Shown in pieces: positions 1-64,000 of a stretch of DNA of 64,000 nucleotides. The notes beneath the pieces were generated by a model. It saw only the letters and a list, made by a program, of their open reading frames with translations. It had not been told where the DNA came from and searched no databases. A program made the position numbers and the translations under genes. Positions within the stretch are counted from its first letter, which is position 1. Each line of letters begins with the position of its first letter. The stretch lies in the sequence record OV032902.1; one strand, written 5' to 3'.

Positions 1-2
1 CA

Positions 3-2069
3 CTTAAAGACGAAGACCGCAACTCTAATGCATTGGTTATCCGTCTAAGTCCAGATATTGTTCTTCCTATCTGCGACCCAAGTGACCCGTCTTTGCATCA
101 CGGCTACTACATCCTAGCTGATGAAAACGGTCATCTTTCTAGCTCGTGTCAAGACACCGGCTTTATGAAAGAACTTCTAGGTCGTCTGAAGAAAGCTCTT
201 CATGACGAATCTTCTCAAGAGTACACGGTTATCAAAGACCTTGGTATGATTGAGAAAGACCAAGAAGCTAAGTCTCGTCAAGCAGTAACTGACTTAATGT
301 CTAAATGGGTAGACGAAGTAGAAAAGCCTATTCGTGAGCAGATTGAAAAGTCTGGTATTATCTCAGGTGACCTAGACCTTAAGAATTACGAAAACTTTTA
401 TCGTATCCTTTTGAGTCGTCACTTGAAAAAGAAGAAGACGCGCATCATCTATGTTCCTGCTAAGCTAGTAAGCTACATGGCAATGGAATACAATGAAATC
501 GGTCAAGGTGTTTCTCTGTTAGAGCAAACCGCTTATTATTCTTCTGTTCGTGCCATCGTGCAAATCACTGGCTTGATGAACATGATGCATAACGCTATTC
601 CGACTACTGACCTACAGGTTACGTTGGATGAAGACGACCCAGACCCAATGGGCACAATCGAAACCATCATGCATGAGCTATCTAAGATGACAGCTCTGAA
701 CTTCCCTATTGGTACAGTTGACCCTTCTGAGATTATTACGTCTCTACAAAAGGCAGCTTATCGTCTTAAAGTAGACGGGGGCAAATACTTCCCTAAAACT
801 TCTACTGAGATGACTGACTCTGCCAAAGGACGTAACACTCAGATTAATACTGACTTGGATGAAGACCTACGACGCAAACAATACGCAGGCCTAGGTGTAA
901 GTCCAGAAGCCATTGACCAGAGTTTACAGGGTGAGTTCGCAACGCAGATAGTTCTGAATGACTTAATGTCTGCTCGTCGCGCTATGGCTAAACAGGCTAT
1001 CTTTAAAGATGACTTGATTGAGTTCATCACGAAGATTATCGAGTTCTCTCCTGCAATGCAAAAAGCACTTAAGGACGAGGGCATTAAAGATATCGCTCGT
1101 TTCGTTTACGGTATGGAACTCATCATGCCTACTGCTGATACTTCACGTATCGAACAGCAAGCAGAAGCATGGGAGAAAGTTAGCCGATTTGCCGATGAAG
1201 TATTCCCATCAGTTATCTCTGACGACATGCTACGTGGTATTGCTGGTGTTGACTCTCAATACACTCGTGACATGTTGGACGACATGCGTCAAATCTTTGC
1301 TTCGGCTTACAAACGTATGTGGCTTAAAGATAACAACATCCTTCCTGAAATCTGGGCCATCATTGACCCTGATGATGAAACAGGCATGGGTGCTGAAATC
1401 AAAGATCACTACGAGAAAGTATTCAAGTCTGTTGGTCCAATGATTAAGTCTGTTCTTAAAGGTATCTCTAAGAATGACATCATGGTTGCTAAAGAGCTTG
1501 AAGAACTTAAAGCTAATGCTGGTGAAGATGCTGATCAATCTCAATTCGGTAATCAGCCTGCTCCAGGTATTGCTGCTCCGTTCGGTGCTGATGGTTCTGC
1601 ATTCGGCGAGGAAGGTGCTGACGACGGTACGGTTTCTGATGACCCATTCGCTGGAGATGATGTGGAAGATTCACCACAGCCATTCGAAGGTGACTTAGGT
1701 GATGATGAACCAGCGGGTGATGAACCTGTCGAAGGTGAAGAGCCAGTAGAGGGAGAAGGTGAGGATGATCTTGCTGACGACCCTAATGACCCGTTAGACG
1801 ATGACCCGTTCGCAGGCGATGAAGCTGCGGAAGGTGCTGAAGATGTAGACACTGTTGATGAGGACGTTCCAGGTGAAGGTGACGGTACTGACGAAACGCC
1901 AGAGGGAGAAGGCGAAGGAGAGGGTGACGAGGAAATCGAAACACCTGATGATGTAGGCGTAACAGAAGAGGAGTTAGAAGACAATCCTAACGACCCTCTA
2001 GATGACGACCCATTCGCAGGCGATGACGATGACATCATTCCTGTTCCTGGTTCTGACCAAGGGCAATAA
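3..2069 (+). CDS. Probable phiKZ-like portal protein (5'-truncated) with long Asp/Glu-rich C-terminal tail
   Basis: The frame is open from base 3 (LKDEDRNSNALVIRL..), so the gene starts upstream of the window. Segment LVIRLSPDIVLPICDPSDPSLHHGYYILADENG resembles, from memory, phiKZ gp129-type portal proteins. The last ~180 aa are acidic and low-complexity. Confidence 0.62.
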   Translation, partial: LKDEDRNSNALVIRLSPDIVLPICDPSDPSLHHGYYILADENGHLSSSCQDTGFMKELLGRLKKALHDESSQEYTVIKDLGMIEKDQEAKSRQAVTDLMSKWVDEVEKPIREQIEKSGIISGDLDLKNYENFYRILLSRHLKKKKTRIIYVPAKLVSYMAMEYNEIGQGVSLLEQTAYYSSVRAIVQITGLMNMMHNAIPTTDLQVTLDEDDPDPMGTIETIMHELSKMTALNFPIGTVDPSEIITSLQKAAYRLKVDGGKYFPKTSTEMTDSAKGRNTQINTDLDEDLRRKQYAGLGVSPEAIDQSLQGEFATQIVLNDLMSARRAMAKQAIFKDDLIEFITKIIEFSPAMQKALKDEGIKDIARFVYGMELIMPTADTSRIEQQAEAWEKVSRFADEVFPSVISDDMLRGIAGVDSQYTRDMLDDMRQIFASAYKRMWLKDNNILPEIWAIIDPDDETGMGAEIKDHYEKVFKSVGPMIKSVLKGISKNDIMVAKELEELKANAGEDADQSQFGNQPAPGIAAPFGADGSAFGEEGADDGTVSDDPFAGDDVEDSPQPFEGDLGDDEPAGDEPVEGEEPVEGEGEDDLADDPNDPLDDDPFAGDEAAEGAEDVDTVDEDVPGEGDGTDETPEGEGEGEGDEEIETPDDVGVTEEELEDNPNDPLDDDPFAGDDDDIIPVPGSDQGQ

Positions 2070-2101
2070 CAAATAAAAAGATTCGGACACAGCAATGTGT
2101 C

Positions 2102-2128
2102 TGAATCTCTTTTTATCTCTATATTACC
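2102..2128 (+). promoter_or_regulatory. Early-type phage promoter, copy 1 (TGAATCT..TCTCTATATTACCT)
   Basis: TATATTAC at 2120-2127 matches the phiKZ early-promoter core. The motif recurs at 3783, 9818 and 19022, each time upstream of an operon. Confidence 0.7.
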
Positions 2129-2160
2129 TTATTGAGTTTATTCACATAAAGGAAATAATC

Positions 2161-2484
2161 ATGCGTAAATTTGCAAACGGAGAAGAGGTACAAGTATTCT
2201 CTGAAACTACTGGTAAGTGGGAAGATACTTTTGTCATGGAATACATTGGCGATTGTGATGTAACCGTCATGCCTAACATGAAAAAGATTTTCTATACTAA
2301 CTGTTACAAGCTGGATTCCAGTTATCATCCGATAGCTAAGAAACACGGACAAGATTACGTTCTAGCTGAAGAGCAACATATCCGCCGTAAACCAAAGCAT
2401 CCTACGGTAGTCGACTTTGACGAAATGATGCACAAACTTAAAAACCCTGATCTAATCGAAAAGCCAGAAGGAGAAATGGCATGA
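2161..2484 (+). CDS. Hypothetical protein (107 aa), possibly small beta-barrel
   Basis: ATG at 2161 follows AAGGAAATAATC, preferred over the 2095 start. Stop overlaps the next start (ATGA). Confidence 0.8.
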   Translation: MRKFANGEEVQVFSETTGKWEDTFVMEYIGDCDVTVMPNMKKIFYTNCYKLDSSYHPIAKKHGQDYVLAEEQHIRRKPKHPTVVDFDEMMHKLKNPDLIEKPEGEMA

Positions 2485-3353
2485 GTAACAACAAAGGTAT
2501 TGGCGTACAATACAACAACATCAAAAAGACAGGCATTAGCCTAGAGACGCACATCAATCTAGTATATGCGGTACTGGCTTTATTCATCGGTCTTTTCATG
2601 TTCGTTGTTTACGAAAACGTAAAGCTTACTCGTGAGGTTGACGAGCTGACTCAAATGCTAGATAACGCAGAAGGTAATCTAGTTGACTCAGAAGACAATG
2701 CCTTGGCGCTGACTCGTGAATTAACGATGATGACCAAGCATGTTAAGGACTTAGAAGAGAAACTAAATCCTGAACCATTCAAGCCTGAGTTGGGTCTGAC
2801 TGATCTTCAGAATAAGTTGTGTCTTGCTATCACAGCTTTCACTGAAACAAACGGTGAACCTACCTTGGCACGGGAGACCATGTCTTGGGCCATCATAAAC
2901 AGAGCCATTGACCCTCGTGCGGCAGATGGCAAGAGTCGAGCTTACAAAAACAATACTTGTGCAGTAGGTGCGGCTAAGAACCAATACTCTGGTATGGGTC
3001 CATACATCGTAGATATTGAAGATGTAGTATGGGGTAACATTACATCCTTTACTCCTGCCCTGGCCAAAAAGAATGCAGAGGAAATGAAAGCATGGAAAGA
3101 CATCTTGCGCATCTCTTCTGAAATCATTGATGGTAAACTAACCCGAAAGACCACAGCCACTCATTTCATCTCCTTCCGAGGAATGAAAGGCGCCAAGCGT
3201 CCATCGTGGGTAGATTACTTCATGCCTGTAGGTACGACTACTGAATCTGGCTTGCATACTCTTTACCGTGATTATGGTTATGATCGCACAACAGGTGAGA
3301 TAGTTTACTTTACTAAGGCTACTCCATATAACCCTAACAAACATCGTTACTAG
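2481..3353 (+). CDS. Membrane-anchored cell-wall hydrolase, Hydrolase_2/SleB-like lytic transglycosylase
   Basis: N-terminal TM (INLVYAVLALFIGLFMFVVY) and a coiled coil, then CLAITAFTETNGE..AIINR..TCAV..NQYS, matching the SleB pattern CLAxxxYxEARGE..VIxNR..xCxV..QFS with the catalytic Glu. Confidence 0.78.
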   Translation: MSNNKGIGVQYNNIKKTGISLETHINLVYAVLALFIGLFMFVVYENVKLTREVDELTQMLDNAEGNLVDSEDNALALTRELTMMTKHVKDLEEKLNPEPFKPELGLTDLQNKLCLAITAFTETNGEPTLARETMSWAIINRAIDPRAADGKSRAYKNNTCAVGAAKNQYSGMGPYIVDIEDVVWGNITSFTPALAKKNAEEMKAWKDILRISSEIIDGKLTRKTTATHFISFRGMKGAKRPSWVDYFMPVGTTTESGLHTLYRDYGYDRTTGEIVYFTKATPYNPNKHRY

Positions 3354-3361
3354 GAGGTAAC

Positions 3362-3781
3362 ATGAATTTTCTAATGGGCGAATATATTCTAGAGGTTTAC
3401 GTGGTAGCATATTTCTTGTGCTACTTTGCATTCCTTCTTACTAACCTTCCACCAAAAGGAACAATGGGTACAAAACAAATGAAGAGACTTTGGTTCGAAG
3501 GTCAACTAATGCTTATGCTTCTACCTATGTTTGTAGGCGGCATCGCATATGGACTGGCTTTCGGATTCGGTGCACGGGAAGGTTCAGCTAACTATCTGTT
3601 CTTTGTGTTCTCTAGTTGGTTCTTATCTACCATGGTATATAAGACGATACGCAAGAAGTCCACAGAAACGCCAGGTCAGAAGTTCTTCTCAACCGCTGTA
3701 GAAAAGTATCATAGCGTAATAGGTCCGGTGTTGTTTACCTTCTTCTTGTATGGTATCTGGATCTATCATCCTGCGGTTTAA
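3362..3781 (+). CDS. Multi-pass (about 4 TM) membrane protein of unknown function
   Basis: GGAGG RBS; several hydrophobic stretches. Confidence 0.8.
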   Translation: MNFLMGEYILEVYVVAYFLCYFAFLLTNLPPKGTMGTKQMKRLWFEGQLMLMLLPMFVGGIAYGLAFGFGAREGSANYLFFVFSSWFLSTMVYKTIRKKSTETPGQKFFSTAVEKYHSVIGPVLFTFFLYGIWIYHPAV

Positions 3782-3782
3782 A

Positions 3783-3821
3783 TGAATCTGAAAGATATTT
3801 CATCTCTATATAACCTATATG
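3783..3821 (+). promoter_or_regulatory. Early-type phage promoter, copy 2
   Basis: TGAATCTGAAAGATATTTCATCTCTATATAACCTATATG, nearly identical to the copy at 19022. Confidence 0.75.
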
Positions 3822-3858
3822 GATGTGATACAATAAACATCTATACCACTGCTTTTAG

Positions 3859-3893
3859 CCTCCACAGCCTTCGGGTTGTGGAGGTATCTTTTT
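3859..3893 (+). terminator. UUCG-loop hairpin with U-rich tail
   Basis: CCTCCACAGCC-TTCG-GGTTGTGGAGG followed by TATCTTTTT. Confidence 0.7.
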
Positions 3894-3924
3894 CTAACAC
3901 AACTTAAAATTTTGGAGTTTTGCT

Positions 3925-4053
3925 ATGCGTCTTACTAACGGTCAAGTTCTTGTTATGGGTATTCTTTCTCTTGTTCTATTCTTTACAGTAGGTCAAGATA
4001 ACACTGAAGCTTACAACAATCACGTAATGGAAACAACAACTCATCAAGAGTAA
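3925..4053 (+). CDS. 42-aa single-TM peptide (absent from the ORF track)
   Basis: GGAG RBS; MRLTNGQVLVMGILSLVLFFTVGQDNTEAYNNHVMETTTHQE; host-like codons; followed by a hairpin. Confidence 0.7.
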   Translation: MRLTNGQVLVMGILSLVLFFTVGQDNTEAYNNHVMETTTHQE

Positions 4054-4061
4054 TATTATCA

Positions 4062-4083
4062 AAAGGCTTTTCGCAGAGCCTTT
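4062..4083 (+). terminator. Hairpin after the 42-aa ORF
   Basis: AAAGGCTTT-TCGC-AGAGCCTTT. Confidence 0.5.
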
Positions 4084-4120
4084 GAATAATCTTACTATCT
4101 AAAACAAAAGGAAACTTATT

Positions 4121-4384
4121 ATGTTCTATACTGCTAAACAATGGTGTGCTGCTAAACGTCTTGGTACTTTCATGGGCTTTGTTGGTTACACTGTACACAT
4201 GTTCCTAACTTGGTTAGAGAACCCTGTATCTTGGATCATCCTTGGTCTTAACGTAATCGCTGGTCCTGAAGCGGTTGTAGCTTGTATCGTAACTTGGGTT
4301 GTTATCGATGTAGTTATGTCTGCTATCGTAAACCTTGTAGCGTTTTTCTGTAACGACAACCGCATGATTGCGGATGCCGCTTAA
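4121..4384 (+). CDS. Small hydrophobic membrane protein (87 aa)
   Basis: AAGGAA RBS; mostly hydrophobic. Confidence 0.8.
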   Translation: MFYTAKQWCAAKRLGTFMGFVGYTVHMFLTWLENPVSWIILGLNVIAGPEAVVACIVTWVVIDVVMSAIVNLVAFFCNDNRMIADAA

Positions 4385-4425
4385 TCTTTACTATCTTAAT
4401 CTAAATCTAATTCGGAGTATTTCTC

Positions 4426-4764
4426 ATGTTTAAACTATTTACTGATATCAAACAAAAAGTAACTAACTTCTTCAACGGTGCTTACCTTGCACTTAAATCT
4501 GCATTCGCTTCAGAAAACAAAGCTGATGCTGCGATGTCTTATGCTGTTAACGCTAAAGACATGCCACTTGATGCAGCTACTCGTGCTGGTATCAAGTTCG
4601 GTGGTGTTCTTGGCTTCAACGTAACTCACCCACTACAACTATCTGTACTTGGTATTTACTTTGTAGCTGAAGCTTTCTTCGGTGCTGGCCTTGTTGCGGC
4701 ACTATGTGGCGTAGTAATTATTCCTGTAGTTACTGCTACTCTATGTGCAATCTTCCTTGACTAA
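4426..4764 (+). CDS. Membrane protein with MFKLF amphipathic N-terminus (112 aa)
   Basis: GGAG RBS; starts MFKLFTDIKQKVTNFF; hydrophobic C-terminal half. Confidence 0.82.
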   Translation: MFKLFTDIKQKVTNFFNGAYLALKSAFASENKADAAMSYAVNAKDMPLDAATRAGIKFGGVLGFNVTHPLQLSVLGIYFVAEAFFGAGLVAALCGVVIIPVVTATLCAIFLD

Positions 4765-4776
4765 TTCGGAGGTCAT

Positions 4777-5301
4777 ATGTTTAATTGGTTCAAAAATAAA
4801 ATCATGGCTGCCGCTAAGGCAGTCAAGGAGTTTTTCACTGAAGGTAAGTTTCTAGTGAAAGCGCCTAAGGTTATTCGCAATAACGTTTCGCCACTAGGTG
4901 GTTGGAAATGGTCACCTGAGTTAGATGAATATCTGACTCGTATCGAAGACACATACCTGGGCATGAACGAAGGTACTGTTGAGCTTCTAATTCAAGAGTT
5001 GCCTGGCGTGTTCGCAATGAAGTCAATCTCTAACCACCGTGGTATGCGCGTAGTTAAGCAATTCATCATTAATCAGCTAAAGCAGCTGGTAGCTGGTGAT
5101 AAAGAGAAAACGTCTTATCTTAACAAAATGGAACAGTTTATCCCTAACAAGGAAACTGGTCCTATGCCTGAATCACAAAAAGAAATCTCATACGGCATGG
5201 CTCGTGTGATCTGTCTATATTTCAACGAAGTACCTGCTCCTATGTTTTCTAACAATAAGGGGGCTAAGGTATTTAGTCTTCTTAAAGCAATGGAGCAATA
5301 A
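4777..5301 (+). CDS. Hypothetical protein with amphipathic N-terminus (174 aa)
   Basis: GGAGG RBS; starts MFNWFKNKIMAAAKAVKEFF. Confidence 0.82.
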   Translation: MFNWFKNKIMAAAKAVKEFFTEGKFLVKAPKVIRNNVSPLGGWKWSPELDEYLTRIEDTYLGMNEGTVELLIQELPGVFAMKSISNHRGMRVVKQFIINQLKQLVAGDKEKTSYLNKMEQFIPNKETGPMPESQKEISYGMARVICLYFNEVPAPMFSNNKGAKVFSLLKAMEQ

Positions 5302-5303
5302 TT

Positions 5304-5741
5304 ATGTTTAAACTGTTTAAGAAAATCATCAAGTCAGTTGTTGACTTTGTTAAATCTATCTTCTCTAAAGAAGAAAAGAAACAAGAAGTAATTAAAACCA
5401 AGGAAGAAAAACTTGGCGAACTATTTGACAAGAGCGTTCGCGGTAATGCTATTACTGAAAAAGATGTAGAACTAATCACTGCTGATACTCCAGCAGAAGC
5501 TATCTATATCGTAGATCATTTCACTGGTAGCCCAATGTTTCCGCAAGAAGGTCGCGTCATCTACTATTTCTTTGGTCAGTTTTGTGAAAACGAAACAGTT
5601 GACGAAAAACTTCAGCAGGCGATTCTTGATGTCGTTTTGAAGTTTGGTCCAAAGATCATAGAAACAAAAGGTATCTGTATTGGCGCGCGCGCTTCTTTTG
5701 CCGCGATAATTAAACGTTATGAAGAAAACAAGGACAAATAA
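5304..5741 (+). CDS. Hypothetical protein, paralog of 7952..8374
   Basis: Starts MFKLFKKIIKSVVDFVKSIF. SVRGNAITEKDVEL and FCENETVD match SVTGNPIKESDVAL and FAENKTVD. Confidence 0.85.
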   Translation: MFKLFKKIIKSVVDFVKSIFSKEEKKQEVIKTKEEKLGELFDKSVRGNAITEKDVELITADTPAEAIYIVDHFTGSPMFPQEGRVIYYFFGQFCENETVDEKLQQAILDVVLKFGPKIIETKGICIGARASFAAIIKRYEENKDK

Positions 5742-6607
5742 TGAATACTAACAAAATCACAAACGAAATTAACAACATCGTAATTTTTACGAGAAAGAAC
5801 GATGCTTTCATTTCACGCAATGCTATGGCCGATGCGACAGGCATTAATGGCACTATTGCTTCCATGGCCGTTGGTGCCGGTAGTGTACTTGGTGCACTTC
5901 TTCCGGTAGCTGTCGTTGACTTTTTCATCGACATGGCAAAGGAAACTGGCGTCGATGGCGCTGCTGTAGTGACAACTGCTTTATCTGAAATATGCGAATC
6001 AATCGGTCTCGAATATAAAGATAGCTTAGTTGCCTTGGTACTAGGCGGCGCTATTGCTGGCATCGCTGGTGCTGGCTTGGGTTGGTTAGTCAAACAACTT
6101 ATTGATTGGGGCGTTAAACGCATTCAATCAAAGAAGATAGAAGCCAAGTTCGAGATGTTTAAAAACGCAAATGCCGGTTTACAATCTACGGCCATTATGA
6201 TTGCAGAGCGCGAAGAGTTAACCGATTACGACGTATTTTGTCTACTGGAACAATTGGAAAACTTCATGTCTATTTTTGGTGTGAGCTTTGATGACTTAAA
6301 TAAACTAGTTAAGCGAGTTAACGAAATAAAGTTTGTTGAGTGTCAAGAGGAAATCATCGAAGAAAGCATTGATCTTCACGCTAACCTGCTCAACGAAGCA
6401 CTAGACGTAGAACTAAAGTCGATCCCAGACGAATACGTTTCTTCTGATCTAGATGAGACATATTTGCTGTTGTCTGAAATGGGCATCTCCTTGGATAACT
6501 GGCTTCATCTACTAGATGTAGAAAATCTATGTAAGAAACCACAAAATGAAATGAATAATTTCATGCTTAAATATAAACAGGAAATAAAGAAAAATGCAAT
6601 TGCGTAA
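5741..6607 (+). CDS. Glycine-zipper-like membrane protein, paralog of 8442..9299
   Basis: GSVLGALLP, GGAIAGIAGAGLG and TDY..F..FG..FDD..KFV are shared with the 8442 protein. Confidence 0.85.
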   Translation: MNTNKITNEINNIVIFTRKNDAFISRNAMADATGINGTIASMAVGAGSVLGALLPVAVVDFFIDMAKETGVDGAAVVTTALSEICESIGLEYKDSLVALVLGGAIAGIAGAGLGWLVKQLIDWGVKRIQSKKIEAKFEMFKNANAGLQSTAIMIAEREELTDYDVFCLLEQLENFMSIFGVSFDDLNKLVKRVNEIKFVECQEEIIEESIDLHANLLNEALDVELKSIPDEYVSSDLDETYLLLSEMGISLDNWLHLLDVENLCKKPQNEMNNFMLKYKQEIKKNAIA

Positions 6608-6878
6608 TCCGTTTCTAAATATCATTGCAGATCTATTGGTTGGCGATGAATTAGAAAAGCAACGACTCCATGCTAAAAGGTCGATTAAGGCCATTGTTTC
6701 TCTCTGTAAGTCAAATAGGTTCCGATTGACCGATGACCTACGAGAAGCCATCGAGGGAGTTTTTGATATAAATCCAACAGCGACACTGTCCTTTGAAGTC
6801 CACATGCGAAACCAAAATGGCGATGATATGAAAACAGCCATCGTTGACAGTATAGCTATTTTTGTTAAAGATGAGTAA
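6594..6878 (+). CDS. Hypothetical protein (94 aa), probable distant paralog of 9293..9631
   Basis: Overlaps the upstream stop; shares NP..EKQR..E.(V/L)F.(I/L).P with the 9293 protein. Confidence 0.7.
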   Translation: MQLRNPFLNIIADLLVGDELEKQRLHAKRSIKAIVSLCKSNRFRLTDDLREAIEGVFDINPTATLSFEVHMRNQNGDDMKTAIVDSIAIFVKDE

Positions 6879-6933
6879 ACCCCAATGGGTGTTTACTAAG
6901 CATCCATGAGAATTTATTTAAAGAGAGTAACTT

Positions 6934-7503
6934 ATGTTTAAACTATTCAAACGCATCAAAGATGCAATCGTAAACTTCGTATCTTCTATCTTCGGTAAGA
7001 AAGAAGAAGCTAAACAAGAAACTGTTCAAGAAGAAACTGTATCTCCTGAAGTACAGCAGTCTATTGAAGAGTTCGAGTCTAAAGTAGATCTTCCTGAGAA
7101 AAGCAACAACGGTCTTGATTACGTAGCTAAAGAGTTCCGTCATTACCTAGGTCGTCATGCTACTCATGATATCCGTAACATCGAAGACATCCAACGTGTA
7201 TGGTTTGCACGTGGTGTTAAGATCGAACAGGTTAAGAAGCGCATGCTTGGTCTACGTAACGTGTTCAATATGAAAGTAATCGAGTCATTGACTACAGGTG
7301 CTGAAGAGTGTCTAGGTCGTGACGGTATCGATACTATCGAGAAGCACGCAATGTCTATCGAGACTGGTTACCGCAAAGCTCTTAAGAACCTACTTAAGAA
7401 CTCTGTGAAACACATGCCATCTTACTTTGCTAAGAAGCATAAGAACCAGATCGCTAAGATCATCAACGACATCACGGCTACTAGCTATGTTCCGGCTAAT
7501 TAA
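6934..7503 (+). CDS. Hypothetical protein with MFKLFK N-terminus (189 aa)
   Basis: Starts MFKLFKRIKDAIVNFVSSIFGKKEE; strongly host-like codons. Confidence 0.85.
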   Translation: MFKLFKRIKDAIVNFVSSIFGKKEEAKQETVQEETVSPEVQQSIEEFESKVDLPEKSNNGLDYVAKEFRHYLGRHATHDIRNIEDIQRVWFARGVKIEQVKKRMLGLRNVFNMKVIESLTTGAEECLGRDGIDTIEKHAMSIETGYRKALKNLLKNSVKHMPSYFAKKHKNQIAKIINDITATSYVPAN

Positions 7504-7942
7504 GAAATGGGTGCGTAAATTCAAGTTATGGCTGTGCGGTCCATCTGTGCCAGACAAACTTGATGCACCTCAGGTGAAACATCCTGACCCAGTCGAAACA
7601 GATGTTCTCGTTGTAGACAATCAATGTGCTCTTGATATCATAATGGTCATCAAGGCAGCTGGTGCGTTTATTACTGAAGTTAAGCATGTTGGCTTTTCTA
7701 AAGTATCACGCGGCTTGCGACTAAAGCTCATAGCGCTGCATAAAATGCTACTGCAAATAGACAGTGTAGATAGCGTAACGCGTCGATCGTCGACACGTCT
7801 GCATGAACTAATCGATGAGGTCATCGCATATGCGAAAGAGGAAACTACTCCGATTAAACGCGAAGAGTTCTTCCGCTTTGCAGAGATGATGAAACTCAAT
7901 ATCCAAACTATCTTACGTAATCGCAACATCCCAATGGGATAA
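7487..7942 (+). CDS. Hypothetical protein with MFRLIKK N-terminus (151 aa)
   Basis: The in-frame ATG at 7487 gives MFRLIKKWVRKFKLW, matching the neighbouring leaders; preferred over 7427. Confidence 0.72.
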   Translation: MFRLIKKWVRKFKLWLCGPSVPDKLDAPQVKHPDPVETDVLVVDNQCALDIIMVIKAAGAFITEVKHVGFSKVSRGLRLKLIALHKMLLQIDSVDSVTRRSSTRLHELIDEVIAYAKEETTPIKREEFFRFAEMMKLNIQTILRNRNIPMG

Positions 7943-7951
7943 GGAAACATA

Positions 7952-8374
7952 ATGTTTAAACTATTTGGTAAAATTAAAGACGCTGTTGTTGGCTTCTTTA
8001 AATCTGTTGTTGAATTTGTCTTTGGTAAGAAAGAAGATAAATCTGAAAAAGCTGAGCGTACTCTAGAGGACGTCTTCAAAGAAAGTGTAACTGGTAATCC
8101 AATTAAAGAGTCAGACGTGGCTCTTTTCCAAGTGGATACACTAGAAACAGCCAAGAAAATCGTTTCGATGTTCGTTTCTATTACTGCACCTAAAGACGGA
8201 GAAGGTTGTGTTTGTTTGACCGAGCCTCTATTTGCAGAAAACAAAACAGTAGACGGCTGTCTACGTATCATCTTCCTTGCAGTAATTCTTAAGTACCACG
8301 ATGAATTGATTAAGGATGAGAAAACCAAACTTATCACTACTTATGTGATGCGTCGCTATAAAGGTGAAGAGTAA
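7952..8374 (+). CDS. Hypothetical protein, paralog of 5304..5741
   Basis: AAGGAA RBS; starts MFKLFGKIKDAVVGFFKSVV. Confidence 0.85.
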   Translation: MFKLFGKIKDAVVGFFKSVVEFVFGKKEDKSEKAERTLEDVFKESVTGNPIKESDVALFQVDTLETAKKIVSMFVSITAPKDGEGCVCLTEPLFAENKTVDGCLRIIFLAVILKYHDELIKDEKTKLITTYVMRRYKGEE

Positions 8375-8441
8375 CGCACAAAGGACATCTTATGGTGTCC
8401 TTGATGAGTTATTCATCACGTAAACAAAAAAGGAAAAAATC

Positions 8442-9299
8442 ATGAACACTGAAATCAACAAAGTTTCTCTTGCTATTCAAGAAATTGTAAAGTACACAAA
8501 CGTTAACCAATCCATCGTTGACCTTGGTATGAAGGAAGACGCTAAAGGACTAGGTGAATTTGGCGACGCAGCAGCCATGGGCATCGGTGGTCTTTTGGGT
8601 GCTCTGCTGCCTAGTTTCGTTTATGACTACTTTATGGAAATGGGTCAACAGATAGGCGCAGCAGCAATCACGGAAGCTATCTCTAACTTTTGTGAGGAAT
8701 TAGGTATCGATTATCTAGATGGCCTTTTTACAATTGTTATTGGCAGTGCATTGTCAGGCGTACTTGGCATGGTCGCGGGCTTTCTAATCAAACGAGGTAT
8801 TGAGTGGTTAGTTAAGCGCCGTCAGAAAAAGCGCAACGAGAAACTATGGGCCCATTATGCGGACTCGATTGACTCCCTGCATAAACAAGCTACTAGTATC
8901 TTACTGGCTGAAGAGATTACCGATTACTCTAGTTTTAAACTTATGACTGATCTAGAGTTCTTCTTGGAATTATTCGGAGCCAAGTTTGACGATATGCATC
9001 GCTTTGCTAAGAAAGTACACGCGGCCAAATTTGTTAAAGGTCAGGATGAGTTATTAGAAAGCGGTCTTGAAAAACATGCCGGTCTTCGTGAAGCGTTAGT
9101 TACTACGGAACTCAAACTAGTTCCTGATCATCTCGCACCAGAGGACTTAGAGGACGCATATAGCCTGATGGCGGATATGGGTTTTGGCACACCATTAGAT
9201 TATTTAAAATATGGCGACGTTGATCGTCTGGCAGAAGAGCCAGTAGAAGAATTAACTCGCATCATGAAGAGATTAAAAGAGGAAGATTTAACATGGTAG
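8442..9299 (+). CDS. Glycine-zipper-like membrane protein, paralog of 5741..6607
   Basis: GIGGLLGALLP and GSALSGVLGMVAG; collinear similarity over ~285 aa. Confidence 0.85.
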   Translation: MNTEINKVSLAIQEIVKYTNVNQSIVDLGMKEDAKGLGEFGDAAAMGIGGLLGALLPSFVYDYFMEMGQQIGAAAITEAISNFCEELGIDYLDGLFTIVIGSALSGVLGMVAGFLIKRGIEWLVKRRQKKRNEKLWAHYADSIDSLHKQATSILLAEEITDYSSFKLMTDLEFFLELFGAKFDDMHRFAKKVHAAKFVKGQDELLESGLEKHAGLREALVTTELKLVPDHLAPEDLEDAYSLMADMGFGTPLDYLKYGDVDRLAEEPVEELTRIMKRLKEEDLTW

Positions 9300-9631
9300 C
9301 ATTATTAGCACTTGGCAGTAACCCAGTTGGATGGGGTCTACTTGGAGCCCTAGCAGTGGTAGAAGGAGTTCGCCAGGGTAAGAATATCTATGATGACCAC
9401 AAGGAAAAGCAACGTCAAGAAAAATTCAATTCTTGGCTTTCTTTCCTTGAAGAAAAACAAAAAGTCGGTGAAATGGTACTGAAATGGCCAGACCGCAAAA
9501 ACCTGGAACTATTGTTTGGATTAGAACCTGATCTAAATTTCGAGTATGAACTAAAGCTTGGTCACGAGCATACTGGAAACTGGAGCAAGGCTCTAAAGTG
9601 GGTATTTAAGAAGTACCTGAAGGACGACTAA
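9293..9631 (+). CDS. Small protein with N-terminal hydrophobic segment (NPVGW)
   Basis: GAGGAAG RBS; MVALLALGSNPVGWGLLGALAVV. Confidence 0.8.
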   Translation: MVALLALGSNPVGWGLLGALAVVEGVRQGKNIYDDHKEKQRQEKFNSWLSFLEEKQKVGEMVLKWPDRKNLELLFGLEPDLNFEYELKLGHEHTGNWSKALKWVFKKYLKDD

Positions 9632-9637
9632 ATCCTT

Positions 9638-9662
9638 AAAGCTCATTCTCCGAGTGGGCTTT
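9638..9662 (+). terminator. Hairpin after the paralog cluster
   Basis: AAAGCTCATTC-TCC-GAGTGGGCTTT. Confidence 0.55.
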
Positions 9663-9713
9663 GTGGACTATGTCCATAACCTAACTTTAATCTATATACA
9701 AGGAATATTTCAA

Positions 9714-9815
9714 ATGGAAAATTTTGACCTAGTTGACTTCTGTGAAAACAATGCGCCACAATTAGATGTGGACCTACCTAGCGTTGAAGAGCTAATCGCT
9801 GAATTTGACAGTTAA
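9714..9815 (+). CDS. 33-aa acidic peptide (absent from the ORF track)
   Basis: AAGGAA RBS; MENFDLVDFCENNAPQLDVDLPSVEELIAEFDS. Confidence 0.62.
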   Translation: MENFDLVDFCENNAPQLDVDLPSVEELIAEFDS

Positions 9816-9817
9816 AT

Positions 9818-9856
9818 TGAATTTGAAAAGATTTACACTTCTATATAACTGATATG
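9818..9856 (+). promoter_or_regulatory. Early-type phage promoter, copy 3
   Basis: TGAATTTGAAAAGATTTACACTTCTATATAACTGATATG. Confidence 0.7.
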
Positions 9857-9931
9857 CATAGGATGAATTAATCATCCATTTAAACCAAACCCCTGGCAAT
9901 AATGCCCCAATCCTAAATAAGGAATACTATT

Positions 9932-10696
9932 ATGAAAACTCGTCTAACTTTCGCTATCGCTGCTGTTCTTGCTTCTACTTCTGCTTTCGCTGTAGACTTC
10001 TCAACTACTCACACTACTGGTACTACAACTACTTCGGTTGACATCAACCAACAAGTAACTGGTAAAGTGAATGGTCTAGAATTCAACTACTCGCAAAACC
10101 GTGGTGCAGCAGCAGGTGGCGTGAACGGCAATAACTGTGTTGGCGCTGTTTGTGATGGCACTGGTAATGATACTCTATCTGTAGGTATCTCTATCGACGC
10201 TACTCAAACAATCACTAAGCTAGACCAACTAACTACCGGCCTGTCAGTAACTACTGCTGAAAACTGTGACGTAACTGTTGCTATCGGCGGTATCTCTAAC
10301 AGCCAAGGTGTTCGTACTTCACACACTATCGGTGAAACTGAAACAGTTAACAACAACAAAACTTGGATCACTTCTGGTTCAATCGAAGTTGTTACTCAAA
10401 CTGACGCAGGTTACACTGGTGGTCACTGGAGCCCATCTAAGCTAGGTAACGACTTCACTGTATCTATCGGTGGTCAAACTGTAAGCTCTGAAGGTGACGC
10501 AGTAAACGTTATGGCACTATCAACTGCACTACTTGGTGATCTAACTCAAGTAACAGTTGGCGGTCAAGATCTTGCACATGCAGACACTAACGCAATGTCT
10601 GTTAAGATCGAGTCTAGCAAAATCAAAGTTATCGATACTTCTGTATCTACAACTGAAACAGAATCTTCTTCTACTACTTGGTACGAAAACAACTAA
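9932..10696 (+). CDS. Secreted Thr/Ser/Gly-rich beta protein with Sec signal peptide
   Basis: MKTRLTFAIAAVLASTSAFA (A-x-A cleavage site); alternating polar/hydrophobic strands; three Cys. Confidence 0.85.
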   Translation: MKTRLTFAIAAVLASTSAFAVDFSTTHTTGTTTTSVDINQQVTGKVNGLEFNYSQNRGAAAGGVNGNNCVGAVCDGTGNDTLSVGISIDATQTITKLDQLTTGLSVTTAENCDVTVAIGGISNSQGVRTSHTIGETETVNNNKTWITSGSIEVVTQTDAGYTGGHWSPSKLGNDFTVSIGGQTVSSEGDAVNVMALSTALLGDLTQVTVGGQDLAHADTNAMSVKIESSKIKVIDTSVSTTETESSSTTWYENN

Positions 10697-10799
10697 GTAT
10701 TAGATTAAGATAAGTAAATACGTGTAAGCTGACGGAGGTACCTTAGGGTGCCTCCTGAAGTTGCACTTAATCCAATTTTTATTTTTAAGGAATTTTGTC

Positions 10800-11471
10800 A
10801 TGAAGGAAAAGATTGTCGCAGGTCTTTTGATTGCATTGGGTTCATTCTCGTTTAACACTGAAGCTTCTACTTGTGAGACAGGCGGATGTGGCGATAGTAA
10901 CTCTAACCTAAGCGGTTCACAAAACCAATCACAATACAACACGCTACAGCAATCGCCGACAATGGCGCTCAACTCAAGTCAGTCGAATACTGTTCTAAAT
11001 GCCAGTCATGCTACTTCGGGTTCTATCTCGCATTCAGCAGATGGCGGTATTAGCTTCAGTGGTTCGTGTCCTACAAACACCCTAGTCGTCAATGGCGGCT
11101 ACGGAGAGAACGATTCAGAATCTTTCCCGACTAACTATCGCTCTGAGTCTAACAATGCTTACGTTAACGTAGGTGTCGTTATTCCATGGGGTCAGGCAGT
11201 CGATGATTGTAATGAAGGCGAGGCTCTCAAAATCCGTACAGCTAAGTTCGCTTACACTAAGCTACAGATTTCAACTTGTTTGGTATTCATGCAGCAAGGT
11301 ATCTCATTAGATGCTGTTGCTAAGATGAGTCCTGAGTTTGCAATCTGTCCTAAGGTAGCAATGCAAGCTGAGCAAAACATGCATGGACGTATTGGTCGTC
11401 AAGCTGTAGAGCAATACAAAAAGAACATGCAGGCACAAGGAATCAATCCTTACAAAACGTTTGCTAAGTAA
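10800..11471 (+). CDS. Secreted or outer-membrane protein with signal peptide, Q/N/S-rich N-region, beta-hairpin and Cys-containing helical tail
   Basis: ATG at 10800 after AAGGAA; MKEKIVAGLLIALGSFSFNTEA; strands NTLVVNGGY and NAYVNVGVVIPWG. Confidence 0.8.
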   Translation: MKEKIVAGLLIALGSFSFNTEASTCETGGCGDSNSNLSGSQNQSQYNTLQQSPTMALNSSQSNTVLNASHATSGSISHSADGGISFSGSCPTNTLVVNGGYGENDSESFPTNYRSESNNAYVNVGVVIPWGQAVDDCNEGEALKIRTAKFAYTKLQISTCLVFMQQGISLDAVAKMSPEFAICPKVAMQAEQNMHGRIGRQAVEQYKKNMQAQGINPYKTFAK

Positions 11472-11478
11472 TAAACTC

Positions 11479-11500
11479 GCAGTCTCTTACGAGAGGCTGC
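11479..11500 (+). terminator. UNCG-loop hairpin
   Basis: GCAGTCTCT-TACG-AGAGGCTGC. Confidence 0.6.
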
Positions 11501-11529
11501 TATGATTATTATTTTGTTATGGAGGCATT

Positions 11530-11607
11530 ATGCTAAAATATGTTATTTGGTTACCGATGTCTTTCATGACGTCATTCACTATTACTTCAATCCTAATAGG
11601 AGCTTAA
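11530..11607 (+). CDS. 25-aa hydrophobic micropeptide (absent from the ORF track)
   Basis: GGAGG RBS 5 nt upstream; MLKYVIWLPMSFMTSFTITSILIGA; stop lies 2 nt before the next ATG. Confidence 0.55.
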   Translation: MLKYVIWLPMSFMTSFTITSILIGA

Positions 11608-11609
11608 TT

Positions 11610-12524
11610 ATGTCAGTGTTCAAACAATCAGGAAAGTTGGCTGGTTTTTATGATGCTTTACCTCGCATCAACATGGCATGGACAAATGAAGAACATGCTG
11701 TTGTTATTGCGTGCTCAACAATTGTTAGGGCATTCAATAAGTTTGCCGGTATGGAGATTCCTCAATCAAGCGTACAGTTCGCGGCACCTAGTCTTCCAAT
11801 CACCGAGCATGTTTTCCATGAAGCAATTGCAGCATTTAAAGAAGGCCGCTATCCTGAAACCATGTTCTTCTACTTGACCTTCATCAAGTGGCTAAACCAA
11901 GAAAACAAAATTGCCACGCATGAATTCAAAGAAGTATTCTCTGTTGAGTTCGCTGAACGCATGCTTAGTATTTTCAAGAACCACTTGCCGGTTGATTTCG
12001 GTAAGCGCCTAGATAGTTCTCTTGAATTGATCTTCATGTATCCTGATTACTTTGACGTTATGTTCGTCGAGGATGGTTTCTGTCTCAATGTCAGAAGAGA
12101 GCTAGCGGATAAGGTAAGGGCTAGAGGCATTCCTTGTCGTCCTATATTAGACGTAGCCGAAGAAAACATCGAAGAGCTATTCTCGGTGGATATGTTTTCT
12201 TTAGCTGCACTGGCTAAGAAAAAGTGGGAGGAAGAACTCAGAACTCTTCCAAGCGAAGAAAGAGAAAAGCGCGCATGCACGTTTAACGAATTGATGTCCC
12301 CGAAAGGAAGGATGGACATCATTACCTGGATCAAGAAAAAGATCGAGGAAAGAACTAAAGAGGTTGCCGAGTACGAAGCAGGCGTTACTGCGGCAGATAA
12401 TCTTCAATACAATTCTCATGCTTACCTCAAGAAAGAACTCTTGGCGTTAATGGAGAAATACCCTGAGGTTGAAAACCTCGAATACACACGTGACGGAAAA
12501 GTCCGTATCGTGCTAGACATCTAA
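11610..12524 (+). CDS. Hypothetical protein (304 aa)
   Basis: ATG at 11610 after AGGAG; preferred over 11502. Confidence 0.8.
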   Translation: MSVFKQSGKLAGFYDALPRINMAWTNEEHAVVIACSTIVRAFNKFAGMEIPQSSVQFAAPSLPITEHVFHEAIAAFKEGRYPETMFFYLTFIKWLNQENKIATHEFKEVFSVEFAERMLSIFKNHLPVDFGKRLDSSLELIFMYPDYFDVMFVEDGFCLNVRRELADKVRARGIPCRPILDVAEENIEELFSVDMFSLAALAKKKWEEELRTLPSEEREKRACTFNELMSPKGRMDIITWIKKKIEERTKEVAEYEAGVTAADNLQYNSHAYLKKELLALMEKYPEVENLEYTRDGKVRIVLDI

Positions 12525-12551
12525 TCAACATCTAACATAGAGAGATATAAC

Positions 12552-13466
12552 ATGCAAACTATTAAAGAACCTACTACTGAAGGCATCCTGGCTTACCGTC
12601 GCGTCAATGTCAAAGGCCAAATCGGCATCATGGGTAACCTGATCGAAGCCGTTGAGTTTCTAACCAAACATGACTATACGTCATTATCTGGCAGTACTCG
12701 TCCAGTTACGTCTGTCGTTTGCCAGCGCATCGAGTACGTATTGGTCTCCCTCAGTGACGGCACCTCGGCTGTAAACTCCATCTTCCTTGACAAGGACAAA
12801 AACGTTACTCCGTTAGGTCAATACTTCTTTGGTATTTACTTTAACCCAACGATGTCGCTTGATCGAGTTAAGAATGTTTACGAGTGGTTGAAACAACATG
12901 AAGGCATGTTTGCCAGCATGGAATCTTCAGAGATTGCAGCCACGGTAGTATCTATGTTCCTAGAGACTCCTGATTCTGCACCAGAAGCCGAACTAGCAAA
13001 ATCAGAAGCAGTCGATCCAGTTAAGGCATACTTCGATATGTTCATCGACGATACGTCTTTGATTACCCCAACTCATGAAAACGTTGTTCGCTTTGATGTG
13101 GTACAGAGTCGCGGCGTTATCGCTGAGGTTTATGTTCCTGGTGACCGCAATATCAATCTCAAGAACTTCCAGGCGGACGAAGTAACTTTGTGTCATCGCG
13201 GTGGCTCGCCAAAGATTACTTTGGTTTACTGTTTCTCTAAATGCGAGAAAGAGCAGAAGCTATTGTACTTGGCACATGAAAAGTTCTTTAATGTATTGAA
13301 GAAGTCGTACGCAGAACAAGTGATGCTTTGGACACGCGCTAACGTGGCAATCAAAGTAGATGAGTTTGTGAAGCAGTTCCCTATCTTTAAGAACAACTTC
13401 CGCTTCCTTGGAGATAAGACGTCTAACGAACGCTTTATCCAAATCTGGAAGTTCTTCCAAAACTAG
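12552..13466 (+). CDS. Hypothetical protein (304 aa)
   Basis: Long ORF with genome-typical codons; no motif recognised. Confidence 0.8.
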   Translation: MQTIKEPTTEGILAYRRVNVKGQIGIMGNLIEAVEFLTKHDYTSLSGSTRPVTSVVCQRIEYVLVSLSDGTSAVNSIFLDKDKNVTPLGQYFFGIYFNPTMSLDRVKNVYEWLKQHEGMFASMESSEIAATVVSMFLETPDSAPEAELAKSEAVDPVKAYFDMFIDDTSLITPTHENVVRFDVVQSRGVIAEVYVPGDRNINLKNFQADEVTLCHRGGSPKITLVYCFSKCEKEQKLLYLAHEKFFNVLKKSYAEQVMLWTRANVAIKVDEFVKQFPIFKNNFRFLGDKTSNERFIQIWKFFQN

Positions 13467-13546
13467 TAAACTCGATGTCGTTCGAAAGAGCGGCATCTAT
13501 GATTACTGGTGTAATCACTTAATCTATTATTTAAAAGGAATCTAAA

Positions 13547-14968
13547 ATGAAAGTATTTAACACTGATCTTGCACAGCACCTAGCTAAAGTTTCTATCGAG
13601 CGCACGTTCCGTGAAGTGGGCCAAACCTCGCGCGTTATCTTTAGCGTTGTAGAAAAAGAACCTGGCGTTGTCTTTAAGATGGACCTTGAACCTTTGGCTG
13701 GTACTCTAAAGGACTTGGACATTGTTGAATTCATGTCTGCACAAAACCGCGCGCCTGAGTTCGGTATCGCTATCGCAATGTTCGTTCTTAATCAAGCGGG
13801 TATTGCACATCGCATAGATAGTATTGTTGAAGCAGGTAAAACATTTGCTCCTGGATACACAGGTGGGTTTTACAAGTTGAACTCAGATGGTCGCAGAATT
13901 ATCGAGATCTTCTTTGATGCGACTATCTCTATCGAAGATGTTTACTCTGAAATTCGCAAGTATCTTGATGCTCCTGACTACAAGGCAATTAACTATGGAC
14001 TTAGAAGGGAATCCCGAGAGGAAACCTTTAATACTCGCTATGTCCAGTTCGTGGAGTTGTTCAGTGCTATACAGACACGCGTCGACCATTCAGGTACTGA
14101 TCCAATCATGCGCCTTAGTGTTCCTCCACATGTTGCCAACGACGACATGATGAATGCGGTATTTGGTATTATCGGCAGTGACGTTTCTTTTAGTCGCGAA
14201 CAGGCCATTGCGTACTCCAAGTCTGGTAATGGGACTCTTAACTTATTAGGGCTTTACTTCCTGGGTGCATATTCCTATGCGTCTGGTCTATCAGTAGAAG
14301 AGCATTACATTCATCGTGCTTATCTGGCAGGGAAGATTCGCGAACAGGATCTTGACGTATTCATCGGTTTAGCTTTTGACAATATGACTGGTACGAGTGC
14401 AACTGGCTTCAATGCTCCTCGTCACGGCAGCATGCAAGCACAAGCTGCATCAGTAGTACAACAACAGCCTCATGTACAGCAACAAGGTTTCGTTAGTCAA
14501 ACCTACCAATTCGATCTTCTGGCAGAAGTACGCAAGCTTTACAAAGACGGTTATCTCCTAGAGAAGACTGAATTCGTACAGCAAACTAATACCATCTACA
14601 TGAAGTTCAAGTCTTGGACAGCTGGTGCTGTTAAACTAGAAAGCGGTGCACTGTCTATTAGTTCTGTGCACTTTGTTAATGGCGTGGTTGAAGTTACATA
14701 CAGCATTCAAACTTTGATGCTTTCCCCTGGCGTTGATTACGTGCGCGAACTGGAAAACCTAAAGGTCAATCAGGAGCGTGACGAACTGGTACGCATTATT
14801 GCGGGTATCGATTCTAAAGCTCCTGGTACGATTAGCTATCAAGAACTGATGCGTGTTGATCATCCTGTGTATGAAAAATACAAGCCAATGTTCCAAGAGT
14901 TCTTTGATAGTAAACAGACTGTACCGCTAGCAGATCTAATGGTTTACATCATCGAATCGTTCCGCTAA
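13547..14968 (+). CDS. Hypothetical protein (473 aa) with Gln-rich linker
   Basis: AAGGAA RBS; the linker SMQAQAASVVQQQPHVQQQG separates two domains. Confidence 0.82.
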   Translation: MKVFNTDLAQHLAKVSIERTFREVGQTSRVIFSVVEKEPGVVFKMDLEPLAGTLKDLDIVEFMSAQNRAPEFGIAIAMFVLNQAGIAHRIDSIVEAGKTFAPGYTGGFYKLNSDGRRIIEIFFDATISIEDVYSEIRKYLDAPDYKAINYGLRRESREETFNTRYVQFVELFSAIQTRVDHSGTDPIMRLSVPPHVANDDMMNAVFGIIGSDVSFSREQAIAYSKSGNGTLNLLGLYFLGAYSYASGLSVEEHYIHRAYLAGKIREQDLDVFIGLAFDNMTGTSATGFNAPRHGSMQAQAASVVQQQPHVQQQGFVSQTYQFDLLAEVRKLYKDGYLLEKTEFVQQTNTIYMKFKSWTAGAVKLESGALSISSVHFVNGVVEVTYSIQTLMLSPGVDYVRELENLKVNQERDELVRIIAGIDSKAPGTISYQELMRVDHPVYEKYKPMFQEFFDSKQTVPLADLMVYIIESFR

Positions 14969-14975
14969 TCCAATC

Positions 14976-14995
14976 GAGGCTTCTTCGGGAGCCTC
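14976..14995 (+). terminator. UUCG-loop hairpin
   Basis: GAGGCTTC-TTCG-GGAGCCTC. Confidence 0.65.
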
Positions 14996-15036
14996 ATTTC
15001 TAACCCACTGTTGCAATCCTATAAGGAGGATGCATT

Positions 15037-15369
15037 ATGAAAATACTTATGCTTGATGGACCAGTAGAAAAAGGTGGTTCATTCGCTAGCTCTCGTATGT
15101 GTGTACTGCACGACGGTCAAACTGACTGGCTAGAGGTTCGTGATCTTATGATGCGCGTTCTAGGCATGCGCTGTTACAAACAGACCGGTGAAAAACCACG
15201 CTTCCATGAATATCGCTGTAATGCTGATAAGAAAGAAGTTAGCTTGTCTATCGGCGATTGTGTTCATAAATGCCATCTTGTTCCTGTCCCTGGGTTAACC
15301 GACCTTGCGTCTAAGTTAACTCAAATGCAAATCGACCTGGATAAGAAATATGCACAATCTAAAGGATAA
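15037..15369 (+). CDS. Hypothetical protein (110 aa)
   Basis: AAGGAGG RBS. Confidence 0.78.
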   Translation: MKILMLDGPVEKGGSFASSRMCVLHDGQTDWLEVRDLMMRVLGMRCYKQTGEKPRFHEYRCNADKKEVSLSIGDCVHKCHLVPVPGLTDLASKLTQMQIDLDKKYAQSKG

Positions 15370-16261
15370 AGTGCTACTGATGATTAGCACGTCAATGCCT
15401 GCCCGCGCCCACGACATGTTCTTTATGGACGACTGGGATGTTGTCTTTCCCCGTTTAGAAAAGAAGGGTCTGACTAACACTAAACGTTGGGCAGCATTCC
15501 TTGGAACTCTTCGTCATGAAACCGGTGGCTTCCATCGATTCGAAGAGAATCTGAACTACAGTGCAAAGGCACTCATTCGCGTATGGCCTCATCGCTTTAA
15601 GAAGCCTGGTCAAGCTAAGCGTATTGCACGCAAACCGCGTGAGATTGCTAACCACGTCTATAATGGGCGTATGGGTAATCGACTTGGTTCAGATGATGGT
15701 TGGAATACTCGTGGTTCTGGTTTAATCCAGTTAACCGGTATGAACAACTATCGCAAGTATGGTCGACGCAATGGTCTTGATCTAATCAATGACCCTGCAC
15801 TGCTTCGTGAAAGCTCCCTTGCTATGTGGACAGTCGCAGCTGACTTCTTTGCAGCTACTAAAGTAAAAGGCAAAAACCTTTTCGAGTTAGCTGATGAAGG
15901 ACGCTTAAAAGAAATCTGTCGTGCTGTTAATGGAGGCTATCATGGGCTTGCCGACCGTATTACTTGGACGGAGTACTACAACGCTATGTTTACTGATGCT
16001 AATGAGCTTCGTGTTCGCATCCTTTGTAAACGTGGTAAGCGCGGTACTGTAGTCAAACAATGCCAGTACATGCTGGCGGTCATCAACGGTAACTCAGATA
16101 AGAGCTACTTGTATGATGGCATCTTTGGTAAGAAGACAGAAGAAATCGTCAAGACTTACCAGTCTAATAATGGTCTTGTAGTTGACGGGATAATCGGTAC
16201 AAGAACCTATCTAAAATTGTTCTTCGAGTACGATGAAATAATCGACGTAGAAGATTTCTAA
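15350..16261 (+). CDS. GH19-family endolysin with C-terminal peptidoglycan-binding domain
   Basis: AAFLGTLRHETGGF..EENLNYSA..IANHVY..GN..DGW..RGSGLIQLTG..NY is the phage GH19 pattern; KRGKRGTVVK..DGIFGKKT..YQ..GLVVDGIIG matches PG_binding_1. Confidence 0.9.
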   Translation: MHNLKDKVLLMISTSMPARAHDMFFMDDWDVVFPRLEKKGLTNTKRWAAFLGTLRHETGGFHRFEENLNYSAKALIRVWPHRFKKPGQAKRIARKPREIANHVYNGRMGNRLGSDDGWNTRGSGLIQLTGMNNYRKYGRRNGLDLINDPALLRESSLAMWTVAADFFAATKVKGKNLFELADEGRLKEICRAVNGGYHGLADRITWTEYYNAMFTDANELRVRILCKRGKRGTVVKQCQYMLAVINGNSDKSYLYDGIFGKKTEEIVKTYQSNNGLVVDGIIGTRTYLKLFFEYDEIIDVEDF

Positions 16262-16276
16262 TAAGAGGTACACACC

Positions 16277-17131
16277 ATGTCTAAGCCTGGTTATGAAACT
16301 GCCGTAGCAATCGGCACTATGTTTGGTTCTAACGCTCTACTTATCGCTAATGCTCGTCGCACTGGTGTTTTCAACGGCAAGAAAATCGAAGGTCGTTTTG
16401 TAGATACTAGCGGTGACCTAGCAGCTGCACTATTGCTGTTAGATTCAGCAGCATACCACATCTCAGCTATTTACTCTCGCCGTGCAGAGGAAGACTTCAA
16501 AGGTCAACCTGGCGGTAAGCGTAAGGTAGCGCAAACTCGCGATGCAATCCGTAACGGCATTTGTCGTTGGACTAGCGAAATGCATGAGTTCTTCTATCCT
16601 GGTCATAAGCACTCGTTCGTGTCTACGAACAATCCATGGCTGGTTGAGAATACCAAAACTCACCGTGCATTAAAACTTCTTCTGCCTCGTGCTATCGTGG
16701 AACTCGCTTCTGTAGTTACACGTCGCAAAGGTACATGGGAAGCAATGCTAATCAATGACATGTTAAGTCAGTTGGTTGTAATCGCAAACGATCTTATTCA
16801 TGGCATGCCTGGCAAGCCTGAAGAGAAAGAAGTATTCCATGCCGACAAGATTGGCGAATTCCGTGCAGCTCACCGTGGCTTCGTCGGTACAGATGTTAAA
16901 GCTCATCAAGCGCAATGGATGCCTCACAAAATGATCTCTCCAGAAGTAAGTACGTATCTTGGCTCTAAGCTAAATACACTTAAGTGGGAAATCAGTGAAA
17001 ACGATGGCGAAGTCGTTAAAGCTCAAGGCGACATCGTACGTATTGGTGGTCGTGCTTACCTAGTGGTAGCAGACACGATCAAAATGCAAACCGGTTACCA
17101 GCAAGTGCCTGGTGAACTTCAACTACTGTAA
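16277..17131 (+). CDS. Hypothetical protein (284 aa)
   Basis: GAGG RBS; no motif recognised. Confidence 0.8.
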   Translation: MSKPGYETAVAIGTMFGSNALLIANARRTGVFNGKKIEGRFVDTSGDLAAALLLLDSAAYHISAIYSRRAEEDFKGQPGGKRKVAQTRDAIRNGICRWTSEMHEFFYPGHKHSFVSTNNPWLVENTKTHRALKLLLPRAIVELASVVTRRKGTWEAMLINDMLSQLVVIANDLIHGMPGKPEEKEVFHADKIGEFRAAHRGFVGTDVKAHQAQWMPHKMISPEVSTYLGSKLNTLKWEISENDGEVVKAQGDIVRIGGRAYLVVADTIKMQTGYQQVPGELQLL

Positions 17132-17146
17132 TGGGAGATTGTCATC

Positions 17147-17704
17147 ATGGCAACTGCACAACTAACTAACAAAGACGCGCTAGAAGTAGCAGCGAAATAC
17201 GATACGGGTTACAGCGCTCGTAAACTTGTGGCTTGTTACCACGAAACAATTGCATTCCTAATGGAAAGACAACAAGACCTAACACTTAAAGGTATTGGTG
17301 TATTCCGTTTCAAGAAAGCAACTGCTAAGCGTCATGCTTACATCTCTTTCAAACCATCGCGTACTCAAGTGTCTAACGACCCTGCGAAGATGACTCAAGA
17401 CACTCCGTTCGATGAAATGCTCTTCATGCTTGCAGAGCAACTCAAGCACGATAAGTCTAAGATCCTCGAAGATTATGCGGCAGCATTCCTTGCGTTCTGT
17501 GCGTTAACTGTAGCATTTAAAGAAGATGCTCCGGTCCGCATTATTAACGGCGGTGAATTCCGAGTTGTTGAAAAATACTATGGCGTAGTTCGCGGCAAAG
17601 AAGTGAACGGTGTACGCTACGTATTTAAGCATCACCTGACTCTGAAGAAGGACGGCGATACTAAACCTGGACCTTCTAAGCGTCACCAATTCGGTAAGAA
17701 GTAA
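17147..17704 (+). CDS. Tandem HU/IHF-like DNA-binding protein
   Basis: Two HU-like units: ..ETIAFLMERQQDLTLKGIGVFRFKK..ISFKPS and ..AFKEDAPVRIINGGEFRVVEK..VFK. Confidence 0.55.
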   Translation: MATAQLTNKDALEVAAKYDTGYSARKLVACYHETIAFLMERQQDLTLKGIGVFRFKKATAKRHAYISFKPSRTQVSNDPAKMTQDTPFDEMLFMLAEQLKHDKSKILEDYAAAFLAFCALTVAFKEDAPVRIINGGEFRVVEKYYGVVRGKEVNGVRYVFKHHLTLKKDGDTKPGPSKRHQFGKK

Positions 17705-18396
17705 TGTTAGTAAAACACGTTGAAGTAAATCCAACGCAACTGAAGACGATCGACTGTATCTATGACGGTCGTTTTCAAATCTCTGAAGAAGCATTTTACG
17801 ATAGTCAAGAAGATATCGTATATGCGTTTCCTGCTGATCAGACCCTCGACAATATCTTCTTAGAAGACATCGAAGGTTTACCAGCGGGACGCATTAGTGC
17901 TCTTCTACTATACGCTCTAGCTTGGCGTCCTATCCCGTACATTAAAGACGAAGACTTACTAGACCACACCAAAGGTTTACGTATTGTTGCTTCGTCTGCG
18001 GGCGCAGTCCGAGTTGGACGTTTTGTATGGAAGTTCGAAACTCCTATCCCACATGCTTTTCATTCTACGTTTTATCACGTACCTGGTATTTCTAATATCT
18101 TGGTGAATGAAGCAGGCGGTATGAAAACCACTTCCAATGTCGACATCACGTTGTCTGCTAACCATGGTTACAACGTTATGGTTTCTGATGATCTCGACAA
18201 TTTGTTTGAGGTACATGCAAGCGTTCTAGTCGCTAGTGCATTCAATGGTATTTATATGCCGGATGCAGAATTGATTCGATACATCGATGGCGATGAAACA
18301 AACTTTGCACGCTCTAATGTAGCTTACGGTACAGCTTATCTTCCTGAGAAGGTTGATGCGCGAAACGATACCGACCCAATCTATCTAGTACAATAA
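17704..18396 (+). CDS. Degenerate NUMOD4/HNH-like protein, probably nuclease-dead
   Basis: HVPGISNILVNEAG..GY..VHASVLVASAF..IRYIDGDETN..SNVAY follows the NUMOD4-HNH layout but has RY in place of the usual NH. Confidence 0.55.
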   Translation: MLVKHVEVNPTQLKTIDCIYDGRFQISEEAFYDSQEDIVYAFPADQTLDNIFLEDIEGLPAGRISALLLYALAWRPIPYIKDEDLLDHTKGLRIVASSAGAVRVGRFVWKFETPIPHAFHSTFYHVPGISNILVNEAGGMKTTSNVDITLSANHGYNVMVSDDLDNLFEVHASVLVASAFNGIYMPDAELIRYIDGDETNFARSNVAYGTAYLPEKVDARNDTDPIYLVQ

Positions 18397-18406
18397 GGAG
18401 TCTGTC

Positions 18407-18772
18407 ATGACTACTAGCGAATTCACTACTCTTTCTGATCAAGCTACTCTAATCGCAAACTCTGCCGATATGAGTAAACCAGTTCTTCCTATCACTACTG
18501 GTAACGCTCGCATCATTCAAGAGTTCCTTGTTCAAGAACCTAAGTCTGATGTTCGTGTCGAGTTTCGCGGTGGCGTATACGCCGTCAAACGAATCTTCGA
18601 TGAAGGCATTGGCCTCATGTTCGAACTACAGGAAATGTGTCAAGCCCCGCAAGCTCAAACACAGAACTGTTCAATGACAATTCTGATGCAAGAAGATTGC
18701 GAGTTTGATGTTCGTACAGTCAATGGCTTTCGACTATTCATCGAACAGATGGGTGGCGAAGTAATCTCTTAA
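18407..18772 (+). CDS. Hypothetical protein (121 aa)
   Basis: AAGGAG RBS. Confidence 0.8.
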   Translation: MTTSEFTTLSDQATLIANSADMSKPVLPITTGNARIIQEFLVQEPKSDVRVEFRGGVYAVKRIFDEGIGLMFELQEMCQAPQAQTQNCSMTILMQEDCEFDVRTVNGFRLFIEQMGGEVIS

Positions 18773-18777
18773 CTCTT

Positions 18778-18806
18778 ACCCGCCTCCTTCGGGAGTGCGG
18801 GTTTTT
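18778..18806 (+). terminator. UUCG-loop terminator
   Basis: ACCCGCCTCC-TTCG-GGAGTGCGGGT followed by TTTT. Confidence 0.75.
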
Positions 18807-18834
18807 CTTATTCTCTTTATAAAAGGATATCATT

Positions 18835-18975
18835 ATGCCTACAGTTCCAGGTACTCAAACTCCACGACGTCCTATGGTGGCACCGCGTTTTCAAATGCCT
18901 ATCTCTAGTCACCGTCTTTTATTACTGCAATCACAAAGCCAGTGGTACATGAAGAACAAACCAACTAGTAAGTAA
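18835..18975 (+). CDS. 46-aa basic Pro-rich peptide (absent from the ORF track)
   Basis: AAAGGA RBS; MPTVPGTQTPRRPMVAPRFQMPISSHRLLLLQSQSQWYMKNKPTSK; flanked by hairpins. Confidence 0.5.
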   Translation: MPTVPGTQTPRRPMVAPRFQMPISSHRLLLLQSQSQWYMKNKPTSK

Positions 18976-18982
18976 TATCATC

Positions 18983-19006
18983 GCAGTCGCTCTATGGAGC
19001 GGCTGC
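18983..19006 (+). terminator. Hairpin sharing its outer stem with 11479..11500
   Basis: GCAGTCGCTC-TATG-GAGCGGCTGC. Confidence 0.55.
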
Positions 19007-19021
19007 TATTGGTAGTATTTA

Positions 19022-19060
19022 TGAATCTGAAAAGATATTCATCTCTATATTACCTATATG
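19022..19060 (+). promoter_or_regulatory. Early-type phage promoter, copy 4
   Basis: TGAATCTGAAAAGATATTCATCTCTATATTACCTATATG; TATATTAC at 19046-19053. Confidence 0.75.
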
Positions 19061-19126
19061 AGATTGCACACGTAATCTTATAAACCACATCTAATCTTAT
19101 TTAAATAACTTCAAAGGAAGACTATT

Positions 19127-21157
19127 ATGAACACTCGTAAAACTGTAATCGCAACTCTTATCGCTCTAGCAACTACTCCAGCTCTAGCAGCAGGCCACAT
19201 CGGTAACCAGTCTGGTAACGACAATGACGTTGATATTGTTGTAGGTGACATTGAAACAGTAATGGGTAACATCTGTAACCAATCTGGTTCTAACAACGAT
19301 TGTGATGTTGACATCGAAAACGTAAACGGTGATCTAGTGATCGCTGATGGCGCTAACGTAACTATCAATCAATCTGGCGGTGGTGCTGATAACCGTACCG
19401 GTGTACTTCAAACTAAGTACGACTGGGGTACTCGCGTTTCAACTGTAGATCACCGTGAAGACGGCACCAAAGCAGTTGAGTCAGTTAACTACTACAAAGA
19501 CGGTAAGGTTGTTGTTGCTACATGGTATGAAACCGCAGATGGTGAGCGCACTAACTACGAGCAAAACCTAGTTGCAAGCAATGCTACAAGTCTTGACCAT
19601 GCTCTACTTAAAGGTAAGGTTGATTCTAACAAAGCTGCGTCTGAGCGCGGCGATGCTGCACTGCAAGCACAGATTGATGCATGGGTTGATACTGATACAG
19701 TTCGCTCTGATGCAGAAATCAAAGCTGTTGCTGATGTAGGTGACAAAATCCTAGCTAATGAAATCGACGCACTACGTGACGAGCAAGTAGCTAAGAACAA
19801 TGCGCAAGACACAGCAATCAAAACTCAGTGGGATCTGATCCAAGATGTTGAAGCTAAGAACGAAGAGCAAGACGTTGCCCTAGCAGGTAAAGTTGACCGT
19901 GAAGAGTTCGAAGCATCTCAGGCAGCACAAGACGCTGAACTAGATCGTCTAACTAACGATGTAGATGCAGCACAGTCTACAGCTGACCAAGCATTCGCTG
20001 ACGCACAACTAGCTAACCAAAAAGCTGACGCTAACACTACAGCAATCGCAGATCAACAAGAGCAGCTAAACCAAACAGCTGATCGTGTTACTTCAGTAGA
20101 AAACAATGTTGCAGATCTAGACAATCGTGTAACAGGCGTTGAAGCTGAACTAGGTAACAAAGTTAACTACGATGAGTTCCTAGCTGACCAGCAACGTCAA
20201 GACCAAGCTATCGCTGATGTTAATAACAAAGTAGATGGCGTGCAAGATCAAGTAAACAACCTAGACGGTCGTGTAAACGATGTTGAGCAAACTGCAAACG
20301 CAGCTATGGATCAAGCAATCTCTGCACAGCTAACTGGTGAGTACGCACAAGAACTTGCATACGGTGCACTAGAAGGTGTTCAACAAAATGCTGAGACAAT
20401 CAACCAAGTAGCGGCTGATTCTCTAGAGCGTGACAACAACCTACTAGAAGCAATCGACGAAACTCACGAGCAGTCTCTAGAGCGTGACAACATGATCGTC
20501 GAGTACGTTGTTGCTGATCAAGAGCGTCAAGATGCAGTTATCGCAGAAAACGATAAAGCATCTAAAGAGCGTGATGCTGAACTAGCTAAAGCAGTAACTA
20601 CTGTAGATGCTAAAGCTGAAGCTAACAAAGCGGAAATCGCTAAAGTTGAAACTGAGTCTAAAGACCGCGATGCAGCTATCGTAGCTAACCAAGCTAAAGT
20701 AGATGCTAAGCAAGACAAAGTGTTCAACGATTACCGTGTAGTTCAAGAGCAAGTAGATGCGGGTCAATTCGCAGCTATCGATTCTCTAGAAGCTGAGCTA
20801 TATGCACAAGCTGGTGTTAACGCACGTCAAGACAAGTCTATCGCTGCACTAAGCAACCGTATGGGCAAAGTTGAAAAGCGTGTATCTGCACTAGAAGGTC
20901 GTATGGACAAAGCTGAAGCTGGTATCGCAAACGCTATCGCTATGCAAGGTCTAACTGACAACATGCTATCTGTAGCAGTTGGTGGTTACGAAGGTGCATC
21001 TGCAATCGCGTTCGGTTCTGTAATCCCTGTTGGTCAAATCATGGCTGAGAAAGGTTACGCTACATTACCTGGTCTTAAAATTAAGACATCAGGCTCTGTA
21101 TCGATTCAGACAGGCGATACAGCAGCATCTATTGGTGTAGGTTTCGATTTTAAATAA
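19127..21157 (+). CDS. YadA-like trimeric autotransporter adhesin
   Basis: Signal peptide MNTRKTVIATLIALATTPALA; long coiled-coil stalk with polar core motifs (RQD, ERD); C-terminal anchor GIANAIAM..SVAVGGYEGASAIAFG..SIGVGFDFK. Confidence 0.85.
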   Translation: MNTRKTVIATLIALATTPALAAGHIGNQSGNDNDVDIVVGDIETVMGNICNQSGSNNDCDVDIENVNGDLVIADGANVTINQSGGGADNRTGVLQTKYDWGTRVSTVDHREDGTKAVESVNYYKDGKVVVATWYETADGERTNYEQNLVASNATSLDHALLKGKVDSNKAASERGDAALQAQIDAWVDTDTVRSDAEIKAVADVGDKILANEIDALRDEQVAKNNAQDTAIKTQWDLIQDVEAKNEEQDVALAGKVDREEFEASQAAQDAELDRLTNDVDAAQSTADQAFADAQLANQKADANTTAIADQQEQLNQTADRVTSVENNVADLDNRVTGVEAELGNKVNYDEFLADQQRQDQAIADVNNKVDGVQDQVNNLDGRVNDVEQTANAAMDQAISAQLTGEYAQELAYGALEGVQQNAETINQVAADSLERDNNLLEAIDETHEQSLERDNMIVEYVVADQERQDAVIAENDKASKERDAELAKAVTTVDAKAEANKAEIAKVETESKDRDAAIVANQAKVDAKQDKVFNDYRVVQEQVDAGQFAAIDSLEAELYAQAGVNARQDKSIAALSNRMGKVEKRVSALEGRMDKAEAGIANAIAMQGLTDNMLSVAVGGYEGASAIAFGSVIPVGQIMAEKGYATLPGLKIKTSGSVSIQTGDTAASIGVGFDFK

Positions 21158-21166
21158 TCTATTACA

Positions 21167-21190
21167 AAGGGCCCTTAATGAAGGGCCCTT
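21167..21190 (+). terminator. Hairpin made of two palindromic 10-mers
   Basis: AAGGGCCCTT-AATG-AAGGGCCCTT. Confidence 0.55.
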
Positions 21191-21210
21191 GATAATAGAG
21201 GAGTAAAGAA

Positions 21211-21879
21211 ATGAAAAAAGGAGAAATTTTTAAATCTTTGTCCTATGGTGATTTTATCATTATTGATGCAAAAGATTGCATGAAAGTAAAAATACGTTTT
21301 GTCGATACTGGAACATATAGAATCGTCCAAGCAGGAGCAATCAGAAATGGACGAGTCAGGGACCCATATCGTCCGATTTACCATAATCGTGGTTTCTTGG
21401 GAGATGGTCATTACAACAGTCATGTACATAAAGAACTTTTTAGACGATGGGTGAAAATGATCTCCAGGTGCTACGATAGCAAGGACAAAGACTTTCCGCG
21501 ATATGGACTAAAAGGCATAGTTGTTGCCTCGACATGGTTTAACTTCCAAAATTATGCCAGCTGGGTTCATAGTAACTTACTTGACATTGGAAAAGACTTA
21601 GATGACCTAAAGCTATTTCATATCGACAAAGACTTAAAGTCCGGACCAATAAAGACATATGGCCCTGACACATGTACACTGTTAACAATTAAAGAAAATT
21701 CGTCAATGACAACCCCTAGAAAGTCTAGGAAGATAACACTTGTTTCTCCGGAAGGAAAGTTAGTCTGTGACGAGATTAGTAATTTGTGCCGCGATTTTAA
21801 ACTGACTAGATCCAAAGTCTATAAACTCATAAACAAAACCGCCAGTCATCACAAAGGCTGGAAACTACACGGCGCCTAA
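21211..21879 (+). mobile_element. Free-standing HNH-type homing endonuclease
   Basis: WVKMISRCY..Y..V..W..FQNYASW..IDKDL..YGPDTC..EN is the common phage HNH-like family, with a basic C-terminal DNA-binding domain; AGA/ATA-rich codons unlike its neighbours. Confidence 0.78.
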
Positions 21880-21889
21880 GGAGGCAACT

Positions 21890-22279
21890 ATGAATAACTT
21901 CACTCATAAGTCAAAAGTACTGAACACAACAACTTCACTAAAAGCAATCATCGCGCACATCTGTGCAACTAGCATCTCCGAAGCTAAACTGTCTAAAGCC
22001 CTGCGTATCCTTACTCGTCTTTACGAAGCACGTCAGAACGGTAACTTCCTAAAAGAAGGTGTTCACAGCACGCGCTTTGTTTTGCGTAACGGCGCAGTAG
22101 CTCTAGCGGCATTCGATGACAAAGGTGAGCGTATCTCTAACATCGTAACTGTATGTGAATCATCGTTCCATCACTACGATGGTGCACGCGGTTCATCTCG
22201 CTCAGTAGATTCTCTACTAGCAACAGATACTGATAAGGTAGTCGATATGGCTATCCGTTCACTTAACATGCGCTGCTAA
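21890..22279 (+). CDS. Hypothetical protein (129 aa)
   Basis: AAGGAGG RBS; host-like codons. Confidence 0.8.
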   Translation: MNNFTHKSKVLNTTTSLKAIIAHICATSISEAKLSKALRILTRLYEARQNGNFLKEGVHSTRFVLRNGAVALAAFDDKGERISNIVTVCESSFHHYDGARGSSRSVDSLLATDTDKVVDMAIRSLNMRC

Positions 22280-22285
22280 TAGTGA

Positions 22286-22309
22286 CCCTCTCACCTTCGG
22301 GTGAGAGGG
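22286..22309 (+). terminator. UUCG-loop terminator
   Basis: CCCTCTCACC-TTCG-GGTGAGAGGG followed by a T-rich run. Confidence 0.8.
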
Positions 22310-22429
22310 ATTAACTTTTCTTTTTCTTTTTTGACGGACCGGTTGCATTAAATGAAACTGCAACGGGACCTAAACCTTGGCAGGAGACTACGGAGTCTTA
22401 TATGTCAAACCGATAACCGAGGAACAACT

Positions 22430-23149
22430 ATGGAATACCGTGATAAACCAAACCTGGTAGAAGCTAAGCTTATTGAGACTCGCATTCAATACGCATACAT
22501 CCCAAACTGGGTACTTGGACTTACCTTTATCAACGACCCTGCCGGGGCAGCTCTGGCTTACGAATTATGGTCCGGTCCTAAGTGGGCTAATGTTGACCAG
22601 ATTCTAAAAGCTCAGATCTGTAAACAGGAAGACATCAGTCCTGCCGAAATCACAGTACAGGTTCAACAACACGAAGAAGACATCCGTGTTTCTTACTACG
22701 TAGGTAATCCAGAGCATAGCGTTCCTACAATAGAACTTCGTGCGGGCCGCAAGAAAAACTACTTTTCTCTCAAACGAAGCACCGGACTATTTTCTGGATT
22801 CCGCTTCATGGGTGGTGACCTGACTTATCTTAACCTCAATGGTCAGAGTCGCATGAACGATGTTTCGAATGAAGCCACAGGTTTCGGTTGTGAAGAGTAC
22901 AGTATCTTAACTAATGGTACTAACTACGCTATCGTTACTAGTGACGATGGTCGTATTCAGTTAATGATTGATACGGAAACTCGCTCAGATGGTGCAGGTA
23001 CATTCGTAAGAATTATAACCACCGACAAAGACAAGTCCAATTACTGGCGTGCCGAATCATCGCCTGATGGCTTGCGTGTAGAAAACGTTGCCGACGAAGA
23101 AAATACACTCTTCTATTTACAAGCCGCTAAATTTAACGAAGTGGCATAA
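22430..23149 (+). CDS. Hypothetical protein (239 aa)
   Basis: ATG at 22430 after GAGGAA; preferred over 22352. Confidence 0.78.
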   Translation: MEYRDKPNLVEAKLIETRIQYAYIPNWVLGLTFINDPAGAALAYELWSGPKWANVDQILKAQICKQEDISPAEITVQVQQHEEDIRVSYYVGNPEHSVPTIELRAGRKKNYFSLKRSTGLFSGFRFMGGDLTYLNLNGQSRMNDVSNEATGFGCEEYSILTNGTNYAIVTSDDGRIQLMIDTETRSDGAGTFVRIITTDKDKSNYWRAESSPDGLRVENVADEENTLFYLQAAKFNEVA

Positions 23150-23181
23150 CTAACCCCCATCCTCAAAGTCAGGAGCATATT

Positions 23182-24003
23182 ATGAACAACTCAGCAGTTA
23201 AACTTATTGAAGAAGTACAGAACGGTTACTTTGATTCAATCGATCGTTTATTTAACCGTGAATTCATGTACGACTTTCCGGAGACTATTTCGGACTGGCC
23301 TAAGAACCCATTAAAGGTTCGTAAAACAGAACGCAAAATTGAAGTAGTTTGCCTAGCGCGCAATAGCTTCTGGTATTTCTTAACTGAGATTTACCGCGTT
23401 AACTGTAAGCAAGACCCTAAGTACATGTATGTCAATAAGGACATCCTCCGTGCAGCATGGTGCATGCAATACAACATCAGCTTTGCTACGGATAGAATCC
23501 CTGATCATACAGCTGTGTTGTTACGTAATGCTTATGCAGTATGGCTTTCTTATCAACAGCATGCAACTATTGCTACAGCAACAGTGAATAAGACCATCGC
23601 TGACTTAGTTGGCAGTGCACAACGTCGTACAACCGAGATGCGTCCTAAGTGGCTAGATGGTGTCTACATCATCAAGGATGCCGTGGCCAATATGGACCAA
23701 GACAGAGCCATCGTGAATAACATCTTCAAAGGCCATTCGATCAACGTCATGTTCTATATCGGCGAAGCAATTGCCAACCAGCATATTGTGTTTTATGGTC
23801 ACAGAGCATCACGTTGTGCTGTGCGTCAACATGCTGTTGAAAACGATAACCGTTACTTCACTGCACTGATGGGCAAAAAGCAAAAAGAGTTTGCTCATGA
23901 CCACTTCCCTGCCGTAGTTGAATTTAGCGATGACTGGCTAAGAACTAGTCCGTCTATGGTTGAAGTCTTCGAAAAGAATGACGTGTTATGCGTAACATGG
24001 TGA
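23182..24003 (+). CDS. Probable inactive paralog of the phiKZ-type terminase large-subunit ATPase domain
   Basis: KIEVVCLARNSFWYFLTEIYRV..VNKDILRAAWCMQYNI resembles the terminase N-terminal I..EC..NPWYF.REV.R..NR.N.A.W segment. The Walker A position reads IPDHTAV and the Walker B position YIGE. No nuclease domain. Confidence 0.5.
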   Translation: MNNSAVKLIEEVQNGYFDSIDRLFNREFMYDFPETISDWPKNPLKVRKTERKIEVVCLARNSFWYFLTEIYRVNCKQDPKYMYVNKDILRAAWCMQYNISFATDRIPDHTAVLLRNAYAVWLSYQQHATIATATVNKTIADLVGSAQRRTTEMRPKWLDGVYIIKDAVANMDQDRAIVNNIFKGHSINVMFYIGEAIANQHIVFYGHRASRCAVRQHAVENDNRYFTALMGKKQKEFAHDHFPAVVEFSDDWLRTSPSMVEVFEKNDVLCVTW

Positions 24004-24098
24004 TCTAATACTGTGGACCAATCCGAATTAAATAATTAAAGACAAGTTAGAAGTCTCGTGAAAATGTTGAAGTGCGTCAACAACACGAGGAAAAGACG

Positions 24099-24497
24099 AT
24101 GTCTGAAATTACGCAATTCAACGGTATGGTATTAGAAACAATCACTAAGATTGTAGGTTTAGAAAAAGAGTCTGATTGTGTAGAGATTCACACTGCCTCT
24201 GGCGATGTGCATGTATTCTATCACGAACAAGACTGTTGTGAGTATGTAAGATTAAATGATTTCGAAGGAGATGCAGAAGACTTTGTCGGAGCATTGATAA
24301 CGGATGCATTTGAGATTACTGATTACAATGATACTTGTGATGAGGAAGGCAGTGACGAAAGTTACACCTGGACCTTTTACAAGATTCAGACCAACAAGGG
24401 TGAATTGTGGATGCGATGGCTAGGCGAGTCTAATGGGTACTACTCAGAAGAAGTAACTTACAATCATCGCAAAGCAAAACACCGCAAGCTTAATTAA
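24099..24497 (+). CDS. Phage hypothetical protein (HxQDCCE / WLGESNGYYSE type)
   Basis: Motifs HEQDCCEYV, SYTWTFYKIQTNKG and WLGESNGYYSE, recalled as common among phage ORFs; ATG at 24099 after GAGG. Confidence 0.8.
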   Translation: MSEITQFNGMVLETITKIVGLEKESDCVEIHTASGDVHVFYHEQDCCEYVRLNDFEGDAEDFVGALITDAFEITDYNDTCDEEGSDESYTWTFYKIQTNKGELWMRWLGESNGYYSEEVTYNHRKAKHRKLN

Positions 24498-24503
24498 GAG
24501 ATG

Positions 24504-24527
24504 CTCTCCTACCTTCGGGTAGGAGAG
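24504..24527 (+). terminator. UUCG-loop terminator
   Basis: CTCTCCTACC-TTCG-GGTAGGAGAG followed by a T-rich run. Confidence 0.8.
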
Positions 24528-24560
24528 TAATCTTATTTATCCTTTCTTTTTTCTTTTGTC

Positions 24561-24571
24561 AAATTAGGTAG
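24561..24571 (+). promoter_or_regulatory. Candidate late-promoter motif AAAT-N3-RTAG
   Basis: AAATTAGGTAG between a terminator and a structural operon; the same motif occurs at 32745, 40794 and 47483. Confidence 0.4.
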
Positions 24572-24670
24572 AGTAGTTCCGTGATCACGAAATGAAAATT
24601 TCCCATTTGAACATGCTCATATTCCGGTAACGATCGACCGGACATCTAATTTCTATTAGAGGAAAAACTA

Positions 24671-25618
24671 ATGACTGATAACTATATCCGTCCGTTTTCG
24701 GTAGCATGGTATGCGAACATGCATAAGCAAGGGCAGAACATCTCAGAAGATAGTTTAACGGGTTTCCCAGAACTCGTAGCCACTGCTGGTCTAGAAGACC
24801 ATGATGAAACCAAAGCCTACCCTCGCAACTCGCTTGCATACAAGTCTGGCGCGCTGTTTCGTTCAAATAGTAACATTCCTGCAAACACTCCGTTTGTTGA
24901 AGGTCACGATGACCTAGAATGGACTAACGTTTCAGAAGCTAAGACACTTATTCCAAACCATAATACCTCGGCTACATATCAAAAAGATATGCCGGTGTAT
25001 TACAACGGTATGATCTATCGTGCGAAATCAGATAACCTAACAGGTGTCTTTGCTCGCGCGCAATGGGAGCGTATCTCTCAGCCACCTATGCGTCAATTCC
25101 TTGGTGCTGGTGATGCGGATACAATCCTGACTCAGGCTTATGCCTTACAAGAAATTATCTTTGCAGAAGACCGTACGATTAACGGCATCAAGTTCTTTAA
25201 TGGTGACCGCGTTCTAATTAAGAATGACCTAAACGGTTCCTTTGCAACTTCTGATTTCTATTACTTTCCATTTGATGTTGCTGAGCAACCTCAGACACCA
25301 CAAGATAGTACGGATAGTGTTCTTACTGGTACAATTGGCCAAGACGTTGACTTCTTCTTCGTTATCGCTAATGGCGAAGAAATTACTCTTAATACCAACG
25401 TAACAGATAAGATCGCATGGGCCACAACTGGCGCTGCTTACACAGGCAGTGGCTCTATTACTAAGATTGTTTACAATAACGATCTTATGGGCTCTAGCCA
25501 AGTTCTTGAGAAAGACACTGATTACACAATCAAGTCAGGTACTAACAATGTGATCGTTCTGACTGACATTGGTCTAGAACCAGATGACACACTTGTTGTG
25601 ACCTTTAATAACTCATAA
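24671..25618 (+). CDS. Virion fibre-associated protein with two CBM5/12-like repeats
   Basis: YPRNSLAYKSGALFRS..EWT and YQKDMPVYYNGMIYRAK..QWERI. Confidence 0.72.
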   Translation: MTDNYIRPFSVAWYANMHKQGQNISEDSLTGFPELVATAGLEDHDETKAYPRNSLAYKSGALFRSNSNIPANTPFVEGHDDLEWTNVSEAKTLIPNHNTSATYQKDMPVYYNGMIYRAKSDNLTGVFARAQWERISQPPMRQFLGAGDADTILTQAYALQEIIFAEDRTINGIKFFNGDRVLIKNDLNGSFATSDFYYFPFDVAEQPQTPQDSTDSVLTGTIGQDVDFFFVIANGEEITLNTNVTDKIAWATTGAAYTGSGSITKIVYNNDLMGSSQVLEKDTDYTIKSGTNNVIVLTDIGLEPDDTLVVTFNNS

Positions 25619-25629
25619 GGATTTCAAAA

Positions 25630-28600
25630 ATGGCTATTATTAGAAAAGCTCTCATTAAGTTTTATTTGACTAAAGCTGAAGCAGCGACTGCAAATGAAAC
25701 TCCGGGCGACATCGGTTACTTTAGTGACGGTGCCCCTGCCGGTTGGTTTGAAGCCTCAATCGATAATGGAAATCCTGCTGTCGATGGTAATACGCTACAA
25801 GGTAGTGAATCTAACCTTTACTGGAAGCGTATCGTTAATGCGGAAACTGAAGCTCCTACTCCGGTTCTTGTTCCAGATGCTTATGCGGAAGGTACTGCTT
25901 ATCAACAATACCAAATCGTTGAGTCTGGTGGCAAGCTGTACGTTTGTGATTCTGCTCACACGCCAACCGCTGCTGAAGTAACTAGCCTTGCTAAGGTTAC
26001 TGAACTTGGCACGGGCGCAGCTGGTATTGCTGATGTAGTCGCTGTGGAATACAAAGCCACCGAAACATACAAAGCATTTGAGCTTGTTTACATCGGCACG
26101 GATATCTTTGTTACTTCTTCTGCGCATACTGCCGATGCAGATAACGTAACCAACAAAGACCAGCTTATCCAGCTTAATGGCGGTGGCGGTTCTTTGGATG
26201 AAGTAGTTGCAAAAGAATACGTAGCTGCTACGCTATACAAGGCATATGAACTAGTGCGTATTGGTAGCGAAATCTTTATCTCTGGTTCAGAACACACGCC
26301 AACCGCTGGCGAAGTAGCTGACAAGTCTAAGCTTATCCCAATAAGTGAAGATAAAGATACTGGCCCTGGTGTTCATACATCAGTGGCTAACGAAACTGAT
26401 TACCGTAAAGGCGATGTTTTCAAACTAGCTAACGGTATCTTCATGCTTAAGGTTGACTTCACTACTGATGCAAATGCTACTGATGCAGAAGTAATCGCAC
26501 AGTGTGAAAAGCTAGCTGGTCCTGAAGCTTCTGTTCGTACTTCGTTTACCAATAGTACTGATTACTTCAAAGGCGATTTCTTTATCTTTGATTCTGGTAC
26601 TTACCGTGTTAAAGCTGACTTCCAGACCGATGCAAATGCTACTGAAGCAGAAATTATTGCAGCGTGTGATAAGCTTTCTGGCCCTACTCAGAAAACTTAT
26701 GCAGGCTTCCCTGCATCAACTGCATTCAGTATCGGCGATATTGTTACTGAAGATGACCGCAGCTATGTAGTTAAAACGGCGTTTAGTACTGGCGCGTCAG
26801 ACAACACGGTCACTGATCAAGAAACTAACCTTCTACCTTTGTTCGCAGAGCATTTGGTTCCACGTGTGTATAGTAATGGCGCAGTACTTAAAGAAAACGA
26901 AATCTTTGAGTATGGCGGTAACCTTTACTTTACTCCTAACTCGGTTGACGGTACGTCTACTAACCAAACAACTTGGGCGGAAATTGAATCAAGCTGCATC
27001 CTAGTTGCTCAGGTTCCAGTAACCGCAACTCCTGATTTCGTAGCAGCTAACACATACAACGCCAATGATGTTGTTAAATTCGACGGACTAGAATGGAAGC
27101 TTACTGGTACGCACACTGTCAATGATCCTATTGACTTGACTAACTGGTCTCGTGTTATCACAACAGGCGTTAACCGTGGTGAGCACAAAACAAACCATGT
27201 TTACTTGAAAGACGACATCGTCACAAGGAGCGGCATTGCTTATAAGGCAAACGCTAATGTGGACGACACCGTTAGTTTCGCCGAAGGATTATCAGGCGCG
27301 ACCTTTATTCGCCTAGACACAGCAGTGTTCGATGGACTGTCTAATTCCAAGGTTTATATAGTAGGCGATATCGTTTCAGCCGGTACGGCATCGTATGCAG
27401 TACACACTGCTTACAAGTCTGCTGCCGCTGCTACTGAAGCAGAGCTAGCTGCTAACTCTACATTGATTGCAACCAGTATCGAAACTTACTTGCCTACATA
27501 CACAAACGGTAGTGCATTGAAGAATGGTCAATTGTTCTTCTATGATGAAGCTGTTTATCGCGCAGACGCGGATAAAGATGGTACAACTGCTAGCGAAACC
27601 ACATGGGCTGAAATCGAAGGCGAAATGACGTTCTTGTTTAGCTTTAAGGTTGAACCGGCTCCTGCTGCATGGGCTAAGGCTAACGCTTATGCTGTTGGCG
27701 ATAAAGCCACTTATGCTGGTCAGGTTGTAGTTGCTACTGCTGCATCTGCTGCTAACGACGAGTTCTCGTATAGTGATTGGACCCGTGAATTGGATTATCC
27801 TTACAATCAGGGCGATCACGTAAACGGCCGTGCTTACATGAAGGGCGACGTAGTCTTTATTGATAGTGTTGAGTACATTGCACGCTCTAATGTTGATTCT
27901 GATGCCGGTGCTTCCGAAATCAAACTAGGCGTGTCTTCTGACTTCTATCGTTTGACTCCGACCACTCATAGTGATCTAGTTGCAGACACTTTATACTCTA
28001 ACTTTGATATCGTTATCAAAGAAGGCATTACGTATCTTGTAACGACTCCTATTCTTACAACTAGCTCTACAACCTGGAATGACCTTGTAGCGAACATGAC
28101 TGTGGTTGCAGATAACTCTGCGTATGCGGTTCGTGAATACGTTGCAGAAGAAGACCTGAAGAAGTACGAGTTTGTCGTAGAGCCCGCAACAGGTGACGTT
28201 TACGTTACAACTAGTGCTATTGCCGGCAACGCAGGTAACACATTCCAAATCGTTAAAGACAACGGCGTTCGCGTAGCTGAATCTCCAGTTACTCCTGTTC
28301 CTGACTTTGACGCTGGTGAGCTATATACAGAGAACGACGAAGTTCGTTTCGAAAGTATGGTGTACACAGCTAAAGACCAAACAGGTCGTTTAGTAAACGA
28401 TGCATTTAGCCTTACTTACTTTGAGCGTAACATTCCTGCCGGATTTAAGTTCGGTGACTTCGTAGCCAACAAGTTATACCTAAACGGTGACTTTGTTACA
28501 AATGGCGGCATAGAATACAAAGTTAAAGCAACTGGTACTTTTGCCACGTTAACTGAAACTAATACTACGTTTGAGCGTACAAGTACAATCTTCAAGTTTA

Positions 28601-31600
28601 CCCTGGAAGCAGCGAAGCGTTACATCCCAGGTGACTTGCTTTACTTGACGAGCGGTGCTTACTACGTGCGTAACGAGTTTACGACTAACAACCCTGCTGA
28701 TATTGATGACCACGCAGCCGACATTTATGTCATTGCTGAGAAAGATCATCCTCCAGTAGAAGAGTATGTTCCTACTCAAGATGGCGAAGAGTTCAAGTTG
28801 ATCGTTCATAATGAAGGTCTTTACTTCATTAAGACGGCCTGGACTGCTGATGTATCTAACGCAGATAGTGCTAACTGGACCAATGATACTTTTGACAAGA
28901 TCAAAGGCAACCTAGTTGAACTTGTTCCTCAGAAGAATCCTACTCCAATTGCGTTTGTTCAGGCTGATACATACCAAGAAGACGATTATGTTTCACATGA
29001 TGGTTTTAATTGGCATCGTAATGACTCTACGACTCGTAAGGGTGGTGACGCATTCAGTCTAGATCACTTCAATCGTGAAGAAGCTGGTGGTCAAAATCGT
29101 GGTACATTTACTTCCGGTCAACACTACTTATCTGGCGATAAAGTGTTCGACAACGGAATTGAATATCGTGCTAATACATTGATCAACTACGGCGATGTAA
29201 CGGTATTCGTTGAAGGTCTGGGCTTACAAGAGTTTGTTCGTATTACTCCAATCGTTCATCAAGGCTTTGCACCAGATACACTTTACATTCGTGGTGACTG
29301 GGTAATTGAAGACGGCGTTACATACTACGTGCAACCTGTGACTTTCTTTGAGTCTGGCGCAGCTGAAACACTGGCTGAATTTGAAGCACGTAATGAGGTA
29401 GAAGTGATTGCGGACCACCGCATCCTTAATCCTCGTGAGTACGTTGCCAAAGATAATGCCGAGCAAGGCGAGATCATTCAGTACCAAGGTTCCGTTTACT
29501 ACGTTACTACGGCGTGGGTTTCAGATACTACGGATGCTGATGCGGCTAACCATGTTAACCATGAATGGGATGCAGTTAAGGATAAAGTCGTTGCGCTTTA
29601 CCAAACACCTGCCCCAGTACTTCCGGTATTTGATGCAGCCACTGCATACAATGCCAATGACGAAGTTCAGGATAAATATGGTTTAGTTTGGACTCGTCGT
29701 AATGTTGCAGACGGAACAGCACAACCATTGACTGAAACTCACTGGACGCGTAATGATGCTGACCCGCAGATCTTCGAACATATTCCTGATCGCGAGTACA
29801 CATACCTGCCTAACGACAAGATTAAATACGGAACATCTTACTTCCACTTTAATCTAGCCAATGACCTTGCTTCGGCGGATATTGATGAATGGGCTACGTG
29901 GCTAGAAGCTAACACTCGAATCGAACCTACCGGCGAGATTAAGATTGTGGCTGGCAACGGGAGTCTGACCGGACTTGAGTATGTTGCACCTGGTCAACTA
30001 GTAAGCTTCCTAACGGACGGCACGCTTAATGGCCTTCAAGGCAAGCAAGGCGAAACATACGTTATTACGTCTACGATGCGTTCTACCACTCTTAACAAGG
30101 CATACTTTGTTAAGATTGCTGAGAAAGCTAAACTGGCAACTGCATTTGATGCTACGGCGACATATGCAACTGGTGACTTAGTTACTATTGCCGAAGATAG
30201 CTTTACTTATGAGCTAACCGGTACGCACAATGTTAACGATGCGTTTAACTTGACTAACTGGTCTCGTGTAGAACCAGCACAGCACCGTGGTGCACATAGC
30301 GATGCAGTTTACTATATCACCGGTGATAAGGTTACTAATGCTGGCAAAGAGTACGAAGCTCTTGGTCCTATTAGTAAGACAGCTTTTGCTGAAGGCATTG
30401 CAGGTAATACATTCAAGCGTGTTACTCAAAACGTTGCTGCTTCTTTAACGGCTGACATGTTCTATGTTGAAGGCGATATCTTTAACTTGAATGGTTATGA
30501 CCTAGAAGTAACTGCTGCGTTCCAAGCTGATGCTGACCCAACGTTCGCTGAGAACATTGCTAACATGCAGGCAATCAACGTAGATGAGAAATACTACTTG
30601 GCTGCTGCTGACGGCGTAGCGTTCCATGACTACAACAAGAAAGAGCATGTGTTTATCTTCACCGAAGATCGCTCGACTGAGTTGTTTAATGGTTTCACAC
30701 CTATGACTGGCGACCGCATGGTTCTTAAGCGCGACCGTACGGCTACGAACAACCCTCCAATAGCGGCTGACTTTGATATCTTCCTAGCGAAGCAAATCGA
30801 AGATGCTATTGAGCCGCATGATGATGGCACTGCTTACTTGACTGGCGACAAAGTAACTTACCAAGGTTTTGTTTGGACTTCTACTGAAGCTCAATCGGCT
30901 CTTGTTTGGGACTTTACTAAGTGGACTCGTGACCTGCCTGGTGGTGAACATCGCGGTACGTTCAGCAATGCTGTACACTACCGTACAGGCGACACCGTAA
31001 CCCATCCTGATGATGGTGCTTTGTATGCAATCAATTCTAACGTTGATAGCGTAGCTGCATTTAACATCGGCTCACTTGCGGCAGAATGGACGCGTGTTGG
31101 TCCTGGTATCTTCACGGATGCCTCGGTCGTGGCATGGAATACTCAGTTCTTTAAAGGCGATCGTCTATACTTCGGTAAGCAGTACCGTACTGTAACAGAA
31201 GACTTTGCGATTGGTGCTGACCCTGCCGATGGCTCTGTTCCTGAACTGGATGAAACCAAGCTTCGCATCGAAGGTCGTTGGGACCGCTCTAACGTTCGTA
31301 CTGTTACGGCAGACGAGTCTGTTAGTGCAGAAGAAGTTGTTCGCTACGGCAACAAACTTTACTTTGTGTTTGCTGACTATGTGCCAAGTGACCCTGTGGT
31401 TGCTGCCGAGCTAGAAGCGAAGATTTACGAACTCGTAAACTTTGAGTCCACTCAGCACGAAGCATACGATGCTGCCAAGATATATGCCGAAGGCGATATC
31501 GTTTCTTATCAAGACGAAATCTTCCAGCGTACTAATGATACCATTGGTGATGCAGGTAACTTTACTGCTGCTCGCTGGACTAAGTTGTCTGAGAAGAGTG

Positions 31601-32685
31601 TACGTACTGCTGGTGTTCTAGCAGACATGAATGACTGGTATGTTGGTGTTGATGACATAGTTCACTATCAAGGCATTACACTTACCGCTAAGGTAGCTCG
31701 CGGTGTTGATGAACTCAAGATTCCTTTCGATGATACTAAGTTCGATCGTGCTGGTAACTTTGTGTTTAATACGGCATTCTCTTACCTTGGCAGACGCGCT
31801 CTAATCAAAGGTGACTTTATCATTGACGGTCGTAACATGTATTTTGTTACAGCTGCTTTTGAGGTCCTTGATGGCGAGTCTTGGGATAATGCTCTTCGTA
31901 CACATCAATCTAGCTTCCGCTTAGTCGGTGACTATGAGTTACTTGATTGGCAAGCAGATACTTTCTATCGTACTGGTGACCTTGTTAAAGTACAGGGTTA
32001 TGAGATGGTAGTAGTTGCTAACCATACTTCAGCTTCTGCTTGGAATACTGGTGAGCTTCTTAAGTTTGTGTTGCGTGATCAGCCTACTTACGGCTTTACG
32101 ATGGAAGCTACTGACTTCATCCCGGCTGGAACTAAGTTTGATACTAACGGTGATGATGACTCAAGCACAGCACTGCCGTTTACTATTACTGGCACGGTTC
32201 CTTTGGCAAACATAAATCTGTTACTTCAAGTCGGTTTCCGCTTCTTTGTGAATAAGACTGATATCACAGACGCTATTGTGGTCGATGGTTCGGATGCAAC
32301 GCTCTTTGATATGGGCAGTATCTTCCTTGAAGCTGGAGATGTCTTAGAGATTGCTGGTTACCAGAATGGCGAAGGTACAAGTATCGCAGAAGTAGTCCAA
32401 GGTGGTTATGCTGACCTAACAGTTACTCCTACGACAGCTAATGTTTCATTGACGGATGCTAACAAAGGTCAAGTCATTGACATTACTGCGGCGATCACAG
32501 TAACTGCTGCTGGTGGTACTACTGGTTCTACATGGACTGTTGTTAACCGTTCAGGCGGACAACTAGCTGTTACACTGGGTACTGGTATTACGGCGATCGG
32601 TAACGTTAACGTTCAGGATGGTACAGCGATTACTCTAGTTATGCTAGACGCTACGACTGTGCTTATTGCTGGTGGTGTTGCTTAA
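25630..32685 (+). CDS. 2351-aa fibre protein with roughly 35 CBM5/12-like repeats
   Basis: Recurrent Y..GD.V...G..Y.(A/V)....F....W modules; beta-rich C-terminal tip domain typical of phage fibres. Confidence 0.8.
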   Translation: MAIIRKALIKFYLTKAEAATANETPGDIGYFSDGAPAGWFEASIDNGNPAVDGNTLQGSESNLYWKRIVNAETEAPTPVLVPDAYAEGTAYQQYQIVESGGKLYVCDSAHTPTAAEVTSLAKVTELGTGAAGIADVVAVEYKATETYKAFELVYIGTDIFVTSSAHTADADNVTNKDQLIQLNGGGGSLDEVVAKEYVAATLYKAYELVRIGSEIFISGSEHTPTAGEVADKSKLIPISEDKDTGPGVHTSVANETDYRKGDVFKLANGIFMLKVDFTTDANATDAEVIAQCEKLAGPEASVRTSFTNSTDYFKGDFFIFDSGTYRVKADFQTDANATEAEIIAACDKLSGPTQKTYAGFPASTAFSIGDIVTEDDRSYVVKTAFSTGASDNTVTDQETNLLPLFAEHLVPRVYSNGAVLKENEIFEYGGNLYFTPNSVDGTSTNQTTWAEIESSCILVAQVPVTATPDFVAANTYNANDVVKFDGLEWKLTGTHTVNDPIDLTNWSRVITTGVNRGEHKTNHVYLKDDIVTRSGIAYKANANVDDTVSFAEGLSGATFIRLDTAVFDGLSNSKVYIVGDIVSAGTASYAVHTAYKSAAAATEAELAANSTLIATSIETYLPTYTNGSALKNGQLFFYDEAVYRADADKDGTTASETTWAEIEGEMTFLFSFKVEPAPAAWAKANAYAVGDKATYAGQVVVATAASAANDEFSYSDWTRELDYPYNQGDHVNGRAYMKGDVVFIDSVEYIARSNVDSDAGASEIKLGVSSDFYRLTPTTHSDLVADTLYSNFDIVIKEGITYLVTTPILTTSSTTWNDLVANMTVVADNSAYAVREYVAEEDLKKYEFVVEPATGDVYVTTSAIAGNAGNTFQIVKDNGVRVAESPVTPVPDFDAGELYTENDEVRFESMVYTAKDQTGRLVNDAFSLTYFERNIPAGFKFGDFVANKLYLNGDFVTNGGIEYKVKATGTFATLTETNTTFERTSTIFKFTLEAAKRYIPGDLLYLTSGAYYVRNEFTTNNPADIDDHAADIYVIAEKDHPPVEEYVPTQDGEEFKLIVHNEGLYFIKTAWTADVSNADSANWTNDTFDKIKGNLVELVPQKNPTPIAFVQADTYQEDDYVSHDGFNWHRNDSTTRKGGDAFSLDHFNREEAGGQNRGTFTSGQHYLSGDKVFDNGIEYRANTLINYGDVTVFVEGLGLQEFVRITPIVHQGFAPDTLYIRGDWVIEDGVTYYVQPVTFFESGAAETLAEFEARNEVEVIADHRILNPREYVAKDNAEQGEIIQYQGSVYYVTTAWVSDTTDADAANHVNHEWDAVKDKVVALYQTPAPVLPVFDAATAYNANDEVQDKYGLVWTRRNVADGTAQPLTETHWTRNDADPQIFEHIPDREYTYLPNDKIKYGTSYFHFNLANDLASADIDEWATWLEANTRIEPTGEIKIVAGNGSLTGLEYVAPGQLVSFLTDGTLNGLQGKQGETYVITSTMRSTTLNKAYFVKIAEKAKLATAFDATATYATGDLVTIAEDSFTYELTGTHNVNDAFNLTNWSRVEPAQHRGAHSDAVYYITGDKVTNAGKEYEALGPISKTAFAEGIAGNTFKRVTQNVAASLTADMFYVEGDIFNLNGYDLEVTAAFQADADPTFAENIANMQAINVDEKYYLAAADGVAFHDYNKKEHVFIFTEDRSTELFNGFTPMTGDRMVLKRDRTATNNPPIAADFDIFLAKQIEDAIEPHDDGTAYLTGDKVTYQGFVWTSTEAQSALVWDFTKWTRDLPGGEHRGTFSNAVHYRTGDTVTHPDDGALYAINSNVDSVAAFNIGSLAAEWTRVGPGIFTDASVVAWNTQFFKGDRLYFGKQYRTVTEDFAIGADPADGSVPELDETKLRIEGRWDRSNVRTVTADESVSAEEVVRYGNKLYFVFADYVPSDPVVAAELEAKIYELVNFESTQHEAYDAAKIYAEGDIVSYQDEIFQRTNDTIGDAGNFTAARWTKLSEKSVRTAGVLADMNDWYVGVDDIVHYQGITLTAKVARGVDELKIPFDDTKFDRAGNFVFNTAFSYLGRRALIKGDFIIDGRNMYFVTAAFEVLDGESWDNALRTHQSSFRLVGDYELLDWQADTFYRTGDLVKVQGYEMVVVANHTSASAWNTGELLKFVLRDQPTYGFTMEATDFIPAGTKFDTNGDDDSSTALPFTITGTVPLANINLLLQVGFRFFVNKTDITDAIVVDGSDATLFDMGSIFLEAGDVLEIAGYQNGEGTSIAEVVQGGYADLTVTPTTANVSLTDANKGQVIDITAAITVTAAGGTTGSTWTVVNRSGGQLAVTLGTGITAIGNVNVQDGTAITLVMLDATTVLIAGGVA

Positions 32686-32698
32686 TAAATATTAGAAA

Positions 32699-32735
32699 CC
32701 TCTTCCCCTTGTGGGAAGAGGCTTTCTTTTTCTTT
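32699..32735 (+). terminator. Rho-independent terminator
   Basis: CCTCTTCCC-CTTGT-GGGAAGAGG followed by CTTTCTTTTT. Confidence 0.8.
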
Positions 32736-32744
32736 AACTTAATT

Positions 32745-32755
32745 AAATCGTATAG
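32745..32755 (+). promoter_or_regulatory. Candidate late-promoter motif
   Basis: AAATCGTATAG. Confidence 0.4.
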
Positions 32756-32807
32756 GTCTCACGACCTTTCTAACGTTAGAAAACTAAAACTCAAAGAGGA
32801 TTATAAC

Positions 32808-33881
32808 ATGTCTTATAATCAAAGTCTTATAAAAGATCTGCGATTCGAAACAGTCGCAAAAGCTCAGTCGCGAGACTCTCGCGGCAAGCAGGCATTTATT
32901 GTCGAAAAGGGTCTTTGGTATCATGGCGTAACTGTTGCTAACGGAACAGCCGATGGTATAGCGGACGATGACCTTTATATTGCTACTCCGGTAACAGACG
33001 TATTCTGGAAAAAGCAAGAAGGCGGCGAAGGCGGCGGTGCTCCTTTACCTGCTACAGGTGAAGCTGGTGCTCCTGCGGATTCCACTCCTTCTTCTATTGC
33101 GCCTACTGTAACGTTTGCGGACGTGCAAGGTAAGACAGCAGCCGAAGCTCTAATGGCGCTTCACTTCCCTGCTACGGTTCCTACTCAGACGCTACCAACA
33201 GTAACACTCGGTCTGTTACCTATTACTATCGCTAAAGGCTCGGCACTACCTGGTAACTTGACTTCTAATTTTGTACAAAATAATGGTGGTGCTAAGAACG
33301 GCGACTATAATTTAGTTGTTAGTGATAGCGGCGGCGAGCTTTTCAATGCTAACGCATCCGACGGTGCTTTTGACATTTCTGCGGTAGTTGAACTTCAGAG
33401 CCTGCAAGAAACTGCAACGTTTACGCTGTCAGTGGATTATGATGCTGGCCTAGTGCCAAACGATAGCTATGGCAATCCATCACCTAGTGATCAGGTAGCG
33501 GCAGGTACTGCAAGTATTGTATTGACTGTTACTCCTACACTTTCTATTCATCACGGTCTACAGGCCAAAGGTGAAGATCTTACTGCGAAGACTTCTACAG
33601 AACTTCGTACTATCGCAAATGCTCTTACAGCTGCGGCTGATGGTACTGCGGTATTCACAAACGTAACCATTCCTAATACGAGTGATTACTACTTCCTCAT
33701 TCCTGGTGTTAAGACTACTGTGACAACTGTTTCACAAGGCTTCACAATCACAGGAATCGCTTCTGTACTCGGCCAAGTAACTATGGACGATGCAGCAGGT
33801 ACAGAGAGCTCGACTTACACGCTTATTAAACTAGCGGGTCAAGCGGCTCAGTCAGTTATTGATACTGTAACTATTAGCTAA
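32808..33881 (+). CDS. Probable virion structural or fibre-associated protein (357 aa)
   Basis: ATG at 32808 after GAGGA; beta/Ig-like Thr-rich sequence; co-transcribed with the next fibre gene. Confidence 0.75.
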   Translation: MSYNQSLIKDLRFETVAKAQSRDSRGKQAFIVEKGLWYHGVTVANGTADGIADDDLYIATPVTDVFWKKQEGGEGGGAPLPATGEAGAPADSTPSSIAPTVTFADVQGKTAAEALMALHFPATVPTQTLPTVTLGLLPITIAKGSALPGNLTSNFVQNNGGAKNGDYNLVVSDSGGELFNANASDGAFDISAVVELQSLQETATFTLSVDYDAGLVPNDSYGNPSPSDQVAAGTASIVLTVTPTLSIHHGLQAKGEDLTAKTSTELRTIANALTAAADGTAVFTNVTIPNTSDYYFLIPGVKTTVTTVSQGFTITGIASVLGQVTMDDAAGTESSTYTLIKLAGQAAQSVIDTVTIS

Positions 33882-33892
33882 AGGAAATAACA

Positions 33893-36800
33893 ATGAGTTA
33901 TGTAACTAATTTCCCTGGTGGCTTTCAAAGCTCTACAGATAAGCCTCTAGATTACCGTGCTGTGGTAGACGACATCTCAGCACTAGAAGCAGTTGTGCTT
34001 CAAACTGTTTATATCGGTCTAGTTATCTACGATAAAGCGACTGGCAAACACTATGAGATCAAGGGTACGGATGGTACACAAGCTGGTCTTGTTTACTCTG
34101 TCTTTGGTCAAGGCAGTGATTCTGATTCTGCACTAGCCGATATCATTACTACTCGTAATCCAACTAAGAGTGATGACGCTGACTCTTCTGAGTTTACAGT
34201 CAACGCCCTTACAAGCTGGTTAAACAAAGACACAGGTGAGCTGTTCCTTTGTACGGACAACACTGCGGGTGCAGCTAATTGGATTCGTTACGTTACCGAA
34301 GGTGACTTGACTGGTTTAACTCCTGGTAATACTTTTGTCATCGAAGAATTAAACATCCCAGTTAATGCCCCAGCGGACAGTAATTACGAATTTAATATCA
34401 GTCTTCCAAATCTGACTGCGTATGTCAATTCAACTATAGATCTTTTCGTCAACGATGAATTGCTTGTGTCGACTCCATTAGTGATGAATACCGATGATTA
34501 TGTCATTACGGCTCCATTGAAGAAAAACGATAAAGTCGAATTTCGAATGGGTCTATCTGGCAATGTGCCTATTGAGGTTCTGGGCCTTGGTAATGGTTCA
34601 GAGGTTGCAGAATTTCTTCCAAATGGCGATATTATCTCGGCTTCGAGTGCGTCTTCCGATCCTGACATAAGAAGAATAAACACTAAAGACGGAACGATTA
34701 GTAGTGTTATTGAAACCGGGTTGCCGAGTGCTTTTATTTCGGAATCAGGCTCAATTAGATTAACTGTCGATTCAGAGGGAACTTTGTTCGCGTCTAGAAA
34801 TTCCAGAACTTCCGATGAGATTTATTTTCTTAAATTAGGCAGTAATTCATGGGAAACATTAACAATACCAGAAGGAGCGATAACATGTAGATGGCTATCG
34901 ATGTATGACGAAGATCATCTTTTAAATGTTGATTCGGACAATCAGCTCCTTCAAAAGATCAATAAGGTCACCGGTCAATCGTCGCCAGTCTCTAATGTTC
35001 CTGGTACGATTGCTACTAACTGGAGATCCAGATACGTAGGAAACGGCCAGCTTTTGTTCACACGAGGAACTAGCCTAGGACCTATTCTTTTTGATACGGT
35101 AAATGAAACAACACTCATAGATTTTTGGGCAACTGCCGGAGAAATCGTTTTTGGTTCGAATGAGCAGTTTTACGGTGGCGATAAAGTAGAAGATGATGTT
35201 TTCATCTTTAACACATTGAACATGGATAATCACTATTTATGCCGAAAAGGAAAATGGGAAATCGACGCAGGTCCTTTAAATAGTTCCCGCAATGTTGCTG
35301 TTTCTGACCTAGGTGTTTATTTTTATCCTGCTGCTTCGACTACATTGGCTTCTACACTGCGACTTTATTCGCATGCTGATAGCTTCCGTGCTTCGGCCTA
35401 TGCGGAACCAACTGCTTACTTTGCACCTACTCTAGATCTTGCTTTTGGTATCTTAGAGACACGCGACCCGATTGAAACAGATGATTCTGCTTCCGTTACT
35501 TACGATATCGCAGTTAACCAGACTTGGAAGAATGAAACAACAGGTTCTGTGTTTGTTTGTGCGGATGCAACTCCTGGCGCAGCTGTTTGGAAGAAGTACG
35601 TAACAGAAGATGAGCTTCCAGGTAAGTCTACGCTTAACCTAATGCGCTTCCCTGAGTTAAGAGTTTCAGTTGATTTGGAAACCGCCGTTCCAGACGAAAC
35701 TACACCGCATCAATTTTCAACTCTTGATCTTACGATCCCTAAAGACGGTAAATATCACTTAGGTGGTAGCTTCCCTATTTCAGGTCTTAACCTTCCTCCG
35801 ATGAGTACAAGTCAAGCAGGTAGTGCTATTACTAACTTCTGTCTTGATTTGATGTTGTTCCGCGATAGTACATTGAGTCCTCTAGTTCGTGGCGATATTT
35901 CGATCATGACTAACGACGTGACGCAGGATAACTATGACTTCTTTGGTAAGGCAAGCTTTGATGAGATCTTGGATCTTAAAGCAGGCGATGTTCTAACGTG
36001 GCAATTCTACACCACTTCAAACATCCCACCTACGGCAGATGCATTCCTGTTCATTAACCCTACAGATGGTAACTCTGTTGCGTCTCAGGGCCACAAGTCA
36101 GCTCCGTGGCTGCGTGAACTAGAAGTAGCTACTTATCTTCCTGCTGGTGATTACACGTACGGTATCAAGTCTACTCGTGACCCAGGTCCAACGGATGATG
36201 AGAACTCTACTGACTTCGCTATTGCGATTAACCAAGTATGGTTTAACGAAACAAATGGTAAGACATTTGTTTGTCAAGACGCTACAGCGGACAATGCAGT
36301 ATGGAATGCTTACGTAACAGCTGACCAAATCCCTGGCTTCCAGGATACTCAGTATGTTTCATTGACAGATGTTACTCAATTCGCCACTGTAAGCGAAACA
36401 GCACTTCACCGTTTTGGTATTACACTAGCTGGTACCGATCTATCGGGCGCTACCCTGTGGATGACTGTTAATGGCAATGATGCTATTCAGTTTGATTTGA
36501 GTGGTCTAACGGGTGCCGGTACACGCATGTACTCTACGGACCAATTTACGGCTCTTAACAAAGATGACGTGATTGCATTCCGTTGGGTTCCTAATGGCGC
36601 TGTTATTAGTTCGTTTGGTTTTGCTGGTGGTATTCAGCCAACTACTTACTATGCTCCATTGAAAGACTTTGAACTAGGTATCAAGGAAACTCGTGACCCT
36701 ACTCCAAATGATGACGAAAACTCTCCTGGTTTGTTTATTCAAGTAAACCAAATCTGGCATAACGAAGCTACGGCTTCTATCTTTGTATGTACAGATGCTA

Positions 36801-39800
36801 CTGTGGGAGCGGCTGTTTGGAAGCGTATGGTTACAGAGAATGACTTGCCTGGCTTTGACGATACTAGCACTTTTTCTTTGACTGGTCCAGATGATGTTTT
36901 TGTTGCTCCTCATGACAGAGACTATACGGCGGAAATCAGCATTTCTGGTTTGAATCTGGACAAAGTGGATTTCTGGGTAAAAGTAAATGACAGTGCGGTT
37001 TTCACTTTAAGTTCTTCTGATATTTCACCAGGCAATACATCGGCACTTGCAACAGTTCCTCTTTCTTTGAGTACTGGAGACTCTGTTAGTCTGGATTATA
37101 CGAATAAAGCCGAACTAACTGATATTACTGGAAACCTCCCAACGTCTGCCACTGGTGCGATATATATTCTAGGTAATTACTATTACAATGTAGATCCAAC
37201 AAACAACGAACTTAGACGTGCGTCAGTGAGTAATACTTCATCATGGACTGATAACTGGACCACTCCTAACGGACAGGTTATCAACATGACTAGTGCTGAT
37301 GTATACAACGCACAGTTTAGCGAAGGTTTTCTTTTTGTCATAGATAGAACTACTGACAAACTTTATCGCTTCGACAAAGAAGGCAATGCCAATATATGGG
37401 AAAACTCGGGACTAGAATCAAACACTAACCCTATATACTTTAGCTCCGAAGATCGCCAAACTTATCTATGGGATACTGCCAATAAAATCATTGAACGCTC
37501 TACGGGAAGTTCTGGTGCCTGGAGTACCGTTTATAATGCAAACAATGACCCAAACAATACTACTAATACTCTTGATTTCATGGAAGCAGTTAACGGAGAA
37601 ATTTATTTCCTTAGTCGCACCGATGGTGTACTGAAACGTGTCGTAAATACTAACCTGTCAGTAGACGTAGGCACGGTGGAAAATCCAGCTGAAGTAATTG
37701 GGTCACTCACTTTCGGCTTTGCGGCCGAAGAAATGAATCAATTTATTTTTGGAGATAGAAGTGGAGATAAACTTGTCACGTATAACTACGTGACCGGAGA
37801 ATGGGCTTACGAGTCATACTATACGGATGGCAATTATCGCTTAGAGGCACTTCCCGCTGGCCTGCACTCTTTCGGTCGCTTATTCTTTGATAGCGACTTA
37901 GAACGATTATTCCTGGTAGATAACTTCGGTAAACTTACATGGCTAACTGAGGGATATAATTTTGGCGGCATGTCGCGAGCTAGAAGTTTCGATGAAGGCA
38001 TTGCAGTGTTTTACGATACTTTGTCGCAACCTGGTGATACATATTACCGTGCAGACTTTGGTGTAATCACGGGAATTACCGTTTCTTCTAAGTCAGAACT
38101 TCGTGGTACGTATATCCCTACGGACCAATTCGAATTAGGTATTGTTACTGATCGTGACCCTACTGAAACGGATGATGCTGATTCAACTGAGTTCTTCGTT
38201 GTTCAAAACCAATACTGGCAGAACACCGCCAATGGTTACACATGGATCTGTAAAGACGCTACGCCTGGCGCAGCTGTTTGGAAGAAGCATGTAACAGAAG
38301 ATGAAATCACAGGTATTGACTTTACTGAGTCTTATGCTCTGGTGATTCCTGAAACCGTTAATCCTACGACAGCTGTAGAAAGTGACCCTGTCACGATTAC
38401 GGAAGACAAGACATATCGATTTGATATTCGTTCTCGTATGCAGGTTCCTCGTGGTAAATCAGTTACTGTTGAGGTATTGAAGAATGATGCAGTTGTATGG
38501 TCTAATACTCAGACTACGTATAACTACTCTGATTCAGTAGAACTTCCAGTGGTTACAGACGACATCGTTAAACTTCGTGCTACTTTGTCTGATACAAACC
38601 GCTGGCATAACTCAATGACTAACATTACTGGTCCTGCTGTTACATTCGGCGATAGTCGTGGTGCTGCTGCAACTCGTGACTTTGTAATGATGGTTGAGTC
38701 TAGTAATAACAGTATTCTGTTAGCTGGACGTGACGACGAGTGGGTTGATGTCTCGAACGAAGCACTTGCTCCTACATGGTCACAGGTATATGGTATCACA
38801 GCCGACGAAGAATCGTTCTATGTTATCGACCGTGGTCTAGATCAAATCTGGCAACGTCGTAACGGTGGCCTATGGTCACAGATCGATGGTCATACATTTA
38901 CTGATCTGTTTGACATTGCTTATGCACAAGGCAAGCTTTACTGTCTTGATGAGGCATCTAATAGCGGCGGTAGCTCAATTGAAGTTTACGATATTGAGAA
39001 TGATAGTTGGAGTACGCTTACTTATACTGGCCTTCCTACGATAGCCAATGCTCGTGGTATGACAGTTGACCCTGATACAGGTGATGTTTTCTTGTATGAC
39101 ACTGGTGCGACCAATAAAGAAATCTTCAAGTTTACAGCTGCGACGCAGACCTGGGCAGCCTGGGCAATGACTAACCGTGGTAACCCTAACCATTATCCTT
39201 TCCACATGACTATTCATGACGGTAAGCTATGGTACGGTGACATGGATGAAACTAACGTTATTCGTACTATTCGTACGATTGACTTAGTAACAGAAGTTCA
39301 TGAAGACTGGGGTGCTGCTAACGGACAGAGTGATGATCTAAGTCGTCATATTCGTGGTATTGCTTTCCGTGATGGCAAGCTCTACGGTGGTGACTTGTTG
39401 AATGATACTATTTGGTCATTCGAGACATACAAAGTCGGTCCAGCATCGGCTGGTTTCGGTACAGCTCCTCGTGCGCATTACTTGCCTGCAAATGAAATCA
39501 ATGTCGGTATTAAGGAAACTCGTGATCCTACGGAAAACGATGATTCTTCAAGTACTGATTACGATATCAAGGTTAACCAGCTATGGTTGAATGAAACCAA
39601 TGGTTCTTTCTGGATCTGTAAGAAAGATACTTTGGGCGCGGCAGTTTGGGCTCGTTTCTCTACTGATACAGAAGAGATCCCGCCTATCGGTCAGCGTCTG
39701 GATGTCGAAGGTGGTCGCCTAATCTCCAATAACGGTGTTTACTGGGCAAACGATGCATCTAGTGCAGGTACAGCGGCTAACCAAGCAGTTGTTGCAGAAG

Positions 39801-40741
39801 ACGTTACTTGGTTCATGTTCCATTCTTGGGACGATGACATGATCGAAGGTCGCGGTATGCGTATCAGTCTTCCGGCAGGTAACCTAGATGAAACTGATAA
39901 TGTGTACATCAATTTAGATATTGAAACATATTCTCCGCTTCTAGTTTATCGTACTGGTCCATTTAGTCCGCGCTGGAAAGTATCGGACATGATGGGTAGT
40001 ATTATCGAGCTTCGTCCTGCTAACAGTGGCACGGGTTGGGTAGCCAATGAAACACGTACAGCTAGTCGCGATGACTTTGGTCCATTGCGCAAAGTAGACG
40101 GCAATACCCGTTTACGTAGTACGGCTCGCGACCCTCGTGAGATGCACGTTGATGAAATCTTAACCAAGCGTCATGTTGATTCATACCGTAAAGTTAAGAC
40201 AGGTACATTTACTGGTGAAGCTACAACAGAGTCACTTGTAGAGTTATTTTACGCTAAGTTTAATGACGACTTTGGTATTTCCTTTGGTGCATTTGTTGAA
40301 GGTAACCAGGGCGGATTTGTCCCTGTTGTTCAGATGCGTGACTATGTTTCTAGCGGTAACTATGGCTGTCAAAGCTTCTTCCGATGTAATAGTTCGGGCG
40401 GAGACGGTTCTTCTCAGAACAAAGTCTTTATGATTGAGTTAGAGAAAAGTAGTTCACTAACTAAGAACCGTATACGTACATTTGGTGGCGACGACATGGA
40501 TGGCGTAACAGACGTTGCTGATTTAGATGGCGTCATGCACCCTTATGGTTGTACTGGACACTTCGAATTCCAGATTTTCACCATTAGTACTAGTGGCCTG
40601 GAATACCAAGCAGCTAAAGGTTCAATCCGTTTTGCTTCTTTTGATGCAGCAAGGGATCAGAACTCACAAGTTGTTCAATACATTGCGGAAATCGAGTACA
40701 TTACTCGTGAGCAAGATATCCAGGATGATACTAGCTGGTAA
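33893..40741 (+). CDS. 2282-aa modular fibre protein with six conserved linker repeats separating variable domains (some beta-propeller-like)
   Basis: The N-terminal F..PLDYRAVV..Y.GLV.Y motif is typical of fibres; TRDP..DD..NQ.W.N...G..F.C.DAT.GAAVW occurs six times. Confidence 0.8.
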   Translation: MSYVTNFPGGFQSSTDKPLDYRAVVDDISALEAVVLQTVYIGLVIYDKATGKHYEIKGTDGTQAGLVYSVFGQGSDSDSALADIITTRNPTKSDDADSSEFTVNALTSWLNKDTGELFLCTDNTAGAANWIRYVTEGDLTGLTPGNTFVIEELNIPVNAPADSNYEFNISLPNLTAYVNSTIDLFVNDELLVSTPLVMNTDDYVITAPLKKNDKVEFRMGLSGNVPIEVLGLGNGSEVAEFLPNGDIISASSASSDPDIRRINTKDGTISSVIETGLPSAFISESGSIRLTVDSEGTLFASRNSRTSDEIYFLKLGSNSWETLTIPEGAITCRWLSMYDEDHLLNVDSDNQLLQKINKVTGQSSPVSNVPGTIATNWRSRYVGNGQLLFTRGTSLGPILFDTVNETTLIDFWATAGEIVFGSNEQFYGGDKVEDDVFIFNTLNMDNHYLCRKGKWEIDAGPLNSSRNVAVSDLGVYFYPAASTTLASTLRLYSHADSFRASAYAEPTAYFAPTLDLAFGILETRDPIETDDSASVTYDIAVNQTWKNETTGSVFVCADATPGAAVWKKYVTEDELPGKSTLNLMRFPELRVSVDLETAVPDETTPHQFSTLDLTIPKDGKYHLGGSFPISGLNLPPMSTSQAGSAITNFCLDLMLFRDSTLSPLVRGDISIMTNDVTQDNYDFFGKASFDEILDLKAGDVLTWQFYTTSNIPPTADAFLFINPTDGNSVASQGHKSAPWLRELEVATYLPAGDYTYGIKSTRDPGPTDDENSTDFAIAINQVWFNETNGKTFVCQDATADNAVWNAYVTADQIPGFQDTQYVSLTDVTQFATVSETALHRFGITLAGTDLSGATLWMTVNGNDAIQFDLSGLTGAGTRMYSTDQFTALNKDDVIAFRWVPNGAVISSFGFAGGIQPTTYYAPLKDFELGIKETRDPTPNDDENSPGLFIQVNQIWHNEATASIFVCTDATVGAAVWKRMVTENDLPGFDDTSTFSLTGPDDVFVAPHDRDYTAEISISGLNLDKVDFWVKVNDSAVFTLSSSDISPGNTSALATVPLSLSTGDSVSLDYTNKAELTDITGNLPTSATGAIYILGNYYYNVDPTNNELRRASVSNTSSWTDNWTTPNGQVINMTSADVYNAQFSEGFLFVIDRTTDKLYRFDKEGNANIWENSGLESNTNPIYFSSEDRQTYLWDTANKIIERSTGSSGAWSTVYNANNDPNNTTNTLDFMEAVNGEIYFLSRTDGVLKRVVNTNLSVDVGTVENPAEVIGSLTFGFAAEEMNQFIFGDRSGDKLVTYNYVTGEWAYESYYTDGNYRLEALPAGLHSFGRLFFDSDLERLFLVDNFGKLTWLTEGYNFGGMSRARSFDEGIAVFYDTLSQPGDTYYRADFGVITGITVSSKSELRGTYIPTDQFELGIVTDRDPTETDDADSTEFFVVQNQYWQNTANGYTWICKDATPGAAVWKKHVTEDEITGIDFTESYALVIPETVNPTTAVESDPVTITEDKTYRFDIRSRMQVPRGKSVTVEVLKNDAVVWSNTQTTYNYSDSVELPVVTDDIVKLRATLSDTNRWHNSMTNITGPAVTFGDSRGAAATRDFVMMVESSNNSILLAGRDDEWVDVSNEALAPTWSQVYGITADEESFYVIDRGLDQIWQRRNGGLWSQIDGHTFTDLFDIAYAQGKLYCLDEASNSGGSSIEVYDIENDSWSTLTYTGLPTIANARGMTVDPDTGDVFLYDTGATNKEIFKFTAATQTWAAWAMTNRGNPNHYPFHMTIHDGKLWYGDMDETNVIRTIRTIDLVTEVHEDWGAANGQSDDLSRHIRGIAFRDGKLYGGDLLNDTIWSFETYKVGPASAGFGTAPRAHYLPANEINVGIKETRDPTENDDSSSTDYDIKVNQLWLNETNGSFWICKKDTLGAAVWARFSTDTEEIPPIGQRLDVEGGRLISNNGVYWANDASSAGTAANQAVVAEDVTWFMFHSWDDDMIEGRGMRISLPAGNLDETDNVYINLDIETYSPLLVYRTGPFSPRWKVSDMMGSIIELRPANSGTGWVANETRTASRDDFGPLRKVDGNTRLRSTARDPREMHVDEILTKRHVDSYRKVKTGTFTGEATTESLVELFYAKFNDDFGISFGAFVEGNQGGFVPVVQMRDYVSSGNYGCQSFFRCNSSGGDGSSQNKVFMIELEKSSSLTKNRIRTFGGDDMDGVTDVADLDGVMHPYGCTGHFEFQIFTISTSGLEYQAAKGSIRFASFDAARDQNSQVVQYIAEIEYITREQDIQDDTSW
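34151..39680 (+). repeat. Six dispersed ~55-aa repeats inside the 33893 fibre gene
   Basis: Copies start near 34151, 35447, 36161, 36677, 38138 and 39506. Confidence 0.85.
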
Positions 40742-40753
40742 TTAAGATTAAGT

Positions 40754-40790
40754 CCTCTCTCCTTCGGGAGAGAGGCTTTCTTTTTCTTTT
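40754..40790 (+). terminator. UUCG-loop terminator
   Basis: CCTCTCTCC-TTCG-GGAGAGAGG followed by CTTTCTTTTT. Confidence 0.85.
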
Positions 40791-40793
40791 GTT

Positions 40794-40804
40794 AAATTTT
40801 ATAG
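40794..40804 (+). promoter_or_regulatory. Candidate late-promoter motif
   Basis: AAATTTTATAG. Confidence 0.4.
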
Positions 40805-40837
40805 GTCCGATGACCTCGAATTCAAAAGGAGATAAAG

Positions 40838-42511
40838 ATGTTCTTTACTATCTTACCTGGCATAATTCACCAGGATAAAGTTATCCGAGAAAACAGTGGT
40901 GTTTTACCCACTACGCCGGATGCTGTAGATACTGCGGTACTAGCAATTGATACTTCCGCAGATACCGGTACCCAAGGTGACTGGACTACAAGCGCAGCAG
41001 TAATTGTATTCGAAGCTACAAATGTAGATAGTCGTGCAACTGCTGTAGAACTTCACAGTGACACTGCAAAGATAGGTGACTTTACCGAAGCAAATGGTCG
41101 CTACCTATATAGTTATAATAACCCTCAGGATGATTCCAAGGTTAGCTTCAAGATTGTAGTCAAAACACCGGACGGTGATACTGAAACCGCCCTGCAAGAA
41201 GTTACTATGGAAGCTCCTGCTCCTGTGGCAAACTATAGCTATATTAACTATTACAGTTCTTGGGCTACTAGTTGGTTTAATGCCGCTAATGCTGTTGACC
41301 CTAATCATCGTCGTATGGCAAATACTCCAGGTTACTTTAGTGATATCATGATTGCTTTCGTTCGTCCTAATATGACCTTCGATAAAACAGCCCCAGACAT
41401 CACAAGAGTCGCTACAGGCCTGGATTATCCTAATACTGGACCTACTCCTCATGAAGGTCTTAAGGATGACGTAGAGAAAGCACAGGCCAAAGGACAGAAA
41501 GTTCTTGTCTCCGTTGGTGGTGCTACTTATGGTCGTCCTGATATTTCTGATGCATGGCAAAACATGTATGATGAAGCTAAGTACATTGCTACGGCAGGTA
41601 CGGGTTCTATTAACCGAGTTAACACACCAACAATGCAATCAATGATTGAGTTTATTGAGTACTTCAATCTAGATGGCATTGACTTGGACTTTGAGGATGA
41701 CCCGGCATGGTGGGACGGTCATACAGTTGGTACTACACGATGGCAAAAGTATCTAGATGTTTATTATCATCTATTGATGTTTAACCATTATGTTGCCGAC
41801 AGAGCTGCTGCTATCCTAGGCAAGCCTATGGAGAAAGGTACGGCTTGTTGGTCTACTGGCTGGCACGTTACTCCGGATACCAATGCCGATGTTGCAACTC
41901 CAAATGCGTCACATGGTCTTACTTCTGTGTGGGGTGGGCGTGCAGGTCGTGAGCGTGCAATGTTCGGTGGCTTTACTCATCCGGAACTAGGTGCGGTTAA
42001 TGCTCGTAACTTTGTGACTAAGTACATTAACATGTCTTATGACTTTGGTCCACTTGGTAGCTACGCTGATGACACAGAAGCTTTAACTAACGACGTAACA
42101 TACGACCCAATCAATGTTTATGTTGAGGCTCGTGAAATAGTGACAGACATTGATTCAGTTATGACTGTAGGTATCTGTCCTGAGCCTTTCGGATGGCAAG
42201 CCGATGGTTCTAAGATGATGGTTAAGGACGCAGACTGTGCTCCTTCTGGTAACCATCGTACCCGATTATATCGTGACGGCTACAACCGCGTAATCGACAA
42301 GCCATTCTCTGCTGAGAACCTGGCCACTCGATTCTTGGATGTAGTTGGTAATAATGTAAACGATGGCTTTATTTTGTGGGCTGGTTACAAAGTTGCTGGT
42401 ACTTATACTTATAACGGTACTCCTTCTGCTAACGCTACAACGGCGTCAAAAGAAATCGCACGAGTACTTGACCTCGCCGATAAAGACAACTCGCACGATA
42501 TTCATACGTAA
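40838..42511 (+). CDS. GH18 glycoside hydrolase (chitinase-like) with N-terminal Ig-like domain
   Basis: YYSSW, IMIAFVRP, KVLVSVGGATY and an intact DGIDLDFE (DxDxE) catalytic motif; INMSYD; no signal peptide. Confidence 0.85.
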   Translation: MFFTILPGIIHQDKVIRENSGVLPTTPDAVDTAVLAIDTSADTGTQGDWTTSAAVIVFEATNVDSRATAVELHSDTAKIGDFTEANGRYLYSYNNPQDDSKVSFKIVVKTPDGDTETALQEVTMEAPAPVANYSYINYYSSWATSWFNAANAVDPNHRRMANTPGYFSDIMIAFVRPNMTFDKTAPDITRVATGLDYPNTGPTPHEGLKDDVEKAQAKGQKVLVSVGGATYGRPDISDAWQNMYDEAKYIATAGTGSINRVNTPTMQSMIEFIEYFNLDGIDLDFEDDPAWWDGHTVGTTRWQKYLDVYYHLLMFNHYVADRAAAILGKPMEKGTACWSTGWHVTPDTNADVATPNASHGLTSVWGGRAGRERAMFGGFTHPELGAVNARNFVTKYINMSYDFGPLGSYADDTEALTNDVTYDPINVYVEAREIVTDIDSVMTVGICPEPFGWQADGSKMMVKDADCAPSGNHRTRLYRDGYNRVIDKPFSAENLATRFLDVVGNNVNDGFILWAGYKVAGTYTYNGTPSANATTASKEIARVLDLADKDNSHDIHT

Positions 42512-42515
42512 CGAT

Positions 42516-42989
42516 ATGATGAAGCGAGTCCGGTCTAGTTGCGGATTAGATTCCAGGGCAAAGGGCAAATATAGAGCAACGGAATATAACGCCGAACTCT
42601 TACTTGTTGCCCTGGTTCAATCCATCATTGACAAGAAGATAACTAAGATAAGAAACATAGGTATCTTTAAGTATGATGAAAACAAAAAAGTGACAGGCTT
42701 TGTTCCGTATAACAATCTGTTAAATAGACTTAACGGAAAGAATACAAAGAACAATATGACTAAGCCCCGATTAGCTTCAAAAGAGCTTAATTATTTAAAA
42801 GCCCAAACTGGTCTAATGGATGATGATATCTATCTGACGATTGCATCTCTTAACACATACATTATGTTGGAGTTAAGGGCGCATCAGACAGTAACGATGC
42901 CCAACGTAGGTACGATATCTGTAAACATAATTGCCCCCATCAATGAAGGAGACTTAGCCCAAGTCGACTTTATGTTTGAGGCAGCTTAA
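42516..42989 (+). CDS. Tandem HU-like protein, paralog of 43033..43488
   Basis: LKAQTGLMDDDIYLTIASLNTYIMLELRAHQTVTMPNVGTISV resembles HU helix-helix-strand; start at 42516 is uncertain (weak RBS). Confidence 0.55.
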   Translation: MMKRVRSSCGLDSRAKGKYRATEYNAELLLVALVQSIIDKKITKIRNIGIFKYDENKKVTGFVPYNNLLNRLNGKNTKNNMTKPRLASKELNYLKAQTGLMDDDIYLTIASLNTYIMLELRAHQTVTMPNVGTISVNIIAPINEGDLAQVDFMFEAA

Positions 42990-43032
42990 CGTCAGCGGTT
43001 TCCCTCGGTACACCCCCAAAGAGGAGAAAACC

Positions 43033-43488
43033 ATGTTAAGACAAGTATCCCGACAAATCGGCACAGATAGCCGAGCACAAGGTAAGTTTAAACCTACCGA
43101 ATATAATACAGCACTGCTCGTAGAAGCTTTTTTCGATGCTGTTATAAAAGAAGAGATCACGGAGATACCAGGCGTAGGAAGATTTACGTACGATAGCTCT
43201 GGAAAGATCACTCGATTTTCTCCCGTCAGTTCATTCAGTAAACACTTTCTCAACAACACACGTGTTATGTCAACACATGCATTTGATGAAAATGAGATCG
43301 CTATACTGGCAAATAAAACCGGCTTGCTCCGCGATGACATAGAACTTGCTCTATCGTCACTCACAACATACATGCTAGAACAGCTCGCAGACCATCATGA
43401 AATAATGATACCTAATATAGGAAAAATATCCTTCAGCATTATCGTTACTTCTAGGCCCCGTGCTACGTTCGAATTTGAAGAAGCGTAA
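43033..43488 (+). CDS. Tandem HU-like protein
   Basis: GAGGAG RBS; LANKTGLLRDDIELALSSLTTYMLEQLADHHEIMIPNIGKISF, and a first unit AFFDAVIKEEITEIPGVGRFTY..FSP. Confidence 0.6.
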   Translation: MLRQVSRQIGTDSRAQGKFKPTEYNTALLVEAFFDAVIKEEITEIPGVGRFTYDSSGKITRFSPVSSFSKHFLNNTRVMSTHAFDENEIAILANKTGLLRDDIELALSSLTTYMLEQLADHHEIMIPNIGKISFSIIVTSRPRATFEFEEA

Positions 43489-43494
43489 CAGATA

Positions 43495-43528
43495 CCCTCT
43501 GCCTCAGGGCAGGGGGATTATCTTTTTT
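43495..43528 (+). terminator. Hairpin with U-tract
   Basis: CCCTCTGCC-TCAG-GGCAGGGGG followed by ATTATCTTTTTT. Confidence 0.6.
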
Positions 43529-43570
43529 AACCTGACCTGGAAATTGAGTAGACTAACAAGGAGAATTAAA

Positions 43571-44341
43571 ATGGGTATTGCTCAATATACAGAAATCGAT
43601 CTTTTGGCTAATCAAGTAAAACAATTAGAATACGTTGCATCTAACTTAGAGAGTTGCTGTAACGTACAGATGCAATGTCGCCAAGAAGTATACGATGAAA
43701 CACATCGCCAAATAAAAGTATCAAAGCTTTTGTTGATAGCTGCACAAGTTCGTGATGCATTGTTGCATGAAGACGCTGTCTTTTACTTTGACCTTGACGG
43801 CATTATCTTTAACTGGCGTAAGCGCATTCTTGAAGAGTATCCGCAATTCAAAACGATCGACGAGTTCAATAAGTTCGAACATCGCGACGAGTACATTCAG
43901 AAAGCTTACGAAAAGCATCCGACTTGGTTCCGTGATTTGGAATACATGAATGCTGCCGCTAAGCGCATTGAAGCTCTAGAAGAAAACGGGGCTCGTGTAG
44001 AGTTCTTGACGGCTACTGGTATTTGGGGTAATCCTGAAGAATCAGCCAAACAGAAAGTTGAAGCACTAGAAGCTTATCTTAAGTATCATGAAATTTACAT
44101 CCATGGTCTGAATAAGAAAGTCCACGTTGTAACACATAGTGCAGACAAAGCTCAGTTCGCAAAGAGTAGTCGTACAGTGTTAGTTGATGACTACATCAAG
44201 AACGTTAACGAATGGCGCGCAGCGGGCGGTACAGCGGTTCTAGTGGACACTGAAGGTAAACCAGAACAAGAGGCATGGGAAATCTATGACTTCGCAGCAC
44301 ACCAACAAGTCGGAGCTCTTGAACGCTACCTTAGTTGGTAG
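43571..44341 (+). CDS. HAD-superfamily 5'(3')-deoxyribonucleotidase-like protein with N-terminal extension
   Basis: FYFDLDGII (motif I), FLTAT (motif II), K..FA (motif III), VLVDDYIKNV..W.AAGG (motif IV); ATG at 43571 after AGGAG. Confidence 0.82.
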   Translation: MGIAQYTEIDLLANQVKQLEYVASNLESCCNVQMQCRQEVYDETHRQIKVSKLLLIAAQVRDALLHEDAVFYFDLDGIIFNWRKRILEEYPQFKTIDEFNKFEHRDEYIQKAYEKHPTWFRDLEYMNAAAKRIEALEENGARVEFLTATGIWGNPEESAKQKVEALEAYLKYHEIYIHGLNKKVHVVTHSADKAQFAKSSRTVLVDDYIKNVNEWRAAGGTAVLVDTEGKPEQEAWEIYDFAAHQQVGALERYLSW

Positions 44342-44873
44342 TCGAGATGCACCCCCTACTCCAGATGTACAGCTAAAGGTTTTACAGGCAGCTAACAAGA
44401 TAGCTAAAGAACTTGTAAGACGAAAGGCCAAAGGATGGAGTGGGGGCGCTACAGGGATGGACCAGATATGGCGCAAACTATACATAAAGCACGGCGGGGA
44501 AGAACTTTTCTGCCAGCTTCTACCATGGCAAGGATTCGAACAGTTTTACGAAGACGGGAAAAACAACTTCCTCTTAGATGACTTTATGAATCTATTTGCT
44601 TACAATACTCTCTGTGACTGCGGGGTAGTTTGGTTAAACAAACTCTCTCAAGGTATCCGAAAACTTTATCAGAGAAACGTTTACCAAATCCTTCTTCCTG
44701 ATTATAGTAAGACTGACGTTGTCTTCTATTATGCACCGGTAAACAAACATGGAAAACCTCGCGGAGGAACAGCAATAGCGATTAGGCTGGCTGAGTCTCT
44801 CGGAATACCCACCTTTAATCTAGGTGAGCCAGATCAACGCAAAGCTGCGTTAGAGTATTTAGAAATAGCTTAA
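44286..44873 (+). CDS. SLOG-superfamily (DprA/Smf-like) phage protein
   Basis: TLVGSRDAP..SGGATGMD..RNVYQIL..RGGTAIAIRLAESLGIPTFNL. Confidence 0.78.
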   Translation: MTSQHTNKSELLNATLVGSRDAPPTPDVQLKVLQAANKIAKELVRRKAKGWSGGATGMDQIWRKLYIKHGGEELFCQLLPWQGFEQFYEDGKNNFLLDDFMNLFAYNTLCDCGVVWLNKLSQGIRKLYQRNVYQILLPDYSKTDVVFYYAPVNKHGKPRGGTAIAIRLAESLGIPTFNLGEPDQRKAALEYLEIA

Positions 44874-44908
44874 CCCTTCTGCCTTCGGGCAGAGGGCTTA
44901 TTTTTTTT
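44874..44908 (+). terminator. UUCG-loop terminator
   Basis: CCCTTCTGCC-TTCG-GGCAGAGGG followed by CTTATTTTTTTT. Confidence 0.8.
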
Positions 44909-44993
44909 GTCGAAAAATACCACGGATAAATAATATGGTTGAAACAACCAAATTTTAATTCGTCAGAGGGTTGACCCCTTAAGTGAGTTTAAT

Positions 44994-45323
44994 ATGGCTA
45001 AAGGTCCAACAAGTTTTTCCGACTTGAGTACTCTAGGTGAGTTACTTCATTGTCCGGATATGGGCCGTGATGTCGCAACTGCGCATCTCGGAAAATTCAT
45101 CGGTAACAAAGGGTTAGTAATCGCATGCGATGAGAACCAACTGGTCACCAAGGATTTCTGGCGGGCATACCTGTCCGTAAAACATGAGAGGCTTAAAGCT
45201 GTAACTAAACTACAACTTGTAGGACTAAACGAAGAGACAGCATTGAATCTTGCTTTAGTAATGCATGATATGCGTATCAAACCGCGTAACATAATTTTCG
45301 ACGGAGAATCATGTAACGCATAA
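44994..45323 (+). CDS. Hypothetical protein (109 aa)
   Basis: ORF between a terminator and the helicase gene; no motif recognised. Confidence 0.65.
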   Translation: MAKGPTSFSDLSTLGELLHCPDMGRDVATAHLGKFIGNKGLVIACDENQLVTKDFWRAYLSVKHERLKAVTKLQLVGLNEETALNLALVMHDMRIKPRNIIFDGESCNA

Positions 45324-45331
45324 TCACGGAG

Positions 45332-47398
45332 ATGAATATCGTGGCCACGATAGACGCTGAACTGTTTGAAACAACATCTCCAGCTGCCCGTGCTTTTGAC
45401 TGGGGCTCTATGTATCGAGAAGATCTAGAGTACGACATTGAAAGCATGGATAGCATCTTAAATATTCTCCCGATAGTTCGAGCGGAAGAACGTGACGGCA
45501 TCATCACAGTAAGTGGTTTCTGGGCTAAGCGCTTGTCCAGTGACATTCACAAAAACTGGGGCAGTGCACGTGTCACAAACAACATCTTCCTGGAGCTAAA
45601 TTCACGGAGTTTCCAAATCTATAGTTTCTTCGCCATTGAGGTAGATTATATTCTAACTTATCTCATAGACGAAGCTGTACGAGTTAATACGGACCGTATG
45701 ACTCTGGAGAGTATTCGAGATGCTCTGAGAGAAAAGACGTGGCTAGCAAACATTAACAATGCTAAGCCTCGTGAACTAAACATGCGTGCATTAAAACGAC
45801 TTAATGTTACGCCTCTGAAAAACCAGTATGAGTTTCTTGATGTCATAGCGGAACGTACAACCAGCTATGATCTTCGAGGTCAAGTACTTGCTTCCCCACC
45901 GGGCACAGGTAAAACCCTTTCGGGATATATGACTTCCTTAGCACTCGACGCGGACATGACGTTATTCATAGTCCCGAAGAACTCTGTGGAAGAAGTATGG
46001 GTACAGACTATCAAAGATAACTTCAAAGATAATCCTCGTTACTGGACGTCCTTTGATGGGACGATGCCGACAGGCAAGGAAGAATTCCTAATATGTCACT
46101 TTGACTTCCTCACTAAGTTAAGTCGTTATCTTAATATCTTTCGCAACAAAGAAAGATTGTGTGTTTGGATTGACGAAAGCCATAACTTCAATGAGATCAC
46201 TGCACAGCGCACGCAGTTTCTTATTGACCTAGTGGATGAAGTTGATCCATATAACGTAGTATGGGCTTCTGGTACACCTTTCAAAGCGATGGGTAAAGAA
46301 GTAGCTCCTATCCTACGTACAATAGATAGACGCTTTACTGAGGAGGTGATGCGTGCATTCATTGGTATCTTCGGCGCGACTAGGGCAAGAGCTATTGATG
46401 TTCTCGCTCATCGCATTGGTAAGTTTACTTATCGTATCGACAAGAAGGAAGTTGTCGACATCCCGCGTATCGACGTGGAAAACCAAGTCAAAATTCCTGA
46501 CCCTTCTAGGTATCTGCTTGACAACGTACGTGTTGACTTAAGAGCTTATATCGTTCAACGTGTAAAATTCTATACGGAGAAACGAGACGAGATTAAGTCT
46601 ACGTATGAGCGCCTTCTAGCTAGATCGCAAATCCGTAACTCTGGTTCTGGACGTGGCACTATTGGCCAATACAAAGCCTACAATGAGAAGATGCATAAAC
46701 GCTTCTCTATTGATGAGGACATGGATAAGCTAAGATGGTGCAAGAAGTGGGAAGAGGATAATGTTTATCCAAACCTGTCAAACGAAGACAAGAAGGAATT
46801 TAGATACGTCATCTCTCGCCACCGAACGCTTCTGTTGGTAGTACGTGGTGAAGCACTAGGTAATGTACTTGGTAAGCGACGTATTGAATGTTTTAAAGAG
46901 ATGGTTAATTACGGTAACGTCGAATATTTTGTACGTACTGCTCGTAAGAAGACTATGGTCTTTACTAGCTATGTAGAAGTAGCTAAAGAAATTGCACGTC
47001 ATCTAAAGTCTAAGGGTTATGATGTATCTCTAGTTATCGGGGAAACCAATAACGACTTTGAGAAGATCATCGGTGACTTCAAGCGAGACCCTCGCAAGAA
47101 AGTTGTAGTTGCGACCTACAAGTCATTGTCTACCGCTGTTCCCGTGACCCAGGCTTCGGACGTTTATTTAAACGACCCTCCATTCCGACAATATATCTTG
47201 GAACAAACAATTTCTAGATCTTTGCGTTTGGGACAAGATGGACCTGTGCGTGTCATTACCTCTGTACTAGATACCGATGGTATTGATAACTTATCTAGCC
47301 GTAACCTGGACATTATGCAATGGTCAGCTGATACGGTGAACGCTATGCTTGGCATTCAAGATGATTCTAAAATCAATCTTGATGAGCATGCTTCCTAG
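45332..47398 (+). CDS. Superfamily 2 (SNF2/DExH-like) helicase
   Basis: ASPPGTGKT (Walker A), WIDESHN (Walker B), ASGTP (motif III), LSTAVP (motif V), EQTISRSLRLGQ (motif VI). Confidence 0.88.
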   Translation: MNIVATIDAELFETTSPAARAFDWGSMYREDLEYDIESMDSILNILPIVRAEERDGIITVSGFWAKRLSSDIHKNWGSARVTNNIFLELNSRSFQIYSFFAIEVDYILTYLIDEAVRVNTDRMTLESIRDALREKTWLANINNAKPRELNMRALKRLNVTPLKNQYEFLDVIAERTTSYDLRGQVLASPPGTGKTLSGYMTSLALDADMTLFIVPKNSVEEVWVQTIKDNFKDNPRYWTSFDGTMPTGKEEFLICHFDFLTKLSRYLNIFRNKERLCVWIDESHNFNEITAQRTQFLIDLVDEVDPYNVVWASGTPFKAMGKEVAPILRTIDRRFTEEVMRAFIGIFGATRARAIDVLAHRIGKFTYRIDKKEVVDIPRIDVENQVKIPDPSRYLLDNVRVDLRAYIVQRVKFYTEKRDEIKSTYERLLARSQIRNSGSGRGTIGQYKAYNEKMHKRFSIDEDMDKLRWCKKWEEDNVYPNLSNEDKKEFRYVISRHRTLLLVVRGEALGNVLGKRRIECFKEMVNYGNVEYFVRTARKKTMVFTSYVEVAKEIARHLKSKGYDVSLVIGETNNDFEKIIGDFKRDPRKKVVVATYKSLSTAVPVTQASDVYLNDPPFRQYILEQTISRSLRLGQDGPVRVITSVLDTDGIDNLSSRNLDIMQWSADTVNAMLGIQDDSKINLDEHAS

Positions 47399-47433
47399 AG
47401 TCTGGCTTAGGAACTGATTCTAGAAAACTGAAA

Positions 47434-47471
47434 CCCTCCTGGCCGAAAGGCTGGGAGGGCTTTCTCTTTTT
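47434..47471 (+). terminator. GAAA-loop terminator
   Basis: CCCTCCTGGCC-GAAA-GGCTGGGAGGG followed by CTTTCTCTTTTT. Confidence 0.8.
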
Positions 47472-47482
47472 ATTCGCTCGTT

Positions 47483-47493
47483 AAATCCTGTAG
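47483..47493 (+). promoter_or_regulatory. Candidate late-promoter motif
   Basis: AAATCCTGTAG. Confidence 0.4.
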
Positions 47494-47518
47494 TGCAATT
47501 CCACTTTTAGGAGACGAA

Positions 47519-49180
47519 ATGTTTGATCAATACATAATCCGTTTGCAGAAAGAAGACAAAGGTTTAAAACCATTACCTTATGTCGTCTGGGCGGATGCTG
47601 CATCGATTCCTAGGCCTGAATCAATCAAGCCTTTCGATAGCAGTGTGAATTACAGTGTTAACTCTGTCATCTCAGATGGCGAGGGAAGACTACTTGTTGC
47701 CAAGCGACAACCTGAGTTAGGTTACTCTCGTGACAAAGTAGAGACAGCAGCAAATCTAAATTCTGATTATGATTCAGAATGTAAGCTAGTAGAGTATAAC
47801 GGGAAAACATATCTTGTTACTGCTCAAGCTGGTCAATCACAAAAGATATCTGCTTTAACCGGTGCCACTGCTATAACGGGTAACAAACTCGTAATCCAAG
47901 AGTGGGACGCAACTACTGGAGCTCTATCGCCAGTAGGCGTTATTTTAAACGTACCTTTGGAAAACCTAGAGGTATTTGAAATTGAAGGCAACCTGTACAT
48001 TACAGGCGGCGTATCACAGGGTAACCTTTTAGGTAAGACCCGTATTTGGAAATTTGACGGTGTAACGCTAAGTGCATTTACAACGTTTGAGAAATTTAAC
48101 CACGTTCTTTATTACAAGTTAGGTACACGTCATTTCTTTGCCGGCTTTAACTATGATACTGATTCACTAAAACTGTATCAGTGGACTCCGTATGGTACAG
48201 AGCTAGTAACAGAAGTAACGGAACTAACTGGTACTCTGTTACCTAATGAAAGATTCGTAGACGTTAACTATCAGATCTTTAATGGCGTCCTTTATATGTT
48301 CGTTGTTAAGTATGATGTAGGTGGCGATAAGTCAACCATCTCTACGTATCGTTTTGATAACATCCGCAAGACTTTGGTATTCGTTCGATCATTCGATATC
48401 GACGACCAAATTCTTCACATCAGTCCTCAAGAGATAAACCGTGAGTTCTATCTTCACGTTGCTCTTAAGGATGACTTCCTTCATACTTACAAGTTGAATA
48501 CTCAAACTATCGAGCTAACGCTTGCAAGTAAACTGCCGAAGATATTTGACTATCAAGGGATAGATACAGACATCTCGGGATTAGTTCTAAACACATCATT
48601 CTTTTATGAGGATGATGAGTATTATCTAAACGTACCTGTCTTATTGCAAGATGGTGCTTTAGATGCACTGAGTGTAACTTGTCGATGGGACGCGACGTTA
48701 CAACAATACATACCATTCAAAGGCTACCCTACCTACGGTGCAACCGACTGGCAGGTACTAGAAACAGACAAAGGTATTTTCTCGGTTATCACTAACCATA
48801 GAGATACCGTCACGACTTCTGGTGAGTCAGCTATTATTGGATGGGATAATCTAACCAAGAAATTCACCGCTACCCTCTCTGAGGTTATTGGTGGTTCAGT
48901 ATGGAATAATGAGGATTGGGAAGAGTTGCAAACAGCAACCTGCCTGGTCGCGCCTTTCAACACTGTTAACAAATATCGACCAGACATGTATGTTCTCGAT
49001 ACCGATGACACGTTGCTAAGATTGCGAACACTCACCCCACAGCCAACGTTCTATGCAGATGACTGGGAAACAATTCATCCTAGACAGCGCATCTCAACGT
49101 TGTACTTCTACGCTAACTTCAATTCGATGTTAGGTAGTCCTCAAAATTCTACGGGCGTAGTTGTCCAAATTGAAAACTAA
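47519..49180 (+). CDS. Probable virion protein: EAR/EPTP-like beta-propeller flanked by CBM-like repeats
   Basis: Blade YIPFKGYPTYGATDWQVLETDKGIFSVITNH matches the EAR/EPTP pattern; N- and C-terminal segments resemble the N-terminus of the 49192 protein. Confidence 0.6.
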   Translation: MFDQYIIRLQKEDKGLKPLPYVVWADAASIPRPESIKPFDSSVNYSVNSVISDGEGRLLVAKRQPELGYSRDKVETAANLNSDYDSECKLVEYNGKTYLVTAQAGQSQKISALTGATAITGNKLVIQEWDATTGALSPVGVILNVPLENLEVFEIEGNLYITGGVSQGNLLGKTRIWKFDGVTLSAFTTFEKFNHVLYYKLGTRHFFAGFNYDTDSLKLYQWTPYGTELVTEVTELTGTLLPNERFVDVNYQIFNGVLYMFVVKYDVGGDKSTISTYRFDNIRKTLVFVRSFDIDDQILHISPQEINREFYLHVALKDDFLHTYKLNTQTIELTLASKLPKIFDYQGIDTDISGLVLNTSFFYEDDEYYLNVPVLLQDGALDALSVTCRWDATLQQYIPFKGYPTYGATDWQVLETDKGIFSVITNHRDTVTTSGESAIIGWDNLTKKFTATLSEVIGGSVWNNEDWEELQTATCLVAPFNTVNKYRPDMYVLDTDDTLLRLRTLTPQPTFYADDWETIHPRQRISTLYFYANFNSMLGSPQNSTGVVVQIEN

Positions 49181-49191
49181 CGGAGAAGAAA

Positions 49192-52100
49192 ATGAGTCTT
49201 TTACCGACTATCATTCGCTTGTACCATCACCAGGGAACACAGGATATTACAAAGTGGGTACTATGGGCTGACCGAAATGCGGCAGACGTACCAAGTAAGA
49301 TTCCAACGTTCCTTGAAACATACTACTACCGTAAAGGTACATATGTAGTTCATAACGATCGCATCTTCCGTGCAAACAAGATCATTATGAAAGGTACATT
49401 CGATGCCGACGAGTGGACCGAAATCGATCAGATGACTGGTTTCGTTGCCCGCTACCGTAGCGACATTGATTACGAACAAGACTACTACATTCTTGATTCT
49501 GACAGTAAGCTACTCCGTAACCGTTATGCTTTCTCTGCGAAAGTATACGATGAAAATGATTGGGAAGCTGTAGTAACAGGCTCGGAAGCTGAGACTGCTA
49601 CTGTTTACCTGGATCAACTAGATAGTATCGAAGAGTTCGAAGTAGAAGATGGTATCTTCATTGAACTTGGCGGTATTCCAGATGCGTACGACCCGTTCGC
49701 TGATTTGGAGCCTATCGAAAAATACTTCACAGAAGAACGTGAAGGTAACTACTACTCTTTCTCTAAAGAGCTAAAGGTCTTTACTGACTTAGTCGCAGGT
49801 AACCCTGCAAGCCATGGTGATAAAGTAGCCCGTGTTAACCCTGTGTTTGGTAACATGGTACTTTTCCAAGAAGACGAAGATAATCGTCCGACTTACTACG
49901 AAACAGAAGACGGAATCGGTTACCTTGTCTTTACTGGCAACGAACATCTACTAGGTGACTTAGGTACGACTACAATCGATAACCTAAACATTACTCTAGG
50001 TGTTCCTGGTACTGGTCATTTGAATCTGGTTGAGCATGAAGTGACAGACGGCATTGTTCGTTTCGGTCCTACGTTCCCGGATTCAACTAAGACTTGGTAT
50101 CTGAGTGAAGGTTTCTTACCTGAAGAAGAACTATCTACGTCTGAGCGTATTGCTGTAGATGAAGAAGTACTTCAACGTTCTATTGCGTCTTACCCTAGTG
50201 CGACAGTTCAATCTATGTCGAACTGGTTCCTGAATGATGTTAACTTCAATGAAGACATCTCAGGTTGGGACATGTCAGGTAAGTTCTTTACAGACGGCAT
50301 GTTTAAGAACGCTACTCAGTTCAACCAGCACATCGGTGCATGGGACATGGAAAACGTAGAGAATACGGCTTCTATGTTTGAGGGTGCGAGCAGCTTTAAC
50401 TTCCCTCTACATGAGTGGGACTTTGCTCAGCTGAAAGTTACCCGTGCAATGTTTAAAGATGCAATTGCTTTCAACCAAGATCTTTCTCTATGGGAAATGT
50501 TCAACGTTGTTGATGCATCTGCTATGTTCCAAGGTGCCGTAGCCTTTAATGGCTTCCTAGGTCTATGGAACATGCCTAACTTGCTTGACGCGTCTTACAT
50601 GCTTGACGGCGCAATTGCATTCGACCAAGACGTAAGTCAGTTCCGTTTATCGGAAGTAACTAACCTAGTCGGTATGTTCCGTAATGCGACGGTATTCAAT
50701 CGTCCTATTACTCAGTGGAGCACAACTAAGGTTACTGACATCTCGTTCATGTTCGAAGGTGCAGAAGCATTCAATCAAGACCTGGATACTTTTGTTACGT
50801 CTCAAGTAACTGGCATGATTGGCGTATTCGACGGAGCGACTGCGTTTAATGGTGACATCACTGGATGGGACACTATTAACGTAAACAGCATGATGCGTAT
50901 GTTCCGCAATGCAGTTGCGTTTAACCAAGACATCAATCCATGGTTGACAGACAATGTTAACAACATGGAAGAAATGTTTAGTGGTGCTGCGGCATTTACT
51001 TACGACATTTCTGATTGGTGTGTGCGTAACATTCTAGCAGAGCCGATTGGCTTTGATGCGGATACAAATGCTGCATGGGAAAACCAAACAGCATTGCAAC
51101 CAAAGTGGGGCACACCGTGTCTTCGTTACCTAGCTCGTTCTTACTATGACGCAAGTCGTATCGATACTCTATTCCAAGATGCTGCGGGTACAATCCCTGT
51201 ACAGAATCCTGGTGATAAAGTATTGCGCTGGAATGACCTTTCGGTTAACAACAATGCAGCTATCGGTGTTTTAGCTACAGCACCTACGTATCGTGAAGAT
51301 GCTAACGGTCGCGGCTATGTTGAATTCAACACTGATGAGTTTCTGTCATTTACTGATGCTGGTATTTCTTACGATACATGGCAAACAGTACCTGGCGTTG
51401 GTTTCTTCCAACTAAGTAACACTAATACTGTTATTGGTCCGAATGACACCACAGGCTCTCAGAAGCGCTACATCGGTCAGTTTGTCGCACTTGAGTCAAA
51501 CTACTCAGCTATTGATGAAACAGTCGTAGTAGAGTTTGTGCGCGAAGAACAGGGACTATACGACCCTAACACTGTGACTAACCTTTCTTACTACTTCCAA
51601 AACATGTTGGACTTTAACTCTGACATCGCTGAGTGGGAAATGGGCGGAATCACAAACGTTGAAGGTATGTTCCAGAATGCGTCTATCTTTGATGCCGGCA
51701 TCGGTGTTTGGGATATGGGCAATGTTGAGAACTTCTCGTATATGTTTGACGGTGCAGTTGCCTTCAATCAAGACATTGGTGCGTGGAATACTGCTAATGC
51801 TACTAACATGTCATACATGTTTGATGGCGCGTCTACGTTTAACCAAACTCTTGCATGGGATACATCTGGTGTTACTGACTTTGATGGTATGTTCCGTGGT
51901 GCAGTTAACTATCGTTCAGTTACTAACTTCGACTTAACTTCTGCTCTAAGCATTAACGGTATGTTCGAAGGTGCTATTAACTTTAACCAACCTTTCACGG
52001 GTCCAGCTCCAGTTCTTATGGAAGCAAGCTCTGTGTTCCAAGGTGCGACTAAGTTCAATAGTTCAGTAGATAGTCTTATTGCTGAAAACGTTTGGGATAT

Positions 52101-55100
52101 CTCGAATATCTTTAAAGACGCAGCAGCGTTTAACCAAGACCTAAGTTCTTGGGTTACGTCTGACGTAACAACAATGGAAGGTTCGTTTGATGGGGCGACA
52201 GTATTCGATCAAGACTTAGTCTGGGATACAAGCTCTGTAGAAACACTACAAAACACTTTCCGTAATGCACGTAACTTTAATAGTGACATCTCTGGATGGG
52301 TAACTACTAATGTTACAAACATGAGTCAAACCTTTGCCGGTGCATCTGCATTCAACACAGACATTCAGTCGTGGGATGTACGCAACGTAACAACATTCGA
52401 ATACACATTCGTTAACGCAGGTTCATTCAACCAGCCTCTTAACTTATGGCGCACAGAGAATGCTGTAACATTCAAAGGTATGTTCCAAGGTGCACAAACG
52501 TTCAACCAAGTTCTAAGTAACTGGGATACGGACACGGTACTTGACTTTGACTTCATGTTCTTCAATGCCTCTGCCTTCAATAACGATATCTCTACATGGT
52601 GTGTTAAGCAGATTCCTGTAGCTGGCCCAGAAGACTTCTCTTTTGGTTCTCCGCTTATTGCTGACAATACTCCTATCTGGGGTGCACGCTGTTTGAGTGA
52701 TCTAGCAGACCTATGGTACGACTCGTCAGACATCACGAAAGTGTTTACTGACTTGGCTAAGACCACACAGCCATCTCCTGGCGACAAGGTTGCTGTATTA
52801 GAAGACAAAGGTAAGTTGGGCCTAGATGCTATCCAGTCGGATGTAACTAAGCAGCCTATCTATCGTGAAGATGCTAATGGTCTAGGTTACCTAGAATTCC
52901 CTGTTGGTTCTTCATTGACGGCTACTGGTGTTATCGGTACTGGTGTTTGGGTTAACAACATTCCATCGGTAGGTGGTTACGGTGATTACATCGTCGTTCC
53001 TGCATCTACATTTACACTGGACTTTGATTCAGTAAATGTTCCAGCAGCTTCTCGTAAACTAGGTCAAGCTATCGTATACTACGCAGCTCCTAACGAAAGT
53101 GATTTGCTGGTACTGAACAAAGCTGTACGTCGTTGGTCTGACTTATATGCACCTGGTGCTGTAACAGATATTTCGGCGGCTATTGAAGGTCGTGCTGATT
53201 TCGACTGGGATATTTCTACTTGGACTATGGGTCTTGTTGAAAAGGCTAATTACCTATTGGCAGGCTGTGAACAGTTTGATGTGGATATTTCAGATTGGGA
53301 TACTTCTTCTTTACAAGAAGCAGAGGGTATGTTCCTAGACTGTAAGATCTTTAACCAAGACCTTACTTGGGATGTACAGAACCTAGCAAACGCTAAAGCA
53401 ATGTTCCGTGGCTGTACGGAGTTTAATGGTGCTATTGGTGGTTGGGTTACTACAGCTCTTGCTGACTTGACGCAGACTTTCTACGCAGCTCGTGCATTCG
53501 ACCAAGACATTTCTGGTTGGGATACACAAAACGTTTTATCTTTCCAAGAGACGTTCTCTACGACTCGTGACTTTAACCAAGACCTAAGTGCTTGGAATAC
53601 AAGTGCGGCTACCACAATGAGTGGTATGTTCTTGGGTGCAGAATCGTTTAACTCTCCTGTGGCGACATGGGACACGTCAAGCGTTACAGACTTCTCTGGT
53701 ATGTTCCAGGCTGCTGCTGCATTCGACCAAGTTGTAGACCACTTCGATACATCCAGTGCAACAACTCTGGCTCGTATGTTCCGTGATGCAGTTACGTTTA
53801 ACCGTAGCATGATGTCTTGGGATGTTCGTCAAGTAGTTGACTTCTCTGAGATGTTCTATGGTGCGGATGAATTCCAAGGTCAAATCTCTTCTTGGGTATT
53901 TGACGCTAGCGATATTCTGATGGACCGTATGTTCCGCGATGCATACAAGTTTAATGATGACATCGGTGTTTGGGAAACAAACAACGTAACGTCTATGCTT
54001 GAGATGTTCCGCGATGCATTCGTGTTTGGTCGTAACCTTATCACGTGGTGTGTTAAAGACGTTCTTCCTTCTGAAGCTACAAACTTCGGAACTAACAGCC
54101 AACTTCAAGCTGCACAGATTCCTCTATTTGGTGAGCCATGTATTGGTGAGCTATTGGATGGTTACTACGATGCGGCTATCAAACGTACAGTTGCTACAAA
54201 CATTGACGGTACAGGTGAACCACTTGACGGCGATAAAGTAGCGTATCTAGGTGACTTGTCTCCTAATGACAATCACGCTGTACAGGCAGACCCTGCCCTA
54301 CGTCCAACTTATCGTGAAGACGTTAATGGTCGTGGTTACCTTGTATTCGAAGATGATCAACATCTTTTAGTTCCTGCTATTACTGGTGCCTCTCGCAACT
54401 GGGTAGCTGTTTGTGGTCGTGGTACTCCAGAGTGGACTGGCCAAACAAACAACCCTGCGAAAATTGGTATTAAGTATGCCGGTGGTGCAAACAAGGTATG
54501 GTACTTTGGCGCAGAAGCAATTACTGCAACGGCACGTACTGCTGCTGAAGAACTATTGATTCGCAATGCAATGCAAATCCGTGCACTGAACTATCCTTCT
54601 GACTTACAGTCTGAAATGGATTGGTTCTTCCATAACGAACAATACCTAAGTGGCGGCCTAGCTGACCTTAATACGGTTGGTCTATCTACACTGGAAGGTA
54701 CGTTCAAAGGATGTCAACGCTACAATGAAGATATCACTGGTTGGGATACATCGGCTATCGCGTCGTTTGCTCAAACCTTTGAAGGCTGTGCTACTCTTAA
54801 CCAAGACTTCTCTACTTGGACCGTAGCTCAAGGCTTAAGCTTCTCTGGTATGTTTAACGGTTGTACTTCTTTATCGTTCGATGCTTCTGGCTGGGACGTA
54901 AGTCGTGCTTCTAACTTCAGTAACATGTTCCGCAGCTGTGTGGCTTTCAATGCCGATATCTCAGGCTGGACAATTCGTACTGATGTTGACATTAACTTCT
55001 TTGGTATGTTTGCTGGTGCAACTATCTTTAACCAAGATATCACTGGCTGGAATATGGACCGTGTTGTAAACACAGGTGAAATGTTCTACGGTGCTCAAGC

Positions 55101-58100
55101 CTTCAACCAAGACCTAAGTCAATGGGATGTTGAAAGTATCACAAATATGGAATCTATGTTCCGTGGTGCAATTGCATTCAATCAAGACATTGGTGATTGG
55201 CGTGTTGGTAACGTATTGAACATGGACCAAATGTTCAACGGTGCAACGGTATTTGATCAAGACATCTCTCGTTGGTGTGTAAGCCAAATTCCAACAACTC
55301 CAACTAACTTCGATACTGCTTCGGGTTTCTTGGGTGATCTGGCTAAGCAACCTATCTGGGGTGGCTACTGTCTTATTGAGCGTTCGGAGTTCTTCCACTC
55401 TGCACGTGATAAAGATTACATGTTCCAAGACTCAGCAGGTACTGTGCCTGTTACAGCTCCTGGACAACCTGTAGGTTACGTTACCGACTTGACTGGTAAC
55501 TTCCGTCCATTGCTACAGACAAATAATGCTAAGCGTCCAGTATATCGTGAAGACGATAATGGAAACGGATACATTGAGTTTGGTCCAAACCAAACGTTAG
55601 TCCTAGACTACAATGGCCGTGCTGACCATATTCTATCTGTTGCTGACCGTGGTAAGATTCTATTTGCTGACGAAGACTTCTTCGGTGGTAATGACATTAA
55701 GTCTTACTTGTCTGCTGAAACGAAAGGTGTTCAGCGTATGGGCGACATGGTAGGTATTCGTACCGACCTTGCTACAGCAGATAAAACATCAGCAAACGCT
55801 ACTATGCAACAACGTGGTTTAGTTTACCATGAATCTGCACAGCCTAGTATGCGTCAGTTCTTTGCTGATAACTTGAACGTCAATAGTGCCGATATCGGTG
55901 CATGGGATATGAGCAACGTAGTTGACGTATCTGAGATGTTCTTGAACTGTGCTTCATTCAATCAAGACCTAACAGGTTGGAATGTTTCACAGGTAACAAA
56001 CTTTAGCGCACTATTCTCTGGTGCGGGTACATTTAACCAAGCGATTAATGGTTGGAACACAGCTAACGCAACTAACATGTCATTGATGTTTAAAGGTGCT
56101 TCATCTTACAATCAATCACTTGTAGGTCTTGACACTTCTTCTGTAACTACAGTAGCAAGCATGTTCCAAGACGCAGTAGCTTACAACCAAACAATCAATG
56201 GACTAGATTTAAGTAACTGTACGGACTTCTCTCGTATGTTCCAAAACGCAGTTATCTTTAACGCGTCCGTTACTAACATTGATACTTCATCTGCAACAAC
56301 TGTGGAATCTATGTTCCAAGATGCTAACCTGTTTAACAACGGTGGCTCTGCGATGAATGCAATGGACTTTGGTAACTGTACAAACTTTAGCGGCATGTTC
56401 ATGAACGCTGTGAACTTCAATCAACAAGTTTCGACTTGGGTATTGTACACAGGTGGTTCTGCTATTAACATGACTGCAATGTTTAAAGCGGCACGTAAGT
56501 TTAACCGTGACATCACTAGCTGGGACACAACGCGTGTTACTAACTACACAGAGATGTTTATGAATGCTAACGTATTCAACAACGGTGGCGTTGCTATGAC
56601 AGAAGCGGCAGGTAACTTCAATGTTGCAAATGCTGTTACTCTGGAAGGTATGTTCGAAAACGCACGTCTATTCAATGTAGATATCAGCGACTGGACTACT
56701 GGCAATGTAACAAACATGTCTCGCTTGTTCCGTAGTGATACGGGCGTATCTGTATTTAACCAACCTATTGGCGGTTGGAATGCGTCATCTGTGACGACTA
56801 TGTCTGAGATGTTCCGTGCGGCTACAGCGTTTAACCAAAACGTTGGTACGTGGAATGTTAATAACGTAACAGACATGTCGGAAATGTTTATGTCGGCAAC
56901 GGCGTACAATAACGCAGGTGTACAAAACCTTGAGAGTTGGAATGTTAATAATGTTACTACTATGGAAGGCATGTTTGAGTTCGCTTCAAGCTTTAACTCA
57001 TTCCTATGTCGCTGGAACGTAGAAAACGTTGTTAATATGGAACGCATGTTCAATGATGCTGACGCAATGACTGCTTACATCGCAGGTTGGGACGTTGCAC
57101 ATATTGCTACCGAGCCTACTGACTTCGGTGGTGACAACATTGAAAACCCTCCAGTTTGGGGTGGTGTTGCAGAACCATGTCGTTCAGACTGTACTCGTGG
57201 TCTTGTTGATGAAGGTGCAGAAAACGTTTACTTGGCGTTTGAAGCTCAATGGCTATTCCAAGATGCAGGTGGTACTATCCCTGTAACTGCCGATGGTCAG
57301 AAAATCCTTCTTATTGAAGATAGCTCTGGTAATGGTCGCCACATTACGTTTGATGCGGCTGAAGCTCCTACGTACCGTTTAGATGGTGCTGATGGTTACT
57401 TCGAATTCCCTGCTGGTACTCATGTTGAGTTTACTGGCCTGCCAGGCAACTCTAAAGTTATCTTTGATTTAATTGGTATCGGTGCTACTTACGTTCGTCG
57501 TAGTAACAACGGTAACTTATTCGACAATGCTCGTACAGGTACATACCTAGTGTCTTCTATTGTTGTTGCTCCAGTGACTGCCGATGAGGTAGCTGTAATT
57601 GGCGCATTGAATAGTTGTACTCCTGGTTACTCTGTAGCTACAACAACTCTTGAATATCTATTCGCAACAGAACCTGTTATCGGTGACGTGACTGGCTGGA
57701 ATACTTTGTCAGTTACAAACATGCATAACACGTTTGCGTTCTGTCCGACGTTCAACCAAGACATTTCATCATGGGCTACCTCTAACGTTACTACGATGCA
57801 AGGTATGTTCAGCATGGCCGTTAGCTTCAACCAAGACATTTCTGGTTGGGCAGTAAACAATGTGGAAAACTTCCGCTATATGTTTAACGGTGCTGCTGCA
57901 TTTAACTGTGGTGAACCAGCGGGTCAAAGTACGACTCCGATGTCATGGACAACGAACTCTGTTACAAACATGTCTGGCATGTTTGAGAACGCAACTTCGT
58001 TTAACCAACCGATTGGTACATGGTTAGTAACATCGAACACTGACTACTCTTACATGTTTAAGGGTGCCTCGGCATTCAATCAAAACATCAATACATGGAT

Positions 58101-61100
58101 TCCATCTAACAGCGCAACGCTAGAGTCTATGTTTGAGGGAGCAGCTTCGTTTAACAATCCAGTTAATAACTGGGCAGTTAACAACGTAACTAACTACCGT
58201 AACATGTTCAAAGATGCAGTATCATTCGACCAAGACCTAAGTGGCTGGACTGTAACAGCAGGCCAAACATTCGAAGGTATGTTCGATGGTGCAATCGCAT
58301 TTAACCAAGACTTAAGTACTTGGAACACAGTGGGTGCAACCACTATGGCGGCAATGTTCCGTGGAGCTACAAGCTTTAACGGCGATATTTCTACATTCCG
58401 CATGGAAAACGTCAATGATGTTTCTGAGATGTTCAGTAACGCGACAGCCTTCAATGGCACCATCAACGGATGGAATATGTCAAGTGTAACTGACTTCGCA
58501 TTGATGTTTAATAATGCCGACTCATTCGACCAACCGTTAAGCGGCTGGGTTACATCTTCGGGTGTAAGTATGTTTGGCATGTTTGCAAATACGGCTATCT
58601 TTAATCAAGACATTTCTGGTTGGGACGTTTCTAACGTAACAAACTTTGCTGAGATGTTTAAAGGTGCTTTGGCATTTAATCAGAAACTAAGCTGTTGGAA
58701 CACTGTTGATGCAGTAACAATGGATTCTATGTTCCAAGATGCAATTTCATTCGACCAGAACATTTCCGGTTGGTGTGTGTCTGTGATTAATACCAAACCT
58801 ACAGACTTTGATACGAATGGTAATGCTGGCTTTACTGGTAATGCACTAAAACAACCTGTTTGGGGTACGTGTGTTCCTGGTGGCTTCTCTGCTGATTCTC
58901 TTGTTGGTGTTTACTCGCCAATCGACAAGAACAATCTATGGCAAGACGCTGGTAAAACTATTCCTGTAACAACATCGGGTCAAACCGTAGCAGTAATCGA
59001 AGATGGTGTGGGTACAGGCGATGATGCAATCGTTACTGGTACAATCACTTACATGGAAGATACAAACGGTCTAGGTTACTTTAACTTCTCGTCAGGTGCA
59101 GACATTACTATTGCTAGTATCACTCAAGCAGTAGATGTAGCATTTGTTATCCCTGGCGTAGGTAATACGTACACCACTCGTGCAGCTAATGCTGGCGGTC
59201 TAACTTGGTGGGGTAAAGGCGCTGATCATATTGTCGGTCCTATTATCGTAACCGAGCAAGGTGATGGTGGAACAGTACGTGGGTTTGATTGTTCGGTTTA
59301 TCCTTCAGGTACTACTGAAACTCTGGCTTGTCTATTTAAAGATGAAACATTGTTTAACCAGAACATCAATGATTGGGATGTATCGGGCATTAAGAACTTC
59401 CTAGAAGTTTTCGAAAATGCGACTACGTTCAATCAACCACTAGATCAATGGGATACGTCTTCAGCCCTTACAATGATGAGTATGTTCTACGGAGCATCTG
59501 TCTTTAACCAAGACATCTCAAACTTTGTATTGGATAACGTAACTTCTATCTTTGGTATGTTCCGTGATGCAATCGCGTTTAACCAGAATATCAATAGCTG
59601 GAATACTTCAGCTGTCACTAACATGGGTCATGTGTTTAACAACGCAGTAGCCTTTAATGGTGCACTTGATAACTGGGACATGCGTGCAGTAACAAGCACG
59701 ACTTTCATGTTCCGTGGTGCTAACTCGTTCACACAGGACCTAAACGGCTGGACATTTACAGTTCTGGAAAACACCAGTTCTATGTTCTTGTTTAACACAA
59801 TCTTTAACCAACCAATTGATAATTGGAACGTTTCGACTGTGACAAACATGACTGCAATGTTCCGTGGTGCGACGGCATTCAACCAAGACTTAAGTTCTTG
59901 GGTTGTTAATGCAGTAGATACATTCGAGAGTACTTTCCGTGCTGCTACATCCTTCAATGGTGACATCAGTACTTGGACTCCGATTAACGCTACTGTGTTT
60001 AGTCGTATGTTTGATGACACCGGTGCTTTCGATGGCGATATCTCTGGATGGGATGTTTCTTCGGGCATTGAGTTTGAATACATGTTCCGCGATTCACAGG
60101 CTTTCAACCAAGCTATCGGTAAATGGGATTTAGCTTCGGCTACTAACCTAGAAGGTATGTTCCAAGGTGCAGCGGTATTTAATCAGGAAATCAAGTGTTG
60201 GAATACAGGCACTGTCACTAACATGGACAACATGTTTGAAGACGCTGTTGTGTTTGACCGTAACATTTCTTCATGGGATGTTAACTTGATTGGTTCGATT
60301 CCGACTAACTTTGCTACTAACTCTCCGAACGATGGTCTGACTAGTAAACTTCCTTCATGGGGTACAACTGGTACAGGTGGTCTGACTGGTACGAACATTC
60401 TAGCGATTACGGATATTGCTGGTGCAAATGGTCTATGGCAAGACGCTGGTAAAACAATTCCTGCTGCGGCAGATGGTGACCCAGTAGCCGCTATTGATGA
60501 TTTGTCTGGTAATGGTGCAGACTTAATTGCATTCTCTGCTACTCTGCATTTCGACACAAACGGCAATGGTTACATTACACTTGCTTCAGGTGGTTTCGTT
60601 CGTGCGACCGACATCTTTGTTGCATGTGACATGGCCTTTAATGTTCCTGGCGTTGGTAATACTTCTGTGCCTCGCATAGCAAATGCATCTGGTGCTTTGT
60701 TCTGGAATAAAGCATTTGAGCTTAACTTTACTGATTTTGCTATTACCGAATCTGGTTATGGTAACACAGTAGAAGCAAACACATGTCGCGATTACGTAAA
60801 TGGTACAGTGACTACCCTTGCAGGTATGTTCGACAATGAAACATTGTTTAACAGTGACCTGTCTCACTGGAATACCACTGGCGTAACTAACATGTCAGCT
60901 ATGTTCTTTAATGCTCCAATCTTTAACCAACCGCTTGATAGCTTTGACATGTCTTCGGTAACGAATACATCATCAATGTTCTATGCAGCGCAAGCTTTCA
61001 ACCAAGACCTAACAAGTTGGGATGTAAGCAAGGTAGAGAATGGTGCGTTTATGTTTGACACTGCTTCATCGTTTAACGGTGATATCAGTACATGGGAAAT

Positions 61101-64000
61101 GCCAGAAGCTACGGCTCTTAATGGTATGTTCCGTTACGCAGTAGTGTTTAACCAAGACATTAGTTCACTTAACCCTGTTAAGAACTTGAACTTTAGTGAA
61201 ATGTTCCGTCGAGCTGAGAAGTTCAATAACGGTGACGCAGCAGATAATAACACTAAACCACTTGGATGGACAACTGACGCAGCTACGAATATGCATCGCA
61301 TGTTTAAAGACTGTTTTGAGTTTAACCAAGATGTTAGTGGATTTACTTTAGATGCTGTAACAGACACTGAAGAGATGTTCGAAGATAACTGGATCTTCAA
61401 CCAAGACATAACATCTTGGAATGTTGGTGCGGTTACTACGTTCGAATCTATGTTCGAAGATGCTCGTCTATTTAACAACGGTGCGGATAAAGGTTTCGTT
61501 GGTCCGGCAATGGAATGGGATATTAGCTCTGCGACAACTCTTTACGAGATGTTTAAAGATGCTGACTCGTTCAACTGTCCTATGCCTAACTGGGCATTCC
61601 CTAACGGAGCAACAGCATACAACTTGTTAGATGACTGTCGTGACTTCAACCAGGACATTAGTTCATGGACGTTTGGTACTTGTGATATCGGCTACATGCT
61701 TTCTAGCTGTCATTCATTTAACAATGGTGGCGCAGCAGGTACGTCAGCAGTTCCACTAAGTTGGGATACAACTAATGTTACAAACATGGTCGGCTTGTTT
61801 AACAACTGTCGTGCATTCAACCAAAGCTTGCCTAACATGGCATTCGATGGTGTAACATCTATTGCGGATCTATTCTCAGGCTGTGAAGTCTTTAACCAAG
61901 ATCTGAATCATTGGGATGTTTCAATGATCGAAGATATGTCGTACATGTTCTCATATGCGTACGCATTCAACTCTCCGATCGACCAATGGGATACTTCAAG
62001 CGTTACAGACATGTCTAGCATGTTCGAAGACGCAACAGCATTTAACCAGCCAATCGGTTCTTGGAATGTTGGAGCAGTAGAATACTTCCCTAGCATGTTC
62101 GCATACTGTAGTGCGTTCAATCAGCCACTTAACTGTTGGAATACTGTCAATGCGACAGATATGGATTGGATGTTCGAAGACTGTTCTGCGTTCAACCAAA
62201 ACCTAAGTGGTTGGTGTGTGACAAACTTCCCATCGGCTCCAAGCGGTTTCGATAGTGGTGCCTCGGCATACACAGAACCTCGCCCTATCTGGGGCACATG
62301 TCCACGTGGTAATCTGCAAAGTCCTAACATGCTTGCAGCATATGACGCACGTGAGATTACGTCTTTATGGCAAGACGCAGGTCGTACGGCACAAGTAACA
62401 GCACCAGGTCAAACAGTTGCAGCAATAGATAGTGTTCGCACATCTACCTACACTGATCACCTTATTGTTAATGGTACAGCAACGTACCGTGAAGATGCTA
62501 ATGGCCTAGGTTACATCGAAGTAGATAACAATACAACTCTTGAACTTATCGGTCATACTGGTAACGTAGTTGTTTCTTACACTATCCCTATGGTTGGTGA
62601 AGTAAATGTTATTTCGACTTCTACAGCAGCTCAGACAGACTTCTGGGGCAAAGACGCATCATTTATCTTCGGACAGATGATTGTGGCACCAGCAGCTGAT
62701 GCGGCCTTTATTGGCGGCCTTGAGTGTAGTAGCTACAGCGGTATCACTAATGTTTCATTGGCACGTCACTTTGAAGGCGTACTTTCTAACAACTCTCCAG
62801 TTGTTGAATGGAGCACTGCAACAGTAACAGACATGTCATACCTGTTTGCTGGAGATACTTCGTTTGATGGCGATGTAACCAACTGGAATACTTCTAACGT
62901 AACAAACTTCGCTGGAATGTTCCAAGGATGTAGTAGCTTTAATCAGGATATCTCTTCATGGGATGTTACAAGCGCTACTGACATGACCTCTATGTTTGAA
63001 GATGCGTCTGCATTTAACATTAACGTCTCTACGTGGACCATGGGTACACTAGTAACGTCTATGTCTAAGATGTTTAAGAACGCTTCTACCTTCGACCACT
63101 CTCTGACAGGTTTCGTTACAAACTCTGTAACTGACTTCTCTGAGATGTTCATGGGCGCGAGCTCATTCAATGGTCTAGTTAATAGCTGGAACACAGGTTC
63201 TGCTTTAACTATGGAAGGTATGTTTGATGGCGCTAATGCGTTTAATCAATCAGTTGACACATGGGTAACAAACAGCGTGACAAACATGTCTCGTATGTTT
63301 AAAGAAGCATATGCTTATAACCGTAGTATGAATACACTGAACGTACAAAGTGTAACTACGATGGCTCAGATGTTTATGGACGCGTGGGGCTTTAATAGCG
63401 ATATTACAAGCTGGAATACCACTGCCTTGACCGACACATCTGAGATGTTCAGAGGTACGACTGTCTTCAACCAAGCGATTGGTGGATGGAACATGTCTAG
63501 CGTAACGACCATCAATTCGATGTTCCGTGATGCACAGGCATTTAATCAGCCACTAAATACTTGGAATGTTTCTGCGTGTACTGACTTTGGTACTTCTTTC
63601 GCAGCAGCAACAGCATACGATCAGCCAATGAACAACTGGATTGTTACTGCGGGTACGAACTTTAACTTTATGTTCGCAGGTGCAACTCTGTTTGACCAAG
63701 ATATCACAGGTTGGAATGTGGCAGCAGCAACTACCGTAGAAGGTATGTTCTGGGGAGCAGAAGCTTTCAACCAAGCAATTGGTTCTTGGTCTCTACCACT
63801 TGTTACTTCACTACAAGACTTCTTGCGTGACGCTCGTGCGTTTAACCAGGCTCTTGATGCGTGGGATGTATCAGGTATCACCACCATGGAAAACATGTTC
63901 TATGGTGCAGTAGCGTTTAACCAGCCTCTAGCGGCTTGGGATGTTTCAAACGTAACTAACTTTGCTCAGATGTTCCGTGATGCTTCTGTGTTTAATCAAG
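49192..64000 (+). CDS. Giant (at least 4936 aa, 3'-truncated) DUF285/BspA-like 26-residue-repeat protein with nine spacer domains
   Basis: GGAG RBS and ATG at 49192 (MSLLPTIIRLY..). Frame 1 reads as FNQDISGWDVSNVT.M..MF repeats in the segments translated, up to the last bases (FAQMFRDASVFNQ). The track lists no closed frame-1 ORF here, consistent with no in-frame stop. Confidence 0.88.
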   Translation, partial: MSLLPTIIRLYHHQGTQDITKWVLWADRNAADVPSKIPTFLETYYYRKGTYVVHNDRIFRANKIIMKGTFDADEWTEIDQMTGFVARYRSDIDYEQDYYILDSDSKLLRNRYAFSAKVYDENDWEAVVTGSEAETATVYLDQLDSIEEFEVEDGIFIELGGIPDAYDPFADLEPIEKYFTEEREGNYYSFSKELKVFTDLVAGNPASHGDKVARVNPVFGNMVLFQEDEDNRPTYYETEDGIGYLVFTGNEHLLGDLGTTTIDNLNITLGVPGTGHLNLVEHEVTDGIVRFGPTFPDSTKTWYLSEGFLPEEELSTSERIAVDEEVLQRSIASYPSATVQSMSNWFLNDVNFNEDISGWDMSGKFFTDGMFKNATQFNQHIGAWDMENVENTASMFEGASSFNFPLHEWDFAQLKVTRAMFKDAIAFNQDLSLWEMFNVVDASAMFQGAVAFNGFLGLWNMPNLLDASYMLDGAIAFDQDVSQFRLSEVTNLVGMFRNATVFNRPITQWSTTKVTDISFMFEGAEAFNQDLDTFVTSQVTGMIGVFDGATAFNGDITGWDTINVNSMMRMFRNAVAFNQDINPWLTDNVNNMEEMFSGAAAFTYDISDWCVRNILAEPIGFDADTNAAWENQTALQPKWGTPCLRYLARSYYDASRIDTLFQDAAGTIPVQNPGDKVLRWNDLSVNNNAAIGVLATAPTYREDANGRGYVEFNTDEFLSFTDAGISYDTWQTVPGVGFFQLSNTNTVIGPNDTTGSQKRYIGQFVALESNYSAIDETVVVEFVREEQGLYDPNTVTNLSYYFQNMLDFNSDIAEWEMGGITNVEGMFQNASIFDAGIGVWDMGNVENFSYMFDGAVAFNQDIGAWNTANATNMSYMFDGASTFNQTLAWDTSGVTDFDGMFRGAVNYRSVTNFDLTSALSINGMFEGAINFNQPFTGPAPVLMEASSVFQGATKFNSSVDSLIAENVWDISNIFKDAAAFNQDLSSWVTSDVTTMEGSFDGATVFDQDLVWDTSSVETLQNTFRNARNFNSDISGWVTTNVTNMSQTFAGASAFNTDIQSWDVRNVTTFEYTFVNAGSFNQPLNLWRTENAVTFKGMFQGAQTFNQVLSNWDTDTVLDFDFMFFNASAFNNDISTWCVKQIPVAGPEDFSFGSPLIADNTPIWGARCLSDLADLWYDSSDITKVFTDLAKTTQPSPGDKVAVLEDKGKLGLDAIQSDVTKQPIYREDANGLGYLEFPVGSSLTATGVIGTGVWVNNIPSVGGYGDYIVVPASTFTLDFDSVNVPAASRKLGQAIVYYAAPNESDLLVLNKAVRRWSDLYAPGAVTDISAAIEGRADFDWDISTWTMGLVEKANYLLAGCEQFDVDISDWDTSSLQEAEGMFLDCKIFNQDLTWDVQNLANAKAMFRGCTEFNGAIGGWVTTALADLTQTFYAARAFDQDISGWDTQNVLSFQETFSTTRDFNQDLSAWNTSAATTMSGMFLGAESFNSPVATWDTSSVTDFSGMFQAAAAFDQVVDHFDTSSATTLARMFRDAVTFNRSMMSWDVRQVVDFSEMFYGADEFQGQISSWVFDASDILMDRMFRDAYKFNDDIGVWETNNVTSMLEMFRDAFVFGRNLITWCVKDVLPSEATNFGTNSQLQAAQIPLFGEPCIGELLDGYYDAAIKRTVATNIDGTGEPLDGDKVAYLGDLSPNDNHAVQADPALRPTYREDVNGRGYLVFEDDQHLLVPAITGASRNWVAVCGRGTPEWTGQTNNPAKIGIKYAGGANKVWYFGAEAITATARTAAEELLIRNAMQIRALNYPSDLQSEMDWFFHNEQYLSGGLADLNTVGLSTLEGTFKGCQRYNEDITGWDTSAIASFAQTFEGCATLNQDFSTWTVAQGLSFSGMFNGCTSLSFDASGWDVSRASNFSNMFRSCVAFNADISGWTIRTDVDINFFGMFAGATIFNQDITGWNMDRVVNTGEMFYGAQAFNQDLSQWDVESITNMESMFRGAIAFNQDIGDWRVGNVLNMDQMFNGATVFDQDISRWCVSQIPTTPTNFDTASGFLGDLAKQPIWGGYCLIERSEFFHSARDKDYMFQDSAGTVPVTAPGQPVGYVTDLTGNFRPLLQTNNAKRPVYREDDNGNGYIEFGPNQTLVLDYNGRADHILSVADRGKILFADEDFFGGNDIKSYLSAETKGVQRMGDMVGIRTDLATADKTSANATMQQRGLVYHESAQPSMRQFFADNLNVNSADIGAWDMSNVVDVSEMFLNCASFNQDLTGWNVSQVTNFSALFSGAGTFNQAINGWNTANATNMSLMFKGASSYNQSLVGLDTSSVTTVASMFQDAVAYNQTINGLDLSNCTDFSRMFQNAVIFNASVTNIDTSSATTVESMFQDANLFNNGGSAMNAMDFGNCTNFSGMFMNAVNFNQQVSTWVLYTGGSAINMTAMFKAARKFNRDITSWDTTRVTNYTEMFMNANVFNNGGVAMTEAAGNFNVANAVTLEGMFENARLFNVDISDWTTGNVTNMSRLFRSDTGVSVFNQPIGGWNASSVTTMSEMFRAATAFNQNVGTWNVNNVTDMSEMFMSATAYNNAGVQNLESWNVNNVTTMEGMFEFASSFNSFLCRWNVENVVNMERMFNDADAMTAYIAGWDVAHIATEPTDFGGDNIENPPVWGGVAEPCRSDCTRGLVDEGAENVYLAFEAQWLFQDAGGTIPVTADGQKILLIEDSSGNGRHITFDAAEAPTYRLDGADGYFEFPAGTHVEFTGLPGNSKVIFDLIGIGATYVRRSNNGNLFDNARTGTYLVSSIVVAPVTADEVAVIGALNSCTPGYSVATTTLEYLFATEPVIGDVTGWNTLSVTNMHNTFAFCPTFNQDISSWATSNVTTMQGMFSMAVSFNQDISGWAVNNVENFRYMFNGAAAFNCGEPAGQSTTPMSWTTNSVTNMSGMFENATSFNQPIGTWLVTSNTDYSYMFKGASAFNQNINTWIPSNSATLESMFEGAASFNNPVNNWAVNNVTNYRNMFKDAVSFDQDLSGWTVTAGQTFEGMFDGAIAFNQDLSTWNTVGATTMAAMFRGATSFNGDISTFRMENVNDVSEMFSNATAFNGTINGWNMSSVTDFALMFNNADSFDQPLSGWVTSSGVSMFGMFANTAIFNQDISGWDVSNVTNFAEMFKGALAFNQKLSCWNTVDAVTMDSMFQDAISFDQNISGWCVSVINTKPTDFDTNGNAGFTGNALKQPVWGTCVPGGFSADSLVGVYSPIDKNNLWQDAGKTIPVTTSGQTVAVIEDGVGTGDDAIVTGTITYMEDTNGLGYFNFSSGADITIASITQAVDVAFVIPGVGNTYTTRAANAGGLTWWGKGADHIVGPIIVTEQGDGGTVRGFDCSVYPSGTTETLACLFKDETLFNQNINDWDVSGIKNFLEVFENATTFNQPLDQWDTSSALTMMSMFYGASVFNQDISNFVLDNVTSIFGMFRDAIAFNQNINSWNTSAVTNMGHVFNNAVAFNGALDNWDMRAVTSTTFMFRGANSFTQDLNGWTFTVLENTSSMFLFNTIFNQPIDNWNVSTVTNMTAMFRGATAFNQDLSSWVVNAVDTFESTFRAATSFNGDISTWTPINATVFSRMFDDTGAFDGDISGWDVSSGIEFEYMFRDSQAFNQAIGKWDLASATNLEGMFQGAAVFNQEIKCWNTGTVTNMDNMFEDAVVFDRNISSWDVNLIGSIPTNFATNSPNDGLTSKLPSWGTTGTGGLTGTNILAITDIAGANGLWQDAGKTIPAAADGDPVAAIDDLSGNGADLIAFSATLHFDTNGNGYITLASGGFVRATDIFVACDMAFNVPGVGNTSVPRIANASGALFWNKAFELNFTDFAITESGYGNTVEANTCRDYVNGTVTTLAGMFDNETLFNSDLSHWNTTGVTNMSAMFFNAPIFNQPLDSFDMSSVTNTSSMFYAAQAFNQDLTSWDVSKVENGAFMFDTASSFNGDISTWEMPEATALNGMFRYAVVFNQDISSLNPVKNLNFSEMFRRAEKFNNGDAADNNTKPLGWTTDAATNMHRMFKDCFEFNQDVSGFTLDAVTDTEEMFEDNWIFNQDITSWNVGAVTTFESMFEDARLFNNGADKGFVGPAMEWDISSATTLYEMFKDADSFNCPMPNWAFPNGATAYNLLDDCRDFNQDISSWTFGTCDIGYMLSSCHSFNNGGAAGTSAVPLSWDTTNVTNMVGLFNNCRAFNQSLPNMAFDGVTSIADLFSGCEVFNQDLNHWDVSMIEDMSYMFSYAYAFNSPIDQWDTSSVTDMSSMFEDATAFNQPIGSWNVGAVEYFPSMFAYCSAFNQPLNCWNTVNATDMDWMFEDCSAFNQNLSGWCVTNFPSAPSGFDSGASAYTEPRPIWGTCPRGNLQSPNMLAAYDAREITSLWQDAGRTAQVTAPGQTVAAIDSVRTSTYTDHLIVNGTATYREDANGLGYIEVDNNTTLELIGHTGNVVVSYTIPMVGEVNVISTSTAAQTDFWGKDASFIFGQMIVAPAADAAFIGGLECSSYSGITNVSLARHFEGVLSNNSPVVEWSTATVTDMSYLFAGDTSFDGDVTNWNTSNVTNFAGMFQGCSSFNQDISSWDVTSATDMTSMFEDASAFNINVSTWTMGTLVTSMSKMFKNASTFDHSLTGFVTNSVTDFSEMFMGASSFNGLVNSWNTGSALTMEGMFDGANAFNQSVDTWVTNSVTNMSRMFKEAYAYNRSMNTLNVQSVTTMAQMFMDAWGFNSDITSWNTTALTDTSEMFRGTTVFNQAIGGWNMSSVTTINSMFRDAQAFNQPLNTWNVSACTDFGTSFAAATAYDQPMNNWIVTAGTNFNFMFAGATLFDQDITGWNVAAATTVEGMFWGAEAFNQAIGSWSLPLVTSLQDFLRDARAFNQALDAWDVSGITTMENMFYGAVAFNQPLAAWDVSNVTNFAQMFRDASVFNQ

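What the first reader, a model, noticed from the sequence alone, without database searches (positions are those of the whole stretch)
33893..40741. Cassette-built fibre: six conserved repeats bracket variable domains, two with foreign-looking codon use
Seen: six copies of G(I)..TRDP..DD..NQ.W.N...G..F.C.DAT.GAAVW...VTE separate five unrelated cargo domains plus a C-terminal one. By eye, the cargos at ~34320-35400 and ~36860-38090 use AGA/ATA/GGA codons often, whereas the repeats and other cargos use the genome-typical CGT/ATC/GGT. Inference: the repeats act as structural knuckles and as recombination anchors through which receptor-binding domains are swapped in, a host-range diversification route without invertase or DGR.
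Basis: partly seen in the sequence, partly recalled or inferred. Interest (0 to 1): 0.7.

Follow-up and report, generated by a model that had tools for sequence, protein, structure and literature searches.

The report
Modular giant phage fibre with codon mosaic
A 2,282-residue probable tail-fibre protein of a jumbo Vibrio phage is built from six copies of a widespread but undescribed phage-fibre repeat that separate beta-sandwich and beta-propeller modules, and two of those modules carry a codon signature that in this genome otherwise marks mobile genes, so they were probably acquired sideways.

Summary
The window is the last 64 kb of Vibrio phage vB_VpaM_sm033, a 320-kb jumbo phage with an annotated nuclear-shell protein. 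ORF 33893-40741 is intact and annotated "hypothetical".

**Confirmed**
- There are six about 76-residue repeats with 13 invariant columns.
- AGA/ATA/GGA make up 35% and 29% of Arg/Ile/Gly codons in cargos 1 and 4, against 3.5% in the rest of the ORF and about 7% genome-wide.
- Among 338 genome-wide 300-codon windows, none reaches cargo 1 and 0.3% reach cargo 4.
- An unsupervised codon HMM puts the deviant blocks at 34286-35410 and 36908-38038, almost from repeat to repeat.

**Corrected**
- The cargos are not all unrelated. Cargos 1, 4 and 5 are paralogous NHL/Kelch-like propellers, each preceded by a small beta-sandwich. The real unit is repeat, sandwich, then an optional propeller.
- The repeat is not special to this gene. 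Its profile finds 1,627 protein clusters, including tail-fibre and virion proteins of cultured phages, in tandem or interspersed layouts.

**Inferred only**
- Recombination at the repeats is not shown. The copies are 54-64% identical in DNA, no donor was found, and the three relatives are at most 61% identical.
- The layout resembles the T-even adhesin model of conserved motifs flanking variable segments.

Interest is moderate.

The parts
33893..40741 (+). Intact 2282-aa ORF (CAH0448125.1, annotated 'hypothetical protein'), a probable giant modular fibre of Vibrio phage vB_VpaM_sm033
33893..34111 (+). N-terminal domain (aa 1-73), the only part shared with the short homologues of phages BONAISHI (ORF145, 262 aa) and Yong (73 aa), and with the metagenomic relatives P0002 and P0154. 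Presumed virion-attachment anchor.
   Evidence: 43-61% identity
34112..34339 (+). Repeat R1 (aa 74-149), the most divergent copy. Its best match is R1 of P0002.
34340..35419 (+). Cargo 1 (aa 150-509): a small beta-sandwich followed by a divergent propeller. Rare-codon share is 0.35, the most deviant block. It includes four consecutive rare codons at aa 259-262.
35420..35647 (+). Repeat R2 (aa 510-585)
35648..36133 (+). Cargo 2 (aa 586-747): about 160-residue domain with no significant similarity to the other cargos. Native codon use.
36134..36361 (+). Repeat R3 (aa 748-823)
36362..36649 (+). Cargo 3 (aa 824-919): a small beta-sandwich alone, related to the leading domain of cargos 4 and 5. Native codon use.
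36650..36877 (+). Repeat R4 (aa 920-995)
36878..38110 (+). Cargo 4 (aa 996-1406): beta-sandwich plus propeller related to the NHL propeller of P0154 (z 17). Rare-codon share is 0.29.
38111..38338 (+). Repeat R5 (aa 1407-1482)
38339..39478 (+). Cargo 5 (aa 1483-1862): beta-sandwich plus NHL/Kelch-like propeller with clear relatives in P0154, P0011 and P0018. Native codon use.
39479..39706 (+). Repeat R6 (aa 1863-1938)
39707..40741 (+). C-terminal domain (aa 1939-2282, plus the stop codon). Together with R6 it aligns at 30% identity to P0154/P0011. Fold unknown, because AF2 failed. It contains a mildly atypical codon stretch at 40235-40657.
34286..35410 (+). First block assigned to the weak-bias codon state by the unsupervised two-state HMM (aa 132-506)
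36908..38038 (+). Second block assigned to the weak-bias codon state by the HMM (aa 1006-1382)
32709..33881 (+). Upstream partner ORF (390 aa as an ORF; annotated CDS 357 aa). It is conserved in the same position in BONAISHI (ORF144), Yong and L005. Function unknown.
32699..32721 (+). Terminator-like hairpin after the preceding giant fibre gene. It is the near-twin of the hairpin after this ORF.
   Evidence: (family D19)
40754..40775 (+). Terminator-like hairpin 13 nt after the stop codon. It closes the two-gene unit.

Best explanation
The ORF encodes a giant modular fibre or adhesin of a nucleus-forming (phiKZ-like) jumbo Vibrio phage.

**Layout**
- A conserved 73-residue N-terminal domain presumably fixes it to the virion.
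- The rest is a string of modules of the form [76-residue repeat R] - [small beta-sandwich] - [optional NHL/Kelch-like beta-propeller].
- It ends in a separate C-terminal domain.
- R belongs to a very widespread, uncurated repeat family of phage tail-fibre proteins. In that family the unit occurs either in tandem or, as here, as a connector between inserted domains.

**History**
- The array grew mainly by reiteration of the whole module within the lineage.
- Two modules (cargos 1 and 4) were later acquired or replaced by lateral transfer. The likely source is homologous fibre genes of phages with weaker codon bias. The flanking repeats kept the native, strongly biased codon use.
- The propellers and sandwiches are most likely glycan-binding heads, which would give a multivalent adhesin.

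**Status of each step**
- Shown: the anatomy, the paralogy of modules, the spread of the repeat family, the codon mosaic and its coincidence with module borders, and the different module sets in relatives.
- Inferred: virion location, binding function, lateral origin of cargos 1 and 4, and exchange taking place at the repeats.
For: **Anatomy and repeats**
- The module alignment across sm033, P0002 and P0154 keeps the same order of repeat, sandwich motifs, propeller blades and next repeat.

**Module paralogy**
- Pairwise z-scores are 6.5 for C1-C4 and 5.6 for C4-C5. C5 scores 13-19 against the P0154/P0018 propellers, and C4 scores 17 against P0154.

**Fold**
- In the AF2 model of R4-cargo4-R5, all strands of three or more residues are beta. 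Block-mean pLDDT is 71-89 in the repeats and 57-81 in the sandwich.
- Foldseek top hits in the PDB and BFVD are dominated by propeller-containing proteins.
- Pfam gives sub-threshold Kelch/KIB1-4 propeller hits in cargo 5. NHL scores 54-58 bits in P0011 and P0018.

**Repeat family**
- The repeat profile finds 1,627 representative proteins at E<=1e-3, with up to 23 copies in one protein.
- 28 of 153 top proteins have three or more gaps of at least 100 aa between copies.
- Relatives hit phrog_33012 and, within their repeat regions, PHROGs annotated as tail fibre.
- In cultured phages the repeat lies in proteins annotated tail protein, tail fiber or virion protein: N4-like roseophages, and Rhizobium and Pseudomonas phages.

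**Context**
- The upstream 2351-aa 'tail fiber protein' carries CBM5/12 modules and the downstream ORF is GH18-like.
- A CBM5/12-bearing giant gene precedes the fibre gene in L005, and a GH18-like gene follows it in L004.

**Codon mosaic**
- In this genome the highest AGA/ATA/GGA share of any ORF belongs to an HNH endonuclease gene (0.64), and a second HNH gene is fifth at 0.40. These are mobile genes (with annotation). There are no phage tRNA genes.
- P0002 also shows a rare-codon rise confined to its last module.

**Mosaic among relatives**
- The N-terminus is closest to P0002 (61%). The C-terminal domain is shared with P0154 only.
Against: - No donor or close relative of cargo 1 or 4 was found, so 'lateral' rests on codon use alone.
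- The same weak-bias codon state covers about 47% of the window's codons, including whole native genes such as the helicase. The signature is therefore not strictly foreign to the genome. Cargo 4's overall codon score (-1.149) lies inside the background range (minimum -1.187).
- R2-R6 are closest to one another. That fits duplication or concerted evolution as well as retention during swaps.
- DNA identity between copies is too low for efficient homologous exchange within the gene.
- The sm033 protein itself hits no PHROG, Pfam family above cut-off, NCBIfam or PDB entry.
- There is no direct evidence that it is in the virion or binds anything.
- The AF2 models are weak (mean pLDDT 54.9 and 35.6).
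Confidence: 0.55

Rival explanations
1. There was no lateral transfer. The whole array arose by intragenic duplication and divergence. On this reading the AGA/ATA/GGA-rich blocks reflect local relaxation of codon selection, or selection for slow translation that helps two propellers fold co-translationally.
For: - Cargos 1, 4 and 5 are paralogues.
- R2-R6 cluster within the protein.
- No donor was found.
- The deviant state equals the genome's own weak-bias class.
- There is a run of four consecutive rare codons at aa 259-262, and the phage has no tRNA genes, so these codons must be slow if the host tRNAs are scarce.
Against: - All segments are on one mRNA, so expression level cannot differ between them.
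- The third propeller (cargo 5), of the same fold family, has a rare-codon share of 0.04, so the fold does not demand rare codons.
- The blocks are sharply bounded at module edges.
- Cargo 1 exceeds every 300-codon window of the genome.
- In this genome the signature peaks in HNH homing-endonuclease genes.
- Cargo 1 has no detectable similarity to any propeller of the relatives, whereas cargo 5 does.
Confidence: 0.22
2. The six repeats are not separate knuckles along a rod. They are blade-like units that pack together, within one chain or between chains of an oligomer, into a propeller-like hub. The cargo domains would then be insertions that radiate from the hub, giving a bouquet-shaped adhesin.
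For: - Tandem forms of the repeat (P0053, P0062) pass Pfam's gathering cut-off for PQQ_2 (30.9 and 36.6 bits against 27.6).
- P0053 hits the propeller of a methanol dehydrogenase in the PDB at E=3.8e-4.
- AF2 models each repeat as four short strands, the size of a blade.
- This protein has exactly six copies.
- An analogous core-plus-loops model was proposed for T-even gp38 (PMC3157838, read).
Against: - Copy number in relatives and in purely tandem proteins is mostly 3-5, with a range of 2-23 and no peak at 6-8.
- The sm033 protein gives no PQQ hit itself.
- R1 is much more divergent than R2-R6.
- No structural evidence for contacts between repeats could be obtained.
Confidence: 0.12
3. The protein is not a virion fibre. 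It would be a non-structural, secreted or cell-surface-directed multidomain lectin made during infection.
For: - There are no virion proteomics for this phage group in the papers read.
- The record annotates it 'hypothetical'.
- Neighbours include an endolysin and non-structural genes.
Against: - The repeat family sits in annotated tail, tail-fibre and virion proteins of cultured phages.
- The adjacent giant gene is annotated as tail fibre.
- The conserved short N-terminal domain followed by a variable remainder is the usual fibre layout.
- The native parts use the strongly biased codon class.
Confidence: 0.08

Closest known systems
T-even long-tail-fibre adhesins (gp37/gp38): conserved motifs flanking hypervariable segments. 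Papers: Tetart et al. 1996 and 1998, as cited in Trojet et al. 2011 (PMC3157838).
   Same: - Conserved short motifs alternate with variable segments.
- The N-terminal part attaches and the rest carries specificity.
   Different: - There is no sequence relationship; no Pfam or PHROG hit was found.
- Here the variable parts are whole folded domains of 100-410 residues rather than loops.
- The conserved unit is a 76-residue beta element rather than glycine-rich or His-box motifs.
- Exchange at the motifs is not demonstrated here.
The uncurated phage-fibre repeat represented by phrog_33012. It is present in tail, tail-fibre or virion proteins of N4-like roseophages (for example Dinoroseobacter phage vB_DshP-R7L gp39), Rhizobium phages and Pseudomonas phage SM1.
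   Same: It has the same repeat core: D-P..DD, W.N, one invariant Cys and a final Trp. It was recovered with the profile of the six sm033 copies.
   Different: - Those proteins mostly carry the unit in tandem at a 45-60 residue period.
- The sm033 type has extra conserved flanks (profile positions 1-12 and 60-76) and single copies separated by cargo.
- The sm033 protein itself does not reach the PHROG profile.
PQQ/BamB-type beta-propeller blades (Pfam PQQ_2)
   Same: Tandem relatives of the repeat pass the PQQ_2 gathering score and align to a methanol dehydrogenase propeller. The unit has the size and four-strand prediction of a blade.
   Different: - The sm033 copies give no PQQ hit.
- The copies are isolated, not contiguous.
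- Copy numbers in the family do not cluster at closed-propeller values.
Phage and contractile-injection-system fibres with a conserved N-terminus and interchangeable C-terminal receptor-binding domains, beta-propellers among them (PMC12923769, listed; only title, abstract and term counts were seen)
   Same: Both have a conserved attachment end, a diverse set of binding domains, and propeller folds used as heads.
   Different: sm033 has several heads in series in one chain, separated by a dedicated repeat, instead of one terminal head.
Programmed tropism switching: diversity-generating retroelements and invertase (Gin/Cin-type) fibre switches
   Same: They have the same presumed outcome, variation of the adhesin.
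   Different: No inverted repeats of 35 nt or more and no template-like copy of any segment of the gene are present in the window. No reverse transcriptase or invertase is annotated next to the gene.

Membership tests
Phage-fibre R repeat (phrog_33012-type) | Repeated unit with conserved D-P..DD, W.N, single Cys and terminal Trp, detectable by profile in many phage proteins | tested here: met
   There are six copies with 13 invariant columns. The profile finds 1,627 representatives, 224 of them at E<=1e-10.
Phage-fibre R repeat (phrog_33012-type) | Direct match of the sm033 protein to the PHROG profile | tested here: not met
   The sm033 protein hits 0 PHROG families at E<=0.01. The link is transitive, through P0003, P0004, P0009, P0020 and P0053, which hit phrog_33012 at 1e-46 to 1e-134.
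Phage-fibre R repeat (phrog_33012-type) | Occurrence in tail or virion proteins | tested here: inconclusive
   Relatives in cultured phages are annotated tail protein, tail fiber or virion protein. The virion presence of the sm033 protein was not tested.
PQQ-like beta-propeller repeat (Pfam PQQ_2) | Score above the Pfam gathering cut-off | tested here: not met
   The sm033 protein gives no PQQ hit even at E<=1. Only the tandem relatives P0053 and P0062 pass.
Kelch/NHL beta-propeller (cargos 1, 4, 5) | Pfam repeat or domain score above the curated cut-off | tested here: not met
   Beta-prop_KIB1-4 scores 22.2 against 27.4 bits. The Kelch models score 11-15 bits, below their cut-offs, and most fall in cargo 5.
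Kelch/NHL beta-propeller (cargos 1, 4, 5) | Homology to proteins with bona fide NHL repeats | tested here: met
   - Cargo 5 matches P0018, P0154 and P0011 by phmmer at 1e-26 to 1e-46. Two of these, P0011 and P0018, were scanned and carry NHL at 54-58 bits.
- Cargo 4 scores z 17 against P0154.
- Cargo 1 is linked only through cargos 4 and 5 (z 6.5 and 4.0).
Kelch/NHL beta-propeller (cargos 1, 4, 5) | Propeller fold | tested here: inconclusive
   The AF2 model is almost entirely beta but weak (mean pLDDT 54.9). Foldseek top hits are dominated by propeller-containing proteins, at TM 0.23-0.28.
T-even gp37/gp38 mosaic adhesins | Sequence homology (His boxes or glycine-rich motifs) | tested here: not met
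   There are no family or structure hits. The resemblance is in organisation only.
T-even gp37/gp38 mosaic adhesins | Recombination breakpoints located in the conserved motifs | tested here: inconclusive
   Codon-state borders fall within about 0-25 codons of repeat edges, and relatives differ in cargo sets. All relatives are at most 61% identical, so no nucleotide breakpoints can be mapped.
DGR or invertase tropism switch | Template/variable repeat pair, or inverted recombination sites flanking the variable part | tested here: not met
   The window has no inverted repeat pairs of 35 nt or more. The only direct-repeat families inside the ORF are the R copies.
Fibre gene of phiKZ-like (nucleus-forming) Vibrio jumbo phages | Conserved N-terminal domain and conserved position after a 340-390-aa partner gene | tested here: met
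   - The N-terminus is 43-61% identical in BONAISHI ORF145, Yong, P0002 and P0154.
- The partner gene precedes it in BONAISHI, Yong and L005.
- sm033 has an annotated nuclear shell protein and split RNA polymerase subunits.

The most novel reading that the evidence does not exclude
The R unit is a free-standing, blade-like building block that phages use in two ways: stacked in tandem, or dispersed as single blades. In sm033 the six dispersed blades would reassemble, within a chain or across chains, into one propeller-like hub. Whole lectin domains would project from it as interchangeable inserts. This would be a split-propeller scaffold for displaying several receptor-binding heads, and a way of building adhesins that has not been described.
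Probability: 0.12. Interest if true: 0.7.

Novelty: new variant of a known kind. Interest (0 to 1): 0.4.

Why it matters
Three points give the finding its value:
1. It gives a clean, quantified example of mosaicism inside a single phage gene. The codon-usage blocks coincide with domain-module borders, and the connectors keep native codon use.
2. It brings to light a very common phage-fibre repeat. The profile finds 1,627 clusters at 50% identity, and cultured roseophages, Rhizobium phages and Pseudomonas phages are among the carriers. The repeat has no Pfam or NCBIfam model, no solved structure and no described role. It appears to serve as a universal connector between binding domains.
3. For jumbo Vibrio phages, it marks the gene, together with its chitin-binding and GH18-like neighbours, as the likely place where adsorption specificity is encoded.

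The general principle, modular fibres shuffled at conserved motifs, is long established. The value therefore lies in the new repeat family and the clear example, not in a new mechanism.

Tried and rejected
**Searches that found nothing or little**
- Close DNA relatives: megablast against 50,697 phage records finds only sm033 itself.
- tblastn of the whole protein finds only the N-terminal 74 aa in other phages.
- Word-indexed protein searches of the whole protein, the C-terminal domain and the N-terminal 150 aa found one long relative, P0002, and then nothing.
- The search for related loci with cargo 1, cargo 4, the C-terminal alignment and the N-terminal alignment found no confirmed relative. 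The collections were IMG/VR, JGI metagenomes and GTDB genomes. No donor could therefore be identified.
- Pfam, PHROGs, NCBIfam and PDB sequence searches of the protein gave nothing above threshold.
- BLASTP of cargo 2 against the equally long cargo of P0154 showed no similarity.
- A search for papers on sm033 found nothing relevant. The BONAISHI paper has no data on ORF144/145.

**Structure prediction**
- The AF2 model of the C-terminal domain, from a 2-row alignment, failed with mean pLDDT 35.6 and was not used.
- The AF2 model of module 4 is weak (mean pLDDT 54.9), so the Foldseek results are used only as 'propeller-like'.
I dropped it and did not resend it.

**Explanations rejected**
- A simple GC or GC3 shift: GC3 is about the same along the gene.
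- Phage-encoded tRNAs that compensate for rare codons: the genome has none.
- A closed six-to-eight-blade propeller as the general state of the repeat family: copy numbers do not support it.

For the genome-wide codon baseline I joined, inside one script, the six slices of the public sm033 record to the window, as they stand. No genome sequence was printed. Only unaltered ORF translations were written to scratch.

Full report
**Identity of the sequence.** The finding's interval is one intact ORF, 33893-40741 on the + strand, 2282 aa. Megablast places the window at the right end of Vibrio phage vB_VpaM_sm033 (OV032902.1, 320,253 bp). The ORF is CAH0448125.1, annotated 'hypothetical protein'. 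The genome encodes an annotated nuclear shell protein and several split RNA-polymerase beta subunits, so it is a phiKZ-like, nucleus-forming jumbo phage. A 2351-aa 'tail fiber protein' lies upstream, followed by a 390-aa ORF. A 557-aa ORF lies downstream.

**The repeats.**
- A loose pattern finds six copies and nothing else in any frame of the window. An HMM built from them finds no other ORF in the whole genome.
- As HMM envelopes the copies are aa 74-149, 510-585, 748-823, 920-995, 1407-1482 and 1863-1938.
- Thirteen columns are invariant: an Ile, an Arg, a Pro, the DD pair, a Ser, the Trp and Asn of W.N, a Cys, a Thr, an Ala, a second Trp and a further Thr.
- At DNA level the copies are only 54-64% identical. 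They share exact runs of 7-14 nt, with one 24-nt run between R2 and R5.

**The codon skew.**
- AGA, ATA and GGA make up 22 of 63 Arg/Ile/Gly codons in cargo 1 and 20 of 69 in cargo 4. The figures are 9 of 260 in the rest of the ORF and 122 of 1539 in 19 other ORFs of the window. Fisher p lies between 6e-7 and 4e-11.
- The six repeats together have a share of 0.018, the most native codon use in the gene.
- Against the whole genome (220 ORFs of at least 150 aa, giving 338 windows of 300 codons), the mean share is 0.073, the 99th percentile 0.221 and the maximum 0.312. Cargo 1 (0.349) exceeds every window. Cargo 4 (0.290) is reached by 0.3% of them.
- A score over all synonymous codons also sets cargo 1 outside the background (-1.241 against a minimum of -1.187). 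Cargo 4 (-1.149) lies at the edge of it.
- GC3 is flat along the gene.
- The phage has no tRNA genes.

**Where the blocks begin and end.**
- An unsupervised two-state codon HMM, trained on 39 ORFs of the window, marks aa 132-506 and 1006-1382 of this ORF. It also marks a short stretch and part of the C-terminal domain.

**Two qualifications on the codon signature.**
- The HMM's 'atypical' state is the genome's own weak-bias class. It covers about 47% of the window's codons, including whole genes such as the helicase at 45332-47398. The signature is therefore not alien to the genome as such.
- The highest share of any ORF in the genome belongs to an HNH endonuclease gene (0.64), and a second HNH gene ranks fifth at 0.40. 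These are mobile genes (with annotation). That makes the signature a reasonable marker of recent arrival.

**The cargos are not unrelated.**
- BLASTP among the pieces aligns cargo 1 with cargo 4 over 395 columns (23% identity). It aligns cargo 4 with cargo 5 over 263 and 333 columns (20-22%). Cargo 3 aligns with the first 81 residues of cargo 4.
- Against shuffles the propeller parts give z = 5.8 (C1-C4), 6.8 (C4-C5) and 3.4 (C1-C5). The small leading domains give z of 2-3.9 for most pairs and about 0 for C4-C5. Cargo 2 and the C-terminal domain match nothing.
- A MAFFT alignment of whole modules from sm033 and two relatives keeps one order throughout: repeat, a sandwich-sized domain with shared motifs, propeller blades, and a Tyr-x-Pro stretch that leads into the next repeat.
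- The AF2 model of R4-cargo4-R5 is weak overall (mean pLDDT 54.9). All its strands of three or more residues are beta. The repeats are modelled best (block-mean pLDDT 71-89, four short strands each), and the sandwich reaches 57-81.
- Foldseek top hits in the PDB and BFVD are dominated by propeller-containing proteins, at low TM scores.
- Pfam gives only sub-threshold propeller hits in cargo 5.
- The true unit is therefore repeat, then sandwich, then an optional propeller, reiterated. Cargo 2 and the C-terminus are the separate pieces.

**Relatives.**
- Only the first 74 residues are found in other cultured phages. The homologue is 262 aa long in BONAISHI and 73 aa in the Yong phages. Each time it follows a 380-390-aa gene like the one upstream here.
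- P0002 (1515 aa, locus L004) shares the N-terminus (61%), R1 and the first sandwich. It has four repeats and three propeller modules, and an unrelated C-terminus.
- P0154 (1730 aa, locus L005; P0011 is a fragment of the same cluster) shares the N-terminus (43%). It has four repeats and two NHL propellers. Its C-terminal stretch, last repeat included, aligns at 30% identity. The same neighbours precede it: a giant CBM5/12 fibre and a 356-aa gene.
- P0018 has three repeats and two NHL propellers.
- Cargo 5 is clearly related to the NHL propellers of P0154 and P0018 (z 13-19), and cargo 4 to one propeller of P0154 (z 17). Cargo 1 matches none of them and only its own paralogues.
- The relatives therefore differ in the number, kind and order of modules between conserved ends. 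All are distant, so no nucleotide breakpoints can be placed.
- Within each protein the repeats resemble each other more than those of the relatives. In sm033, R2-R6 are 44-53% identical to each other and at most 47% to others. P0018's repeats are 55-68% identical to each other. That pattern speaks for duplication or homogenisation within lineages.
- P0002 shows a similar rare-codon rise limited to its last module.

**The repeat family.**
- A profile of the six copies, searched against 1.84 billion representatives, finds 1,627 proteins at E<=1e-3, 224 at 1e-10 and 24 at 1e-30, with up to 23 copies in one protein.
- Among the 153 best, spacing peaks at 50-60 residues, which is the tandem layout. 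Purely tandem proteins mostly have 3-4 copies.
- Twenty-eight proteins have at least three gaps of 100 aa or more between copies, the interspersed layout seen in sm033.
- The family has no Pfam or NCBIfam model and no solved relative by profile.
- Its tandem members hit phrog_33012 ('unknown function') and, within their repeat regions, PHROGs annotated as tail fibre.
- In cultured phages the repeat lies in proteins annotated tail protein, virion protein or tail fiber. Examples are N4-like roseophages, Rhizobium phages and Pseudomonas phage SM1.
- Two tandem members pass Pfam's gathering score for PQQ_2. One aligns to the propeller of a methanol dehydrogenase at E=3.8e-4. The unit may therefore be akin to a propeller blade.

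**Interpretation.**
- The most economical reading is a giant modular fibre. It has a conserved anchor and a chain of connector repeats carrying sandwich and propeller heads. It grew by reiteration of the module. Two modules were then brought in or replaced from homologous fibre genes with weaker codon bias.
- It also matches the pattern here of native repeats flanking deviant cargo.
- It is not shown, for three reasons. No donor was found. The copies share little DNA identity. The relatives are too distant.
- The main rival, duplication alone with local codon relaxation or pausing, is weakened by four facts: the segments share one mRNA, the native-codon third propeller has the same fold family, the borders are sharp, and HNH genes carry the same signature.
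- A further reading, that the repeats assemble into a hub, cannot be excluded. It is the most novel possibility.
- No invertase- or DGR-like device is present near the gene.

**Verdict.**
- 'Unrelated cargos' is wrong for most of them.
- What is new is the repeat family and its connector use.

**Limits.**
- There are no virion or binding data.
- The structure models are weak.
- Only three distant relatives were found.
- The slices of the public record were joined in a script only for codon counts.

Noticed in passing
window 49192-64000 (+), running off the end of the window and record: A giant open frame of at least 4,936 aa made largely of about 25-residue (75-nt) repeats. Its first 2000 aa score 905 bits against Pfam DUF285 with 14 matched stretches. 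It is not in the ORF list because it runs off the end. The record's first CDS (13-7539, 2508 aa) may be its continuation if the genome is circularly permuted.
   Followed up: partly
window 25630-32685 (+) and 40838-42511 (+): The preceding 2351-aa 'tail fiber protein' carries chitin-binding CBM5/12 modules (109.5 bits). The following 557-aa ORF has a just sub-threshold GH18 (chitinase-family) match (28.7 against 29.6 bits). Each of the two metagenomic loci shows one of these neighbours: GH18-like downstream in L004, and a CBM5/12 giant upstream in L005. This points to a chitin- or glycan-directed adsorption apparatus in a Vibrio phage.
   Followed up: partly
window 32699-32721 and 40754-40775, with shared context 32704-32744 and 40758-40798: Two near-identical terminator-like hairpins, in 41-nt contexts that are 78% identical, bracket the two-gene unit formed by the 390-aa ORF and the fibre ORF.
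   Followed up: no
window 2095-2149, 3782-3836, 19021-19075: There are three copies of a 55-nt motif (64-71% identity to the reference copy). The reference copy lies at the start of ORF 2095-2484 and the second directly after ORF 3362-3781. They may be phage promoter or regulatory sites (family D15).
   Followed up: no
window 34667-34678 (aa 259-262 of the ORF): Four consecutive host-rare codons (ATA AGA AGA ATA) lie inside cargo 1. The phage has no tRNA genes, so this is a likely strong translational pause site.
   Followed up: no
sm033 record 70571-71242 and 277464-278132 (the second is window 21211-21879): One HNH endonuclease ORF has the highest AGA/ATA/GGA share in the genome (0.64) and a second ranks fifth (0.40). 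One of them lies between the two nrdA fragments annotated nrdA_1 and nrdA_2.
   Followed up: no
window 15350-16261 (+): This is an endolysin-like protein (phrog_181, 3.4e-51) with a secondary chitinase-type PHROG hit. Its size and position match BONAISHI ORF138, annotated 'glycohydrolase'.
   Followed up: no
locus L015 (P0016, 3287 aa, gene 1049-10912): This protein has 7-8 interspersed R repeats and lies next to a gene with a zf-MYND domain, a typically eukaryotic domain. The repeat family may therefore reach beyond phages, for example into giant viruses or eukaryote-associated elements.
   Followed up: no

Follow-up and report, generated by a model that had tools for sequence, protein, structure and literature searches.

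What is encoded by a reading frame that opens near the 3′ end of a phage record and is still open at its last base? The window analysed here, a stretch of 64,000 nucleotides, is the 3′ end of the Vibrio phage vB_VpaM_sm033 record (OV032902.1; sm033 in the following), and an earlier note on it had proposed that a giant DUF285/BspA-like gene starts at ATG 49192, runs off the end and was missed by the list of open reading frames (ORFs). The frame is real: from ATG 49192 to base 64000 it contains no stop in 4,936 codons. It is already open from 49174, and the ATG, preceded by a GGAG-type ribosome-binding site, lies 11 nt past the stop of the upstream gene. Its absence from ORF lists is mechanical, because the frame runs off the end of the source. 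The continuation, expected in a next window, is instead found at the beginning of the same record. The terminal 127 nt of OV032902.1 are its initial 127 nt, an exact and unique match in frame with the coding sequence SM033_00001 (13..7539), and this overlap represents the ends of one circular contig. The complete gene resumes at record bases 1-7539 and comprises 22,221 nt, encoding a very acidic protein (pI about 4.1) of 7,406 aa and ~807 kDa; SM033_00001 carries DUF285 repeats along its whole length. Because the gene spans the record ends, it is unannotated in GenBank, where the sole coding sequence inside its window part is the 210-nt antisense SM033_00309, most likely a spurious one. Antisense ORFs of 100-170 aa are numerous within the giant gene, and opposite-strand ORFs are a predicted feature of palindromic coding sequences in the paper on PARCEL repeats (Roske et al. 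2010, PMC2996958).

Could two separate genes have supplied the halves, or could the array have been collapsed or joined into a chimera at the contig ends? A gene that spans short-read contig ends inside a repeat array invites this suspicion. Against it stand not only the exactness, uniqueness and frame of the overlap, but also the repeat content: no k-mer of 31 nt or more recurs in the 22-kb gene, whose longest DNA repeat is at most 24 nt, which makes assembly collapse unlikely. In addition, the halves of module 9 on either side of the junction are collinear with module 9 of the ortholog in phage vB_pir03 (pir03; residues 6-581, then 583-657), and the 320,253-bp contig emerged as a single contig from the Illumina-only as well as the hybrid long-read assemblies of a mock-virome study, the sole mention of sm033 that we found in the literature. 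We consider an assembly artefact extremely improbable.

To which family does the protein belong? All analyses of it were run on its two pieces separately, the window part and the record-start part. Each of five ~1,000-aa pieces of the window part matches Pfam DUF285 (PF03382) with E values of 5e-145 to 1e-219 and 475-716 bits per piece against a cut-off of 25, and PF03382 is the only family at E <= 0.01 in every piece, with no match to other LRR-family HMMs such as LRR_5. TIGR02167, ‘PARCEL repeat-containing surface protein’, is also matched above its cut-off of 30 (56 and 87 bits), so that the HMM search suggested in the earlier note came out positive for both families. The profile of the Mbov_0838 family PARCEL lipoprotein (NF045896) scored 333 and 425 bits, on the repeats only and below its cut-off of 500 bits. 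With a self-built unit HMM we counted 107-121 DUF285 units in the window part (i-Evalue 1e-3 to 1), in line with the 110-120 estimated previously, and 158-182 in the whole protein. The repeat motif read from the sequence also holds: in 102 ungapped in-register units, the conserved positions are F1 (100%), N2 (90%), Q3 (67%), [IL]5 (82%), W8 (84%), M19 (82%), F20 (94%) and A23 (86%).

The protein shares with the PARCEL family (PF03382/TIGR02167; PMC2996958) the 25-residue tandem repeat and the identical conserved hydrophobic positions, but it is viral rather than cellular, lacks a lipoprotein or signal sequence and places its arrays in a larger module that also contains a beta-sandwich domain and a Cys cap. 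Lipoprotein or signal-directed membrane targeting is found in many PARCEL members, though not in all. That a signal peptide is missing had been stated before, and a hydropathy scan agrees, detecting no signal- or TM-like segment at the N-terminus (maximum 0.22 over the first 40 windows of the scan). The dyad symmetry of the repeat DNA, to which the ‘palindromic’ of PARCEL refers, does not clearly exceed the level that the protein sequence dictates: the mirror-complement score of the repeat DNA profile is 0.350, compared with 0.315 ± 0.011 for column shuffles (maximum 0.354), and inverted 7-mers are no more numerous than in controls with shuffled synonymous codons (134 vs 146 ± 16; 56 vs 74 ± 11). 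Typical DUF285/PARCEL members have a few to tens of units, as against ~170 in the sm033 protein.

These units do not form the single solenoid of more than 4,900 aa that had been envisaged. Instead, at intervals of 400-670 aa a second repeated domain, ~190 aa long and termed domain X here, breaks the array. The 7,406 aa are laid out as an N-terminal module (~180 aa) followed by 13 modules, each consisting of a beta-sandwich domain X, a helix, an LRR-like DUF285 solenoid of about 8-20 coils and a Cys cap (Table 1). The fold of the unit is predicted with high confidence by AlphaFold2 (54139-55386; pLDDT 90.1, pTM 0.85), while the model of domain X alone is poor (pLDDT 59.8). Domain X gave nothing significant against Pfam (best E 0.024, in one of 12 copies) or, by sequence, against the PDB (best E 0.24), and comparison of its model with PDB folds returned weak matches to cupin or CBM-like beta-sandwiches (E >= 0.05). 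An assignment as a LamG-like jelly roll was dropped, its sole support being one BFVD match of that name. For the DUF285 block, a sequence search of the PDB found zero matches, and a fold search with the unit model found none at E <= 0.001, the best being an LRR protein at E 0.44; 67 predicted structures in the viral library match at E <= 0.001.

Table 1. Features of the giant-gene locus, in window coordinates
Feature	Position	Strand	Remarks
315-aa ORF with the same CBM5/12-like module, just upstream of the annotated tail fibre gene	24671..25618	+	i-Evalue 1e-7
Intrinsic terminator behind the helicase gene	47434..47459	+	11-bp stem with 8 G-C pairs, then T-run
Promoter-like motif GTTAAATYYTRT	47480..47491	+	about 28 nt upstream of the 553-aa gene
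553-aa gene SM033_00308	47519..49180	+	first gene of the operon-like pair with the giant gene
Giant gene, window part (codons 1-4,936)	49192..64000	+	open frame; junction checked against pir03 module 9
N-terminal tail-fibre-type module (aa 1-180)	49192..49731	+	conserved leader, then two CBM5/12-like repeats
Domain X copy 1 (beta-sandwich), right after the N-terminal module	49729..50235	+	HMM i-Evalue 8e-11
Block 1 cap and domain X copy 2	51028..51603	+	i-Evalue 1e-63
Cap and domain X copy 3	52615..53196	+	i-Evalue 7e-55
Cap and domain X copy 4	54061..54642	+	i-Evalue 9e-60
Cap and domain X copy 5	55285..55875	+	i-Evalue 9e-61
Cap and domain X copy 6	57100..57675	+	i-Evalue 3e-55
Cap and domain X copy 7	58783..59349	+	i-Evalue 1e-70
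Cap and domain X copy 8	60289..60843	+	i-Evalue 2e-60
Cap and domain X copy 9; module 9 spans the record junction	62224..62775	+	i-Evalue 5e-65
SM033_00309	62943..63152	-	antisense ORF inside the giant gene
127-nt stretch identical to record bases 1-127	63874..64000	+	in frame with SM033_00001

Where would such a protein act? One clue is its N-terminal module, presumed to be the virion-proximal end. A profile of five N-termini matches chain 9rkv_M in the PDB, gp015 of Agrobacterium phage 7-7-1, at E 3e-8 over residues 74-136, a span of only about 63 residues that corresponds to a short repeat motif, and 8fqc_P1, gp124 of phage Milano, at E 0.06. The matched region of gp015 is the baseplate-anchoring part of a long tail fibre (PMC12796354), and that of gp124 is likewise described as baseplate- or tail-binding. 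The word ‘anchor’ may be too specific, since the CBM5/12-like repeat also occurs in tandem along fibre shafts. Beyond the homologous N-terminal CBM5/12-like region, the long tail fibre gp015 (9RKV) and the tail spike gp124 (8FQC) differ from the sm033 protein, with 587 aa, a beta-helix, a jelly-roll tip and no DUF285 repeats. A representative library holds 120 relatives of the N-terminal module; among ten of them sampled, seven fall into PHROG tail-fibre families and eight carry Pfam CBM_5_12. By these profile comparisons, the N-terminus of the giant protein is homologous to tail-fibre proteins. Searches with the longer N-terminal stretch of 352 aa yielded no Pfam family at E <= 0.01 and zero relatives in a scan of viral contigs, and a word-indexed protein search for giants with the same N-terminus returned pir03 alone. 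Within sm033, the N-terminal module is common to SM033_00002, SM033_00003 and SM033_00088, the first two being DUF285 genes directly downstream of the giant gene, and partial copies are found in two neighbours.

One of the proteins with partial copies is SM033_00308, whose N-terminus had been thought to be shared with the giant protein. A short CBM5/12-like repeat is indeed common to both, but it is strongest at the C-terminus of SM033_00308 (7.7e-11), and the N-terminal similarity is marginal. For the description of this protein as virion-like we found no support; it has a weak match to EPTP/EAR beta-propellers (Pfam EPTP E 5e-5), and its pir03 ortholog was labelled ‘EAR-like’. Together with the giant gene it forms an operon-like pair. 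A terminator, at which a new transcription unit begins, and a short shared motif precede the pair. This motif, GTTAAATYYTRT, recurs right after a terminator at 40791, before a 557-aa gene, and at record position 7590, before SM033_00002, and thus accompanies three fibre-like gene units. It is only loosely conserved in pir03, and its frequency in the window, counted with up to one mismatch, does not exceed chance (5 found, 3.97 expected); we do not take it as evidence of late expression, the type given to the motif in the earlier note. The surroundings are of a different kind: helicase, DprA-like and deoxyribonucleotidase genes lie upstream of the giant gene, and endonuclease and DHFR genes lie downstream. 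The annotated tail fibre gene and another module-bearing ORF are located 17-24 kb upstream.

Is the array functional at all? The pir03 ortholog, ORF 200 (QNI21147.1, 6,417 aa), has been reported as a ‘putative PARCEL’ of unknown function, with the remark that PARCEL was ‘not described in phages’ and with no architecture or function given (Misol et al. 2020, PMC7765460). The layout recurs, with boundaries at the same residues, in orthologs from vB_pir03 and C-ZP2022 and in one metagenomic protein (P0002). pir03 has the same gene order as sm033, with the helicase, the EAR-like protein (~550 aa) and the giant gene, and the N-terminal 352 aa of the two giant proteins are 43% identical. Modules 1-9 are orthologous one to one (39-58% identity, compared with 29-40% between paralogous modules), whereas the C-terminal modules lack clear one-to-one partners, pir03 having 11 modules and sm033 13. 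In sm033 the gene is split over the record ends and unannotated, and two extra DUF285 genes follow it directly. Along most of the gene, the replaced three-module cassette described below excepted, dN/dS is 0.05-0.14; the layout of the giant gene is conserved and under purifying selection. According to published descriptions, PARCEL repeats move, spread horizontally and tend to expand within genes, and the difference in module number, 13 vs 11, would suit a selfish expansion or a ‘reservoir of sequence variants’ that has no function and is open by chance or through recent expansion. Against this reading stand the one-to-one orthology and the low dN/dS values seen here. The ORF, 19-22 kb long, is uninterrupted in sm033, pir03 and P0002, and one apparent frameshift is annotated in the copy of C-ZP2022. 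DNA repeats in the gene are at most 24 nt long, and therefore the module duplications are old; the GC content of the gene is that of the genome. The selfish reading is already largely refuted by this sequence evidence, and we regard it as very improbable.

Comparison of the closer relatives pir03 and C-ZP2022 revealed where the gene does vary. Their modules 7-9 are just 37-41% identical, while module 6 stands at 68% and the other modules at 82-95% (modules 1-5 at 86-95%): a three-module cassette has been replaced between close relatives. A conserved proximal part combined with a mosaic variable part amounts to a mosaicism like that of receptor-binding proteins. We rejected the idea that the cassette tracks the host species, as sm033 carries the pir03 type even though its recorded host matches that of C-ZP2022.

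With modest confidence, we propose that the giant protein is a virion-attached fibre or adhesin of the jumbo myovirus sm033. The earlier note had suggested a phage appendage, which receives homology support from the match of the N-terminal profile to the anchoring region of the long tail fibre of 7-7-1 and to CBM5/12 fibre proteins; the presence in the virion, the attachment site, the oligomeric state, the binding of ligands and the extended length are inferred. In this model, the N-terminal 180 residues, leader and two CBM5/12-like repeats, would dock the protein on the virion, with the periphery of the baseplate or tail as the most likely site. As this module also stands at the head of at least three smaller DUF285 paralogs, one type of docking site could be used by several proteins. 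The thirteen modules would trail from it like beads on a string, each solenoid presenting, on its concave face or its side, a variable surface to ligands of the host envelope or of particles in the host habitat, and binding to these might raise the chance of encounter ahead of irreversible adsorption. Assuming ~170 coils at ~0.48 nm, the usual rise of a beta-solenoid, and 13 domains of 3-4 nm, the extended chain would be about 100-150 nm long. Several points count against a fibre, among them these: the immediate neighbours are DNA-metabolism genes and not tail genes, the variable cassette does not track the host species, and LRR-like solenoids are normally monomeric, whereas fibre anchors are trimeric.

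But do other phages place such proteins on their virions? Among 50,697 phage records, 106 contain DUF285 solenoid blocks at 30-40% identity, and most of these genomes are large. Blocks like those of sm033 are found in the jumbo phages OBP (gp145), Kc263, Aeromonas phages D3 and LAh10, and N1M2, and further in PAU (gp103), pEt-SU and the Lak phages. The other jumbo-phage proteins are shorter than that of sm033; OBP gp145, with 1,713 aa, lacks both domain X and the N-terminal module of sm033. The DUF285 genes of OBP and Kc263 adjoin baseplate genes. This speaks for the tail and against a docking at the capsid or neck, as a head fibre, whisker or collar filament that would sense the environment or act as an adhesin at first contact. 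Jumbo and flagellotropic myoviruses do have long fibres on capsid or collar (capsid fibres of 7-7-1, collar filaments of Goslar), and in the window the giant gene is far from recognisable baseplate genes; yet the named relatives of the N-terminal module are all tail-fibre or tail-spike proteins, and a capsid or neck appendage appears rather improbable to us.

The same OBP protein bears on a different possibility, namely that the giant protein is not a virion component but acts in the infected cell, as a scaffold, decoy or binder of host factors, or coats debris and particles when released at lysis. gp145 is labelled ‘hypothetical’, next to a ‘putative virion structural protein’, which may mean that it was absent from the published virion mass spectrometry. 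The replication and nucleotide-metabolism genes around the giant gene would suit an intracellular product, its presence in the virion is purely inferred, and the numerous DUF285 proteins of algal giant viruses have no assigned virion role. In our literature search, we found no phage virion proteome listing a DUF285 or BspA protein and no virion proteome or image for sm033, pir03 or C-ZP2022. Conversely, the N-terminal module is of the tail-fibre type, neither a signal peptide nor a TM segment that could serve export turned up in the hydropathy scan, 807 kDa would be very costly for a non-structural product, and the cassette mosaicism resembles that of receptor-binding proteins. On balance we see a non-virion role as unlikely, if worth keeping in mind.

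Our preferred reading, a virion-attached fibre or adhesin, finds a parallel in the ‘fiber cloud’ of phage Goslar (Chimalliviridae). The DUF7941 proteins of this cloud were found in virions, and a site at the periphery of the baseplate and a role in host recognition are proposed for them (bioRxiv 10.64898/2026.04.21.720040). In both cases a family of paralogs shares one N-terminal module, followed in Goslar by CBM, hydrolase or LRR/beta-helix domains. The N-terminal modules appear to differ, that of sm033 having no Pfam match in a Pfam copy that possibly lacks DUF7941, and the Goslar proteins are proposed to polymerize head to tail, whereas sm033 would reach its length inside one polypeptide. 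A bolder proposal, which we offer as doubtful, is that the protein represents a new class of appendage: a single-polypeptide chain of ~100-150 nm with 13 LRR-like binding modules, each specialised in its own way, that would form, together with the smaller paralogs, a multivalent ‘adhesin cloud’. Unlike a receptor-binding fibre with a single tip, the cloud would keep the phage attached to Vibrio envelopes and to chitinous or mucous particles, by analogy with the Ig-like capsid decorations thought to hold phages in mucus. It would fit the CBM5/12-like head piece, the weak GH18-like character of a neighbour and the association of vibrios with chitin.

The pir03 ortholog was already described in 2020 (PMC7765460); the extent and architecture of the sm033 gene are worked out here. 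A 22-kb gene that makes up ~7% of a 320-kb phage genome has been absent from public annotation since the record was cut inside it, and the ‘first gene’ of the record is in truth the final third of the giant gene. Pipelines that handle circular contigs as linear will repeat this error. With 7,406 aa, the product exceeds the published ortholog of 6,417 aa, and to our knowledge no larger protein has been found in a cultured phage.

Were the protein not in virions, the finding would be a curiosity of genome annotation. The giant protein offers a tractable case for DUF285, a fold for which our PDB searches gave no solved structure and no ligand is known to us. A PARCEL ORF of unknown function has become a testable hypothesis: a protein whose head piece is of the tail-fibre type and is followed by 13 conserved beta-sandwich/DUF285/cap modules, with a cassette of three modules that can be swapped.

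The sequence comes from Vibrio phage vB_VpaM_sm033 (sm033; OV032902.1, a linear record of 320,253 bp), to which window positions 40000-50500 are 100% identical; the window starts at record base 256,254, and its base 64000 closes the record. The record's taxonomy line reads Caudoviricetes and the name points to a V. parahaemolyticus myovirus; GC content in the window is 43%. An earlier note had described a giant DUF285 gene, missed by the ORF track, that runs past the window end. The frame from ATG 49192 is indeed open to base 64000 (4,936 codons, no stop encountered), and it was missed because ORFs running off a source go unlisted. The gene does continue, but it resumes at the start of the record rather than in a next window. 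Window bases 63874-64000 repeat record bases 1-127 without a mismatch; a terminal duplicate of this kind (127 bases) usually marks a circular contig that was output together with its k-mer overlap. A codon of the giant frame begins at 63874 and hence also at record base 1; frame 1 is open from there to a stop at 7537-7539 and takes in the CDS SM033_00001 (13..7539), which is DUF285 along its whole length. Since the overlap is in frame, the giant gene comprises 14,682 + 7,539 = 22,221 nt, encoding 7,406 aa (~807 kDa, pI ~4.1, 93 Cys). Its window and record-start parts were analysed separately, not as a joined sequence. The first CDS of the record, SM033_00001 (2,508 aa), was called from an ATG inside the giant and represents its C-terminal third. 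Given the duplicate at the record ends, the non-redundant sm033 genome measures 320,126 bp.

A gene read across the two ends of a linear record could be an assembly artefact, which we consider scarcely credible here, as the join is backed by three independent results. The giant gene contains no repeated 31-mers, its longest exact repeat being 24 nt. It is collinear with its ortholog in Vibrio phage vB_pir03 (pir03, ORF 200) across the join: module 9 aligns with residues 6-581 of pir03 module 9 before the record end and with residues 583-657 after the record start. Finally, the 320,253-bp contig was also obtained in hybrid PacBio and ONT assemblies.

The assignment to DUF285 is borne out by Pfam PF03382, matched by all five consecutive pieces (E 5e-145 to 1e-219). 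The pieces also pass the cut-off of NCBIfam TIGR02167, ‘PARCEL repeat-containing surface protein’. The initial estimate of 110-120 repeats agrees with the 107-121 units that a repeat-unit HMM made from the giant's own sequence finds in the window part (158-182 over the whole giant). Likewise, the positions of the proposed repeat motif are occupied as claimed in 33-100% of 102 in-register units, with a core of F1 (100%), N2 (90%), W8 (84%), M19 (82%), F20 (94%) and A23 (86%). GenBank annotates a single CDS in this stretch, the 210-nt antisense SM033_00309. Antisense ORFs of 100-170 aa are numerous inside the giant (several on the minus strand, 52365-61478); palindromic repeat coding sequences are predicted to have opposite-strand ORFs, a point discussed in the PARCEL paper (PMC2996958).

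About every 400-670 aa, the DUF285 array is broken by ~190-aa stretches, here termed domain X, which are mutually homologous (27-46% identity in full-length alignments) and match no sequence in Pfam or the PDB. A domain X HMM finds 13 full copies, the first at aa 180-348, directly after the N-terminal module. Profile positions 1-27 recur alone at the extreme C-termini of the giant and of its paralog SM033_00002, so this short Cys-containing segment caps each DUF285 block at its C-terminal end. The giant thus opens with an N-terminal module (aa 1-180), after which come 13 units, each with a domain X core, an array of DUF285 repeats and a cap. For unit 4 (416 aa), AlphaFold2 gives a confident model from a 13-sequence alignment (pLDDT 90.1, pTM 0.85), with a beta-sandwich (~residues 1-130), a helix (135-150), a solenoid and the cap. 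A PDB fold search with this model returned no significant match (best, an LRR protein at E 0.44). A viral library of predicted structures yielded 67 matches at E <= 0.001, every one a DUF285 or ‘BspA family’ protein from a phage or an algal giant virus.

Orthologs of the giant, within an identical gene order (helicase, ~550-aa protein, giant), are found in pir03 (19,254 nt, 6,417 aa) and in the related phage C-ZP2022, whose giant is annotated as two pieces, which implies one apparent frameshift; the helicase upstream of it is annotated in three. Together with a third relative (6,272 aa, from read-archive assemblies), they share a layout of 11 modules each, the first seven module boundaries falling at the same residues. 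Between sm033 and pir03, modules 1-9 pair off as one-to-one orthologs with 39-58% identity, compared with 29-40% between paralogous modules; hence the duplications are old and each module has been retained individually. The sm033 modules 10-13 have no clear pir03 partners. Over most of the gene, dN/dS between pir03 and C-ZP2022 is 0.05-0.14. Next to these values, a functionless repeat expansion seems very improbable. Between the same two phages, modules 7-9 are only 37-41% identical, module 6 is 68% and the others 82-95% identical, so that modules 7-9 constitute a replaced cassette of ~2,000 aa. Receptor-binding proteins typically show mosaicism of this sort. That the cassette tracks host species was rejected; the sm033 cassette is of the pir03 type.

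What, then, does the giant do? Its residues 1-330 share homology with the N-terminal regions of SM033_00002 (E 1e-20) and SM033_00003 (E 4e-12), and the N-terminal module is also present in SM033_00088; all three are DUF285 proteins. The N-terminus had also been described as shared with the upstream 553-aa protein: a short repeat is indeed alike, strongest at that protein's C-terminus, with nothing in common beyond it. A profile of five N-termini matches residues 74-136 of the phage 7-7-1 long tail fibre gp015 in the PDB (9rkv_M, E 3e-8) and the Milano tail spike gp124 (E 0.06), in regions belonging to parts that have been described to anchor the fibre to baseplate or tail (PMC12796354, PMC10811340). 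Among 1.84 billion representative proteins, the module has 120 relatives, many with 4-13 tandem motif copies; of ten sampled, seven match PHROG tail-fibre families and eight Pfam CBM_5_12. By these PDB, PHROG and Pfam matches, the head piece is a divergent tail-fibre repeat module of CBM5/12-like type. The main evidence pointing to a virion appendage is this homology, although over so short a region it is not proof. The appendage reading of the earlier note has thereby gained homology support and is plausible, if unproven; we lean slightly towards it. A head or neck fibre would also be an appendage; we think it quite unlikely.

The immediate neighbours of the 553-aa gene and the giant are DNA-metabolism genes, a setting in which a non-virion protein might also be found; weighed with the head-piece homology, this is unlikely, though not negligible. 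With an endolysin and a virion structural gene in its first third, the window carries structural and lysis genes as well as those for DNA metabolism. Blocks of DUF285 are present in 106 of the 50,697 phage records, chiefly those of jumbo phages. In OBP and Kc263, DUF285 genes adjoin baseplate genes; OBP gp145, labelled only ‘hypothetical’ beside a neighbour labelled ‘virion structural’, has neither domain X nor the head piece found in sm033. In Goslar, ten virion proteins with a common N-terminal module, some extending into CBM, GH or LRR domains, are proposed to make a baseplate ‘fiber cloud’ (2026 preprint, bioRxiv 10.64898/2026.04.21.720040). They would be a functional analog of the sm033 family.

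The giant begins 11 nt after the 553-aa gene and a further terminator lies beyond its stop; the two genes are probably co-transcribed, and the 553-aa protein could be an adaptor or assembly factor. A short motif, GTTAAATYYTRT, comes after the terminators that precede three fibre-like units. Its frequency in the window does not exceed chance, and it is only loosely conserved in pir03. A terminator of their own, together with this short motif, precedes the two downstream paralog genes; the 557-aa gene likewise follows a terminator and the GTTAAAT motif seen at the giant's operon. SM033_00002 (535 aa) looks like the head piece plus one module of the giant; SM033_00003 has 1,165 aa, and SM033_00088 (838 aa), elsewhere in the genome, likewise carries the N-terminal module, then domain X and DUF285 blocks. 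An annotated tail fibre gene lies ~17 kb upstream of the giant, and the 676-aa protein may be another fibre-like protein.

Features around the giant gene and its paralogs (window positions unless the record is named)
Feature	Position	Strand	Remarks
Virion structural protein	33-2069	+	PHROG 3004, E 5e-96
Endolysin	15350-16261	+	PHROG 181, E 3e-51
676-aa protein	19127-21157	+	Weak coiled-coil matches; weak YadA-anchor-like match (E 5e-4, below cut-off)
315-aa ORF	24671-25618	+	Same CBM5/12-like module as giant; just 5' of the 2,351-aa tail fibre gene
‘Tail fiber protein’ (annotated), 2,351 aa	25630-32685	+	PHROG 9851 match; Pfam CBM_5_12 repeats near C-terminus
Very large gene, 2,282 aa	33893-40741	+	No PHROG match; weak beta-propeller Pfam match (KIB1-4, E 1e-4)
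557-aa protein	40838-42511	+	Sub-threshold GH18 (chitinase-family) match, 28.7 bits vs cut-off 29.6
Strong terminator	47434-47459	+	After helicase gene
553-aa gene (SM033_00308)	47519-49180	+	Weak EPTP/EAR repeat match; partial fibre-module copies at both ends
SM033_00309	62943-63152	-	GenBank's only CDS inside giant; most likely spurious
SM033_00002 (smaller paralog)	OV032902.1 7646-9253		N-terminal module, then domain X + DUF285 blocks
SM033_00003 (smaller paralog)	OV032902.1 9265-12762		N-terminal module, then domain X + DUF285 blocks

The gene family itself had already been noticed in pir03, where ORF 200 was noted for being ‘a very large gene ... 19,254 bp’ and for a PARCEL domain ‘not described in phages up to date’; no function was given for it, and the upstream gene was named ‘EAR-like’ (Misol et al. 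2020, PMC7765460). The sm033 giant is a larger, unannotated addition to this family. New are the full extent of the gene, its module architecture, its fibre-type head piece, the family of paralogs and the replacement of the cassette.
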